A DNA stretch of 63,692 nucleotides, counting the filler, from Asterionella formosa (taxonomy: Eukaryota): the NCBI GenBank assembly GCA_002256025.1. It is 20 parts of 20 records of this genome, joined end to end, with 100 filler letters (N's around TTAATTAATTAA, not from the genome) between each part and the next. Parts side by side here need not be neighbours in the genome. Positions count along the whole stretch, not along the records: positions 13,057 to 41,366 come from NKIB01001251.1; 19 more parts are not named here. The stretch is one strand, 5' to 3'. This document shows, piece after piece, positions 1 through 63,692 of this stretch (positions are counted from its first letter, which is position 1; each line of letters begins with the position of its first letter). Position numbers and translations under genes: made by a program. A model generated the notes under the pieces. The model was not told the DNA's origin and did no database searches. It saw nothing but the letters and a program-made list of their open reading frames with translations.

Positions 1-1075
1 GGTTGAAGTGGTAGAATGAAGGGGATGCCCAATGGTGGTAGGAGTTGGTACCCGGTACCTGGCATCAGCGTACCAGGTACTATGTACCGATACTGATAAG
101 AATTGCTATAGCAATAAACCCGCAACCAGTATGTGGGTTTGTGATGCTGAAGAGGAACACGACCGAAATCATTCATATCGATATGTACATCGTGAAATGC
201 GAACATAATTTTATGATACATAGATATAAAGGAAATGAATATACCGGCAAGTTGCGGTAGTTGTCCTGAAGCTAAAAAGTTAGCTTTCTTTATCCAAGAT
301 TAAATTATTTATTTAAGTAAAATGACCTTCAACTTGCGTATACCGGTATTTACTACAATACTCCTACTAAATATTATCAACAGTAAGTATCATAAGGTCG
401 TCTGTAGAGCTATGATATACCTCTATGAATATACCGGTATATTAAACGATTTATCACTTGTGTTTCGAGCAAAGGAGAACAAATGAATCTACGGTTTTTA
501 GTGGTATGTATGTCTACCGCTACCAGGGTACAGTATGATCATATTTCCACCATTCATAATAAATGACTTGTACTGTAACTCGGAACCAGGTGCCTGGTAC
601 TGAAACCGGTCATACTACGCTGTACAACCACTCAAAAAGAGTAAGATAGTACACAACCGGTATTGCCGGTAAATGTAATTTGTGTACATCTGGCGCAACA
701 TCGCCAAATTTTTATATGCTCACAAGAAAATACCCACATCAAGGTGGTTCCTGCATTAACCCCTAGCCCGAACGACACAGGGTTAAAAACATAACATTGA
801 TTCAGACTAATCAAACAACCTACTTTTCAAATGCACAATACAATTCATTCTCCTGCACCCCCAATGTTCACTGCCATGACTGAATTTGACTGATTTTACG
901 TAAGGGGGGAGGCCAGGACAATGAAGAGATTTATATTATATTAGACCTATGTAAATTTCATCGGTTCTACAGGATGGTGCGCATTTTTCTAATTAGTAAT
1001 AATATGATCATTATCTCTATAAAGTGAAAAATGAGAAAGTTCTTCAGCTTGCAAGAAAAACGCGACTTCTTATTG

Positions 1076-1207
1076 CTACATCTAAGCCGCGTATTATGTG
1101 AAGTGACCATCACGTAAATAAGCCTAGTTGATTTTGAATGGATCACATGAATTAGTTGAATACATCAAAATGCTTACTTGAATATATCTATATATAATCT
1201 GAATACA
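1076..1207 (+). repeat. Dispersed repeat end beginning CTACATCTAAGCCGCG (probable DNA-transposon terminus)
   Basis: Near-identical to the reverse complement of 50778-50909. Similarity stops at CTAC in both copies, with unrelated flanks. Confidence 0.7.
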
Positions 1208-1274
1208 TCACGTTAATTATTTGATCAGAGTATCATGCATGCATTCCTGATCATCACTATATTACGTGATCACC

Positions 1275-1432
1275 TTCACATAATTATTTGAAATACTTCA
1301 CATTATTATTTGAAATACTTCACATAATTATTTGAAATACTTCACATAATTATTTGAAATACTTCACATAATTATTTGAAATACTTCGCATAATTAATTG
1401 AAATACTTCACATAATTATTTGAAATACTTCA
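1275..1432 (+). repeat. 22-bp tandem repeat TTCACATAATTATTTGAAATAC, 7 full units
   Basis: Head-to-tail units with no spacers, ~200 bp inside the 1076 terminus. Confidence 0.95.
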
Positions 1433-1766
1433 ATTAATTCTGTAATTCAGTTCACATTGCCTTAAATTTTTGTTCACGTAATTCTATAATATGGTTCACG
1501 TAATTTATTAAATTTTTTTACGTATTTTATAAGTACTATCAAATAATGTTGATTACTAATTCAACAACCGGTATTTCACATTACATGGGAAACAAATCTC
1601 GATATGCAATCAAACAAAGCTGTTCTATCAGAATGGAATCTTCAGTCTTGAGAAGGCAGGCATTATGAGACATCTGTAAGGACATTGCAAGACAAGGAGA
1701 AGCCATTCATTCAGAAGGGGGAAATTATTCACTCTTGAACAGGCATCATTCTACGAAGTTGCAACA

Positions 1767-1866
1767 NNNNNNNNNNNNNNNNNNNNNNNNNNNNNNNNNN
1801 NNNNNNNNNNTTAATTAATTAANNNNNNNNNNNNNNNNNNNNNNNNNNNNNNNNNNNNNNNNNNNN
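1767..1866. other. Artificial contig linker (first of 19)
   Basis: N44-TTAATTAATTAA-N44 (stops in all six frames), repeated at 1767, 3633, 5499, 7364, 9228, 11093, 12957, 41367, 43230, 45093, 46956, 48817, 50678, 52535, 54395, 56255, 58115, 59974 and 61832. Adjacency across linkers has no biological meaning. Confidence 0.98.
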
Positions 1867-2450
1867 TACTACTGCAGAGTGCATTCTTGCCATCCAAAAA
1901 GATCAAGAAGCTATCATCATGGCTCCCCAAAACCTGTTTTTAAAAGTGACCAATCTCTTGCTGTCTTGGTGATGGCCTGGAAACAATTAATATGTTCAAC
2001 AATCTGGATTGAATTGACATTAATACATTCAAAGTGCAAAGATTAGACAGATAGATAACCATTGAATTGGTATAAGCAGATCTTGAGAATCTTGAATGGT
2101 CACCATTTAAATATCTATTTTTAAAAAATGCACAATTTTGGTCATCACAATGCATGGCCATTGCAATGGCCATCCATCAATAACATTCTCCTATCATTGT
2201 TCCTTACTGTGATTTTGTGGATTGCTCGTTCACTGCTGGATCAAGAATTGTAGCATTTGGACTTATAGAATGAGTTGATGGTTCCTCGAGGAGGGCTCTC
2301 ATTCCAAGATAGTTTTGAGCGATTTTAACATTGGTTGTCAAGGAAGCACCAGCAAACTTCTTGAAATTACAAAGCAAAATGTACTGGACATTTGGTCTGA
2401 GAAGGAGGAATGAACCATGACAAGTTTGATGAACCTCAAAACTGTTAGGG
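1867..2450 (-). mobile_element. Possible degenerate copia 5' region (LTR end, PBS-like motif, gag start)
   Basis: Minus strand reads ..CCCTAACA|GTTTTGAGG.. at 2450-2434, resembling an LTR end plus PBS. Downstream decayed reading IGHF*KQVLGSHDDSF is only loosely gag-like. Confidence 0.25.
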
Positions 2451-2840
2451 TAGATATTAATGATAGAATATAACTAATAACATACATTAGTAAATGGAAA
2501 GGATTGGTAAGTTCAATTATGTAACACCATTATGAATCATTTGTGGTTGAGAACAAGTATTCTCATTGCTTTAGTCTACCTTTGTGTACTTTGCAACAAG
2601 TATACCAAAGCATGTATGGCCAATAGTGGAGACCAAACAAGGCAGTGCAATGCATTCGAGATTCAAGGCCGTTGCTAACCGTTGACCCAAAACAAAATCC
2701 AAAGACTTATTTTTGGATTGGTTTTGGTTTTGGTCAGACTGACGTAAAAATGATACTATCGGTTTTTGGGAAATCCTAAATGTTGTCAACCACCCATCTA
2801 CTGTGATGTAGGATGACAAAACCATTATAAAAAATGTAAA

Positions 2841-2999
2841 ATATTTCTATTAGACTACTTTTATAAATGAATTATTATGATTCCTATTCTGGAATCAGTT
2901 AGTTTTTCCCGCAATTTGAAAACATTTCATTAGACTACTTTTATAAATGAAATATTATGATTCCTATTTGGGAATCAGTTAGTTTTTCCCGCAATTTGA
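2841..2999 (+). repeat. Tandem duplication, period 80 bp
   Basis: ATTAGACTACTTTTATAAATGA...CCCGCAATTTGA starts at 2849 and again at 2929. Confidence 0.9.
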
Positions 3000-4108
3000 T
3001 CGATGCTGCTGTCTTGTCATCCAACTACCAGTACTACACACTGGTATATGCTATTGTGTCGGTTTGACGACATGTTGATTGTGGTGAAATCAGCAATTAT
3101 TTGTTGTTGTTGCTGCTGCTGTTGTTGTTGTTCTCACCAGTGTGGTACCAGGTACCAGAGTACCGTATAGCTATTGTTGCATATTTATATACATATGATA
3201 TATATGAAGCGTCCTATATGTTGTAGTGATTCTATGACAATAATAATTGGGTTTCTATTAACTACATTCAAAGTAGTCAATATGGAATCCTATATTTAGG
3301 TAACTTTGGAAAAAATGCCTAAATCTAATGCATTTGGGTAATTTGTTGGGATATGGGCACGGAATCCCCTAAATGTAATGCGTTTGCATTGCGTTTTTCA
3401 CTCCCGATAGCATCATTTTTTAGGGTTGCCATAACCAAAACATTGTTTGGTTGGCGTTTTAAAGGCCTAATTGCCTTTCTTTTTTCCTTCCTCCAAAGAT
3501 GTTTACAAACAGAAATTATAGTGGTACATCAAATATGTTGAGCACACTCAATATCAGAAAAAAATTGCATACATGGGGGGGGGGGGTAAATTTTTTTGTT
3601 TCAACAAACAAAGGAGGACCCACATTCCCAAANNNNNNNNNNNNNNNNNNNNNNNNNNNNNNNNNNNNNNNNNNNNTTAATTAATTAANNNNNNNNNNNN
3701 NNNNNNNNNNNNNNNNNNNNNNNNNNNNNNNNGACAAAGGTGAGCCGTGGCAAACTGTAGACCGACCATATGGTTTCGCAATATTTAATGACAAGGACAA
3801 AGAAAAGTTCATGCCGACAAGATTCTACAACACACCGGTACTTACTGACATGTATGTATGCGCATCCATCAGGTACCAGGTACCTGGTACCTCGTACCGG
3901 TTTTAGTACATACTCCATAATATCATAGTAAGTCATAACTATCGTCCAGTATAATTCTCTATTTATCTACCGGTGTACATCAATGCTCTATGTCAGGTGC
4001 GAATCAGGTACCTGGTACCAGGGGACCAGGTACCGGTACATCCAATGCATCACATACCGACCTCAAGCTAAGTACGGTATGAACCATCAGAATCCGTCAT
4101 CCGTTTTA

Positions 4109-4286
4109 CACTGTAAAAAAGTATTGAATGCAGGGAGTCATTATTAGGTTTTCCCGCACCTAAAATTCCAAAAACTGAAAAGGAAGTTTAACTTCGTCTG
4201 TAGCCTTGTACCAACATTTGTCTGTAGGACAAGAAGATATTCTCAATCATTTCCTGAATTTTAGGTGCGGAATAACCTAAAATGAC
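4109..4286 (+). mobile_element. Putative CACTA/EnSpm-type terminus (CACTGTAAAAAA) with subterminal inverted repeat
   Basis: CACTGTAAAAAA at 4109. Imperfect ~31-bp inverted repeat at 4137-4168 / 4256-4286 (core CCGCACCTAAAATTC). Partner end not in the contig. Confidence 0.45.
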
Positions 4287-5598
4287 CCTCAGGGGCAATT
4301 AATTTAACCTAAAATTCCCCACCTTCTCAGTAATTTTTAGGCTCTGAGTAATTTCTTAAGTAATGTTTTTAAGGGCAATATGGGGCACATCGAATTTTTC
4401 GGCAATAAAATTGCTGATTTTAGCATGACCACCAGAATAATGGTAATATGCATAGAGATGTTACAACAAGCGTACTAAAACACACTAGTAGAATGATTGC
4501 AACAACATGCAACATCAATGAAAATTGAACATGATGTTTGGAGCAACCAAAGTATGAAATGCGATGTAATATAATAAGTAGCATCAAATGAGAAATAGAA
4601 AAAAATTTGGGTTAGAAATGAAATAAAAAATAAGAGTTCCAATGGAGATGTATGCATTGTGAATCATTGTAGTACTTACACAGGCAACATTGACTTTCCA
4701 TCACCACACAACAATCAACAACCGAAAGAAGAAGAAAAAAAGCTGAACCCAATGTAGACCTGCATCGTTATGTAGCGTGAATGGTCTGGTTTCTGCAACC
4801 ATTCGCATCGCTGTAGTAGCCTGACACCAGTAGCAGTATTTCCGCCACAGTCATTCCTCTCCGCTGCCCACCAAACAAGCAACCCTGATCATTCCATTCT
4901 GCGCAAGCGTGATCGCCACGCTGCTCCAGAACTATTGACTCTCTCTAGCTGAGTATTCGTCATGTAGCTTCTGATACGATGTTGTAGTAGAAATGTAGCA
5001 AAGCGCGTTAGTACAAGAAAAGCATTGCTTGGCGGCAATATTGACATCATTGTCAACGACTATACAAATCAACAAATACGATCAAGCAACAACGGCACAA
5101 TACCACATCTTCAATGAGTAGTCATTGATGAATGCATTGGTTCTTATGTAGATATGTACAATCGAAAGAAAACAACAGTGCGTAACGACAAACAACGATG
5201 GAAGCGATCAAAACAAACCACGGAAGCAATCAAATCGGAAAGTCGGCCCGATAAATACGATCTACAATCCACATTCAGTATTTCACTGTTGTACTCACCG
5301 ATCCGCTTCAACTAGCATAACAAGCAGCAGACGATGGGATAAAAGAAAGACGAACGTTGCCTATTGCAAGCCCGAATAGAGCAAAGGCAGGCAAGATAGA
5401 GTGAGAACTATATTTGTGAGGACGAAATCGGGCATATGGTACGTAAAATCAATGAATATGTGAAGGATATAATTCAACATTTCAGGTCTCGTAAAAATNN
5501 NNNNNNNNNNNNNNNNNNNNNNNNNNNNNNNNNNNNNNNNNNTTAATTAATTAANNNNNNNNNNNNNNNNNNNNNNNNNNNNNNNNNNNNNNNNNNNN

Positions 5599-5839
5599 TA
5601 ATAATTTTGATAAATGCCCTTGTAATTTAAATAGTAACCCTTTTGACTACATATATTAAATTTTTATATCTATTGTTTCTTGTTTTCATTGGTATAGAGT
5701 TCTTGTATTCACTGTTGAACTTGTCCGCATCTTTGTGATCATCAATAGAGCGACAAGTGGGTCTCTTCATTGTTGTTTGCTTCTGGAAAAGTCGGTGTCC
5801 GTGTCATCCTCATTGCTTTTACTGTTTACATTAGAAGAC

Positions 5840-5874
<35 letters not shown>

Positions 5875-7363
5875 GTAACATAATTATGATTGATTGTTTT
5901 ATTTTCTATGATGTATTGATAACACTTGTGTACAGCCATATATTATCGCATTATAGTATCATTGTATCATTTTAAAATGATCATATTTTGATCAAAACTA
6001 TATCATAAACATTTTAAGAAGATGCATGAAGACAGAGATGTGATGCTGGCTAAGGCACTTGATGCATCCAGGGATGATGCAGTACTTATAGGCAAGGTTT
6101 TGGGTTCCCTCTTCGAAAGCAATCTTTCCTTCTTTTGAATCTCTGCCACTACTATTGTTATCGGCATACTTCATCATTTTTCTGGAGTAAGTTTCTTTCT
6201 TTTCTTTTCCGAAAACATAAAGTCGTCTAGTGTAAACGACGGAAGTAAGTCACGTTTCTTTTTTAATCTTTTCCATGAAATCCATTAAAAGCATGAAGTT
6301 CCATTTGGAAAGTTGTCAAAGGGCCAGAATACTATGATGTAAAACAGTGGAAGGGAAATGCGGAGCTTCTTGCGGCGCTTGTGGAGATGCAACTGGTGTG
6401 ATGGTAACCGAGTGTAGTAATTGTTGAACAGAGCACAGTGTAATATGCATGTTCCGCCAGTGTAGTGTTTACACAATACATATATAATAACAAGGAAAAA
6501 CGACACAACAATGCACGTGATGGCTGGCTGTGGAAGATACCGTTATGTGATATGCATCAATCTATATCACAATTCATATTATGGTGATGTGCATATCAAT
6601 GCATCCGCATACTTAGATCATATCCACCATATAATACTATCATATTAACTTTTGGCTTTTACTGTATATATATAAAATCGAATATTTTTTTATCAAGTAT
6701 ACTTTATGATTAATTGATCTTTCTTTTATGACGTATTGATAACACTTGTGTACAGCCATAATTTATCGTATTATAGTATCATTGTATCATTTTAACATGA
6801 TCATATTTTGATCAAAACTATATCATAAACATTTTAATAAATCATCACAGTTCTATGATCAATGCATCTTAGCTATGTGATATTATTTATTCAAATTTCA
6901 TATCATATCGAAGTAACCCTATTGTAATATCACATTATCATCTTATCGATCATTCAATGTTGATTGGGAACTGTATTCTACATCGTACTATGGAGTATGA
7001 TATTATAACACGCACTTTAGTAGCTAAGTAACTTCTGTAATGTACACAAGTCGACAGTGTACATACGCACACACTAATCATCATGTTTGAGGCAACGGAC
7101 AGTTCCAACGAGCAAGTGACGATATGGGTACCAATTTTTCCAGCAGCAAACCGCAATGATGAAGGACACTTGTCCCTCTATTGATGATGACACGGAAACC
7201 GATTTTTCCAGGAGCAAATAACAATGATGAGAGCCACTTGTCGCTCTATTGATGGCAACAAAGATTTGGACGAGTTCAACAATGAATACAAGAACAACAT
7301 CCCAAATGCGGAAACGAGCGATAGGAAAAAGAAATTGTAATCAGAATCATTCTATAAGAACTA
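5599..7363. mobile_element. Rearranged fragments of the right arm of the Plavaka-type element family
   Basis: 5599-5670 is the reverse complement of ~32630-32695. ~6110-7270 matches ~31295-32300 (for example the shared LHCALFNNYYTRLP reading). ~5880-6015 duplicates ~6700-6840. Confidence 0.85.
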
Positions 7364-7463
7364 NNNNNNNNNNNNNNNNNNNNNNNNNNNNNNNNNNNNN
7401 NNNNNNNTTAATTAATTAANNNNNNNNNNNNNNNNNNNNNNNNNNNNNNNNNNNNNNNNNNNN

Positions 7464-9227
7464 TTGAATAAAACTTACCGGTACATTTTTGTCATCTTAA
7501 CTTTGAGAGAAGGTAAACGTTTTGTCAGCTTTGTTCCAACAGAAGTGAATAGGTCCAACGAGCGACAAGAGCACTTACGCAATTTGGTTTGGTTTTACAT
7601 TGGTGCTCCCCAACAAGCGAAACGAGCTGTTTAATCAACTGAGAAAAAAGGAAATGTGGCTGCGTTTAGTTAACAATTTGTTGTTGTCCTGCCTCCCAAC
7701 GATTGTCATCCAAGTAGCTACCACATTGATGGCTTCATTACCTTAAACATTCTCCATCCTTCGAATGCGCAATGTGTCGAAGTCACAATGTTTTTCGTTA
7801 TGTATTGTGAAAATTTTCTTTTCTTGTCATGTGCTTTACTACGACGTATCTTTTCATGAAGCAGCAGGCATTGTTTGTTAACATGACAGAACGATTTGAA
7901 AAATATATTGGCCATGATTATAGTAATAAAATTTGTAAACATATATATATATATATAGCGTTATACATTTTATAAAATTCAAAGGCGCTCTCGATATGGA
8001 ACATCTGATATGGTTGAGATGGCCATACTCGCATATACATAATTCGAAAATACTCAATGCACTATATGTCCATTGTTTTCCACGACTACCGGTACATGTA
8101 CCGGTATTATCTCTGAAATTTGTTTGCATCGATATTTTCTACGTCCGTTGAAACTAATTATTTAGACCATTCAAATGCCGCAAGGGTTTTGGTAGCAAAT
8201 TGTTTAAGCCCCTTTTTGGGCGGGAGCTCTTCATGTGTACCGGTACATCATATGACAATAACAATGTTTCATTTATACATACAGGGTTCCAGTAGCAGGT
8301 AGTAAGTGATATACTGGGGGTAGTCGGAGTAGTAAACTAGCAACAGAACACCATATGTTCAGGACTGTTGCTACTGCAGTGGGACAGTAAATCATCATAG
8401 TTTTAGGATTGTATGATCGTAAAATTAGCCAGGCTGACGAGTTACTACCGGTACCAGGTAGTACGTCTACATCTTTTATCATCACCTTTAAGTAGCACCT
8501 ACGGTTATGGTGGTACTATGTTTTTCCCTATTATTTTCTGTCGCAGCTCTGTAGAGTCTGCCATGTACAGTTATAGTGGTACTATGTTTTTCCCTATTAT
8601 TTTCTGTCGCAGCTCTGTAGAGAGGCTGTGAACTTTCACAGCGCTGCCCCCCCCCTCTATTACCGGTATACCGGAAAAATTTGGTGCATCACCCATTATC
8701 GTGCGTTGCAACGGCCCACGACAGGGTGGCTGTGGTTATGGAGCAGGGGGTAGAACGCCACAACATGACGAAGTGCCAAGGATCATGAATGGGAAGAAAA
8801 CTTTGCTGCATTCTGGTGGTACCATTGGACTTGGGAAGCAGCGAGGAAGGTTGTATCCCGCCGTATCAAACGGTTTCGAATAAGAGGAGTTGGAACAAAG
8901 AGACGTGACAAGAACTGACCTGACACTTCTGTCCGACTTGGTCGATGGATGTCTCCCGCCTATTTGTGACTTCCTGCGCAACACAACAAAACTTGCCACA
9001 ACGACGAATCAAACGGTTTCGAATATGAGGAGTGGTTGGAACGAAGAGACTTGTCATATACATGACACTTCTGTCCGACTTGGTCGATGGAGCAAAAGAA
9101 ACGACACCAGCGTCCGGTTATTTGCAAATGGCTGTACTTGATTAAAAACAAATAACCATTTTGTTAGTAACTATTTATGAGTAAAAAAAATTCTTACTTC
9201 CATCTTTCCCCATAGGAATCAAGCAAA
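7464..9227. repeat. Repeat contig; ~7464-8420 is homologous to ~23570-24620 of the Plavaka-type element
   Basis: Direct sequence similarity. Also has a duplication of period 66 bp (~8500-8622), an 8-bp-stem hairpin GCTGTGAA-CT-TTCACAGC (8625-8642) and an internal duplication (~8866-8950 / ~9009-9090). Confidence 0.85.
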
Positions 9228-9327
9228 NNNNNNNNNNNNNNNNNNNNNNNNNNNNNNNNNNNNNNNNNNNNTTAATTAATTAANNNNNNNNNNNNNNNNN
9301 NNNNNNNNNNNNNNNNNNNNNNNNNNN

Positions 9328-11092
9328 TTTGCTTGATTCCTATGGGGAAAGATGGAAGTAAGAATTTTTTTTACTCATAAATAGTTACTAACAAAATGGT
9401 TATTTGTTTTTAATCAAGTACAGCCATTTGCAAATAACCGGACGCTGGTGTCGTTTCTTTTGCTCCATCGACCAAGTCGGACAGAAGTGTCATGTATATG
9501 ACAAGTCTCTTCGTTCCAACCACTCCTCATATTCGAAACCGTTTGACTCGTCGTTGTGGCAAGTTTTGTTGTGTTGCGCAGGAAGTCACAAATAGGCGGG
9601 AGACATCCATCGACCAAGTCGGACAGAAGTGTCAGGTCAGTTCTTGTCACGTCTCTTTGTTCCAACTCCTCTTATTCGAAACCGTTTGATACGGCGGGAT
9701 ACAACCTTCCTCGCTGCTTCCCAAGTCCAATGGTACCACCAGAATGTAGCGAAGCTTTCTTCCCATTCATGATCCTTGGGACTTCGTCATGTTGTGGCGT
9801 TCTACCCCCTGCTCCATAACCACAGCCACCCTGTCGTGGGCCGTTGCAACGCACGATAATGGGTGATGCACCAAATTTTTCCGGTATACCGGTAATAGAG
9901 GGGGGGGGCAGCGCTGTGAAAGTTCACAGCCTCTCTACAGAGCTGCGACAGAAAATAATAGGGAAAAACATAGTACCACTATAACTGTACATGGCAGACT
10001 CTACAGAGCTGCGACAGAAAATAATAGGGAAAAACATAGTACCACCATAACCGTAGGTGCTACTTAAAGGTGATGATAAAAGATGTAGACGTACTACCTG
10101 GTACCGGTAGTAACTCGTCAGCCTGGCTAATTTTACGATCATACAATCCTAAAACTATGATGATTTACTGTCCCACTGCAGTAGCAACAGTCCTGAACAT
10201 ATGGTGTTCTGTTGCTAGTTTACTACTCCGACTACCCCCAGTATATCACTTACTACCTGCTACTGGAACCCTGTATGTATAAATGAAACATTGTTATTGT
10301 CATATGATGTACCGGTACACATGAAGAGCTCCCGCCCAAAAAAGGGGCTTAAACAATTTGCTACCAAAACCCTTGCGGCATTTGTATGGTCTAAATAATT
10401 AGTTTCAACGGACGTAGAAAATATCGATGCAAACAAATTTCAGAGATAATACCGGTACATGTACCGGTAGTCGTGGAAAACAATGGACATATAGTGCATT
10501 GAGTATTTTCGAATTATGTATATGCGAGTATGGCCATCTCAACCATATCAGATGTTCCATATCGAGAGCGCCTTTGAATTTTATAAAATGTATAACGCTA
10601 TATATATATATATATGTTTACAAATTTTATTACTATAATCATGGCCAATATATTTTTCAAATCGTTCTGTCATGTTAACAAACAATGCCTGCTGCTTCAT
10701 GAAAAGATACGTCGTAGTAAAGCACATGACAAGAAAAGAAAATTTTCACAATACATAACGAAAAACATTGTGACTTCGACACATTGCGCATTCGAAGGAT
10801 GGAGAATGTTTAAGGTAATGAAGCCATCAATGTGGTAGCTACTTGGATGACAATCGTTGGGAGGCAGGACAACAACAAATTGTTAACTAAACGCAGCCAC
10901 ATTTCCTTTTTTCTCAGTTGATTAAACAGCTCGTTTCGCTTGTTGGGGAGCACCAATGTAAAACCAAACCAAATTGCGTAAGTGCTCTTGTCGCTCGTTG
11001 GACCTATTCACTTCTGTTGGAACAAAGCTGACAAAACGTTTACCTTCTCTCAAAGTTAAGATGACAAAAATGTACCGGTAAGTTTTATTCAA
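9328..11092. repeat. Near-identical reverse-complement copy of contig 7464-9227 (allele or paralog)
   Basis: Same end points and mirrored ORF sets. Differs by a few SNPs and one homopolymer indel (T5 vs A6). Confidence 0.95.
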
Positions 11093-12129
11093 NNNNNNNN
11101 NNNNNNNNNNNNNNNNNNNNNNNNNNNNNNNNNNNNTTAATTAATTAANNNNNNNNNNNNNNNNNNNNNNNNNNNNNNNNNNNNNNNNNNNNGCAGCTAT
11201 GGATGTGAAAGTGTCAAATCTGTTTGTAAAACATTGTTTTGAATTGTGCATCTATAAATTACATGAAAAAATCGCATGTGGTGACTTCAATTTTTGTGAT
11301 TGCTTTGCAATTTTATTTTGGATGTTGTGTTTGATATACGTATCAAATAGGAAACTGTTGTTCTCAATTTTTGTGGAGATTTTTGCTATTTTCATCATGG
11401 TCAAGACTGCAACAATAGCCATGATGCAGGATCCTCCAGCTGCTCACAACCAGCCCACTACACTGCATGTAGCATTTATGTATACAAAAAATGCATTATT
11501 TTAGTAATTATATAGGAGTGGCAACGGGGTATGCCTCCTGCTTTACTCTGATGATACTCCCAGTCATTGTTCATAGTTACTCCTTCTGTTCATGCATAAT
11601 TGCAACATAATCAGCGATTTACCCAGCTTGATCCACATCCTCTTATCAAGCCTTCTCTAGAAGCAATACGCATTTTCTACAATGCAGTAGAAAGGTACGT
11701 CGGTTAGATTAGTACATTTGTTCGAGTATAGCGCTAAATAGCGATAGCTTACTTTGGATCGATCAGGGTGGGCTGTTGAAATTACTTGAATTTCGCTAGC
11801 CAGCATAGTGGTTTTTCTCTACATGGAGTGGTATGTGATAATCAAGTTTCTTTATCCAATACTTTTAATTCTATTTCATCAGTTATCGATCATATAAAAA
11901 TTAAAATCCAATTCAAAACGTAGAAACAAACAAAGTACATGTAGAGAAATAAATCATTCTACTCAATTCGCTATGGTGGGGATGGCAATTGGATTCATTG
12001 CAGACGATGTTGGCTGCCAAAACCCTGCAATAAAGTGAAATCAAACGCAAACTATAGTATAGTTTTCAAAAAATTCCATCCATAATGCGCTCGTCCATGA
12101 ATTGATTCGCGAAATTCGATTGCCTGTTC

Positions 12130-12670
12130 CAATACCTCTAATTGAATAGGTAAAAATCACTGTCTCTGCAATGCTTCTTGTCCCATAAGTGAAATCTTTT
12201 AATCATTGCCGCCATAACACATTAATCTTTTTCAAAGAGTTCTGCAATGTAATGAACACCGAATTCAATTTCCTTGGACAGAACAAACCATAAGCCCCTT
12301 TAACAGCCTCAATCAACAAGTCAACATCATCCCTAGCTAGATTTTTCAACTGACAATCCTGTAAAGCAAGAAAAAAGGCCCATCATTCACATTCAGATCA
12401 GGATAATTCAGCGGTTGCAGTGGTGCTAGATTAATAGTCCATCCTATCACACTTTCTGCTTCTATAAAAATTGGATATTCCGCCAGTCTCAATACAAGGC
12501 GACGCATTTTCGTGTTGAAGGAATACAGTTCTGAATTAAATTGTTCCATCTTCCAGCCAATTCGCATATATCGCTGAAGTTACCATGTTCATAATACATA
12601 ATCTGCATTAATTTCTTTTGTTACATTCACCAGCTTTGTCTCTCTAAAACCCTGTCTCTATTGACCGTCC
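12130..12670 (-). pseudogene. Decayed Tc1/mariner (DD39D-like) transposase C-terminal half
   Basis: Across frameshifts: ETKLVNVTKE..SAIYANW..VFLQHENASP..WTINLAPLQPLNYPDLNVND..LLIEAVKGAY..VFITLQ..YGGND. Matches the QQDNA..QPPNSPDLNVLD..FLTLQ..GGN pattern of plant/stramenopile mariners. Confidence 0.7.
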
Positions 12671-13056
12671 GTTTCATCATTGCTATCAAGGTTCCTTGTG
12701 ATGTTGCGTAGCAAGAAATCGACGATGAGTTGACACTGTTCTCGTGGCAAGTCCTTCTTCTTTTTCATATTGGCTGGCTAGAGATGGGTCCAAGAAAGAG
12801 GGGAGGGGGGCGGAGAAAACATTCCTGAGGGGGCACGATTCCACAAAAAGCAAGCCAAAAATTGAGTTCAGTTTCACCTAGCTATTTCTAGAATACTTAG
12901 AACGTCATTCGATTCTGAATATTTGTTGAATTAGGGGGGGGGGGATTTTTGCCGGANNNNNNNNNNNNNNNNNNNNNNNNNNNNNNNNNNNNNNNNNNNN
13001 TTAATTAATTAANNNNNNNNNNNNNNNNNNNNNNNNNNNNNNNNNNNNNNNNNNNN

Positions 13057-14305
13057 CGTTTGTCAAGTTTAGGTAAGTTAACATAACTGGCAAGAGATAA
13101 AAACAAATCATTGAAGATTGCTTCACTAATGAAATGAGTCATATCATTTTACGACAAAGAATCTATTGATTTTTCATCAAATGCCATAGATGGATCACTA
13201 CCAAGCGAACTGGGTCTATTGAAAAGTGTTGCATATTTGAATGTAAGCAATAATCAGCTTAGTGGACCAATTCCAATGGAGCTTGGACAGTTGACCAACA
13301 TTGCAACATTGTCATTGTATAAAAACAAGTTGACAGGAACACTTCCACCAGAAATTGGCCAATGGGCTAACCTTGTTGTTAAATTGTTTATACAAAATAA
13401 TATATTACAGGGACCACTTCCGACAGAGATTGGATTGTTGACAAAACTATCAGCATTGAATATCAGCTATAATGACTTCACTGGTCCACTTCCGTCAGAG
13501 ATTGGATTGTTGACAAAACTATCAGCATTGTATATCAAAGATAACGACTTCACTGGTCCACTTCCTTCAGAAATTGGCTATTTGACAAGCATTGCAGATT
13601 TTCAAGCAAACACAAACCATTTCAATGGGACACTTCCTACAGAGATTGGATACATGAGAGGTCTAACAACATTGTATGTACAGGAAAACCAGTTGCCTGG
13701 TCCACTTCCATCAGAAATTGGCTATTTGACAAGCATTGCAGATTTTATAGCAAAAACAAACCAGTTCAATGGAACACTGCCTACAGAGATTGGATTCTTG
13801 ACAAGTCTAACATTATTTCATCTATTTCATAATCAATTGACTGGTGCAATTCCAACAGAAATTGGCAATTTGACAAGCATTGCAGATTTTCAAGCAAGCA
13901 CAAATCATTTCAATGGGACACTTCCAACAGAGATTGGATTCTTGACAAGTCTGACAGTATTACTTCTTTGGGAAAACAAGATGACTGGTGTACTTCCGGC
14001 AGAAATTGGCAATTTGACAATTCTCAGTGATTTTACGATTTTTTCCAATTTGTTTACTGGTGCAATTCCTACAGAAATTGGTCTTATGACTTCATTGAGT
14101 AAGTTTTGTTTATTTAAAACTTACATTTCTTGACCATTTTTTCTAAAATTTCACTTTCTTGACAGACAAATTACATTTTGGAAAGAACAATTTTACAGGG
14201 CTAGTTCCAACAGAAGCATGTAATATTGCAAATATATATTTTTGCCCACCACTGATTTGCAACTGTGATAAGTACTGTATCACGTATAACTTTGATTGTG
14301 ATTAA
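13057..14305 (+). CDS. Leucine-rich repeat protein (24-aa plant-type LRRs), 5'-partial, two introns
   Basis: Repeated NxFTGxLPxEIGxLTxL units. Phase-1 GT-AG introns at 13073-13159 and 14099-14165 restore the frame (RLSSL-ESIDFSSN; MTSL-NKLHFGKNNFTGLVPTEAC). Cys-rich tail, TAA at 14303-14305. Confidence 0.9.
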
Positions 14306-14454
14306 TCATTTTTGCTCTCATGATTTGTGAACATGCATACTTATTTTCTTTCTTAAAGCTGCCAGAATACCCAAATACTAGTTAAATACCAAGTATCTGC
14401 TGGTATTGATTCGATTCATTTATATAACATTTTAAATATTAGCAAATCGTTTGT

Positions 14455-15549
14455 CTATTTTGTGTCATGGAATCTTGGCATAGCACTGTCTGGTGTTGGC
14501 ATGGGCAATTCATCAAAATAAATCGACTTGCTTGCCTGTTGAGCAGTCCATCGTTTACTGGGATCCCACTTCATTAAATTGGAGAATAACGTGAGACCGA
14601 CTGGTGATATTCCTAGAAAGCGATCCCACAGTTTTGCAGGTAGAATATATGGTAGGAAGTTCAATGGTCTCATTTGCAATCAAGGGTAGTTTAAAATACC
14701 TGGCCATATGGCGGCCTTATGTGGTGTGCGTAGTTTATTGAACAGTGTTCTGATCATTTCCATCTCTGTCTTGCATGTCCGAAGTGGCGTTCCCAATAGC
14801 AGTTCTCCCATGACACAGCCAGCTCCCCAAATGTCGATGGACTCATCATACCTGGAGGCACCCAACAGCAGCTCTGGTGGTCGATACCACAATGACATCA
14901 CCTTGGGGGTCAATGGTACTTTGTACTTGCGACTCAGTCCAAAGTCTGCCAATTTCAGCTCACCATTATATAACAAATTGGCGAGCTTTAAATCACGATG
15001 TAATATGTTACGAGCATGTATAAATTCCAGCGCTGAGAAGAGTTGCAACAAGAGACGCTTGACTTGAGGAAGGGAAAACGGTGACTTGCGATGTATCTGA
15101 TAGTGCTGATCAACTAGCTGAGCCAGATCATGAGGGCAGTAGTCAAACACGAGAAATACAACTGAGGATGATACTGCCACTGTTTGGAGTCGAATAATGT
15201 TTGGATGGATATGTTGGCTGCTCCGGAGCGTAGCAATCTCCCGAAGTGTAGTTAGCGGAAACCCTTCAGTGGCTTCCTGGTGAGGTAAACACCGTTTGAG
15301 GGCCACCAGCTGGTTTGTGTGTTTGTCTCGGGCCTTGTACACAATGCCGTACGTTCCTTCTCCAACGCGTCCAATCTTTTCGTATCGTTCTCCCACACTG
15401 GGACAACGACCATTGCTCCATTTCGGTTTGTTGTTTGTTGGTTTCAACGAGGTGTTCGACACGAAGCTTTCTCTTCTTCGTTTGCGATCAGCAATCTTCG
15501 TTTTGATCCCAGAAGCTTCATCGTTTGATTGAGAAGTCAGCACAGACAT
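14455..15549 (-). pseudogene. CDK10/CDK11-like cyclin-dependent kinase interrupted by an in-frame TGA (14680-14682)
   Basis: Motifs GEGTYGIVYKARD, VALK, GFPLTTLREI (PITSLRE/PISSLRE-like), HRDLK, ADFG, LWYRPPELLLG, DIWGAGC. Subdomain XI (WDPSKRWTA) lies beyond the stop. The start ATG at 15549 is a guess. Confidence 0.8.
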
Positions 15550-15726
15550 GGCTAGCAGTTTAATGCATTCCATTCCATAGGAATGTTCATGTGAATTGAG
15601 TAAGAATACCGCAGAGCTCCTTACCATCACTTTTCAGGAAAGAAAGGGATCAATGCATTGCAATATGGTAACTAATGGACTGGTGTATTGAATATTGAAT
15701 ACATTAGACTACCGAAACACGAAAAA

Positions 15727-15858
15727 TAAATCGTAATCGCTGTGTGAAGTCCGACATAGCGACTTACTTAAAGGTAAAGATGTATTAAAAGGATTAAGTG
15801 TAAAAAGAGTGAGCAAGATCGAGCACTCACTTCTTGCTTTCGCTATTGCTAACTAACA
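15727..15858 (-). repeat. 3' LTR of the CoDi element
   Basis: Diverged direct repeat of 19095-19231. Starts TGTT on the minus strand 2 nt after the purine tract GATAGAGTGGAAGTG (15875-15861) and ends ..GATTTA. Confidence 0.85.
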
Positions 15859-18800
15859 GACACTTCCACTCTATCGCCAATGCCTGCGTGATATAACGAC
15901 TAGTCAGTGCTGTACCGTATTGCTACGTATCGCTACATACTTTGCGCCAACCTTAATTGTTCAGTCCCCTCGAGCAAAATGGAGGTGACCAAGATGTTGC
16001 TTGCCACAAATCTATGACCTGGTTTTCAAAGCCACATGTCTTGCATGTCCAGGAGGTAACCAAGCATCTTATGACACATGATGAACCTATGCTGTGTTCA
16101 ATCTCAATACATGAATTGATCACATTAAAAATCTTTGGTTGCTTGTGCCAGTGGCTTAGTCAGCACATCAGCCAAGTTTGTCTTTCCATCCTCTTTTGTC
16201 ACTCTGATTGTGCCTGCTGCTACTGCCTCTCTTGAACGATGATAAGCAATTGAATTGTGTTTCTTCTTAAGCCTAGATTCCGGGAAAATAGTATTCTTGG
16301 TAACTGCCTCATCATTGTCACAAAAGACGTTGGTTGGCCCTTCTATTGGTATTCCAAACATTCTCAGTTTGTAGCGCAGAGCCTTCACTAACTCCACAGA
16401 GATCCTTATGGCAACAAACTCGCTTCCAAATGTCGATGTCTTGACCATATTTTGGCGTTTGCTGTACCACACTACTGGTGCCCTGTTAACAAAGAGTAGG
16501 ATACCGGTTTGTGAGCGTCTTGTTATACGATTACCTGCATGATCAGCATCAACAAAACAATGTGTTGACACCACATTTCCACGGGTTTCTGGCATGTCCC
16601 CTGGAATTGGCTCTTTTGCCCCTCAATAAAAATCATGCCAATCATCAACAACAGGGTGCTGGGGATCAAATGCCAACGTTCGCTTAGGTCTTGCTTTCAA
16701 GAATCCGAAGATATGATAAACCTGTTGAAGATGTCCTTCTCAAGGTAACGCAAGGTGAGAAGACAGTATTGACACTTCCGTTCTGTTGTGGGCGATGTGG
16801 TTTGCTGACATGGTGTTCAATGCCATATTTCCTTACAATCTGCATAAATTCAGCTTTAGGCCCAGTATGTTCGCTTGCGCCATCAGATGTCAGCTGGTCA
16901 GGAACTCTGTAATCGCGTACAAATTGTCGCAAAGCCTATCCAGCCATCGACTTTCGGTCCATTGGATATGCCTTCACAAAATATGACTCATTTGCAAATA
17001 TCTGTGCACAGGTGCTAGACCTTCATGAATGACCAGAATATAAACTTGGCCATTTTGCTGATCCATGTAAGATGTTGCTGCAGTTACGATGATTGGTATG
17101 TCACATTCAGGGTTATACGCTTCGGAATTGTATGGGGCCACATCAATACCTGACCAGTGTAGTGGAGCAGTACGAAATTTGATCCAAGTGCGCATGTGTC
17201 TGCATGGGAATCAAGTTCACAACGAGCTGTCTGGATATAAGTGTGATGAAGAGACAAGATAGTTCTAAGAATAGTTGGTGCAGCCCATCTCGTTGTTGAT
17301 TAATATGCTGCCAACGCACAAGACAGAGCCGCAAGTCATTCTGTTCTACTTCGTTTTGCGCTTTTCTTCCCTCCAAATGCATTTCCTGCTTGACTAGCAT
17401 TTGACTGCTTTGGTGTATCCTCTGCACCATTGTCTGCATTTGCCTTCTGAATTGAACTAATGATTGCCGTCGTTAGTTGCTTTGTAGTCAATTCAGATAT
17501 GGTTCGCTTGCTTCCACCTTGTTCTCCCTTCTTGTCGCGTTCTTTGTGAATCTTGTCACGCTCACCAAAAGATAGCGTCCTCCATTCCGCTGTAGAATAA
17601 TATCCAGTACTGGTTTTCTCTTGACTACTGTGTCCACTTCGCCTGTTTTGTCCTTGTCCATTTCCTCTTCCTCCTCGTCCACTGTTTCGCCCGCCACAAC
17701 CACCACCACGACCAATTTTTCTAGACAATTGATAATCCGGGGTCTGAGAAATCTCAGAGTTTAAATGGTTAGCAGCAACAGTAAAAGTGATCCCATCTGT
17801 ATTCAACTGATACCTTAGTTGTGCCACTGCTGCCGCTAATGCAGAATTCTGCACTTTGGTAAGAAGCTCATTGACACTGGCTCTCTCAGCTAATGGTTCA
17901 TTATCTTCCTCAAAAATGGTAAACATCCGCTGTAATGAATCTAGGAACTTGTTGAACGGTAAGGTTCGTTCAGTTTTGTAGTGCAAGGTATTTGGGATCC
18001 GCTTTGTATCAGCTATTCTCCTAGTGGAGGTTCCTTCACCAGCATAGTGACGACGCAAAGCAATCATGTCACGCCTGCCATCTTGGTACTTGGCAATGTT
18101 GCTTATCCAGTTCTCAGTGTTTTCTCCTTGCAAGAACCCAATAATAAGATTGTGCACTCGCCTTGTATTGGCTATGTAATACTGCCCATTAAGCAATGCT
18201 CAATTAATCATCCTTTCGTTGAATGTAGCATACTCTGTTCCTTGGGTGGGGTTCTCTAGCTCTTGCACAACATATGACAATGGAATATCATTTACCCCAG
18301 GAATGACCGATAGGTAGTTAATGAACGCCTTCTCCCATTCAGGCCATTTAAATTCATCCTTGAATTTTCCTGGATCAGCTGCCTTTGAGTTGGTGGTAAC
18401 CAATTCAATATCGGATTTACGAATTTGAGCCAAACTGAGGGCTGCATACATCGTTTCTTCATCAATATTTTCATGGTTTGGAATATGAATATTGCTTGCT
18501 CTATGACAGTCCTGTACCCAATGCATAACACCAGTCAGCTTCTTAGTGCGTCCTAGTCCAAAGACAATCCGTCCATTTGCCTGGGTACGCTTGCCAAACT
18601 CATCCGCCATATCACGGATATCCTTCTCCCAAAGGTAACGGAAATCTTCGAATCGGCCCAACCCTGCCTGCATGATGCTGGCCCTTTCGGCTTCTGATTC
18701 AAATCCAATCACCTGGAGTACTTTGTCAACGCCTATCAACATCATTGGTGAACCTTCATTCACAATCGGAGCAACTGCCACTTCGGCCATCTTGTTGTTC

Positions 18801-19081
18801 TGTTCTGTGCACGAATAAAATGTTAGTACGTGAGGGGCTTCACTTTTTGCTAATGCCTGATGAGATGATCAGTCTCATTTTGGCCGCTCGCTGCGCTAGG
18901 GATTGAGAAGGATTCCGTCTCTTTATCCGGTTGTCATGCTGTGCTTCCAGAGCCCGAATCCAGCCATCGCTGGTGTATCTGGAAATATCGTCACTTTGAC
19001 AACATCGCATTCACTATTCGATTCCTTTTTTTCCCGCTTAATTATCCTCTTTCCTCTAGCATCTCTCTCGCTTTTTATGAT

Positions 19082-19094
19082 GGGTCTTATAAAC
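19082..19094 (-). promoter_or_regulatory. Putative primer-binding site GTTTATAAGACCC
   Basis: Directly follows the 5' LTR at the point where LTR-LTR similarity ends. Resembles the copia-type GGTTATGGGCCC PBS. Confidence 0.6.
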
Positions 19095-19231
19095 TAAATC
19101 ATAATCGCTGTGTGAAGTCCGACATAGTGACTTACTTAGATAAAGATGTATTAAATGGATTTATTGTAAAAAGAGTGAGCAAGAACGAGCACTCACTTCT
19201 TGCTTTCGCTAGCAGCAAATTCAGCACAACA
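19095..19231 (-). repeat. 5' LTR of the CoDi element
   Basis: Repeat of 15727-15858. Outer boundary uncertain by ~8 bp. No target-site duplication found. Confidence 0.8.
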
Positions 19232-20600
19232 TTTGTTTTTCGCTTAAATGGATTCCTCTGTTGTCGCATAAGTTGTTATAAGTTGTTAGTTATATTTTCA
19301 AAACCAAGAAATTATGCTGTGAACAAGTAAGTGATGTATTGCCATACATCAGTCTTACTATGGATGTTTTGTTACTGAAAGGATGTCACTTACCCCTATT
19401 TTTGCATTTCCTAAACTGAAAGGATGTCACTTACACCTATTTTTGCATTTCCTAAAAATGTTATAAAACACCCGGCCATATCTGCAAGTTGCAACTCCTA
19501 AGGCATATCGGATGTGAATGCAGATTGGTTTGCTAACCGATGTATCTCCCGGTCATTTCAACTAAAGCCGCAGTTAGGCAAAGAAGGCAGAGAGTGATCC
19601 TGAACTTTCAAACTATAAATGGAATTGATCATGTGATGCACAGTCAGGCAAAGAAGTATAGAGTGATCCTGAACTCTCAAACTATATATGGAATGGAAGT
19701 GATGCACAACTTCCGGATAATTATAGAATGGAACATACAAACAAAGCACGTTTAGAATATATCAACTCTACATTTGGAGGTATGTGCATTAATAAAATGC
19801 AAGAAAGACAAAATAAATTCAACAATCATTTTAAATCGATTTAAAGTAAGTCAATCGTGATGTTTTGTTCTACTGTTGTTCTAAACATTTTCTTGTCTTA
19901 GTTGGTGTTACAGAAGATTACTTAAACAAGCTTGGTCAGTCTGAGTTTATTGGTTGGGCATGCAAGTTGTATGCGTTTGCTCAAGCAAGTTTCATTGATA
20001 GAGCAAGCAATTCCTATCACCTATGGAATGATGTTCTTGCTCGAGTTAATTTTATAGGTAGGGTCAGCTGTGGCGATCCCTATCTTATAGGGGAAAAAAT
20101 AGGGGAAATTAAATTCCTTCTGAGTGATCGAGCTAAATGTGAATTACAATCAAGATTTGTTGGTCCGGTTATTAATGCTTCGACAGAAGCATTTTGTTTC
20201 CTTGTATTAAAAGGGAAATTCCGATTACAACCTGGATGGATTAATTATAATCATTCCTTTTATTTACCTCAAGACCAATTACCTCGTTTCTGGCAGGATG
20301 TTGATGATATCGGTGGGAAACCACTTTTAAAGAAAAGTATGAGAGAGCAAAGTTCAGTGTCAGGAGGTCTCACTGATCAATGGACTGATGTCTAATTGGA
20401 ATATTTTCAACAATTGTGGTGATCTTGCATAGGATAACCGATTGGTCAGTAAAGCACCTCCAAGTCACTTTCCAAACACATTTTTTCCCCCTGAAATCCC
20501 AGAAGAGCAAATGAAGAAATATGGTGGAGATGCACTTCGACAAGATGATCTTGCTGGTAGTAGCATCAATTTACGACATTGTGTTAATATTAATAATAAT
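19232..20600 (+). pseudogene. Accessory gene A of Plavaka-type elements, copy 1 (unknown function, 5'-truncated by the LTR)
   Basis: Protein-level similarity to 25300-26180 (DWFA..KPxLGKE..ESDPEL..IWNGSDAxLP..TNKAxLxYIxSTFGGMCI; FIxWAxxLYxFAQ). GTAAGT donors at 19327 and 19846. Confidence 0.65.
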
Positions 20601-20753
20601 CACTGATATAATTTATATTTACAGCTAGCTAATTTATATTTACATCTAGCTATCATCGTTCACAAGACATTTTTTGTTCCCACCCTATTGATATCCATAA
20701 ATGCCGTGCAGGTAGGGAAATATTGTAATTATCTTTTTTAATTGCTCCGGTAC

Positions 20754-22740
20754 CTACTTGGGCTTCACTGGTTTCCTAGATTGAATAGAACCTTCTTGCG
20801 GTTTTAAGGCAGGCACAACGAACGCAGCGGACAGAATGTTGTTAAACTCAACCACACTCAGTTCAGTTGTATGGTTGCATATAGTGTCACCTTTTGCAGA
20901 AAACATACGTTTATGAGCTTTCATTTCGGAGGAACTTTTCAAGGAACGTATAGAGGCTAAAAGAATGGTGGTATCGTTCGAGAAAATTACATTTCCCCAA
21001 AGAAATCATAATTTTCCAGGAACGGTATATGATTTTGACCCATCCCCTTCTCCCAGTTCACTTCAATCCAATCAAACCATTCCCGACCAGAGATCCCAGC
21101 TTTTGAATCGTTGTTCCATTTCGGATGACATCTCAAAATAGTGCTTTGTCCTGGAGCATTGGCATGAAAGTTGACATGGTAGTAAAAATCAATCCTAATT
21201 ACAGTCACGGATTTCCCTTCATTATCAATTACACTTTTCTCTCTTTCCACCACTGAATTGGTAATGCTTTCAACACGAATAGCACCGTGTCGAAAATCTG
21301 GATGAAATACGTGTGATAATGTTGTTCTCAACATTCCATGTGATGACAAAGGTTGTTGTAAATTTGTTAAAAGAAGACCAGAAATAGTCCATTGACCATT
21401 TATGGCTAGTGCAGAAAATTGAACTCTGGCAGGAAGTGATGGTAATTTTTTGGTAGTTCTTGCTTCCTTGTTAGAAGGGGAAGAAATGACTTTCATTTTG
21501 CATCCAAAGAGATAATTTCTAAGCCATCATTCAATAAATCCTTTTCGGAATAGTTATCAAATACAATTTCGCGTGCGAGGAAAAATTGTTTTGTTTCGTA
21601 GGATCGTATCAAAATATCATGCTTGAGACGATGAAGTTGTCCGTTTACGCGTTTACTGGGACGTTTCAATTTATCTTTCAAAAAAGATTCCTTCCAAATA
21701 GCCACCGAAAAAATTAAGAGGTGAACCAAAATTTTGAATCAAATGAGGATAATGTTTCATGCCATGGAACTTTGTCATTCTTAATCAAATTTGAGATGCC
21801 ATCTCCCTCTGAGGACCATCCAGTGTCTTTGTGACAGACATGAACCTTTTTCTTTTTTCTTTCAAAGTTATCACACAAGTTTCAGTTTATTGCGGAAGGA
21901 ATAAATTTTCATTGATGGAAATACCTAACCATAATAGCAATGTGAAGTCTTTTTCAAGGTCGGTGTTCTCAGGACCTAACATTCCTCCCATTGAGAAAAT
22001 TGTTAGCAAACATAGACCAGGGATTTCTTGGCCAGACATCTTGGATAATGCGGTCAATCCTGATCGATAAGATAGTCTTGGTATATTACAATCACTTTGT
22101 CTCTCCAGGTGGCTATTGATGTATCTAGCATTTTTTCAAATTGAAGTTTTGCAAACACATTTCTTGTACTAGAACATGTAGGTGGTCGTAACTTTTGCCA
22201 GTGAAGGTACTTTTGAAAATTGGTTTCGTATGTCAATACTTGTTATGGTGACATTCGTTTTTCTGGCCCGTTTTCTCAAACTTGGTTCTTGGTCAGGATC
22301 AGTCAGGTCTACTGGAGGAAAACCCGTCTTGTTCGCCTCAGAGTAGGTGTTTGGTACTTCTGGACAACTTTTTTTCATAAAAAAGGATTCCCAATCTTTA
22401 GGAATAGGTCGATAATTATATAATGATTCCAAAATGTACTTCAATAGGCCAAGTAAAAGTTGATGGAGCACCTCGAAAGGTGTTGCGCCAAATTCTCCTT
22501 CTGGATCACCGCCAAAGTAATGTGTCAATAATGCTGGGATGATTGGAATATGGGATATGACGCGGTACCACTCATTTCGTGTTGCGAACTTACCATCATT
22601 AGTCTGAGTCACACCAAAACATATTTGGTAATTTTCCATCTGGATAAGTTTCTTTATCCAAATATTGCTTCAGAAATTTATATGCATCGCCAACTTCACG
22701 CAGTTCACATCCTATATCCGGATTGTCAGCGTCTTCTGTA
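20754..22740 (-). pseudogene. Plavaka-type transposase, copy 1 (C-terminal part, frameshifted)
   Basis: GATPFEVLHQLLLG, SGLTALSKMSGQE, TKFHGMKHYPHLIQNFGSPLNF..LKRPSKR, LRCHPKW..WFDWIEVNW: motif order typical of Plavaka transposases. Cut at 22740 by the neighbouring TIR. Confidence 0.8.
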
Positions 22741-22763
22741 CGTCTGCAAATAAAAAGTATCAT
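22741..22763 (+). repeat. Left TIR CGTCTGCAAATAAAAAGTATCAT
   Basis: Inverted match to 32755-32777 and 37923-37945. Confidence 0.8.
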
Positions 22764-24468
22764 GCATATAGGATCAAGGGTATTGTACGCTAAGTGGCAC
22801 AAGATTTTCGTAAAAAAGATAATTTTTGGATCAAAAATATGATCAAGGTATCTTGTAACTATGATGATTTATTAATATTTTACCGACCTTGAAGTATAAT
22901 GATAATAAGAACATTATCATCACACAATGTATATAAACTGATCAACAACATTTCCCATCAATATCATAAACCTTCTCATATTATTTTTACTTCTCGTGAT
23001 CGCCCGATGTAAATTATAACTTTAACGTATGCTAAAACCAGCTCAACTCTATGCTATGATATGAATTGTTTCATCGTAAATCTATCGTAAACATGATCAT
23101 AATTCTAATCACAAGCATTGTTCAAAATAGATTGAAATGGATCATAATTTAACTATCAAATTAAGCAATGCTATCTATTATTCTACATGCCAGCGACCCA
23201 ACGTTTCTCTCTCTACTTGGCTCAATGTATATTGTTCCTGTCTCACCCTTTTCTTCCTCTTTTCTGAATCTTGTGCCAAGCAATGCCTTACTAATGTTGT
23301 GTCTCTCTCCCTGCTGTTAGTGTCATTGTGAACTCGCCGGCTATTCCGTTTGATCAGTTTTATTGTCCTATGCATGCAGTTACAGTAACAATGAGAAGGA
23401 ATGATTTGTTAGCTAGTCATGTTACATTGACACAAGAACACGCCATTCCATTGTATCCTCTTGCTTGCTTCACTTACCACAGCCAAATCAATGCAACTGA
23501 TGCATAAGTCTGTAATAGTAACTTGTCAGTAAATTCTTGAATAAGTAAGTTTTGGGTATCCAATGTTGTGGAATAAAACTTACCGGTTCATTTTTGTCAG
23601 CTTAACTTTGAGAGAAGGTAAACGATTTGTCAGTTTTGATCCAGCAGAAGTGAATAAGTCCAACGAGCGACAAGAGCACTTACGCAATTTGGTTTTGTTT
23701 TGTTTTACATTGGTGCTCCCCAACAAGCGAAACGAGCTGTTGAATCAACTGAGAAAAAAGGAAATGTGGCTGCGTTTAGTTAACAATTTGTTGTTGTCCT
23801 GCCTGTCTCCCAACGATTGTCATCCAAGTACCACATTGATGGCTTCATTATATTACCTTAAACATTCTCCATCCTTCGAAGGCGCAATGTGTCGAAGTCA
23901 CAATGTTTTTCGTTATGTATTGCAAAAAATTCCTTTTCTTGTCATGTGCTTTACTACGACGTATCTTTTCATGAAGCAGCAGGCGTTGTTTGTTAACATG
24001 ACAGAATGATTTCAAAAATATATATGCCATGAATATAGTAATAAAATTTGTAAATATATATACATAATACATTTATAAAATTCAAAGGCGCTCTCGATAT
24101 GGAACATCTGATATGGTTGAAATGATCATACTCGCATATACATAATTCAAAAATACTCAATGCACTATTTGTCCATTGTTTTCCACGACTATGTGTACCG
24201 GTATTATTTCTGAAATTTGTTTGCATCGATATTTTCTACGTCCGTTGAAATTATTTATTTAGACCATTCAATTGGTGTAAGTCATAACCGACAGGGTTTT
24301 TTCCTGGTAGCAAATTGTTTAAGCCCCTTTTTTGGGCGGGAGCTCTTCATGTGTACCTGTACATCATAAACTATGACAATAACAATAAATCATATATAGT
24401 ATATACAGAGTACCAGTAACAGGTAGTAAGTGATATACTGGGGGTAGTTGGAGTAGTATACTAGCAAC

Positions 24469-24715
24469 AGAACACCATATGTTCAGTACTGTTGCTACTG
24501 CAGCGGGACAGTAAATCATCACAATCGTATGATTTTTAAACCAAAAACTATTAGAACACCATATGTTCAGGACTGTTGCTACTGCAGTGGGACAGTAAAT
24601 CATCATAGTTTTAGGATCGTATGTATGTAAAACTAAAAACCAATAGTCGGAGTAATAAGCAAGCAACAGAACACCATATGTCTATGACTGCTGTTACTGC
24701 AGCGGGACAGTAAAT
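24469..24715 (+). repeat. Three copies of a ~48-bp motif AGAACACCATATG..ACTGCAGYGGGACAGTAAAT
   Basis: Copies start near 24469, 24553 and 24668. A single copy lies at ~8345-8392 in the homologous contig. Confidence 0.85.
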
Positions 24716-24771
24716 GAATTTAAGATCATCGAACTTTAAGGAAGACAACGACAACAGTTATCAAGTAATAC

Positions 24772-26182
24772 AATGTCTTCAAGAAACCATAAAGAGGTTC
24801 ATGGAAACAAGCGACATGTGGCAAATACTGCCGGTATGGAACAAAGAAGCAAGTTCCAAAATAAGTTAATAAAAAAAAAAGCGAACAGGCGATTATCCAA
24901 AGCAACCCAATCGGCGATTGGGAGACGTTGGGGGTAATACCCCATTGTCGATGGGGACACCATCAGCTACTAGTACAAAAGATCCCGTAATTGATACTGA
25001 CAGCGATGATGACGTTTCTACTTCAGTTATTGATAAAAGAAAATTGGCTCCTGTCGATGATACCATTAATAACTCCCGGATGGCGATGGACAACATGGTA
25101 CCATATCATAAATTTTCTATTCGCACGGACCAACAAGTACATGACAACCTGAGGGAAAAACATTTTGTACTTGCCAAAGGATTTTATCAATTGGTCAATG
25201 AACTCAATCACTACAAAGGTCGTAATTCGGTTCAAAACTCGTCAATACAAGGTTATCAAGACTCTTCAATTTCAGCAGCTTTATCAGAGCGTCGTTCTTG
25301 CTTAACTAAAATTGAACCAACAATTGTCGCAAAGGTTGTTATTTTAATTTGCTTTCAAGACCAAGAAGTTTTTCCTGTGAACATGTAAGTTTGATGTTAT
25401 AGTTTGTGAATTGCAGGTACTGTATAACAGAATATCAATCAAATGTGCTTTTTTCTGGTCCCAAAAGAGAATCAAACATCCCGCCCTGCCTATCTGGTCT
25501 AAGTAGTATGAAAGGGATTGGTTTGCCAAATGTTGCCTAACTCGGCTATACACAGTGAAACCGGAGTTAGGCAAAGAAGTGGAGAGTGACCCAGAGCTTG
25601 CCGATTTCATATGGAATGGTTCTGATGCACTACTTCCGATGAATCAGACCATTGAATGTACCAACAAGGCATGTTTAGATTACATCAAATCAACATTTGG
25701 TGGCATGTGCATTAAAAAGTCGAGCGAAAGAATGTCAAAATGTATTGAATAATCAATTTAAAGGAATGCATCTTAGGTAAGTTCTTGCAGGGAGATGCTC
25801 CGAAAGCATGATGTTTTGAGTCGGTGATTATATTCTTATCAAATATGTTTCAATTTAAAAATGCTAACATAATTCATGACACACCAGCTGGTCTAACAGA
25901 ATATAGCTAACTTCCAGACTATGGATATTGATGACTTTATTAGGTGGGCATTGACGCTTTATCGTTTTGCACAGTCAAAGGACATTGTCAAGGAATCCTA
26001 GTACTCCCACCACAAATATCATCTACCCACACTCATACTTCTCATTTCCCAACGTAAGTGGAGATGATATGCATCAATTTGTTGAATCACTTCAACCAAA
26101 TGTTCCTGAAAAGAATATTGATTATTATGACCGCATTAATCAACGGGACATTGATGACGATTTTGATTTTGAATGGATCTAA
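24772..26182 (+). pseudogene. Accessory gene A, copy 2 (unknown function, intron-containing)
   Basis: ATG at 24772; ORF pieces 24918-25388, 25555-25752 and 25967-26182. Donors at 25385 and 25777 are at positions equivalent to those in copy 1. Confidence 0.65.
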
Positions 26183-26599
26183 TAGAATCCAGCAATGCAT
26201 ACTTAGTAGTTACATAATAATTATCGTAAGTGTGAGACTTCTACAATGCAAGCAATATCATAGATGATAGGAAAACATGGATTCTGCTCTACACTACTAT
26301 TACTATCAGTGCCGCCTGTACTACATATAGCGGTATACCTACATTTTTACTATGTTGGAGTGATAATTTAACAACTCTGTATTTTCCAGCACAGCATGTT
26401 CGAAGTGGTGCTCAATTTATTATTATTTTTTATTAATTCATTTTCATTCTATCCTTTTCATATCCTGACTTGTTCATCATTTGCAATTCGCAATGTCTGT
26501 GCGCACATTGCGATGGTGTTATCTGTGTAACTACAAATTTTGGAAGAACAAATCCCCATCTGAGTCTCACAATCGAAATTGTAGCAACCGTGTTTTTTA

Positions 26600-29328
26600 T
26601 GCATATGGTCACTGTCGACATTGCATGCAGGAACATCGAGTTCCTGGAATACATAGTGAAACTATGTATTGCGGTAGTGCGCGCATCAAATCATTCAAGG
26701 AAAGAAGTTAATGATGGCAGTGTAACTGCTGCAGCATTTAGGGAGATTAGACAAGAAGAGATTATGTGTCCTATCCTTGAATCAAATGACCACAATCATC
26801 CACTTCATGAGGACAGCGACGATTCAGTTTATAACAATATTCAGTCACAACAGGACGAACAATTGAGACTAAAAACTCTCCAAGGGTTGAATTCAGAAAC
26901 CATGCAATATCGCACTGGCTTTCTCCCTGAAAATGCAATGGAAATGCCCCTTCCTTCTCAATTTCAACTTCCAAGTAAACAGTCTCTAAACATGCGCGCA
27001 TCCAATTGAATTAGAACTCATGTTATTCCTCAACGTGAATTACTATCTTCCACCAGTTTACTTTGATCATCTAATGAAATGGCTGTTCAAGGCAAAAGCA
27101 ATGAAAATTTTTGACGATGGAAGGCAGGTGTCAAGCTCCATCCTACCAGACTTTGAAAAAACGCAGCATGGATATTTCATTTCCACCAACATTAGTGTAT
27201 TTCATTTCCACCAACATAAGAACTGTTGACCAAACAAATAAAGATTGATAACAATTCAAATATGATCATCCCACGCACCCTTTATTATTTCGAACCAGTA
27301 CAGCTCATGGCAAGCAGGATTGCTACTTGATTCCGATATCATGCAACTTTTTGTATGTCACCCACAAGTGAAACTTACAACTTGTGGAGAACGCATGCAT
27401 ATATTTCCACCAACATTAGCTGGTGGTCAACTGTTGACCAAACAAATAAAGAGTGATAACGATTCAAATATGATCATCCCATGCACACTCCATTTTTTCG
27501 AACCAGTACAGCTCATGGCAGGCAGGATTGATACGTGATTCCGATATCATGCAACATTTTGTTTGTCACCCACAAGCAACATTTTGTATGTCACCCACAA
27601 GTGAAACTTACAACTTGTGGAGAATACATGCATATATGACGAAGTAACTTCTGCGACTTGGTTTGAAAATGCATTCAACAATTCTCCTGCATCAGAAAAT
27701 GGAGTGTTGAAGGCAAGACAGGGTGTTTATTTGTTGCCTTTAGCAGTTTTCAGTGATGGTTCACCTATTGATAAACAAATGAAACATTCCAAGCATCCGT
27801 TTTTTGCTTACAATGTTAAACTGAACGTTAGAAGGAAGGAAAAAAGTTGATGGATGGCAATTAGTATCTCTTTTGCCAGACATTGAAGTCAGTAATCTGT
27901 AGAAACAAATGAATAATAAGTTATCTGGTGATGACTTGTCCTTAAGTAGACTCAAATTATATCATTCTGTTACAGGATTTCTACTGTCGCCTTTCGAAGA
28001 GCAATCCAAACAAGTCATACGATATTTGGGTTCATGGTCTTGGCCTTGGTATGACAAAAGTTTATTTCCAGATTGGAATGATCATGGGTGATACAGAAGA
28101 TCACAATAAAATTTGTCGCTTCAGGGGTGGTAATGGATTATATCGACGATATATTTGTCGTGATTGCCTGGCTGGTTTCAACTGAGGATGCTGATAATCC
28201 TGATATTGGATGTTAACGTCGTAAAGTGTCAGATGTTAAAAAGTTTTTAAACAAATTTCTTGACAAAAATGCATATCCCGATGGAAAATTGCCATGTATC
28301 CCACCTGAGTATTGTGTCTCCCAATCTAATGGCAAATACGCAACAGCAAACGAGTGGTGCCGTGTTTTATGGCATAATCCTATTATGCCTGCACTAATAA
28401 ATCATTTTTTTGCTGGTGACTTCGAAAGATTATTTGGTGCAACTCCATTTGAGGTTCTTCATCAATTACTACTTGGAATATTTAAGTTTGCACATTTTGG
28501 AATCTTTGTACAATTATCGGACTATCCCTGAAGAATGGACATGTTTTTTTAAAGAAAGAAAGAATCCAGATATTCCAGATAACATCTCCGATCATAAACG
28601 TAACACTGCAACAACAGACTCTGCTTTTCTTGATCAAGAGCAAAAGAAGAAACGGGCAAAGACCAAAACGGAGCGACACACGCACCAGTTATTAAAAATA
28701 TCTACACTGGCAAAAATCAAGACCCAACACTTGTACCAGCACCAGAAATTGCATGTATTTTCGAAACTATACTTCGAACAAAGTGCTAGATAAAACAATA
28801 GTCATTTGGAAAGGCAAAGCGATCGTGATATTCCAAAATTGTCATACAGATCTGGGATGACAACTTTGTCGAAAATGCATGTCAGGGCAAGAAATTCCCG
28901 GATTATGTCTGTTAACTATTTTTTCAATAGGTGGAATGATGGGCGGGTTCAGAGAACATGCACCTAGAAAAGGATTTCACATTGCTGTTATGGTTATGTA
29001 TATCTATCAATGACACTTTATTCATACCACAATATACATCAACATGTATTGATTTTTTAGAGGAAAGGGTGAAGAGATTTATGTCAGTTACTAAGATTAT
29101 GCTTGGTCCCCAACCGGAAATGATATCTCAAATTGGCTTAGGAATGGCAAAATTTCATGGAATGAAACGCACATAACCCTCATCTGATTAGGAAGTTCGG
29201 ATCTCTACTTAATTTCTTTGGTGGATATTTGGAGTCTTTCTTGAAAGATAAATTGAAATGAGCGACCCAGTCAGCGTGTCAACGGACAGACAATTACATC
29301 GATTAAAGCATGACATTTTAACAAGGTC
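26600..29328 (+). pseudogene. Plavaka-type transposase, copy 2 (N-terminal and core, frameshifted, 3'-truncated)
   Basis: YDEVTSATWF, LLPLAVFSDGSPID..SKHP, GWQLVSLLP, RLKLYH..LLSPF, MIMGDTEDHNKIC, GATPFEVLHQLLLG, AKFHGMK, RLKHDILTRS. Start boundary approximate. Confidence 0.8.
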
Positions 29329-31500
29329 CATTATTTCTTCTTTTTCACTCCCAAAGAACCTAAGATGGTCCTTCTCGTTTCGTCCGAAATTTTGCTTCTC
29401 CACTTTTCAACTGCAGTTCGATATGAGTCTGCAAACGTCTTCAATTTGATTCCAGAAGGGCTATCATCAGATACAAAATGTTCTTTTTACTTTTTGACAA
29501 TTTTGATGCATCCAGAAATTTGGCCAAGAGGTGCATGATTATACCATTTGAAGGAGCAAGTTTGTCATTTCTTTGTTGTATCATGGATTTTACGTAGACA
29601 ACTTCATCCTTCTTGAAAGAAGAGTTGCAAGGAGGAACACGTCCAAATACTTCGTTCAACATTTTTAAATCTAAATAGGATGTCAAAATTTTGTCGATAC
29701 AAAATTGAAGAACAGTTACTGTATTTCCAACTGAAACATATCCTCACGAGAATTTGTCGTTGTCACTTGAGGCCAAACTGTTCCAAGATGAAAGTATGGT
29801 GACTTGGTTGATGGGTCAGGTGTAATGGATAAGAAATCGTCTGTTCGATCTGTTGCTGTCACCTGACGTTTTAAAAGTTTCCAGGACTCAGTCTCCAAAC
29901 GGAAATATGCCCGTTTGCCAAGAAATTCGGTTTTGCCATTCCTCTCTAATTGCAATAGAGTTTCCAACACTTTCATAATTGTAAAAGATCACATGACCAT
30001 CTACTGTCATCTTCTGGTTGAAATAACATTGAATCATGTTCAGTGTCCATACTGATCTGCAATGGTGCTTTGGTGCCAGTATAGAAAGATTCCGAGAACC
30101 TAATTTCTTCAGGTATATGGGATTCTTGTGGACGATAGCTATCCTGTATCGGTGCATAACAATTCCAATTCTTTTCTGCATCCGGTAATGATGCAGTACT
30201 TAAGGGCAAGGTGAAATACTTGATCATAATGTTCATCCAAACTTGCATCTTTCCTGGGTCACAGACTTGACATAATCCATCATTTATAGCAAAAAGATAA
30301 TGCACAAAATGGTTGTTTTCCTCCTCATCTGATCTTTTGCAATACACAATTAGCACATAGTTACTTTTGTGATGAAGTGGATGACAATCACCTTGGTATA
30401 TATATGGATTGTTATTACCCTTTTCTGGGTTCTCATCAAGATCAAATATAACCTTTACATCACTTGGATGAAGTTCATGAATTATATAATGGATCATAGA
30501 GGTAACTGTTTCAAGGTCCCAATATGCAAGATCTTTAAAATCTGAACATGATTTTTAGATACCTTTGACTCCATAAAATACAGAGGCGTAATTGCTGTAC
30601 AAATCTTTCCACAATTTTAGTTGTCCATGCGATTTCGGCAAACTCAAGGACTATGCCGTTTGCTTTGGCATAATAACTACAAGTGTACAAATCTTTCCAC
30701 AATTTTAGTTGTCCATGCGATTTCGGCAAACTCAAGGACTATGCCGTTTGCTTTGGCATAATAACTCTACACATTTCACATGCCGACTCTTCACAAAAGT
30801 AGCTGCCTCCGGGATTGTTTTCAATGATTTTACAAAGAAATCCTAATCCATTTCTTCCATGTTCGATTTGGAAAAAGATTCAATTTTGTGTTTCTGACTT
30901 TGTTCCCTATTCAAAGCATCAACTGCCTCAGCCAGCACCACATCTGTGTCTGCATTGATCTTCTTGAATTCGAGGTCTTGATCTAGTTCAGGCTTTTTCT
31001 TGAATATCTTTTCTTTTAGAAATGCAAAAGTTTCTCTGCTTTCATGATGTTCATCTTGATGTTTTGCAACTTTTCAACCATTTCTATTCAGAAGTGATGC
31101 ATGTCTCCCACATTTCCACCATTATTTTCATTCATCGCATAATTTTGTTCATCAAATGAATGAGAATCACTGAGTTCTTCTTAATTATTAGCAATTTCGG
31201 GAGAATGAGGAGTAAAATACGACACTGGATGGTGGAACTGTGACTCTGTACGAATAGAGTCTTCATCCACAAAGACCAACTGTTTGGATTCCTCTTTGAA
31301 AGCAATCTTTCCTTCTTTTCAATCTCAGCCACTATTGTATCGGTTGGCATATTTGCTTCCTTTTTTCTGGAGTATTATGAATCTTTTCAAATTCATTTGA
31401 TCTTTGAGTGTACTCAAAGGAATCTTCGATTGATTTCATAACTTTCTTCATCTTCTTTCCCGAAAACCTTAAGTCGTGTAGTGTAAACAATGGAAGTAAC
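29323..31500 (-). pseudogene. Large accessory gene with candidate Ulp1/SENP-like (C48) protease domain (core ORF 29973-30497)
   Basis: Order NNHFVHYLFAI..QVCDP..LFQPEDDSRWSC fits the His-Asp-Gln/Cys arrangement of Ulp1 peptidases, though Q-C spacing is longer than canonical. Charged N-terminal region. Second copy at 37946-38975. Confidence 0.45.
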
Positions 31501-32754
31501 TCTCGTTTCTTGTTTGACTGATCCTTTCCATGAAATCCATGAAATGCAATTTGGAAAGTTGTCGAAGGGCCAGAAGACGATGATGTAAAAAATTGGAAGG
31601 AAAACGCGGAGCTTATTGCGGCGCTTGTTGAGGTGGAACTGGTGTGTTGGTAACCGAGTGTAGTAATTGTTGAACAGAGCACAGTGTAATATGCATGTTC
31701 CGCCAGCATAGTCTTTACACAATACACATGCTGGCACAGACGACACAACAATGAACGTGATGGCTGGTTGTTGAGGATACCGGTATGTGATCTGCATCAA
31801 TCCATATCACAAATCATATTATAGTGATGTACATATCAATGCATTCGTATACTTAGATCCTATCCACTGTATAATACTATCATATTAACTGTTGACTTTA
31901 ACTGTATAAATTAAACGACAAACATATATATTAATTGCCATACTTTATGATTGCTTGATTTATATTCTATGATGTCTTGGTAACACTTGCGTACATATTT
32001 TATCGTATTATATTGTCATTGTACTATTTTTACATGATCATATTTTTATCAAAATTATATCATATACATTTCATGAAATCATCATAATTTTATGATCAAT
32101 GTATCATAGCTATGTGATGTACTTTATTCAATATTACGTATCATACTTTGATGATGTATGGTTCGAACGAGCAAATGATGATACGGTACCAATTTTTCCA
32201 ACGAAAGAACTTGTCTCTCTATTGATGAGGATGACACGGACACCGACTTTTCCAGGAGCAAACAACAATGAAGAGACCCACTTGTCGCTCGATTGAAGTG
32301 GACGAAAAGGATATATTTTTTGTGCGCTGTGTGCGGAAACATTACAATCTCGAATGGTTTCTTCTCTCCTGTAAACTCTTAATTGAATGATTATGAACAA
32401 AGCTTCACTGCACATGACGATTACTCGAAGATATAATGATCACTTGACCAACAAATTGAAGACGTTATCGCAAACATTCATTCCGCTTGTCATTGCTAGT
32501 ATTTCGTTGTTGTTTCAAAAACCGGAGTGATGACGGATGGAAATAACGAGCCAAATTACATTACTTGAACTGGTACATTATCCTACCAAGAAATTCGAAA
32601 ACAGGAATCAAATAGAAACAATACATATAATAATTAAATATATGTAGTAAAAAGGTTTACTATTTAAATTACAAAGGCATTTATCAAAATTATTAGATGA
32701 TATAACGAAAAATTATGATCAGATGATCACAATCCTATGATGCATCATGGAAAT

Positions 32755-32777
32755 ATGATAGTTTTTATTTGCAAACG
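32755..32777 (-). repeat. Right TIR (reverse complement CGTTTGCAAATAAAAACTATCAT)
   Basis: 21/23 identical to the left TIR. Gypsy gag sequence begins immediately after. Confidence 0.8.
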
Positions 32778-35700
32778 GCAACAAGAGTTTGAATTTAAAT
32801 CATACAAAGACTTCAGACCATTCGATTCGTTCGGTTCTCGCTTACTTCGAGAGTCAACAATCGTTTAAGGATCAAAACAAGCATCTTCCCAACAACAGTT
32901 TTCAAACAATCACACAGAACCGTCTTCGCATTGCTGAAGGCAATCTTGCGATGCGTCAAGAAAACGAGCGTGTCAGTCGTCAATTCTACAACGATAATTT
33001 TACTCCAAGTGGTCGTGGAAGGGCGTGTGCTATTGTCAATGCAGCCGGACGCGCATGGGATCGTCAGGCAACTGTTCGTCATCAAGCTCTACAAGCCAGT
33101 CGTACGTACTATGATTATCGCGGTCCTTGCCCGGTAAATCCTGAAGGTGTACATACTTGGGGCAATTGTTTCCAGAATCCTCGTACTCAAGGTGGTCGAG
33201 CAGGTCGCATGGCTGGTCGTCAAAATGGATATGGTTTTCCAGTTTCGGTAGACGAGGACATTTTGGTGGTCGTGGAGGCGGTGTACACAGCAATCCTACG
33301 GAAAGCTATCATACTGACACTGCTAACCCTGTGCCTGTTCCACATGCTCATATGTTAAATACATTGGGTCATAATACTCGTCCATCCGGTTGGGGTACCG
33401 TGCCACGTCCCGATCCTACCAAGAATACATCTGCCCAGGAAATTTCAGTGGTCACGAACCTTCCTGCTGGTCAGATAGTGACTTTTGTCCCTCCTACACA
33501 ACAGCAGATTGCTGATCGCCATTCCAGAGGTATGTGCGATAAGAGCGATGTCATTTATAACGACTCGTTGAGTATATCTCACGTTAGTAATCACTTGAAT
33601 AATATTGTTGATTTACAGGTTGAATACACTATGGATACCGCTGTTAATGTAACGCGGGATATATATAACTGTATTGATGGACATGATGTTCCACATACAT
33701 ATCAGGGCCCAATTCCGGTTTCCTGTTTTACTTCTAAGGATATATTAACATCAATTGATTTGATTCCGATGTCCCTTTTAGCGCCAAAATTGGTGGATAA
33801 TATACCGATACATAAAATACTACGAGTATTATTCGATAGTGGAGGATCATTATCCTTAATACATGAACGGGTTATGCCTCAAGGTATTTCTTTGTCTGAC
33901 GAGACTTCCCAATTAATACATACCATAGCTGGTACTTATTCATCTCATACCAGTGTCATGCTATATGACCTGATTTTAACAGAATTTAATCGATCCGCTC
34001 ATATTTTACAACAAAAATGTCAAGTCTTTAATGGTCAATGCACATTTGATGTTATTTTAGGACATGATTTCCTCCGTCAAGTTGGTTTAACCATTGATTT
34101 CGTAAATAACACCATGTCCTGTATGGATAAAATCGTTCCTATGCTTCCTTTCACATTCTTTGATGATAGAGAACGTTTACAAGATGTATTATTATATTTC
34201 GATGCACCTATGATTGTGTAATCTTCTTATGTGCTGGAAATTAAAGCTGCTGAATATAATTACGTAAATATTGATACAGTGGTGGATAAACAAATACATT
34301 TGACAACAATACAACGATCATGTTAACGATCTATATTGGTTAAATATCAAACATTATTTGATGGCAAATTAAAAGTCTATCCTCACAAACAGGTACATTT
34401 GGAATTATTATCAAATGCTGTCCCTCGTCATCAATGAGCATATCCGGTCGCTCATATTCATTTAAAAGTTTTCAAAACGGAATTACAACAATAATGTGAT
34501 ATTGGAGTCCTCCAAAAATGTGGTGCTTCTAAATGGGCATCTCCCACCTTAATTATTCCAAAAAAGGATGGAAGTGTCCGATGGGTATCAGATTTTCGTG
34601 AACTTAATAAAGTCATCAATCGCAATATATATCCTTTGCCTCGAATACAAACTATTCTCACTAAACGTGCTGGATATGTATTTTTCACCAAATTGGATGT
34701 TTCTATGCAATACTATACTTTTGCATTGGAAGTGGAGAGTCGAAACTTGTGTGTTATTTCAACTCCATTTGGTTTATATAAATATTTACGCCTCCCTATG
34801 GGGGTGAAACAATCATCTGACATTTCACAAGAAACTATGGAACAGATCCTTAGTGATTTAGATGATGTGGAAATTTATATTGATGATGTGGGTTGTTTTT
34901 CAATGAATTTTTCAGATCCCCTTCATTTATTGGACACTATTTTTCATCGTTTACAGATAAATGGTTTTACAATTAATCCATCTAAGTGTGAATGGGCAGT
35001 CCAAGAAACAGGTTGGTAAGGCTATTGGTTAACTCCTAATGGACTGAAACCTTGGTCTAAAAAGGTCCGAGCATTGATTAATATCATGTCTTCACCTACC
35101 AATCTTAAACAAGTTCGATCATTTCTCGGTGCTGTTACTTACTATCGAGACATGTTTCCTAGAGGATCGCATGTTCTTGGACGACTTACGGATTTGATTG
35201 GAACTAGTCCCTTTGTCTGGTTACCTATCCATCAACAAGCTTTTGAAGAAATGAAAGCATTGTTAGTTGCAGATACACTCATGCGTTATCCTGACCATAA
35301 TCTTCCTTTTCATATCTTTACTGATGCCTCTGATTATCAATTAGGGTCCGTCATTATGCAAAATGATCTCCCAGTTGCTTATTATTCTCGCAAATTATCT
35401 GCTGCTCAAAAGAATTATACTACTATTGAAAAAGAATTACTTTCGGTGGTAGAAACTTTCAAAGAATTTCGCTCTATGTTAGCTATTGGGCGCAGTTCTA
35501 CATGTTCACACTGATCATCGAAATCTTATTTATAATACATTACATACTCAACGTGTTCTACGATGGAGACTTTACATTGAAGAATACCATCCTACTTTTC
35601 ACTACGTGAAAGGGACTGACAATGCTATTGCAGATTCCATATCTCGCCTCCCGAGACATGAGTCTTTGGTGGAGGATGATATTGATATTGGACCGAAATC

Positions 35701-37159
35701 TCCAACATCAACTTCCACTTCTACTTTTTCAATTGAATTAGATGATGAACCTCTGCTTACATGTTTCCTTAATAGTCCCATCTTGACAGACAATATTCAA
35801 TATCCTCTGGATTATAATTTAATACATGATAGACAATTGCTGGATATACAATTGATTCTCAATCAACAAACACATCCATTAAAATTTCCTTCTATCAATT
35901 TTCATGATATATTTTTAATATGTTTTGTGAAGAATCCAGGAGATACTTGGTGTATTGCTATTCCTACATCGTTATTGGATCCTATTATTAATGGGTATCA
36001 TCAGATGTTAGCTCATGTGGGTATGACAAGAATAAATGCTACAATTGCTACACATTTTTATCACCCTACATTGAAAGCAAAAGTGGAACATATTGTAAGA
36101 GTATGTGAAGCATGTCAACGTACAAAATTACCTGGTACTGGTTTTGGTGAACTTCCACCCAGGAATGCATTATTATTACCATGGTCAGAAGTCGCAGTAG
36201 ATCTAATTGGTCCATGGAAGATAACAGTGGCTGCTCAAACGATTGAATTTCGTGCTCTAACTTGTATTGACACAGTCACCAATTTAGCAAAAATTTCACG
36301 TATCACCAATAAAACATCAGAATATATTGCAATGAAATTTGAAAATGATTGGTTAGCCAGATATCCCCGTCCAGAACGTTGTATACATGACAATGGAGGT
36401 GAATTTTCTGGTGCTCCTTTCTTACACATGTTAGTATTGAATGGAATCAAAGATGTGACTACCACAGTAAAGAATCCACAAGCAAATGCTATCTGTGAAC
36501 GTTTACATAAATCTATCAGCAATAGTCTACAAGTTATGTTAAAGGCTTATCCTCCAATCAATGAATTTCAAGCCCAAAATATTGTGGATACATGTTTTGC
36601 AGCTGCGTCATATGCAGCTCGAGCTATTATTCATAGTATATTACGTATTTCACCAGGAGCATGGGTTTTTCAACGTGATATGATATTAAATATTCCTTTG
36701 ATTATAGATTTACAATTAATACATCAACGTCGACAAGTGATAATTGACGAATGTTTACGTCGTGCTAATTTCCGTCGTCGATCTTATGATTACAAAGTGG
36801 GTGACGAGATTTTAATTTTATTGGATAATCCTACTACTTTGGATGATCGTGGACGAGGTCCTTATACTATTATTCAAGTACATGCCAATTGTACAGTTAC
36901 TTTTCAACGCACTATGCATATTACCGAACGAATTAATATTCGTCGTATCAAACCTTTTCATAGGTAAAAGGTTTTCCCTCAAGTGTGGGAGAGTGAGCAA
37001 TCCTGCACATCGATACAAATATACGTAGAGTTAGGGTTATGTCAAATATATCGGAATTCAATAATGAGAGAACTTGACTAACCCTCATTCTATACTTTGA
37101 TGTCAGTTCAGGAAATGAGTTTTTCATAAGGATTAATTAATAAGCTCATATATTCAACA
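32778..37159 (+). mobile_element. 5'-truncated Ty3/gypsy LTR retrotransposon (decayed gag-pol)
   Basis: gag CPVNPEGVHTWGNC, protease LFDSGG, RT YIDD, RNase [21 protein letters not shown], integrase HHCC + DLIGP..DNGGEF..ANAICER + GPY (PR-RT-RH-IN order). Stops and frameshifts present. Purine tract 36981-36993, then TG at 36994 (putative 3' LTR to ~37159, unconfirmed). Confidence 0.93.
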
Positions 37160-37922
37160 AATACTACTACTTCTAGTTAGATACTTCACCAGATACCAAT
37201 CTCACCTTGTTTGTACGAGACGTGTTATTGCACACTCAACATCACCTACAGGTACCGGTACCAACGTCACCTTGCTTGTTTGTACGAGAAGAACGTGTGA
37301 TTGTTGCGTACCAGGTAACTGGTACCGGTACTCTCAGCCACTCCCTCATCTTAACCCTATCCCTGTGATTGACATGATTTAAATTCAAATCAATCGAATA
37401 CGGTACGCACGCTTTCTTACAAAAATATCAGTGCAACATTCATACGGCACTGGTACCTGGTATTAGGTATCCCAACGATGGACATGATTTAAATTCAAAT
37501 CATCAAATGTCTACGTATGTTTACTTACAAAAATATCTGTACAACATTTCGGTATCTGCTGTACAACAACAATAGATATAACAAACTCACACAATATAAA
37601 CAAGTACCAGTGCTCACACAGAAGGATTCTCATACATGTATATCCATTTAGCTGTATATGTAAATATATGGAAATCTGTTCTCTACAATAGTAAGGTACG
37701 TATATGTACATGTACCCATGTACAACTGTCCTATTGAAACACGAATGATTCAAATTCAGTTGCTGATGGTTTGCAGCCAGTGATGGTAAAAGTAAATACA
37801 TACATTTATGTTTATACATATAGTTTGTAATATTCTCTCAGACAATAAATATTATTCATATTAGATGATAAATCGAATTGATATGATCATATGATTGCCA
37901 TTATAAGATGCATCACACGAAT

Positions 37923-37945
37923 TTGATGTTTTCTATTTGCAGACG
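37923..37945 (-). repeat. Third TIR-like terminus (reverse complement CGTCTGCAAATAGAAAACATCAA)
   Basis: First 12 nt identical to the left TIR. Preceded by a TGATCA-rich tract and followed abruptly by mid-gene sequence. Confidence 0.7.
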
Positions 37946-38975
37946 AGAAAAGAATTTCATTGTAAAATCATTGAGAACAAACCCGAAGGCAGCTACTTTT
38001 GTGAAGAGTTGTCATGTGAAATGTGTATAGTTATTATGCCAAAGCAAACAGCATTTTCCTTGAGTTTGCCAAAATCGCATGGACAACTAAAATTGTGGAA
38101 AGAGTTGTACACACATACCCCACAAGATATATGCAATTACGCCTCTGTAATTTATGGAGTCAAAGGTTTTACCAAAAAACCTTTTTCAGATTTTAAAGAT
38201 CTTGCATATTGGGACCTTGAAACAATTACCTCGTCTCTATGATCCATTATATAATTCATGAACTTCATCAAACTGACTGGTGTAAAGGATATATTTGATC
38301 TGGATGAGAACCCAGAAAAGGGTAATAACAAACCATATATATACCAAGGTGATTGTCATCCACTTCATCATGACAATATCCATGTGCTATTTGTTTATTG
38401 CAAAATATCAGATGAGGAGGAAAACAATCATTTGTGCATAATCTTTTTGCCATAAATTATGGATTATGTCAAGTTCGTGATCCAGGAAAAGATGCAAATT
38501 TGGATGAACATTTGGATCAAGTATTTCACCTTGCCCGTAAGTGCTGCATCATCCCTGGATGCACCAAGGAACTGGAATTGTTAAGCCTCCAACCGTTGAT
38601 AAATAAAAAATAAAAAAATAAATGATAATGATAACAATATAGTTTCACATACTATATTGGTTATTAGGATGTTTTCACAAACTACAATTTCCTTACAAAT
38701 GATGACATTGGATGATCCCAAAGGTCGATTTTTTTCTTTTTCACTCCCAAAGAACCTAAGATGATCCTTCTCGTTTCGTCCAGAATTTTGCTTTTCCACT
38801 TTTCAACTGCAGTTCCATATGAGTCTGTAAACTTTTTCAATTTGTTTTCAGAAGGACTATCACCATTTACAATTTTTTTCAACTTTTTGTCAATTTTTAT
38901 GCATCCAGAAATGTGGTCAAGAGGAGCATGATTATTGTTAAAAAATTCATACCGGCAATGCGATCTATTCCACAT
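37946..38975. pseudogene. Rearranged second copy of the Ulp1-like accessory gene
   Basis: 37946-38583 (+) matches the reverse complement of ~30155-30840. ~38720-38940 matches 29323-29545 directly, so the two pieces are mutually inverted. Confidence 0.8.
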
Positions 38976-40186
38976 AACAAACTGATGAGGGAATGGTGAT
39001 CGAGAGCCTTCTCCGTTATCAAACCAACCGGTAAGAAGAGGTAAGTTATATGATTGTTTTGCTTCTCAACTGTGGCTACCAAGGGGCTTATGATCGGTAC
39101 TGTGTGAGACCAGAAGCAAACTATAAAATTTTATCGCTGTGTGTGCGCTTCTACCACTCAAAGTTTCTGTACTTCCTCAGGACGAACGATTAAAATCAAC
39201 CTAATTACGAGGTAAGAAACCGCACTTAATATGTTTGTGCATAATGCTGCAGAGAGTTTGTAGTGTCTGTGTCCATTAATTAGGATTTTGACATTAATAA
39301 CATCTTTCCCCTCCATATGTACAGATCTGAGGGTTAACAACGCACTCTACCTCTCACCCATCAATCAACAGTGCGAGCATAGGTAAGTTACTATACTCTC
39401 ATTTGATGCTCGTTATGTCGATTGGAACGTGAAGTTACTAAATAGATTGTTTATGTCGCTAATCAGTTTGTGGCACATGTGTGGCTGGAGATGCTTTAAT
39501 CGTTGCAACACTTTTGCTAACATTGATATTATCTCCTCAAAATCATAAAGGAACCATGAGAGCACAGGTAAGTTATATGCACATTGCCAGCTCATACGGA
39601 AATTGGAGTGATGGATTGTTCATGTGATCGTTTCATTTCGTTGCACATATCTTCGTTAAGATGGCTGCCTTGCTTACTGGATGCAACAGTTTTGCTAACA
39701 CTGTTGTTATTATCTCTTACAGGAAAGTTGTACAAGAACATTGGAGAATGTGACTTGCTGCCATTCGCAATGGTGGAGGTTCGAATAAAACATCATAAAT
39801 TTCGTTTGCTCTCCCATTTCATTTTGAAAAGGCAATGATCTAAACATTTTTACCGGAATTGAAAATTAAGGTATTGAAGACCACTGTGTGTTCATTCTGA
39901 TAGAGGATGCACAGTGGAAAGTATAGGTGACCAGAAGTAGAATATTTGAGTATTAAATATCAATCCATTTAATTCGATCTGTGTTCATCATTGATCGAAC
40001 ATGATAATAGGTTTGATCAATGAGAGAAATGAATTAGATTAGTAGTAATGAATATTAGATCAAAAGCAAATAATTCTATTTGATATTAGCATTCCAAAGG
40101 TTAGACCGAATGAATAACTAATTTGATCTCATGATTACTATCTTTGGACCAAACACCAAAACGCTAGTTGATATCAATCAGCTTTT

Positions 40187-40305
40187 TGTATGATCAATCA
40201 GTATTTCTGTATGATCAATCAATATTTCTGTGTGATCAATCAGTTTTCTTGTATGATCAATCAATATTTCTGTATGATCAATCAGTTTTCTCGTATGATC
40301 AATCA
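40187..40305 (+). repeat. 21-bp tandem repeat TGTATGATCAATCA(G/A)T(A/T)TT(T/C)(C/T), ~5.7 units
   Basis: Head-to-tail units with two alternating variants (42-bp higher order). CAGTG (CACTG on the minus strand) lies at 40338-40342. Confidence 0.92.
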
Positions 40306-40420
40306 AAAATAATATGTTATACTGAGAAGTTTTGGGGCAGTGGGTCTTATAGCAAAACTGTTAGGCATAACGGATTTTTTATTTACAGGATGCGAATTTG
40401 GAGGACTTTCTTGCAGTTCT

Positions 40421-40720
40421 TGGGTTATATGGTTTACGTAGTAGTTCAGCAAGGTTCCATGAACATTTATCAGCCAAACTCATTACATGAGGTATCGACC
40501 ATAATTTGCTGATACTGACTTTTGGATCAAGGACTGTGGAGACCATTACAAATACATCGCTACATATGTGGATGATATTTTTAAGCATTTTCTAAAGATC
40601 CACTAGCTGTTATTAAGGAAAACCAAAAAGATAAGATATTGAAAGGAATAGGAGCACCAGAGTATTACTTGGGTGGGAATATTGAGTATTTAATTGATAC
40701 ATGGAACAAGGATGCTTTAG
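40421..40720 (+). pseudogene. CoDi/copia reverse transcriptase fragment
   Basis: GLYGLRSSSARFHEHL..ADTDFWIKDCGDHYKYIATYVDD..LKGIGAPEYYLGG across frameshifts. Not captured by the ORF track. Confidence 0.85.
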
Positions 40721-41366
40721 TCTTTGGTGGGGGATGATATTGGATCGAAATCTTCAGCATCAACATCCATTTCTACTTTCTCAATTGAAGTAGATGATGA
40801 ACCTTTGTTTACCTGTTCCCTCAATCATCCAATTTAGGCAGACAATATTCAATATCCTCTGGAATATTAATCCATACATGATAGACAATTGCTGGATATA
40901 CAATTGATTCTCAATCAAACACCTCATCTCATTCTAAATCAACAAACCAAACACATCTGTTAAATTTTCCCTCTATCAATTTTCATCATATACATTTAAT
41001 GTATTTTGTGAAGAATCCAGGAGATACTTGATGTATTGTTATTCCTACATCACTATCGAATCCTATTATTTATTGGTATCATCAGATGTTAGCTCATGTG
41101 GGTATGACAAGATGAAATGCCACATTTTCTACACATTTTTACTATCCTCCATTAAAAGCAAGAGTGGAACATATTGCAAGCATATATGAAACATGTCAAA
41201 ACGTACAAAATTACCTGATGCTTGGTTTTGGTGAACTTTCACCAAGGAATGCATTGTTATTACAATGCTCAGAAGTCACAGTGGATTTCATTGGTCCATG
41301 GAAGATAACAGTGACTGCACAAGCGATTGAATTTCATGCTCCAACTTGAGTTAACACAGTCACCAA
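40721..41366 (+). pseudogene. Degenerate second copy of the gypsy RNase H-integrase linker and integrase N-terminus
   Basis: Collinear with ~35662-36282. Confidence 0.88.
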
Positions 41367-42159
41367 NNNNNNNNNNNNNNNNNNNNNNNNNNNNNNNNNN
41401 NNNNNNNNNNTTAATTAATTAANNNNNNNNNNNNNNNNNNNNNNNNNNNNNNNNNNNNNNNNNNNNAAAAAATATAAAAATATAAAAAGCACACAATGGG
41501 GTGCACCCCCCCCCCTCCCCCCCCAATGGTTGATTTTTATTCTTGACTAGCTAAACCAGGATACCCTTGCTAGTAGGTAGCTCGTACACTAGTATATAAC
41601 ACAGTGTATTGTTGTTGCTATTGAAGCAAGCATTGAAATGAAACAACCAAAATGCTTTCACTTCTATGGGCTTGCGAAGCAATGTACAATGACACTCTAT
41701 TGAATGAGTCTAGTCCTACTACATCTGTGGGCTGTAGATAGTACATAGAATTAAGCCTAGAACATTCTCGTATTATACTTATCACTAAACTGCTTTGTGT
41801 TTACAAGCTCTTGTGGCAGCAATCTAAACTAATACAATGATAACCACAAGTCTATGCTTTTGTTGACCTTTGGTTGTTTCCAGATCCCCCACCGGTACTG
41901 TAATGGTGAAGGCAATACATGCCTGAGGTGTTCTCATTCCTACTACAAGTATACATATGTACTCGGCTGGGATGGGTGACTTTCTTGCGGCGCCGACACG
42001 AGAAGGCTTGTTAGCACAGCGAAAGGTATGGTTGAGGCAATTCACAAACTACCTATTGTCACGCCATTCGCTTGCCTACTGCCCACTCATTGAGTGTAAA
42101 TTTCAATTTGAGCCTGCTGTACTAGCCCATCACATAAATGTATTTTTATAATTCCCTAT

Positions 42160-42372
42160 CTTCATGAAGATGATACTCCTGCACCAAAATACGTTTATAC
42201 CAGCACAGGAGGACAGGGAAAGAGATATGGGGGCTGGGACGCAAAGGGATATGCCAGGTTCAAAAGCCTGTATGACATAGTTGTTCATCAAAGGACAACT
42301 GCCATGAGCAGGCAGTTGGAGATCAGCTTTAAGTCCAATCTTCTTGTTTTGGCTGGAGTTCCACAAGGTTAG
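42160..42372 (+). pseudogene. Remnant of a hypothetical protein with a YT..GW..G..RF..L motif
   Basis: Stop-free frame without ATG: LHEDDTPAPKYVYTSTGGQGKRYGGWDAKGYARFKSLYDIVVHQR. From memory it resembles repetitive diatom hypothetical proteins; unverified. Confidence 0.35.
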
Positions 42373-43329
42373 TCACTTCGGGGAAGTGAACAAAGTGGAA
42401 TTGTTGAACTGATGTTCATGGAAAATATTGACTAACTGATGGACATTTTCATTGAAGTTACGCCAGGGAACAACAGTGTGCCCGCCATTAGAGTTCGCAA
42501 TGATCTAGTGGCCATTTCTCTTCCAGTAAGCACAGCTCGATGGGCATCTTCCATCAGTGGATTGACTCCACAAGTTATATCAGGAAGAACTTCAAGGATA
42601 ACAACTGGTAGTACTAAGAGTGCAAAGAGTTCAAAGAGTACAAAGAGTTTGAACGTGATTATTTACTTTCCCCCAGACCAAGTCAAGGGTGCCACAGATT
42701 GGTTATTCCAAGCAAGAGATGAAGAAAGAGATGTATGTGGAGCTTCGGATGAAGAAAAAGAGTGAAATTTATAAGGCTTGTATTGATCAGAACATTGCAC
42801 CCCCAGACCTTTTTGGAGATGAAATTAAAGAAAGGATGATGAATGATGAGAGCTAAATTAAAAAATTCGAGGAGGTTGCAGCAAAGGGCGAGAGGAAATA
42901 CAAATTGGCTAAGAAGAAGATCTACGCAAAGTTGCACAGGGACTTTTACAGGTTCAAGAAAAGCAAATTAGACGAAGAATCAGTGGAAACGAGACTCAAG
43001 GTGGCAAATAAAACTAGGAGTGAATATGAGTATTTCAAACGGTCAATGAAAGAAGTTGCAAGACAATTGAACTTCACTCCAGTTTAGTGAAAATGAATTT
43101 CAATTTTGACGAATTGACTATTGTCAAAGGGCAAATGAACTAGGAACCAAAATTATTACTAATATTACTGATTTACTAATTCAATTGTTGACAGCTACTC
43201 ATTCTTTCCTTCTTTTTCTATATTGTACTNNNNNNNNNNNNNNNNNNNNNNNNNNNNNNNNNNNNNNNNNNNNTTAATTAATTAANNNNNNNNNNNNNNN
43301 NNNNNNNNNNNNNNNNNNNNNNNNNNNNN

Positions 43330-45092
43330 GTTCCGAGATATGCACTTGTACTTTTGCGAGTATCAGGGTTAATTGCAAATGCACTGTCAACAACATCCAT
43401 TGGGCGCATTTCTTTAGGGGTTCGCATCTTCATACGCCGATGTTTCTTGTCTGCATATAAGAATCCCAACAGACGTTCAACTGCCTTCCAATGAGCCTCT
43501 CCTGGATTCTCCAGATGCTGAGACAATTCTCGACATGCATTGGCACAAATTGGAGATATCTTCTTTACAAAGTATAAGATTTTTCCAACCATGGATCTGT
43601 ATTCACTATGTAGAACAGTGTGGGCATCATTCTTGGACAAACTTGTACCTGGCAATCCGGGAGTTGGTGCAATTGCGGGATAACGTCCAAAGAGATTCTT
43701 ATAGTCTTCAAACATTCCTTCAACGAAATCCTCCATGGTAGATTCAAGAAATCTTCCATCAGCATCCTCTCCCCAGTCATACCAAACTCCTAAATGTTTC
43801 TTGATTGGTCCGAGTTCCTTTATGGTGAAATGCTTCTTGGCTTCAGCCTTAAGCCAGTCAACATCGGCTTGTTCTCCTGCAACAATGCAGTCATCAACAT
43901 AGATACAAACAATTAGAATCAATTTCAAATCACGTTTCAAGAAGAAAATGCATGGATCCACTTTACTCTGTTTCATTCCAATGAGAATCAGACGCTCCAC
44001 AAGTTTCTTGTACCACTGTCGCGCAGCCTGCACCGTTCCATACATGGCTTTACTTAGAAGAATACAATTTTCTGAGACAACCTTGTTGTCTTCAAAGCCA
44101 AACTCAACAACGCCTTCAGGCCATTCAAGGTAGATGTCTTCCTCTAAATCTCCTTCAAGAAAGGATGCTTCGACGTCAATGACCTCCAAAGTCCATGTCT
44201 TCTTGTGCATGGTGATTGCAAAGACAACTCTGATACTTGTATCCGTAGCCACGGGTGCAAACGAGTCGGTAAAATCAACACCGGGGATTTGAACATATCC
44301 CTTGACAACCACACGTGCCTTATAGCGTGTAGTCAAGTCTTGTTCCTTCTTTTTCTTGAAGACCCATCGACTCCCAAGCGGCTTGCGTCCATGCAATTCT
44401 GATCTTGGGAATTTTGACCAGACTTTTCGTTTTATAAAATTATTAATTTCACTTTTGATTGCTGGAATCCATTTTTCTCTGTCATCTGCTTTCAGTGCCG
44501 CACTGTAGGTCTTGGGTTCACCTGGATCTGATGCAAGTGTAGAGCTGTAGATGTAATGAACCTCCATGGATGAAGTAGGCTTAGAATCCAGATCATCATC
44601 GTCATCTACAATAGTATGCAATCTTCCAGAACGTAGTGTAGACATCGTTGGAGCAGTTTCATGACCAAGTTTCTTGAGCTCTCGTTCAGCTCTTGTAATA
44701 GCAGGTTTTGAAGTATTTGAAGCTTCATTCCTCCCTGCTTCAGAGACCTGCAAGTCATTAAGAGTCGAAAGTGATCCAGTCTCATCATCTGGGATGACAG
44801 TCAGAGTTGGCGCAACAGGTTGGTCAAGTTCCTCCTCAAACTCAATTTCATCAATCCCAGTCTTGAACATGGTCAGATCATCAGTAGGTTTCGTTTCTCC
44901 ATGCCATTCAATCCATTTTACATCACGGCTCTGAATCACCTTCTTGGTTATAGGGTTAAAGAGTCGGTAGGTATCACCTGAGTGGTTTTCAGAGTATCCA
45001 ATCATGACACATTTAATTGCTTTATCATCAAGCTTATTCACAGGAGTTCTTATGGTGACATATCCAATTCGTCCAAATTGGATCAAGTGTTC
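43330..45092 (-). mobile_element. Ty1/copia pol fragment (post-integrase region, RT, RNase H start), open across the contig
   Basis: CVMIGYSENH..YRLFNP, EPKTY, RWVFKKK..YKARVVVKGYVQIPGVDF, IDVEASFL, MYGTVQAARQW, YVDD, VDSAFA..RKSTS. No stops. Confidence 0.95.
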
Positions 45093-45192
45093 NNNNNNNN
45101 NNNNNNNNNNNNNNNNNNNNNNNNNNNNNNNNNNNNTTAATTAATTAANNNNNNNNNNNNNNNNNNNNNNNNNNNNNNNNNNNNNNNNNNNN

Positions 45193-46955
45193 ATCCCGTG
45201 TTAAAATAGCGGTGATATCCAACCTGTAATTATCCTGTAAATAACAAAAGTTATTCAGGTAATGATTGACGTAAGACATATTCAATGTGCTGTCGCTCAT
45301 AAATATATATATATATGTATATTATTAAAATCATAGCATTGTTGCTATTGTCGCACATAATTCTGTTAAGGCGATATGTTCAGCATTCTGCTGGTTTTTT
45401 ATTAGGCACATCGGCCACTAACTGACCAACAGGAGGGTTCATGACCACTAAAATGTCCTCGTCTACCAAAACTGGAACGGCCATATCCATTATGACGACC
45501 AGTCATGTGACCTGCTCGACCACCTTGAGTACGAGGATTCTGGAAACAATTGATGTTAATATATCCTTAGAAGTAAAACAGGAAACCGGAATTGGGCCCT
45601 GATATGTATATGGAACATCATGTCCATCAATGCAGTTATATATATCCCGCGTAACATTAACCGCGGTATTCATAGTGTATTCAACCTGTAAATAAACAAT
45701 ATTATTCAGGTGATGACTAACGTGAGATATACTCAACGAGTCATTATAAATAGCATCGCTATTATCGCACATACCTCTGTAATGGCGATCAGCAATCTGC
45801 TGTTGTATAGTAGGGACAAAAGTCACTATCTGGCCAGCAGGAGGGTTCGTGACCACTGAAATTTCCTGGGCAGATGTATTCTCGGTAGGATCGGCACGTG
45901 GCACGGTACCCCAACCGGATGGACGAGTATTATGACTCCATGTATTTAACATACGAGCATGTGGAACAGGCACAGGATTCCGAACAGGAACAAGGTTAGT
46001 AGTGTTAGTAATGTTAACTCCATGAATCTTATGTTTGACCGTTGTTTCATATCCCAAGCGTGGCCGGCTGCACTAAAATGCATGTGCCCTGCCATCACCA
46101 CTGAGTATAAAATTATCATGTACAAATTTACGCTTGAAATGGAGTTTGTATTCTTGATACATCACAGGACTGCATTTAGCAATGCGAAGACGATCTTTTG
46201 TTAAAATTGACACCAGTCACGCTTATTTTCTTGATGCGTCATGGAATTGTCTTCAACTTCAACTATTTATTTACGATTTTGTGTTAGAAAATCGACACCA
46301 GGCATGCGCGTTCTCTCGACATAACACGATTGCCTTCAACAAGCGATGCGAAGTCGATTTCGGCTTATGGTAGAACTCATGCTTGAGGATGTGCTCGAGT
46401 TGATCTTTTAATGATTGTTGACTCTCGAAGTAAGTCAAAACCAAGCAAATCAATTATTTTGTGTTCTTTTCATTGTTCCATTCAAACATTTGTTGCCACG
46501 CATTGTTGATCAAGTAAAATGACAATCAACCTCAAATCTTCCTTGGCGGAAACCTCTTGATCTTCTGGATGAGTTATCATGAGTTTTAGGAGCTTCTTTA
46601 AGGTCTTGAGACAGGCAGCAAAGTCGAAGTCGATTATAAACATGTTGAAATGTTTTATTGAGTAATATCATGGCATCCAGTCACTGTTATTGACTCTCAG
46701 AGATATCATGAAGAAGGTAATCTTCCAGCCACATCACTATGACTTTCTTGTTGAGACTGTTATGGTGGGACTGAGCATTTGAGTGTATTGCAACGCTCAT
46801 CCAGTTAGACAAGACGATATCTGTGAGCCATCTTTTGTAGCAGTAGGTGAACAAGCAAGGAATCTGCTGGACTGAAGATATATGTGTTAGCCATATCACA
46901 GGATTTACTGAAATCAATAAACAAGCTTCCCCTGAGCGTCAATTGATCATATCTT
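45193..46955 (-). mobile_element. Degenerate, rearranged gypsy gag region of the same family as 32778-37159
   Basis: 45503-46057 is near-identical in translation to ~33330-33760; YFESQQS reading shared. 45193-45550 is a second, more decayed piece. Confidence 0.85.
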
Positions 46956-47699
46956 NNNNNNNNNNNNNNNNNNNNNNNNNNNNNNNNNNNNNNNNNNNNT
47001 TAATTAATTAANNNNNNNNNNNNNNNNNNNNNNNNNNNNNNNNNNNNNNNNNNNNTTTGCGTGGCATGATGAGGTCTTTATCCAGGAGTGGATCAAATCT
47101 GAATTTTGATGAAATGCCCTGTTTTCTATAATATATTGAAATGTTTGAGCGTTGGCAAATGCTTTTGGAGCGGTTGATTGAAGTACTACCGGTAATCCCT
47201 TTGTATAAATTGGCACCGGTAGTATCGGAGTGTACCGGTAGTTTTTGTGCAGTTGGGAGCTTGATGGTTTGTCGCCGTTTGTTGTGTCCTCATGTGAATT
47301 CGAGAACAAGCCATCCATCCAGCATCCAGTGTCCACAGTTGATGGTATCAGCTACCGGTACCGGTAATCAAATTTAGCAGTATTATTAACTAGGTCGTAG
47401 AGAATATTATGTATAGAGCAGAGCTATTATGTGCTGCCACGATGTTTTCCTTTCGTCTGCCTCAGTACCTGGTACAAGGTACAGGTACGCACAAATATAT
47501 ATGTTCCTGTATGTGCATCAGTATAGACATTATGATATAGTAAGATAACTGCGGTTCTCAATAGTTAGATTGAATTGTTATTAGTTGTTTTGTATTTCAT
47601 TATATTTGAGTTTCATAATTTCACCATTGTTGGCCACTGACCATGTCAAGGATGATGATCATAACATGATCATCACATTGCTGCTGCTAGCAGCATGTG

Positions 47700-48326
47700 A
47701 TCTAGCAATAAACAAAACGCCATCATTTCATGAAAGCTTGACTGTCAATAAGGTCAGCAGAAGAAGTGGCAACATCCAGCATTGTGCACTAAAGCATCCA
47801 TTGTTAAGTCCATTCTGGAATTTTTTCAATAACAAGCATAATGATGCCCTCATCACATTGTGTGGGTTTGATCATGCTTCCTTTGAGCTCCTTCACCAGC
47901 TATTCAAGCCTTGTTTTGATTCCTTTACTCCCTGTAGGAAAAACGGAATTCATTGTTAGGAATTCAACAGCAAAACCTGGTCGGCCCAGGCTCATGTGTT
48001 CCATCAGTTGTCTGGCAATTGGGCTGGCATGGACTAGAACTTGTGGATCCTATATAGCTCTTCAGATCGTTTTCGGCTTAACTCACAGCTCCTTGAGCAT
48101 TTGGTTGAGGTTTTCAAGGTGGATGGCTGTCAAAGTGCTTCTGACTAATGATGATGCCATGATTGCTTCTCTACCTACTGTAGCCGAAACCACTTTATTT
48201 GCATCCATGATTCATCAGAATTACCCTTTGATAAAGAATGATTGGGGAGCAATGGATGGTCTGAATCTCACTTGTCTGCAATGAGCTAGAAATGAAACAC
48301 AGCAGAACAATTTTCTACAATGGGTA
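47700..48326 (+). pseudogene. DDE_Tnp_4-type (Harbinger/ISL2EU-like) transposase N-terminal remnant
   Basis: DALITLCGFDHASF..GRPR..LAWTRT..LQIVFGL..WLRF..YPL..WGAMDGL..QNNF(Y)NG. Frameshifted and truncated. Confidence 0.7.
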
Positions 48327-50094
48327 GCAAACCGGAGTTACCAAATTTGGTCAACACAAACACAAATTTTGGGGTTATGAGTAGAACAATTTATGTTATC
48401 ATGTACACATGATATGTTTTTTTTAACGTCGAAGCGCAGACACATGCAGTTTACAGTCTTTACCTAGTATATTTTATTTATAGTGTATATTTTATATATT
48501 GCACGATGATGCTTCACCATTTGACAAGCATGACCAAATTACCTGTATAAGTCATGAATAATAATGCAGCAGCAGCAACAGCAGCAGCGGCATACCAACA
48601 TAAAAAAGCTCTTGCCTTCACTGTCACTGAATCTATCCTGCTCTCTGCTTGCTTAATAACCAGGTATAATAGTTGCACATAAATTTAAGAGGATGGGCTG
48701 CATTTCATCAACAGAAGTACGTCGCGAAGATCGTTCTTTTCGTTTTCTTGAATGCGCTATCGGTACTTGGTTCTATTCGTTCGTTCCATGTCACATTGCA
48801 TATCACTAATCCCACTNNNNNNNNNNNNNNNNNNNNNNNNNNNNNNNNNNNNNNNNNNNNTTAATTAATTAANNNNNNNNNNNNNNNNNNNNNNNNNNNN
48901 NNNNNNNNNNNNNNNNATCAATATCTTCGAGTACCTGCCCGGCAATGGTGCGTAGTTGTAGCAATGACATTGCTGGTATGGTCATATAGCGTCACAAGCA
49001 CTCCGACTAAGTTGGTATCACCACTGTCATTGTTGTCTGTATCCTCCTTGACACAGCCGGAAATTGAGCCAAGTTTCTGTGCACTAGGAGCAGGACTGAT
49101 GACGGGCTGAAGACCTGGACGTCCTGGAGGGGCGTAAAAATGAACTTTCCAGCACTGTCCTTTAACGTCGTCATTGCAGGGTTGTTGTGCTGTTGACTTC
49201 TTTGTGGCTTGCCATCGCCTGTGATGCGAAGCAAGTCAGCTGCCAGCGCTTTGGTCCGATGAGATTGACCCACCAGCAGCATGTGTAAATCATTAGCAGA
49301 AATAATTTCCGTTCGGAAAATATTTCTGCTGCCAGTTCCATCATGTTTGCAAGTGTCATGGAGGAGTCAACTAAGATTCGTGTGGCAAAAAAGTATTGGT
49401 GGTTTATACGAAGATTATGTAGGCTAGTAGGGTTTAAGGGGTTATCAAAAAGAGGGGGACGAAATATCGATATAGGGGGACGAAATATCTTTTTCCTATA
49501 AAAATATATCAAATTAGTGTTGCTTAACGCTGTATCTGCATCAAAATACAGATACACATTTCGGAGCAACAAAAAAGTGCTGCTGGAAGCAACATATCAC
49601 CCGGATTTGTGACATACAAAAAATTGGGCCGAGCAACAAAAAATTGGGCTGTTGAGCATCAGTTTTTTAATTATTTGGATCCGTGTTAGGATTGGCCCTT
49701 AGTACATAATGCTCCTCAGTGGTAGAACCGTGTAAGACTCATAAGCTACCGGAATATTTATGTCTATGAAAAAGATGGATGCTCCAAGTGATGAATACCA
49801 ACCATTTTCAACTGGGCTGTTCTCATTTTGGTGGTCTATTTTGATATATTCAGGGACATATAATACTTATATAATGTCATGACCTTTGCATTAGCATAGC
49901 GCGTGCCATTTGGTGCAAAACGGTTTCTGAGTCGTACCATACATAGATGTATACCGGTTATGGGGGTACCTGGTACCAGGCACCTAATGCCATCCTCAGG
50001 CAGACAAAAAAAATTGAAACAAAGCAAATCATCACAATTCCCTCATATTATCGATCACAAATTATTGGTGTACTGGCTCACAAAAAGCCCGATC

Positions 50095-50677
50095 ATGAGA
50101 AAATCGGCCTTTCTGCTTGTCGTCTTTCTGTCTATCAGGAACTTGTATGGACAGCGCCCCAGGTTAATGAAGCTGGTCATCGACGATCATAATGTAATTG
50201 ACCAGCGTCCCCACACCAATGCAGCCAAGGTCGGTGCCAATGTTGACCTCTTGCGTCAGCTAGATGATCGCAAAACGGTCAACATTGAAGACCCAGCATT
50301 CAACGATGCCAATACTTGGTATCCGGACCAAAGTACCTACCTTCAGGCTAACGCAGGATCCCGATTGAATACAGCATCAAGTGCTGAAACGCCTCAGCAA
50401 AAGAAGCGACGTTTGGATGAGGAAGATCTCGACGACTACATTCAGCAGGAGTTTGACCCCCTAGAGAAGCACGCAATTTGCTTCAACGAGCCATACAGGA
50501 CAAACTTTTTGGCCATTGACCAGAATGGACTGTATAAGGATTATCAGCACATCTTTGATTGGGGAATTCAAAACACCATGGGTCCGCCATTGCAAGGATA
50601 CTCCGAGGGTGGTCTTTCCATTAACCGCTTGCCCGGAATGTTTCTACGAATGTGTTTTCACGACAATGCTATTGATC
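50095..50677 (+). CDS. Secreted heme peroxidase (peroxidase-catalase superfamily), 3'-partial
   Basis: ATG at 50095, signal-peptide-like MRKSAFLLVVFLSI, distal heme motif FLRMCFHD just before the contig end. Confidence 0.65.
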
Positions 50678-50777
50678 NNNNNNNNNNNNNNNNNNNNNNN
50701 NNNNNNNNNNNNNNNNNNNNNTTAATTAATTAANNNNNNNNNNNNNNNNNNNNNNNNNNNNNNNNNNNNNNNNNNNN

Positions 50778-50909
50778 TGTATTCAGATAATATATAGATA
50801 TATTCAAGTAAGCATTTTGATGTATTCAACTAATTCATGTGATCCATTCAAAATCAACTAGGCTTATTTACGTGATGGTCACTTCACGTAATACGCGGCT
50901 TAGATGTAG
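50778..50909 (-). repeat. Second copy of the CTACATCTAAGCCGCG terminus
   Basis: Reverse complement of 1076-1207. Confidence 0.8.
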
Positions 50910-51284
50910 TCCCACCCCCACCATGACTGAATCTGTTATGATAAAAGCAACAAATGACGCAACCAAAGATGTGATGTCATGAAGGCAGATATACCCAATG
51001 CATTTTGCAAGTGGATATCGACAAGAAAGAAAAAGGGGAACAAATCATCATGAAGATTGGAGGTTTACTTGTCAATATGTTGACAGAACTCAGCCCCGAA
51101 ACTTATTAAAACTATGTTGTTTATGAAGGAAACAACAAGGTCTTATATATTAGGATGATCAAGGCACTATATGATTGCATGTTACAGTCATCATTGTTAT
51201 ATACAAAATCGAAGAAACTAGAGGGATTATATGGCAAAGGTATTCCATACTTTTGTTATGAAAGGAATGTTCCTTTGTAAGCGA

Positions 51285-51850
51285 GGTACCTGGTACCGTA
51301 CCACTGCATGACATAGCTACGAATCTAAGATATATGTACAAGGTACCAGGTACCACTCTACCTGGTACCAGGTGCCAGCTACTCAGTCGATGCACGTACA
51401 TATCGCTAGCTTTGTCGAAGGTGCTATAGTAAACTACAACTGCAGTCCAAATTACGACAACATGCATTGCCATAACAGGTTGCGCTGAGAGTTGATTATT
51501 TTTCGGGTACGTTCGTAGTATATTAGCCAATAAGTTCCTTCTTTGACGTACTGTTCCATGTACCTGGTACCGTACGAGGAGTACCGGTAGTACATATGTG
51601 GAGTACCGGGAACGTAGTCGTAAAAAATTAAACTCCCAGTTAAACCCGTAGTGGAAGCTAGCACTAGTAGTTTACTACTACTCCAGGACAGTGCACAAAG
51701 CTATTCTTGGCGACAATACCGGTTGTGGTACCAGGTACCAGTACCTAGTACTGGTACCGGCGCCCATTACCAGGGTACCGGTACCAGGTACCATACCAGG
51801 GTACGTGTATGCGGGAATAGACCATTTTATGTATTTAGAGTACCTAGTAC
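51285..51850. repeat. GGTACC/CCWGG/ACCGGT palindrome-dense low-complexity tract
   Basis: Many overlapping GGTACC, CCTGGTACCAGG and TACCGGTA words. Confidence 0.85.
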
Positions 51851-54494
51851 TTAATATGGAGTCACCACGAGTACATATACTATAGCACTATATTACAGTA
51901 AATAGAGGACCAAGTCTTTTATTGTAGGGGTGTGTGTATATGTCTAATATACATATACCCGAAATGAAGTGAAAACAATCATTATATAGCTAATGAAAAA
52001 TAGTGAAAAAATAATGTAGCTACAGTTGTATGAAATCATGCATCTGTGTTATAATAACCTAAACACATACTAGCTGTGTATGACCACCAGTGTGATGATC
52101 AGCAGATATCCTCAATTGATTGGCAATCTAATCTGTGGCACTGTTCTATCTGGAATATATACCTCATACATTTTGTCAATTTGCAATGTGGCAGTGAAAA
52201 AAATGCAGCTCAAAGTACTAGGCAGTCATCATATCCCACAAAACGCTTTGCCAAGCAACAATACTCCACTTTTCTTACTATATCCTGCTCAACCCTTGTA
52301 AAATTTTCAGCAACCTTACAAACCTAATTCCAAATTTTTGCATTCCTACCACAGAACAAATAGTTTTTGGTGTACAAGAAAGACTACAATACTGACAGAA
52401 TTGCTTCCTCCCTCCTACCTCTTTGACACACATCCTGCATCATTTCTGTTGGTTCATCAACTTGTTAATTGTTGAAAAGTTCTTCAAACACCACATTTGA
52501 GGCATTTCTGGACTCTCAATCATCATTCTGCATANNNNNNNNNNNNNNNNNNNNNNNNNNNNNNNNNNNNNNNNNNNNTTAATTAATTAANNNNNNNNNN
52601 NNNNNNNNNNNNNNNNNNNNNNNNNNNNNNNNNNATTGTAGACTGATTACCTGAGGGCATCCTATGCAGTTTGATTGGTGGTATTCAATCCAGAAGCAGG
52701 AGTCAAGTCAATACAATGCAATAAAATGGCATATCCTATCAATTCCATGCATCTGTAGGTTCTTACTTCTTTCTGCCCAAACATACCTGAATATAAATAA
52801 GAAGGTTTTGTGTAAATAATCATGGTTCATGATGATGGGTGACAGGATGGATCTAGTACCTGGTACTGTTTGTACTTACATATCTAATATATGTGGTTCA
52901 AATGTGGCTAGTGTGATTTTACAAGGCTGGTACAAGACTCCAGCCAAGCTGGAGGTGAGTGAATTCAATTCAACCAATCAAAATATTTGTAGCAATGTGG
53001 GAACTTAGCATGAAGTCTTTTCAGAAAAAGCAATATGCAGGCAAAAATACCATCTGCAAGGCCCAAATATCTACAATAATGTTTTATGCAGGTAAAATTC
53101 TGAGTCCAATATTTTGGCAACTGTTGAAATAGCCATTTGGGTCGAATTTTGGGAAGAGGATTTCTCTAAGCAAATCAGTGGGGTTTCATGATGATTAGAA
53201 TATACATGGCTGGGTGCAATTTCTGGTGCCACGAGGTAGACTTGTCCATAGGCCTGGTATTAACAAAACCCCTGACCCTACTATATGTAATATTTTGCGC
53301 CTTAATACGCTTGTTAACATCATATTGGTGACTGTGTCAGTATAGTTCTGTTGGTTTACTCAACAACCAAACAACTTCCTGCACTGCTTGATTTATCAAT
53401 TTCTCCAGAATAACTATCCCAAAAAAAGAAAAGGGGCTATTAAGGATAGTAAAAAAAATTTCAGGGATAGCTGCCACCACTTTTCTCCAGAAGGTAACTC
53501 CTGACATTATAGGGTACATGGCTATATATTTTAATCTTGATGAAACCCCACAGATGTAGGAAAAGAATCCATCTCCAAAAAGTCGACCAAATCAGTTATT
53601 TCAAAAGTCACCAAAAAAATTTGGAATCGGAACAAACGAGTATCAACAATGTATGATACTCCATCATGTCTAGAATATGGTGGTGTCAATCTGATATAAC
53701 AAATCACAAGGACTGCATGTCAAGAAACTTATTGATGCGACTGATGTTTCAGATCAATCAGAATAAATTTTGCTTAAATGAAAAGGGAACAAGAAGAACA
53801 GTTTCTCAAAGTTTGATGAATGGGATTGAAACTAGATTTTAGATCAACCTAATAATTGAAGAGAAACAGTGAGAATTGACAGAGTAAGATCAATAGCAAA
53901 AATTAGCAAGAAGGCTAGCAACAATAGGTATAACTAATAGTAGCACAACTGGTAACTTCTACATAAGCCGATGCTATTAACAAATCCATAAATGTGATAG
54001 AAAATGAAGGAAAAGCAGCTACCTCATTATTCTGTTGCTTTACTCAACAATAGAACATCCTCCCATGCCGTGTCAAACAGCTTTCTTTCCTCCATGAGTA
54101 GCACTACTATTAAACACCAGAAGCGGCACAGGACGATATATATGAACTATTTTGTGTTGGGCACAGAGATCCACGCCTACATGACCAATGGTTTCACACT
54201 CTTGAGCTTGATAGTGCGCAAGCTGGAGTTGAAACTGTACAGGAAAGTCTCAAATAATATCATGTACTAGAAGTTGCAATGAAGATACAACAACGATTCC
54301 ACACCCATCGCTGCGCAATGGACTTCGATTTCATGTTTGTCATGAATGAATGCAACGACAACAACAATCAAGATCGCGGATGCATGTGAACATANNNNNN
54401 NNNNNNNNNNNNNNNNNNNNNNNNNNNNNNNNNNNNNNTTAATTAATTAANNNNNNNNNNNNNNNNNNNNNNNNNNNNNNNNNNNNNNNNNNNN

Positions 54495-55377
54495 GCACCT
54501 CACACAAGCAAAGAGAGACTTACTCACCAAGAAGGCTTTGTACCATCTTCCATTTGCAATTGAGAAGACAGATGTAGTTGGAATTGTTGCACATGCTTGG
54601 GAAAAAAGTTTTGCGAGATTATGCACAAACAAAAAAGCGGTAGCAGAGCGAGGCTGGGGACCTTTGAACTATAATTGCTTGTTGAATCCTGAAATACAGC
54701 TGACGAAATTTGGTGTTGTCCCATTGAATTGAATCTCACACAGCAACAGAACCTCTATTACACCTGACCAGCTCAACCTGCAAGAAGGACTTTCAGGAAC
54801 TCTTACAAATCAAATTGTTGAATACATAAACAGAGAAGATGTGCGAAATGGTAATGATGCAGCAGAACATGCCAGGAAAAGAAAGCAAACAGCACAAGCA
54901 GCAATCGACACACACAAACGAATGACCGCAGGACTGCACTTTGCTGTTGGAAACACTTGTCTAGGACCACCGCTTTTTGAGCATGTGCTGGAAATCAAAC
55001 ACCGGCATGAAATCCAGGAACAAAACAAGAAGCAGACATTGAATCAACGGTTTTTTGAAATGTCACAGAAGGTACAGGCCATCAGAGAGACTGGAAAGGA
55101 AGCTGGAAGCTACAACGTAGCTGAAATGAAAACAGTGGTGACATGGTACAAGCGCAACGGCGATGCGCCGCTTCCAATGACCAGACAGAACTCGTTGGCA
55201 AGATATTTGGAAAGTTGTTGCCGTGGAGAAAAGGATTCTCCATATCCAATTCGGCCTCTTGATGTTGTGCTTGTGGGAGGGCAGGAGCTTAGTAGGGATG
55301 AGGGCGATATTGCAGTGGTGTTGATGAATGCATTTGCGTGTGATAGTGATATAAATACTGGATGCGAAAATTCTTAA
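54495..55377 (+). pseudogene. C-terminal remnant of a pogo-like (DDE_1) transposase
   Basis: DVVGIVAHAWEKSFA..NKKAVAERGWGPLNY matches the AW..F..G..P.N tail of pogo/DDE_1 proteins. Internal TGA at 54730. Possible element end at 55498 followed by TA. Confidence 0.55.
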
Positions 55378-55932
55378 AGATAATTTTGCGAAAACCAAAC
55401 GGGGTAATCCGTGATCATAATGGTATATAAAATTATATACAATTATAGATAAAAATTTAAGTACTGCTGTGACCCATTACCGTCAAATTTTGTCCACCTA
55501 AAAGGGTTCGTATCTCAGTACCTCGACCTTCAATGAGAATACCGACAGATCCACAATCTGCTGACTCCTTTGGTTAACAAGACCTGGAAGTTTGATTCTC
55601 GCAAGGCATGGAAAAGGTGTAGTCGAACTAATCAAACGAATAGGAGAACTCAGTGGGTCACAGCAGTTCTTTACTGGTACCATGGTAGTCGTGTGCGTGA
55701 TATGAAAGGGTACACCTTTCATTAGGGTTGACGTGGTATACATACACAGTGTGTATTGTGTAAATCTCTTTTTTGAGGGTAAACAAGTACCGGTATACAG
55801 GACTTATACCATCTAATATGCCGGTATGAATAACATTATAATGTTTAACATTCTTACATGGCCATCACTCTGGTAAGTACAACACAGTGCACTTCTACAT
55901 ATTGATTTCAAAAGACAAACAACCGGTACTAA

Positions 55933-55970
55933 GAGCATCGCCACCGCATCGACCAAATACCAAGCCAATT
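55933..55970 (+). repeat. PIF/Harbinger TIR GAGCATCGCCACCGCATCGACCAAATACC, preceded by TAA
   Basis: Inverted match to 57695-57733. Subterminal CCACCGCATCGACCAA repeat at ~56034. Confidence 0.8.
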
Positions 55971-56487
55971 GAAGTTGCGGGTCATTACACGTCATGATGC
56001 GTTGTGTTGGTCGAAAAAGCAAAAATATTTTAGCCACCGCATCGACCAAGACCAAATATGCTTTGGTCTTGATCGAGGATGACCCCCTTATCGACCAAAT
56101 ATCAGGTGTTTGGTCGATTAGACTCCGACCGTAGCCAAATAAAAGGAGTATTTCTATTGGTTTAGATTGTGGCAAGCGCCGGCAACATAACGTCAACTGT
56201 TTAATTGATCCACAAACGCTTACAATACACATTTACCTTACTCTCTTGATGTAGNNNNNNNNNNNNNNNNNNNNNNNNNNNNNNNNNNNNNNNNNNNNTT
56301 AATTAATTAANNNNNNNNNNNNNNNNNNNNNNNNNNNNNNNNNNNNNNNNNNNNAACTATCTTGAAGAAGCCAGGGAACTATTTAAATTAGAGGGAAAAG
56401 GAAGGAAAATGGGTAGAGAATTCCTGTTCGAAGGGTGTTGGCGAATTTTGAAGGATGCCCCAAAGTGGAAGGGTGGGTGTGCATATG

Positions 56488-57339
56488 CCAATTTGGGTAG
56501 ATTCCGTCAACCAAATAATACCCCAGATTGTGTTGTTGGTTGTTGATGGCAAACTGTACTTTTGGAGTCCTTCCAGCTGACAAATCATGGAAAAACGGTG
56601 AACGATCCAAAATATTAAGATCATTGTTTGCCCCGGGCATTCCAAACCATGCATGCCAGAACCAAAGTCTACAATCAACCGCAGCTTCCAAAGCAATTGT
56701 CGCCACTCCTTCTTTTCCTTGATATGCTCCTCTGTGTGCTTTGGGACAGTTTTTCCACTCCCAATGCATGACATCCAATGAACCAAGAAGACCCGGCCAA
56801 CCCTTTCCTTCATGCAAACGTAGAATCATCTCAAGGTCCTCTTTGGTCGGAGCTCTAAGATACTCTTTCCCATACCTGTTGATTATTGCGTTACAGAAGT
56901 GTTGCAAGTTGTTGAGTGTTGTTGACTCTGACATCCTTGTTAAATCATCCAACTGATCAGCCGATGTTCCATAGGCTAACATGCGAAGCGCCGAGGTAAG
57001 TTTTTGGTGTGGCGAAAATCCCAGTAAACCCAAGGCATCCTTCTTCTGAGAAAAGTAAGAATCCGAAGAAACCAAATCATCAAGAATCTTCTCAAACAAC
57101 GAACGTCTCATCCGGAAGCGCCTCCTGAACATTGCTGACGAGTAAATCGGATTTTCACCAAAATAATCCTTTTTCAAAAGCTTGTCATAGTCTGTCCGAA
57201 AACGATTGAGATTGGATGCCCCTCCCACCTTTGATCCTCCTCCCTTGTTTCTTTCTTGCTTGGCATTCTCGCTTTGCTACCGCATATCGCGGAAGTGGAA
57301 GAAGCGATCGTCATCTGACGAGTCGCTATCATTGCTCAT
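56488..57339 (-). pseudogene. PIF/Harbinger (Plant_tran-type) transposase, 3'-truncated
   Basis: FRRRFRM, QKLTSALRMLAYG, YLRAP, PGLLGSLDVMHWEWKNCP, LEA, WFWHAWFGMPGANND, YYLVDGIYPNW. In-frame TAG at 57277-57279. Similarity ends at 56488. Confidence 0.9.
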
Positions 57340-57694
57340 TTTCGCTGTGTCGAAACAAAAGTCATATTTATTGGTAATAATAAAGAAGCCACAATTCTCT
57401 ACGAACAATATTCAAGTACATAGTTGTAATATTTTTTGATGGGCAGTACCAGCCAGATAGTACCGGTAGGAGTATTGCTAGCTGTTTAAGAATAAGGTAT
57501 GTATGCGGCTACTTCATGAATTAAAAGCGATACACACGAAACTACAGTCTACCTTTATTTCTATTGGCTAATATTTTAGGCGCGAGATTTGACTAATATA
57601 AGATTTGGTCGATGCGGTGGGGAAAAAAAAGAAAAATTCGACTATTGATAAAAAATTTCTCGACCAAGTGACGTGTATTGATATTTTCAACTGA

Positions 57695-57733
57695 AATTGG
57701 CTTTGGTATTTGGTCGATGCGGTGGCGATGCTC
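57695..57733 (-). repeat. PIF/Harbinger 5' TIR, flanked by TAG
   Basis: Same TIR as at 55933, ~390 bp upstream of the transposase ATG. Subterminal repeat at ~57606-57621. Confidence 0.8.
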
Positions 57734-58214
57734 TAGGATAGGTTGCTAAGCATCATAAGTCAAAAAAAGATTGCCTGATGGCGCGACACACAAGATGGTT
57801 TGACCAATCTCCAAAAAGCAGTGATCGGTACCAGGTACTATGTATTTGTGTCCACGGAAGGGCTGGAAATACCATGGGCTGTACTGGTAGATTGCTTTAT
57901 TTATATGATACTATAGAAGAATAAGGCGTGTGCAAAACAACGAGCGGCGCGAGAAAGGTCGTGACTGCTGACTCGGTGCTCTATACTGGAGCGAACAAGG
58001 AAGCGCCACTAATTTTAACAAAGTACAGCTTTGTTATCGCATCTGTATAGAATAACAGAAGTCCAACCATCGTAAAATGACATTACTATTAGGATTCAAC
58101 CCAAGACGGCTGGCNNNNNNNNNNNNNNNNNNNNNNNNNNNNNNNNNNNNNNNNNNNNTTAATTAATTAANNNNNNNNNNNNNNNNNNNNNNNNNNNNNN
58201 NNNNNNNNNNNNNN

Positions 58215-59012
58215 ACTGGATCATCCAATCTTCGCGAATTGAATGAGCGCATTTCCTCACACCTACTATACATGAGAAAAGAAGATGTTCTCGCTGACCT
58301 ACCTCCTCAAACTCGAGAAACCCGAAAAGTTCCTGTCAGTAGCCGCCATCAGCTTCAACACAATCAAGCCTTATCTGATCTCGCACGTATATACAACACC
58401 AAAGGAAGCTTAGAAAATTCGGGTGATGCTGTTCTGACTGCTGTCCAGAAGGTCCGAATGATTGGATCATTCGCAAAGATTGACGCCACGGTTGGCTTGG
58501 CCAAGGAAGTTCTACAGGATCAGCCTGCTATCGTAATTTTTACCTCCTTTGCTCAAGTAGCCAAGGCTGTGCATAAACAACTTGCTGATAGTGGGTGGGA
58601 AGGAGTGCTTTTGACTGGTGAGACTCCTTCGAAAAAGCGACAAGGAATGGTTGACAATTTTCAGCAGGGGTTAAATCCTGTTTTTGTGTCTACCTTCGGA
58701 GCTGGTGGGGTTGGTTTGACTTTGACAGCTGCCCAAACGATTATTTTGTTGGACAGACCATGGACGCCAGGTGATGCGAAACAAGCCGAAGATCGGGTAA
58801 GGCGGATCGGACAAACCAAGCCTGTCCGGAGCATTTGGATGGCCGCATTTGACCTAGATAAGCAGATCGATGATCTGTTGGAACAAAAGAAAATCACTTC
58901 TGATGCTGTATTGACACATGACGGCAATCAGGAACGCACGAGTTCCGCAATTGATGCACCCAAGATATCAATCTTTCAACTATTGAGATCCATTTTAGTC
59001 CCAAACTCCTGA
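58215..59012 (+). CDS. SNF2-family helicase C-terminal half (SMARCAL1/ZRANB3-like), 5'-partial
   Basis: RKEDVLADLPP, VIFTSF, LTGET..RQGMVDNFQ, AGGVGLTLTAA, WTPGDAKQAEDRVRRIGQ. Confidence 0.88.
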   Translation, partial: TGSSNLRELNERISSHLLYMRKEDVLADLPPQTRETRKVPVSSRHQLQHNQALSDLARIYNTKGSLENSGDAVLTAVQKVRMIGSFAKIDATVGLAKEVLQDQPAIVIFTSFAQVAKAVHKQLADSGWEGVLLTGETPSKKRQGMVDNFQQGLNPVFVSTFGAGGVGLTLTAAQTIILLDRPWTPGDAKQAEDRVRRIGQTKPVRSIWMAAFDLDKQIDDLLEQKKITSDAVLTHDGNQERTSSAIDAPKISIFQLLRSILVPNS

Positions 59013-59146
59013 TGACGCAGCCAAATTGTGGCATGGTTGAGAACGATAGATGCATCTATTAATTAATTCGCACTGTATAGCTAGCTGCTTGCAATACTCT
59101 TCGTCAATTCTCGCCTAACTATCGGTATATATATAGAAGGACAATA

Positions 59147-59890
59147 CTATTTGCTCCTTCCACCCCGTTTGAGAGAACTTGCGTCATCGTCGTCGAGGAA
59201 AAAGTCTTCCTTTTTTTCACCTCCAAAAAGACCAAAGAATCCACCTTTGGGCTTAGCTTCTTGCTTCTCTGTCGTAGATTTCTCTCCCTCTGTCAGCATG
59301 CTCCCGATCTTCTTGAACGCTTTCAATACATCTCCGGGCGTCAAGGGCTTGTCCTCAAACTGACTAATATCAATCTGGACTGGGCTTTCATAGTTTTCAT
59401 CCATAATGACGGCTTCGTCATCGTCGTCTCCTTCATCTGCAACAGCATTGGAACTGTCTTCCTTCTTGTTGAGTAAAATAACATATAGTGATCGAACACT
59501 TCCGCGGTACATTTGCAATTCCAAGGCACCATCAGCCGCCACTAGCTCCGCCATGGCCGAATCAAAATTAACACCCACTACAGGCTTTCCATTAATTGCC
59601 AACAGTTGATCACCAACTCGCAAACCAGCTAACTTTCCATTCATGTCTGGTTCAACTTCATCAACAACTAACCCAAAGAATGGATTCTCATTTTCTCCAA
59701 ATACTACACCCAAAGGCTTCTTCACAAGCACAGCGTATCCCACATCCGCAATGTCGTTGTATTGGTATGTTGACTTGGCGTACAAAGGTCCTAGGTAGCG
59801 AGACGAACGAAGAGGCACCACAACAGGTGCAAATGCGTTGGTCACCAACGCCATCGTGAAAGGAACTATTAATAAGCAGAGCATCGTCAT
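59147..59890 (-). CDS. Plastid-targeted PDZ-domain protein
   Basis: ATG at 59890, signal peptide followed by TNA|FAP (ASAFAP-type motif). PDZ signature KPLGVVF..VDEV..GLRVGDQLLAING. Acidic tail. Confidence 0.85.
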   Translation of the reverse strand: MTMLCLLIVPFTMALVTNAFAPVVVPLRSSRYLGPLYAKSTYQYNDIADVGYAVLVKKPLGVVFGENENPFFGLVVDEVEPDMNGKLAGLRVGDQLLAINGKPVVGVNFDSAMAELVAADGALELQMYRGSVRSLYVILLNKKEDSSNAVADEGDDDDEAVIMDENYESPVQIDISQFEDKPLTPGDVLKAFKKIGSMLTEGEKSTTEKQEAKPKGGFFGLFGGEKKEDFFLDDDDASSLKRGGRSK

Positions 59891-60073
59891 CTTTATTATT
59901 TTGTCTCTGATATGGTCAGAATCAAGCAAAGAACAAAACAACAATTATGTTTCATGCGTTTTTTATTTTATGTNNNNNNNNNNNNNNNNNNNNNNNNNNN
60001 NNNNNNNNNNNNNNNNNTTAATTAATTAANNNNNNNNNNNNNNNNNNNNNNNNNNNNNNNNNNNNNNNNNNNN

Positions 60074-61814
60074 GTGTGGATGGCGCCAGTGGCACTCACC
60101 AAATTTATGGTAGATTTAATGCCAGCTCAAGCATTCATGAATCGAGACACTGACGGAAACACGGTGCTGCATCTCTGCTGTGCCAATTTGGAAGTTTCCA
60201 ACAAGGGAAAGTTGGATTTGTCAGTGTTGCGAGAGCTCGTCCAAGCGGCGCCTAGGGCCCTGCAACTACCAAACAACGAAGGTGACACACCTCTACATCT
60301 ACTCATGGCTTCACCTGCGTGCACGGCTCCGACGACAGACTTTAGTCTGGAAGCTGCTGCCGAAGCCGCGGTTAGTTTATTGATTGAAGCTAGCATCGAA
60401 GCTGCCATTATCCAAGATAATTCAGGGGCGACTCCCTTGCATGTTGCCATTTCGCACAGAGCACACGAGCGGTGTATTATCCGCCTATTAGAAGTAGCGC
60501 CGGTCGCTGCTAAAGTTATGGATAAAAGGGGCATGTTGGCATTGCACTATGTTGGGGCCTTTGGAGCATCACAAGGGGCTGTCTTACGCTTGGTCAACGC
60601 CTACCCACAAGCGATTTCGCAAAAGACCAATTACGGTGATACGCCACTTCATCTCTTGATCAGTAATTATCCTTCCGATGACGAAAGCACGAATTTAGAC
60701 AGAAACACAACGAAAACAATTGAGTTGTTGATGGGCATGGGCCAAGAAGACGAGGACGATCCTTCACCAATTGAAACTGGGGCGCAAACTAGTCCAGTCA
60801 TGATTATCAACGACGAGAAGGTAAAGTGTGCCTAGTTCAGTGATCGATGCGCTTACATGTATTTGGTGCCAAGGCGGGTTTACTCAAAATGTTTTTCCTG
60901 TGATTTCCTCGAAACTTAAACAGTTAACCCCATTACATTGTTGTGCAGTATTTGACGCTCCTCCCCAAGTGACCCGTCTCCTGATGAAGAACCCAATGGC
61001 CCATCAAGCAGCTGCGATGACGAACATGTTTGGTGCTACTGCCTTGCATCTGGCTTGCGCTCAGCAATCAGTAGCTCAATCTATTGCTAATGTTGTTGCG
61101 CTCGGTACCACAGAAGCTGCAGGCACTGAAGATCGTTTCAAACGAACTCCACTTCATGTGGCCTCCCAAAACACCCACGCGACAGGACAATTGATAAAAA
61201 TCTTGTGTGAACTGTATCCAGAGGCCACGTCAGTACGCACTAATCGTGGCGCCTTGCCACTTCATTTGGCCGCCCAATCGAAAGCCAAAGAAGCTGTCGT
61301 GAAGGCCTTGATTCGAGCTTACCCCAACGCGACGGAAGCTCGCAACAAGTCTTCTAATACCCCGCTCCACAATGCTGCAAAGTATCGGGCGTCGCCAGCT
61401 GTTGTCAAGCTCTTGTTAGATACGTACCCAGACGCTGTCTACATTCAAAACCAATATGGAAACCTCCCTCTCCATTTCGCGACTGCATACCAAGCGCCTC
61501 CAGAAGTCGTTCAACTTCTATTGAATGCGTGGCCGGACGGGGCAGCAATGCAAAATCGCAACCAAGACGCTCCTCTCCATTGCGCGGCAGCCTGCACCAC
61601 ATCTGCCAAAGCGATTAAGCCCTTGATTGACGCTGCACCAGCTGCCGTTTTGTTACTGAATAGCAGTGGACAGTCTCCAATTGATCGGGCCAAAGCAAAT
61701 AAAGCACCTGCTGAAATTATTGAATTGTTAGAGGAGTCAGCAGAGGAGTGGACGAAACGGGCTGCGACTGATGGTTGGGGTGCGTTTTCAGCCGATTTTG
61801 AAGAAGGGTTCTAA
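60074..61814 (+). CDS. Ankyrin-repeat protein, 5'-partial, one intron (60821-60923)
   Basis: Many GxTPLH/LPLH repeats. A phase-0 GT..CAG intron joins the two ORFs (INDEK|LTPLH). Confidence 0.92.
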
Positions 61815-63692
61815 TATAGAAGGGAATAGTGNNNNNNNNNNNNNNNNNNNNNNNNNNNNNNNNNNNNNNNNNNNNTTAATTAATTAANNNNNNNNNNNNN
61901 NNNNNNNNNNNNNNNNNNNNNNNNNNNNNNNCTGATTCTTGCAACAACGACAAAGCAGCCATGTCGAGAGGAACGAGATTTTGTGATAAAATCTTCATTT
62001 TTCGTTCAAGTCATCATATGTCTTCGATGAATCATCATCTACATTGCACAGTATGTTCGTACTATGCAATCCGTTAAGAGCTTGAAAAGAAATCCAATGA
62101 AAACGAAATGGCTCATCACACAAGACGAATATTTCGGGTTTGTCACCAGAGCATCGGTCAGTGTTACAACCTCAATCATAGCTAGTAAACAACATCCATT
62201 ATAGAACAGCACAATCTACTTCTCCGTAACATCGTCTCTCTAACAAGAACGTAATACATCTACAATTGAAACGCAGCATAGCAGGCGATATGCACAAAGA
62301 AGCATTAGACTGTGCCGTCTATTTATAGTAACAGAGTGATTCTGGTTTCGTAATTTTCATGTCTCATTAGATTTTCTTTGTCATCGTACTACTAGTTCCT
62401 TACCTTTGAAGACAGGAGCGTAGCTATTCTTTGATGTATCTGGAATATTTCAATGGATGGCAGCAGTTGGATTTAGACACAAACCTCGACAAAAGCACTA
62501 GTACCTTGTCGATGTTCATGAAAAGCGAGACACTTTGCTTGGCCTATCGCCCACCAGCCAGTCTATACTGCAAAAATGCAAGAAGCACAAGTTGAATGAC
62601 CATTTATGGATTCAAGTTTCAGTAGTGCAACAATGTAAAATATTAGAAACCGGAAGTCACATTTCATCTAATTACGGTTTTCATTAGCTATACTAGTATT
62701 GATTGAGAGGAAGCAAAGGTAGAATGGCTGCCAAACGGGCGGGGGCAAACACAGAGGAGAATCCTACTAATTTTTCTTCCCAATGATCCCAGTGCCTTCT
62801 TGAATGTCACTTGCAACAGAAAATGTAGAACAGCCGCCATGATCTGTTGATTGTTGCTTTATGGTGCCACTAACCAGAAATCTCAATGAGTTGCTTGTTT
62901 CTTGACTTGAATGCAAAAGGGATCGAAACCAGTGGAAAAATCAAAACAAGGGAACTAAAAATGGTGCTCTGCAAACATCATCAGGACAATTGTGAAAGAG
63001 AAATGAAGGTTCTTGGGAGGAGAAGTAAAGGGATAATTGCTTCTGCTGGTCTTGCGGGAACAAGAATAGATTGACCCAAACAATGTTGACAAATAGGTAC
63101 CTACGGGAAAAGGAAGCAATGCATTCAGCATCATCAATCTATACACTAGCCTGCGCCACCTGATGTCGTCAGTATAGCTACCTCGACTTCATCAATGAAG
63201 AAGTCAATGGGTGGAGCATGTGAGGAAAATCGGGGTTGAGGTTTTCTTGACGCCAACGTCGACCTGCTTTGCTGAACTCCTTGCAGATGAAGGCATTGAG
63301 TAACCTGGGCCTGTGAAGCCGAAGGATAAAGAAAAATCTACGACAAGGGTGGTGAGATAGTGTTTAGGAGGGGGGAGCAAAAGATATCATAGCTGAACGC
63401 ATTCGAAACTTCTTGTGTAGACAATAAATGGTGACATGCCATGGCTGCTCTTGGCTGACAGCTGCCAAGTCAAGTACAAACACAACGAGCGAGGGTGCAC
63501 AAAAGACAGTCCATGACTGGCTGATAATTAGTTGTGAGACTCACCATTCTCCAATGGGGTGGACTTTGATCATTGCTTCGTTCAAAGCACAATCAATTCG
63601 AATGCTGTCCAGTGAAACAGCCAATGAAAACAATTGTGGCAAAAAAGCGCAGAACAGATCAAGAGCGAGATTTCATAGGAATTAAAATAACA

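Follow-up and report, generated by a model that had tools for sequence, protein, structure and literature searches.

The transcripts of a diatom Ty1/copia retrotransposon family may carry an optional spliceosomal intron in the 5' leader, with the spliced RNA acting as messenger and the unspliced RNA as genome; we give this reading a probability of about 0.6. The element was studied in the window, i.e. the whole stretch of DNA that was analysed (63,692 nt), where it lies on the minus strand, as do all the features described below. In the proposed scheme, transcription would normally start upstream of a 5' splice site that sits about 40 nt ahead of the primer-binding site, within the R/U5 portion of the LTR, and the 3' splice site would precede the gag start codon by 14 nt. 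Unspliced RNA would retain the primer site and could act as the genomic template of reverse transcription. Splicing would strip away the end of the LTR and the primer site, along with every upstream ATG and, probably, whatever packaging signal the leader may contain. Since the spliced RNA would keep the whole gag-pol frame, behind a short ATG-free leader, and lose the primer site, it would be a messenger fit for translation but not for copying. It is probable that the junction 19136|18804 is really spliced in members of the family. If it is, a messenger dedicated to translation is a reasonably likely role for the product.

Self-comparison of the window and a search with the element sequence each point to one copy. 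Its LTRs pair over a block of 123 nt (19211-19091 against 15845-15723, 92% identity). The 3' LTR (15723..15963) has the full family length and starts with TGAAC after GAGGGGA, a purine tract found directly 5' of the 3' LTR in the window and in the relative L002 alike. A remnant (19094..19231) represents the 5' LTR, in which 19211-19091 alone aligns to the 3' LTR; the last ~120-140 nt are retained and ~100 upstream nt of the family's LTR are missing. The gag gene (17336..18790; ATG at 18790) is interrupted by a TGA at 18202-18200, a position at which RNA contigs of relatives from runs X1, X4 and X5 have a sense codon. In pol, an integrase-core fragment (16684..16935) is suggested by a weak rve match (16687-16935, E 0.005, below the cut-off) that lies 5' of the C-terminal RNase H part (16125..16622, with 84% identity to pol of L002), and no RT part is left between integrase and RNase H. 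With a stop in gag, no RT and a 5' LTR without its upstream part, the window copy is a dead Ty1/copia element.

The assignment to Ty1/copia appears sound from the flanking LTRs, the primer-site motif at the LTR border, the purine tract and the copia-type RT domain of relatives. This domain (Pfam RVT_2) was found in L002, L003 and L005 with E values from 1e-17 to 9e-19; in L003 and L005 it is placed behind more than 800 residues, with no integrase match above threshold in either. The sequence clusters most similar to gag carry the label Bacillariophyta. Scanned for Rfam families and tRNAs, the window yielded 0 matches; gag-alignment and pol scans of viral contigs detected no relatives, and the gag scan of genome contigs found none. 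The pol scan of genome contigs gave three eukaryotic contigs, filed in bacterial bins, two of which are uninformative on the leader, as L003 begins inside gag and L004 has neither a gag match nor an LTR pair.

Candidate signals of a spliceosomal GT-AG intron, namely a 5' splice site, a branch point and the first AG behind it, can all be recognised in the leader. When the minus-strand sequence was reread, GTAAGT, TACTAAC, CAG and the gag ATG stood where the first-pass annotation had placed them, and the recomputed GT..AG interval agreed with its length of 331 nt. The putative intron (18805..19135) runs from GTAAGTCA to GTGCACAG. Its 5' splice site, GTAAGT (19135-19130), lies within the LTR and is part of the block common to both LTRs; the second copy claimed for the 3' LTR is present at 15767-15762. 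The branch-point consensus TACTAAC (18828-18822) would set its branch A 18 nt ahead of the acceptor G and is followed by ATTTTATTCGTGCACAG, the CAG of which ends at 18805. This predicted 3' splice site (18805..18807) is the first AG past the branch point. The T-rich tract described in the same place exists and is weak in the window; in L002 the pyrimidine tract is strong. Exon 1 would end with 19136..19145, the 10 nt matched by an RNA contig described below, and exon 2 would start with the 14 nt (18791..18804) between the CAG and the gag ATG. In the window, GTAAGT and TACTAAC occur at 0.38 and 0.064 per kb per strand, and therefore their joint arrangement is improbable by chance, though it was picked after looking. 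GTRAGT is found in the leader only at 19196 and 19135. Splicing from a donor 3' of the primer site had been named as an outcome that would count against the leader intron, and the leader holds no consensus donor 3' of that site. A TATA-like or AATAAA-like box at 19167-19157 would set the transcription start near the donor.

The motif GTTTATAAGACCCATCA (19078..19094) lies at the border of LTR and leader and is conserved there in three copia families; therefore, it is read as the primer-binding site. As the donor is in the LTR, 42 nt 5' of this motif, splicing would remove the LTR end together with the site, as the first-pass annotation had proposed, and all upstream ATGs. Its count of six such ATGs is correct for the part behind the LTR (19062, 19010, 19005, 18967, 18937 and 18878); two more in the LTR part (19125 and 19102) bring the whole 331 nt to 8. 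No ATG occurs in 19231-19136. In L002, the corresponding interval has 6 ATGs, and the single ATG of its positions 2440-2519, at 2443, lies 5' of a TATA-like TTTATATATC. In folding stability the leader does not exceed shuffled sequence (z = -0.08), which gives no sign of a structured packaging signal. Self-priming of the Tf1 type finds no support here: perfect complementarity between the LTR and the next 100 nt reaches at most 7 nt, in the window as in L002, LTR/leader duplex energies are no better than those of shuffled controls, and an 11-of-13 pair (19179-19167 with 19077-19065) is not kept in L002.

The position of the donor is conserved among diverged relatives. GTRAGT starts 42 nt upstream of TTTATMAGACCCA in the window, 39 nt in L002 and 41 nt in L005, and the sequences flanking the donor are not conserved among the compared elements. 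L002 is 70-71% identical to the window in gag; L005, with the donor CAG|GTGAGT, is 38% identical in pol. The acceptor was compared in the window, L001 and L002, the L005 contig breaking inside the leader, and in all three a pyrimidine tract and CAG are found 14-25 nt before the gag ATG. Conservation of the branch point, which had been set as a check together with that of the donor, is partial: the donor recurs in three copia families and L001 keeps both TACTAAC and CAG, but L002 has lost TACTAAC, and its sole branch-point candidate is CTGAC, 47 nt upstream of its AG. In L002, CCATTCTCTTTTCCCAG ends 17 nt before the gag ATG, which gives a GT..AG interval of 452 nt. Tentatively, and at somewhat less than even odds, a diatom copia lineage comprising three or more families, with pol identity as low as 38%, may split messenger from genome by a leader intron, with the donor between transcription start and primer-binding site and the acceptor just ahead of gag. 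A scan of viral contigs with a 16-letter primer-site motif gave 60 loci that were rejected as relatives: gag and pol matches are lacking from all 60, and GTRAGT lies within 70 nt of the motif in a single locus; therefore, these are taken as chance matches.

RNA was examined in Logan contigs of four lake or freshwater metatranscriptome RNA runs (X1, X3, X4 and X5; minimum likeness 85); such contigs cannot show strand, start or abundance, and RNA libraries may contain DNA. The predicted junction 19136|18804 is present in these data, although thinly, in one contig from one of the four runs and with 10 letters on the exon-1 side. This contig (X5 record 29; 231 nt, depth 3.8) covers 18590-18804 with 8 differing letters in 215 (96% identical). 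The fit ends exactly at 18804, and beyond it is a 10-letter loose end, TTAGGTAAAG on the plus strand, that matches 9 of the 10 bases adjoining GTAAGT (19136-19145), as expected for the junction proposed by the first-pass annotation; the odd letter is the variant of the window's 3' LTR. With up to one mismatch, on both strands of 15600-19360, the 10-mer occurs at 19136-19145 only. The skipped part has GT at its 5' end and AG at its 3' end, and its edges share no sequence suggestive of template switching.

X1, the run with the most contigs (139 on the element), has the unspliced form only among its pieces listed. Record 8 of this run (345 nt, depth 23.2) is continuous from 18827 to 19172 and thereby unspliced across the donor, and another of its contigs has a 4-letter insertion within the donor. 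In X1, contig depth is about 31-33 in the intron and about 32-35 in gag; since these are equal, X1, if it is RNA, would be mostly unspliced. Among the joints listed for the four runs, none is a 19136/18804 joint and none is a GT..AG joint inside the coding region. Leader cover is none in X3, none past about 18886 in X4 and none past 18804 in X5, the latter two with gag cover; such gaps in contigs carry no weight as evidence. Two listed joints were rejected as splices. One, in X1, from 18938 to 19042, skips 103 nt with TT..AG ends in the RNA sense and is taken as a difference between copies; the other, from 19145 back to 15770, belongs to a contig passing through an LTR and fits both LTRs.

It could be argued that the motifs coincide by chance and that the X5 contig stems from a deletion at the DNA level, from a processed copy, or from an artefact of assembly or library. 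The single contig, its depth of 3.8 and its 10-letter overhang are compatible with this, as are assembly of the metatranscriptome from short words, the possible presence of DNA in such libraries, and the many leader indels between family copies, such as the 103-nt skip without GT..AG ends. However, the break falls at the exact base that had been predicted beforehand from the sequence alone, and, in the stretch examined, the predicted exon end is the sole match to the overhang. A chimeric join of 31-letter words requires a common 30-mer, and none exists between the two sites, the LTR pair being the only repeat found. The GT..AG ends and the donor position conserved in three families also speak against this account, and a processed DNA copy would presuppose splicing. 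Overall, we regard it as improbable. The conserved GTRAGT of the LTR may instead be mainly a U1 snRNP site, which blocks premature polyadenylation or aids unspliced RNA, with splicing as a minor by-product that has no role of its own. A precedent comes from foamy viruses, in which, according to parts of PMC5035957, the donor in R is required both for Gag translation from genomic RNA and for U1-mediated suppression of polyadenylation, and a portion of the EVD paper (PMC5580714) describes the same U1 role in Ty1/copia. Such a role would fit the AATAAA that precedes the donor by 26 nt in the 5' LTR of the window, and the predominance of the unspliced form among the X1 contigs listed. Yet this AATAAA near the donor is kept neither in the window's 3' LTR nor in L002, the good acceptor that the window, L001 and L002 share, 14-25 nt ahead of the gag ATG, would be superfluous for pure U1 binding, and the junction itself is seen in an RNA-library contig. 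This explanation is therefore considered unlikely, if slightly less so than chance or artefact.

Splicing could also be real but act against the element, with the host spliceosome diverting a share of the transcripts to RNA that cannot be reverse transcribed, or with the element limiting its own copy number. The anatomy would be the same as for a messenger, including a spliced RNA without the primer site. But a consensus donor and a good acceptor conserved across diverged families argue for a benefit to the element, because one base change removes a splice site and harmful sites would vanish fast; among the explanations weighed here, this one seems the least probable. The preferred reading remains an optional leader intron that divides messenger from genome.

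A major splice donor in the R region of the LTR is also a feature of deltaretroviruses such as HTLV-1. In foamy viruses, as in the window element, the 5' splice site is inside the LTR (R), upstream of the primer-binding site, and therefore all of their spliced RNAs are without that site, as parts of PMC5035957 describe. This parallel, which the first-pass annotation had drawn, holds for the donor and fails for the products: foamy viruses use far-downstream acceptors for pol, env and accessory genes and make Gag from unspliced RNA, so that their spliced RNAs serve downstream genes and not gag. The window element, in contrast, is a Ty1/copia retrotransposon and not a retrovirus, and its predicted acceptor is just 5' of gag; therefore, the spliced RNA would still encode everything. 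Closer relatives with optional splicing that yields a second RNA for translation are the copia elements Drosophila copia, barley BARE1 and Arabidopsis EVD, and in the case of BARE, translation and replication have been shown to draw on distinct RNA pools (portions of PMC3735527 and PMC5580714). The introns of these copia elements are in the coding region (gag end, protease or pol), affect which proteins result and spare the leader and primer site, whereas the window intron would be wholly in the 5' leader and would alter which RNA is copyable. It would not belong to the gag-only subgenomic type of splicing, as the interval 19135-18805 is entirely upstream of the gag ATG at 18790. Soybean Diaspora (Ty3/gypsy) similarly has donors predicted in the LTR and acceptors beside the gag start; unlike the present case, with an RNA junction and conservation across families, it is a prediction only, in another superfamily and with a very long leader. 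In mouse, LTR-initiated host transcripts also use a donor upstream of the PBS and exclude the PBS from the mature transcript (PMC12853362, a preprint), but these are chimeric or domesticated host RNAs and not an element's own gag-pol messenger.

A literature search on leader introns, or introns 5' of gag, in LTR retrotransposons, with subscription-only papers outside its reach, met no described case. Supplementary Table S2 of PMC5580714 is on introns of Arabidopsis Ty1/copia elements and could include a leader intron. A word search of Maumus et al. 2009, on diatom copia elements and the CoDi lineages, found no word beginning with 'splic' or 'intron'. If the present reading is true, the lineage would provide the first documented case, among all LTR retrotransposons, of an intron 5' of gag.

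Retroelements use one transcript as both messenger and genome, and a division of these tasks is known for few of them. An intron that removes just the primer site and an ATG-laden leader would be a simple switch between translating and copying that leaves the proteins unchanged; if real, it would be, alongside gag-only splicing and dual promoters, a third and independent way of reconciling translation with replication. Spliced transcripts would then be missed when elements are found by their PBS or leader, and RNA-seq levels would give too high an estimate of replication-competent RNA. As PMC2806351 reports, stress induces diatom retrotransposons, and these elements shape diatom genomes; therefore, it would be of practical value to know which of their RNAs can transpose.

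The LTR retrotransposon runs on the minus strand from about 19231 to 15723, and it is assigned to Ty1/copia since its relatives carry Pfam RVT_2. A 123-nt block is common to both ends (19211-19091 vs 15845-15723, 92% identity). Between these blocks lie gag (18790-17336, minus strand), whose start codon is the ATG at 18790 and which a TGA at 18202-18200 interrupts, an integrase-core fragment with a weak rve match only (16935-16684, minus strand), and the RNase H end of pol (16622-16125, minus strand). The reverse transcriptase part is absent from the window copy; the pol of L002, one of five related copia loci (L001-L005) found in metagenome and genome-bin contigs, aligns only from residue 487 on. 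The closest gag-like protein clusters are labelled Bacillariophyta. The order in the L002 metagenome contig (pol, 3' untranslated region, LTR, leader, gag) is what an assembler yields on merging two LTRs. In alignment with L002, the family LTR begins with TGAAC directly after a GAGGGGA tract, at window position 15963, and a contig from an RNA run (record 1) starts fitting at the same place, at 15965. Therefore, the 3' LTR is about 240 nt long (15963-15723). Only the last 120-140 nt of the 5' LTR are kept, and the sequence upstream of 19211-19231 is unrelated. Without most of its own promoter region the window copy is dead, and the intron question concerns the family.

Several features adjoin the element. 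A 41-nt tandem duplication (19374-19455) lies just upstream of the shortened 5' LTR. A contig from a poly(A) library (X3 record 15, depth 50) covers 19298-19360 and extends beyond, and contigs of a second RNA run, X1, also lie over 19218-19360; therefore, a different expressed repeat seems to adjoin or replace the upstream part of the 5' LTR. About 90 nt behind the 3' LTR is a gene for a CDK-like protein kinase (14455-15633, minus strand; Pkinase E 1.5e-50), the frame of which is interrupted near 14700 and continues in a different one; a very short intron or a frameshift would account for this. On the plus strand, a 72-nt tandem repeat of at least 7 units lies inside a 304-codon open frame (13333-14035). 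Nineteen pairs of 44-N runs, each pair with TTAATTAATTAA in between, are spaced ~1865 nt apart (1767-13056 and 41367-61931), which is read as a ~1.86-kb tandem array flanking the element with a masked stretch per unit; Rfam gave nothing in the readable parts of these units.

The first-pass annotation had predicted a 331-nt leader intron that would remove the primer-binding site, and its motif positions were all borne out when re-read in the sequence. The 5' splice site GTAAGT (19135-19130, minus strand) lies within the LTR block and has a second copy in the 3' LTR (15767-15762). The branch-point consensus TACTAAC is at 18828-18822 (minus strand), and the first AG behind it is that of the 3' splice site CAG (minus strand), which ends at 18805 and is separated by 14 nt from the gag ATG. 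The window background, per kb and strand, is 0.38 for GTAAGT and 0.064 for TACTAAC. The six leader ATGs were likewise found within the candidate intron, behind the LTR; the intron contains 8 ATG triplets in total, and the LTR part upstream of the donor contains none. GTRAGT occurs only twice in the leader, at 19196 and 19135. The former (GTGAGT, 19196-19191) is in the loop region of a perfect 8-bp inverted repeat (AGCAAGAA/TTCTTGCT; 19178-19204 on the minus strand, and 15803-15847) and is kept in both LTRs. A donor 3' of the primer site had been named as an alternative, and no GTRAGT was found in that part of the leader.

Part of the stretch 18200-19300 is present in 8 RNA runs that come from 5 lake or freshwater metatranscriptome studies; the best of these runs contains 0.30 of the words sampled from it. 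Logan contigs of four runs from four studies were aligned to 15600-19360 with a minimum likeness of 85, which gave 139 contigs for X1, 7 for X3, 21 for X4, and 6 for X5. These contigs are relatives and not the window copy itself. X1, X4, and X5 read G for A at 18202, by which the TGA of the window becomes a sense codon, and 6 letters at 18481 are missing in X1, X3, and X4, as in L001.

X5 record 29 (231 nt, depth 3.8) aligns to 18590-18804 with 8 other letters in 215. Behind 18804 it carries 10 extra letters, TTAGGTAAAG on the plus strand, and in the RNA sense it reads CTTTACCTAA and then AACAGAACAACAAGATG. When the 10-mer was searched on both strands of 15600-19360 with up to one mismatch, it matched only 19136-19145, the ten bases abutting the donor; the one mismatched letter is a variant of the window's own 3' LTR (CTTTACC there). 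Therefore, the contig breaks at the exact predicted base, and its overhang is the predicted exon end. By our own arithmetic, the chance of a 9-of-10 match to one fixed 10-mer is about 3 in 100,000. The skipped stretch has GT at its start and AG at its end. The predicted 19136/18804 junction is thus present in the RNA data as one contig, in one of the four runs, with 10 letters on the exon-1 side; since these are too few to align as a second piece, no such joint is among the joints listed. An artefact or a DNA deletion variant, to which a single contig would be open, is unlikely, since the edges are exactly as predicted; a processed DNA copy would itself derive from splicing. There is no repeat common to the two junction edges that would suggest template switching, and no 30-mer common to both sites that could mislead the assembler.

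The unspliced form is also represented. X1 record 8 (345 nt, depth 23.2) is continuous from 18827 to 19172 across the donor, and among the pieces listed X1 depths are the same over the intron and over gag. Therefore, the unspliced form exists and is probably dominant in X1, as would be expected of genomic RNA or if X1 contains DNA; contigs carry no information on strand, start, or amount, and DNA can occur in RNA libraries. In one X1 contig the donor contains a 4-letter insertion, and a 103-nt difference lies at 18938-19042. This difference was rejected as an intron because it lacks GT..AG ends, and the contig was taken as another decayed copy.

Conservation of the signals, which had been proposed as a check, holds for the donor (window, L002, L005) and in part for the branch point, which is present in L001 and absent from L002. 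L001 (gag 94-95% identical), an unspliced DNA locus whose leader is present from about 19010 downwards, keeps TACTAAC and CAG, with three additional AACAG-like units ahead of the ATG; its positions 1-33 recur about 150 nt later in that leader, owing either to rearrangement of the copy or to an artefact of assembly. In L002 (gag 70-71% identical), GTAAGT occupies 2520-2525, CCATTCTCTTTTCCCAG has its last base at 2971, and gag begins with an ATG at 2989; the 452-nt GT..AG interval holds 6 ATGs, one straddling the donor, and TACTAAC is absent, with just a CTGAC lying 47 nt ahead of the AG. L005 (pol 38% identical; contig in a bacterial bin) has CAG|GTGAGT at 5835-5840, and its contig breaks inside the leader, with only 56 nt preceding the ATG, so that an acceptor is not placeable. 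The leaders of L003, which starts inside gag, and L004, in which no gag match or LTR pair was found, are uninformative. The contigs of L003, L004, and L005, which encode eukaryotic copia polyproteins, sit in public genome bins labelled Bacteroidota, Chlamydiaceae, and Gammaproteobacteria; they most likely represent algal DNA that was binned in error.

The motif TTTATMAGACCCA at the LTR/leader border is common to the window (19093-19081), L002 (2559-2571), and L005 (5876-5888). It looks like a primer-binding site, since a short motif is kept there across distant elements and such a site has to match an RNA of the host. Upstream of the motif, the donor begins at a distance of 42, 39, and 41 nt, respectively. 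The U5 stretch that separates donor and motif could not be aligned in L005, and at the DNA level this element is independent; by our arithmetic (2/4096 per position), the probability that a GTRAGT falls there within four positions of where the spacing predicts it is about 0.2%. Unlike a site for a tRNA 3' end, the motif (window 19078-19094, minus strand; L002 2558-2573; L005 5875-5890) has no TGG start; its reverse complement resembles one anticodon-stem strand, the 7-nt loop CU-NAU-AA, and one more base. This would fit priming by the 5' half of a tRNA, possibly Ile tRNA with inosine. Drosophila copia is primed by the 5' half of a tRNA. No tRNAs were found in the window.

In deltaretroviruses the major donor lies in R, upstream of the primer site, and joins downstream genes, as does that of foamy viruses, whereas here the acceptor lies before gag. 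The foamy-virus donor has the same position in a review (PMC5035957). Splicing is known from Drosophila copia, BARE1, EVD, and further Arabidopsis copia elements (PMC3735527, PMC5580714); their introns are located within the coding region, and the resulting gag-only RNA retains the leader and primer site. For soybean Diaspora, a 2005 paper predicted LTR donors and gag-adjacent acceptors; no later report of such an intron was found in open-access papers and bioRxiv, and a word search of the founding diatom CoDi paper (PMC2806351) gave no mention of splicing or introns. The main role of the donor could be to bind U1, and thereby to suppress polyadenylation or help the unspliced RNA to be expressed, as described for foamy viruses and EVD (PMC5035957, PMC5580714), but this leaves the conserved acceptor before gag and the junction unexplained. 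Splicing could also act as a brake on the element, a reading with which the conservation of both sites agrees poorly.

An optional leader intron fits these facts. The unspliced RNA would carry R, U5, the primer site, and a long leader with ATGs, and could be reverse transcribed. In the spliced RNA, a short, ATG-free first exon would be joined to the sequence that begins 14 nt ahead of the gag ATG, with the entire coding region kept; it would lack the primer site, so that minus-strand synthesis could not start. Exon 1 is at least 10 nt in the X5 contig, and a TATA-like box about 30 nt (window) or 55 nt (L002) upstream of the donor suggests that it would be short. From the loss of 8 upstream ATGs and by analogy to other retroelements, we infer that the spliced RNA may be the preferred template for translation. 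Overall, one exact RNA junction and conservation in three families support a leader intron that removes the primer site; the messenger role of the spliced RNA is plausible, and the design is simple and apparently undescribed.

Follow-up and report, generated by a model that had tools for sequence, protein, structure and literature searches.

The locus lies in a window of 63,692 nt, the whole stretch of DNA analysed here, which joins 20 parts of the Asterionella formosa assembly GCA_002256025.1. Two inverted termini at 22741 and 32777 enclose a series of genes and repeats whose order, in outline (non-coding block, 72-nt units, gene A, transposase, convergent ORF2), agrees with that proposed in an earlier note on this DNA:

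22741..32777, + strand: element copy, 10,037 nt between the two ends, decayed and internally rearranged
22741..22763, + strand: left terminal inverted repeat CGTCTGCAAATAAAAAGTATCAT, from the 16-mer search and metagenome contigs
23571..24635, no strand: non-coding block ('region B' and the first part of the repeat units), common with 7466-8427 and 10128-11090
24445..24715, + strand: three 72-nt units (family D8), directly upstream of gene A
24773..26180 (about), + strand: accessory gene A; ATG start, A-run frameshift and GT..AG introns read by eye, 3' limit uncertain
26493..29329, + strand: decayed Plavaka-type DDE transposase gene, from tblastn of the relatives P0026 and P0113 and from translations
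29346..31550, - strand: accessory gene ORF2, convergent with the transposase, from tblastn of the 720-aa relative P0103 (aa 1-716 covered)
32755..32777, - strand: right terminal inverted repeat, reverse complement CGTTTGCAAATAAAAACTATCAT

Direct comparison of the two 23-nt ends found them identical at 21 of 23 positions, as originally read. The core 16-mer CGTYTGCAAATAAAAA, searched with up to 2 mismatches, matches the window three times (22741+, 32777- and 37945-) against 0.15 expected, a number reached by 0 of 100 shuffled sequences. Position 4 of the right end is T only in the window copy and C in all eight right-type metagenome ends, which raises the agreement to 22/23. Each terminal 400-nt stretch contains the motif TGATCA three times, compared with a window rate of 0.36 per 400 nt.

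Fourteen of the 30 metagenome contigs retrieved by a 22-nt end pattern are family members, in which the interior is kept and the flanks are unrelated from the terminal CG. Left-type ends (L018, L021, L022, L025 and L026) have the left end and interior in common and unrelated flanks; right-type ends are found in L002, L005, L007, L009, L010, L020, L029 and L030. All of the 17 ends, three from the window and 14 from the loci, begin with CG (CGTCTGCAAATA, or CGTT in one), motif positions 1-22 being fixed by the search pattern and their invariance in the metagenome loci therefore given by construction. The base preceding these ends varies (A 6, T 6, C 3, G 2), the 40 nt outside them are on average 26% alike, and nt 22-61 inside, which are free of the search pattern, are 69% alike in left ends and 88% in right ends. 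In run X1, possibly the same sample from which the window was assembled, 61 contigs break exactly at 22741 (flank agreement 0.38) and 76 exactly at 32777 (0.37); loose ends at 31287, 31343, 31740, 37128 and elsewhere reach an agreement of 0.71-0.83 and represent shared structural variants. In many copies, the common interior gives way abruptly at these termini to flanks that are unrelated, as in a TIR DNA transposon, and the X1 loose ends and metagenome contigs bear out the claim of a multicopy family with its own TIR.

The summed depth of X1 contigs rises from 20,112 in bin 21669-22335 to 1.59 million in bin 22336-23002, and deeper within the element it reaches 2.9-3.7 million. A 20-kb stretch, which includes a Gypsy-like repeat as well, accounted for 628,903 of 9,513,803 X1 contig records, and the runs containing it are labelled as algae, freshwater metagenomes and marine metagenomes. 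The arms are about three times as deep as the transposase, as expected from deletion derivatives, and one X1 contig skips 26680-29948. The termini are true ends, the family has a high copy number, and the window copy is decayed.

The transposase gene carries at least 10 in-frame stops, several frame changes and a tandem duplication of 200 nt (27204-27404 / 27403-27637). It breaks off after the residue that matches position 720 of P0026, a relative of 1023 aa, with about 300 C-terminal residues missing. By tblastn, aa 3-720 of P0026 align on 27002-29329, and aa 129-801 of P0113 also align to the window; the N-terminal part, 26493-27001, was assigned by eye. The motifs FSDGSPIDK, GDTEDHNK, CRDC and PFEVLHQ of the window transposase align with those of relatives. 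The C(2)C pair after GDTE(D/Q)HNK appears as CRDC in the window and as CRNC and SRDC in relatives, with H(3-4)H not confidently placed and the catalytic residues assigned by eye. The check proposed earlier, a comparison of 26600-29328 with the Plavaka family PF18759, gave no match for the window's own gene, be it as 16 ORF pieces at E ≤ 0.01, as 12 window ORF pieces at E ≤ 10 or as three whole frames of 26989-29330 with X at stops (this copy is too broken for such a test); kinship to Plavaka is consequently transitive. It is supported through intact relatives, 1102 and 1191 aa long: P0113 and P0076 score 58.7 and 58.9 bits against a PF18759 gathering cut-off of 26.3 bits and match this sole Pfam family at E ≤ 1. 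Among the other longer relatives, P0025 scored 71.6, P0027 62.0 and P0026 59.3 bits; P0008 scored 41 and P0013 29.3. An 81-aa piece (27605-27850) found 23 proteins at E ≤ 1e-3, and PF18759 was detected at E ≤ 1 in 10 of the 15 of these that were scanned, above the cut-off in 2. No match to P0113 was obtained among PDB sequences or in PHROGs.

Gene A could be placed at about 24773-26180 on the + strand, and its proposed introns are a by-eye reading. Its exon 25516-25740 shows 68% protein identity to 19523-19817, beside a second transposase copy. Neither Pfam (ORF pieces) nor PHROGs (gene A pieces) yielded a family match, and the best Atlas score, 0.82, was to unnamed clusters and is reached by shuffled sequences one third of the time. 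The block 23571-24635 is 88-94% identical to 7466-8427 and 10128-11090; 'region B', described earlier as a decayed leftward region, showed no coding capacity and no ORF with a family match, nor was any ORF conserved in either of its copies. The repeats upstream of gene A do exist, with a unit length of 72 nt of which the 48-bp motif first noticed is the core. Each unit contains an internal inverted repeat, AGCAACAG...CTGTTGCT; family D8 comprises 4 copies, 8321-8392 among them, and DNA folds of the units gave z = -3.0, -2.6, -0.5 and -2.1.

ORF2, with 45 homologues, is a real accessory gene of 720 aa in an intact relative, broken in the window by frame changes and by a perfect 88-nt tandem duplication (30596-30766, TRF). 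Its presence was thus confirmed, and the label 'protease-like' found no support in Pfam, PDB profiles or Atlas. An ordered H...D...Q...C pattern, as in clan CE peptidases, can be picked out by eye in relatives (NNHFVHY, RDPGK, QPEDDSGWSCG). No Pfam peptidase match was obtained for P0103, P0102, P0028, P0029 or P0048, nor, at E ≤ 10, for the 18 sequences in alignment A2, and a profile search of PDB chains returned none at E ≤ 10. An AlphaFold2 model from the 18-sequence alignment had a mean pLDDT of 38.7, too poor for a fold search; the ESM Atlas gave no usable match and a PHROGs search of P0103 none.

Pieces of the family recur in the window much as described earlier (BLAST: 5599-7252, 7466-8427, 10128-11090, 19642-19835, 21611-22739 and 37859-38935), and the following could be assigned:

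5599..7252, no strand: rearranged pieces homologous to 31283-32695 (right arm and ORF2 start), with the expected terminus position N-masked
20659..22739, - strand: C-terminal part of a second transposase copy, diverged, matching P0026 aa 339-1023
37859..37945, - strand: third terminus CGTCTGCAAATAGAAA..., right-type, of a sister subfamily, from the end-motif search
37949..38935, no strand: rearranged fragments of a second ORF2 copy, from BLAST and tblastn
61932..63692, - strand: interior sequence of a further variant in the family, with 95% identity to metagenome contig L010

The second transposase copy has 69% nucleotide identity to 28181-29319 and ends flush with the element's left end. Contig L010 continues into a right-type terminus, and L001 has 430 nt of the third terminus interior in common, at 73%. 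In the pieces at 6099-8427, right-arm sequence is directly joined to 'region B', an order unlike that of the element. The stretch 7464-11092 is an inverted duplication, 99.6% identical, that could be an assembly fold-back.

Our analysis indicates that 22741-32777 is, very probably, a defunct member of a cut-and-paste DNA transposon family of very high copy number, with a transposase from the Plavaka lineage within the EnSpm/CACTA-Mirage-Chapaev-Transib (CMCT) group. The ends of the proposed multi-gene, 10-kb element hold; an intact 10-kb unit does not, the transposase being cut at 29329 and both flanks being other repeats. The left flank is the truncated second transposase copy, which breaks off where it corresponds to 28181. 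On the right lies a Gypsy-like repeat that resembles its other copy from exactly 32777/32778 onwards, so these flanks were not contiguous before insertion. They are mutually unrelated repeats, and 22741-32777 may therefore have arisen by recombination between two insertions or through an assembly join. In such a case the family and its ends would be real and the 10-kb interval chimeric, made of halves of two insertions brought together by ectopic recombination or mis-joining; we consider this possible, if somewhat unlikely. It would fit the lack of a target-site duplication around 22741-32777 (left ...TGTA, right GCAA...), the abrupt stop of the transposase at 29329, where ORF2 ends, and the possible assembly fold-back at 7464-11092. 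Against it, depth and loose-end numbers are similar in both halves, no sign of an interior join is seen besides the truncation at 29329, and the transposase/ORF2 adjacency is found again in the public fragment P0005, where a transposase piece is joined to the stretch 29314-29538.

As for the target site elsewhere, none of the 14 metagenome loci contains both ends, and no left/right flank pair was found among them. The loose-end consensus, ...ACAT | ATGT..., is compatible with a 2-bp AT duplication within ACATGT, at an agreement of just 0.37-0.38. The flank of L025 reads ...GGGGG and that of L029, on the same strand, GGGGG..., and these might be two sides of one site.

We judge it improbable that the ends derive from a non-autonomous or unrelated element into which the Plavaka transposase and ORF2 were nested as separate insertions. 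The window is a dense repeat nest, the coding middle is shallower than the arms, and the left end is not connected with the transposase in any independent contig. However, deeper arms are the usual signature of one element's deletion derivatives, the 16-mer search, at 2 mismatches, gives the outer ends only and no second pair inside the interval, and L029, an independent contig, joins ORF2 to a right-type end; the sister-subfamily end at 37945 also adjoins ORF2 fragments. A chance resemblance of the 23-nt ends within repeat debris, as a short match in AT-rich sequence might suggest, has next to no probability. The shuffled sequences speak against it, and it is refuted by the contigs that break exactly at the end positions, 14 from outside and 137 with loose ends in X1.

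Following the preferred reading of a decayed Plavaka-lineage element, the autonomous form would have an intronless gene for a DDE transposase of some 1100-1190 aa, which would bind the 23-nt terminal inverted repeats, its putative binding sites, and probably also the TGATCA-rich subterminal 400 nt. It would excise the element and then reinsert it, presumably with gene A (upstream) and the 720-aa ORF2 (convergent) travelling along as one unit and perhaps contributing some role. Shorter deletion derivatives that retain the ends could be mobilised in trans. We tentatively propose that these elements may form a third Plavaka lineage, with ends starting with CG (not CA/TG), its own gene A and 720-aa ORF2 (clan-CE-like H-D-Q-C), and a place among the commonest repeats of a freshwater/marine microalga outside fungi and Archaeplastida. 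Plavaka was at first seen as a fungal oddity and was recently found in red and green algae as well, in which it can drive genome expansion. Should the proposal hold, with distinct ends, distinct cargo genes and very many copies combined in another kind of alga, Plavaka would prove more widespread and more diverse than was known. The two conserved genes borne by the transposon could then be considered for a part in anti-silencing or as helpers, and a diatom host would make this the first Plavaka family to be reported from stramenopiles. The exact ends and protein models can be used for masking a large repeat family in genome annotation.

Plavaka was reportedly first named by Iyer et al. in 2014. 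Like EnSpm/CACTA elements proper, the window element has a DDE transposase of the wider group, subterminal repeats, a multi-gene layout and abundant deletion derivatives; unlike them, its termini are not CAC... and P0076 and P0113 match Plavaka alone at E ≤ 1. Some plant CACTA and Mutator elements carry an Ulp1-like (C48) protease gene, a parallel to which the by-eye H...D...Q...C pattern of ORF2 relatives points, but these give no Pfam C48 match. With fungal Plavaka the element shares relatives of its transposase that exceed the PF18759 cut-off and, going by the available part of Kojima 2025 (PMC12730594), the C(2)C after the GDTE motif (CRDC in the window), TIR-bounded cut-and-paste organization and the possibility of an accessory gene. 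The same part of that source gives termini TGT..ACA for PlavakaA and CATCA..TGATG for PlavakaB, CA..TG being usual in the group, and target-site duplications of 2 bp and 2-3 bp, respectively. The window ends, CGTCTGCAAATA...TATTTGCAGACG, fit none of these termini, and, unlike the fungal elements as presented there, the window element lacks a TET/JBP gene and its accessory genes have no family match (PMC12730594).

The earlier statements that Plavaka is known mainly from fungi, and that this architecture had no description, have been overtaken by papers, accessible in part, on chlorophytes and streptophyte algae (PMC13519894, PMC12633428) and on the red alga Bostrychia moritziana, from which giant Plavaka elements with several genes and with inverted repeats in tandem arrays were reported (bioRxiv 10.1101/2025.02.11.637652). 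Among the matches listed for the word 'Plavaka', no title named a diatom or stramenopile; those listed for 'Plavaka' with 'diatom' concerned a green alga (PMC12633428, seen in part) and, by title, a mushroom. In the accessible text of the red-algal report, the giant elements measure 17-19 kb and carry PAG1-3 with DNA-methylase (PF01555)/SET (PF00856) and ParB-like/2OG-oxygenase domains; Pfam detected no domain of these kinds in the ORFs of 22741-32777 or in P0103. As far as that text goes, the window element nevertheless resembles them in being non-fungal, at least 10 kb long and equipped with a transposase and several accessory genes, in having inverted-repeat tandem units adjoining an accessory gene, and in its massive proliferation into mostly degenerate copies (10.1101/2025.02.11.637652).

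The terminal inverted repeats of the element at 22741-32777 agree at 21 of 23 positions (22741-22763 against the reverse complement of 32755-32777), reproducing the inverted ends that the earlier note had claimed. Their 16-nt core, CGTYTGCAAATAAAAA, matched the 63.7-kb window three times with up to two mismatches, at 22741 (+), 32777 (-) and 37945 (-), against 0.15 matches expected by chance, and none of 100 shuffles gave three matches. Exact matches to the 12-mer fell at the same three places (n = 3), and allowing one mismatch raised the count to six versus 0.71 expected.

A query with 22441-32440 returned 24 sequencing runs, the best being X1, labelled as an algae metagenome (0.74 of sampled words), and contigs of the runs X1, X2, X8 and X20 were aligned to 19001-39000 at ≥85% likeness. 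X1 contigs broke into foreign sequence at precisely 22741 (61 contigs, loose part preceding the site) and 32777 (76 contigs, loose part following it), with mutual agreement of the loose parts of just 0.38 and 0.37, respectively. At the remaining listed sites, 31287, 31343, 31740 and 37128, agreement was 0.71-0.83, the appearance of shared internal variants. Summed X1 depth leaps from 20,112 (bin 21669-22335) to 1.59 million (bin 22336-23002), and 628,903 of the 9,513,803 X1 contig records map on 19001-39000, a stretch that also includes a very abundant Gypsy-like repeat. Since X1 may be the source sample of the window, this evidence concerns further copies in the same source and no independent organism.

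The 22-nt pattern CGTYTGCAAATARAAANNATCA, scanned against metagenome contigs, yielded 30 loci, 14 of which were related to the element by BLAST; the other 16 were unrelated pattern matches.

Metagenome loci related to the element (BLAST)
Left-type interior (n = 5): L018, L021, L022, L025, L026
Right-type interior (n = 8): L002, L005, L007, L009, L010, L020, L029, L030
Interior of the third end, 37945 (n = 1): L001

Likeness starts at the C of CGT in all 17 ends (three in the window, 14 in the loci), with BLAST alignments overrunning by 1-10 nt, by chance, in L026 (to 22731), L022 (to 22739), L029 (to 32778) and L001 (to 37946). Over inside nucleotides 22-61, left free by the search pattern, identity was 69% among left ends (ungapped) and 88% among right ends, and over the 40 nt outside it averaged 26% between ends. 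The matches to the inverted repeat thus mark sharp boundaries between a shared interior and flanks about 26% alike, the outcome on which the earlier note had staked its reading. Position 4 is C in all eight right-type loci and T in the window copy, so the family inverted repeat agrees at 22 of 23 positions and the T is private to one copy.

The recurring homologous pieces listed previously were also recovered when the interval was compared with the window by BLAST.

Pieces of the element recurring in the window (BLAST)
5599-7252, in pieces
7466-8427, with its mirror at 10128-11090
19642-19835
21611-22739
37859-38935

The mirrored pieces lie in an inverted duplication (7464-9227 against 11092-9328, 99.6% over 1765 nt, centre at about 9277), each arm of which holds a copy of the element part termed region B and 72-nt units; either a true palindrome or an assembly fold-back artefact could account for it. 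A sister subfamily at 37859-37945 has the same 12-nt tip as the element, and its interior matches the right arm at only about 75%; L001:888-1322 has 430 nt in common with that interior (73%). At the end of the window, 1.8 kb (61932-63692) are 95% identical to L010:9-2022, which runs into a right-type end; a further variant of the family, differing in its interior, therefore lies just past an ankyrin-repeat gene, its terminal part being shorter or lost in the window. At 40162-40326 stand eight 21-nt units resembling TTTCTGTATGATCAATCAGTA, each with the TGATCA word enriched in the subterminal regions of the transposon; they may be a related element's subterminal array.

The transposase region, 26989-29330, is interrupted in translation by many stops and shifts. 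The Pfam Plavaka match that had been expected for 26600-29328 did not appear: the ORF pieces gave no convincing family match and none to Plavaka, and three whole frames with X at the stops gave no match. Kinship emerged through relatives. An 81-aa piece (27605-27850) retrieved 23 proteins at E ≤ 1e-3 from a 1.84-billion-protein library, all of 69-201 aa; among the 15 scanned with Pfam, ten listed the Plavaka family PF18759 at E ≤ 1 and five nothing, and two exceeded its cut-off of 26.3 bits (P0008, 41.0; P0013, 29.3). One of the ten, P0024, is a glycosyltransferase and was rejected as a false relative. With another relative, P0019, as the query for longer proteins, P0025, P0026 and P0027 were found (PF18759 at 71.6, 59.3 and 62.0 bits, respectively), and their clusters contain the uninterrupted proteins P0076 (1191 aa, 58.9 bits) and P0113 (1102 aa, 58.7 bits), for which Pfam gave no other family at E ≤ 1. 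The designation as a Plavaka-type transposase is accordingly carried by relatives scoring above the cut-off, but not by a match from the window's own sequence.

In tblastn, residues 3-720 of P0026 align to 27002-29329 with at least 10 in-frame stops, the frame changing several times; a tandem duplication of 200 nt lies inside the gene (27204-27404 / 27403-27637). The gene lacks the final 300 residues and stops at 29329, at most 20 nt from where the convergent ORF2 has its 3' end. Family motifs are kept in the alignment, namely FSDGSPIDK (FDDGS.IDK in relatives), GDTEDHNK, CRDC and PFEVLHQ; CRDC corresponds to the C(2)C motif given for Plavaka and its wider group in the excerpts of PMC12730594, and the H(3-4)H motif could not be placed in this alignment. 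Two observations, a public protein fragment (P0005) joining a transposase piece directly to the 29314-29538 stretch and one X1 contig skipping 26680-29948, are signs of transposase-less deletion derivatives. Elsewhere, a 297-aa ORF at 56383-57276 (-) reads by eye like a PIF/Harbinger-type nuclease/transposase.

Other parts of the element, and the second transposase copy beside it
24445-24715: three 72-nt units upstream of gene A, each with an internal inverted repeat
~24773-26180 (+): gene A
22618-20659 (-): second, diverged transposase copy (aa 339-1023 of P0026; 69% identical DNA)

No family match was found for gene A. The protein of its exon 25516-25740 is 68% identical to that of 19523-19817, which adjoins the second transposase copy and faces the transposase gene there, and from this one recurrence gene A would belong to the family. 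Region B, previously described as a decayed leftward region, contains no conserved ORF.

ORF2 is a real gene: searching with a 193-aa piece (29973-30554, -) gave 45 homologues at E ≤ 1e-3, all of them lacking Pfam domains, and the uninterrupted cluster member P0103 (720 aa) maps onto 31550-29346 (-) in several frames, one of the breaks being a perfect 88-nt tandem duplication (30596-30766). The convergent gene proposed earlier is thus upheld, but its protease label has no tool support. Relatives show H, D, Q and C in clan-CE peptidase order by eye; Pfam, a PDB profile search and the Atlas lent no support to a protease, and the structure model reached a pLDDT of only 38.7.

No target-site duplication was found at the element, whose flanks read ...TGTA and GCAA... 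The left flank is a truncated transposase copy, the second copy ending flush against the left end, and the right flank is a Gypsy-like repeat, whose likeness to its other copy (46497) starts exactly at 32777/32778; these flanks were therefore never contiguous. Most simply, two copies of this many-membered family would have recombined, or the assembly would have been joined within the repeat. The order differs from that of the element at 6099-8427, where region B comes straight after right-arm sequence, and none of the related metagenome loci had both ends. The X1 loose ends have the consensus ...ACAT before and ATGT... behind, a pattern compatible with duplication of 2 bp (AT) within ACATGT; this is only a hint, because agreement is <0.4 and base -1 is mixed over the 17 ends (A 6, T 6, C 3, G 2).

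The Gypsy-like retroelement (32778-37128, +) begins exactly at the right end of the transposon and equals it in X1 depth; its ORFs read by eye like gag, protease, reverse transcriptase and integrase. A further copy, partial and inverted, lies at 45193-46497, and no long terminal repeats were recognised at 32778-37128. Directly left of the region of the second transposase copy, a Copia-like fragment (15723-19211; minus-strand ORFs 16125-18868, by eye) is bracketed by 123-nt direct repeats (15723-15845 and 19091-19211, 92%).

Overall, this is a genuine, very abundant element related to Plavaka, and the copy at 22741-32777 is dead and probably rearranged. The excerpts of PMC12730594 place Plavaka with EnSpm, Mirage, Chapaev and Transib in the CMCT group and give PlavakaA ends TGT..ACA with a 2-bp duplication and PlavakaB ends CATCA..TGATG with a 2-3 bp duplication; the element's ends match neither, nor the group's usual CA..TG as given there. 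Plavaka is also recorded in chlorophytes, streptophyte algae and a moss (excerpts of PMC13519894 and PMC12633428), and a listing of 16 of the 20 papers containing the word 'Plavaka' showed no title on diatoms or stramenopiles. The earlier note knew of no description of such an architecture, but large multi-gene Plavaka elements outside fungi are already published: the Bostrychia preprint (10.1101/2025.02.11.637652) describes red-algal elements of 17-19 kb that carry tandem inverted-repeat arrays as well as three accessory genes; they account for a third of the genome, and most are degenerate. The present layout is similar in kind, large and multi-gene, whereas the accessory domains named in the preprint were not found in it. 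New with respect to these systems are the sequence of the ends, two accessory genes for which no relatives are known and, possibly, the host group.
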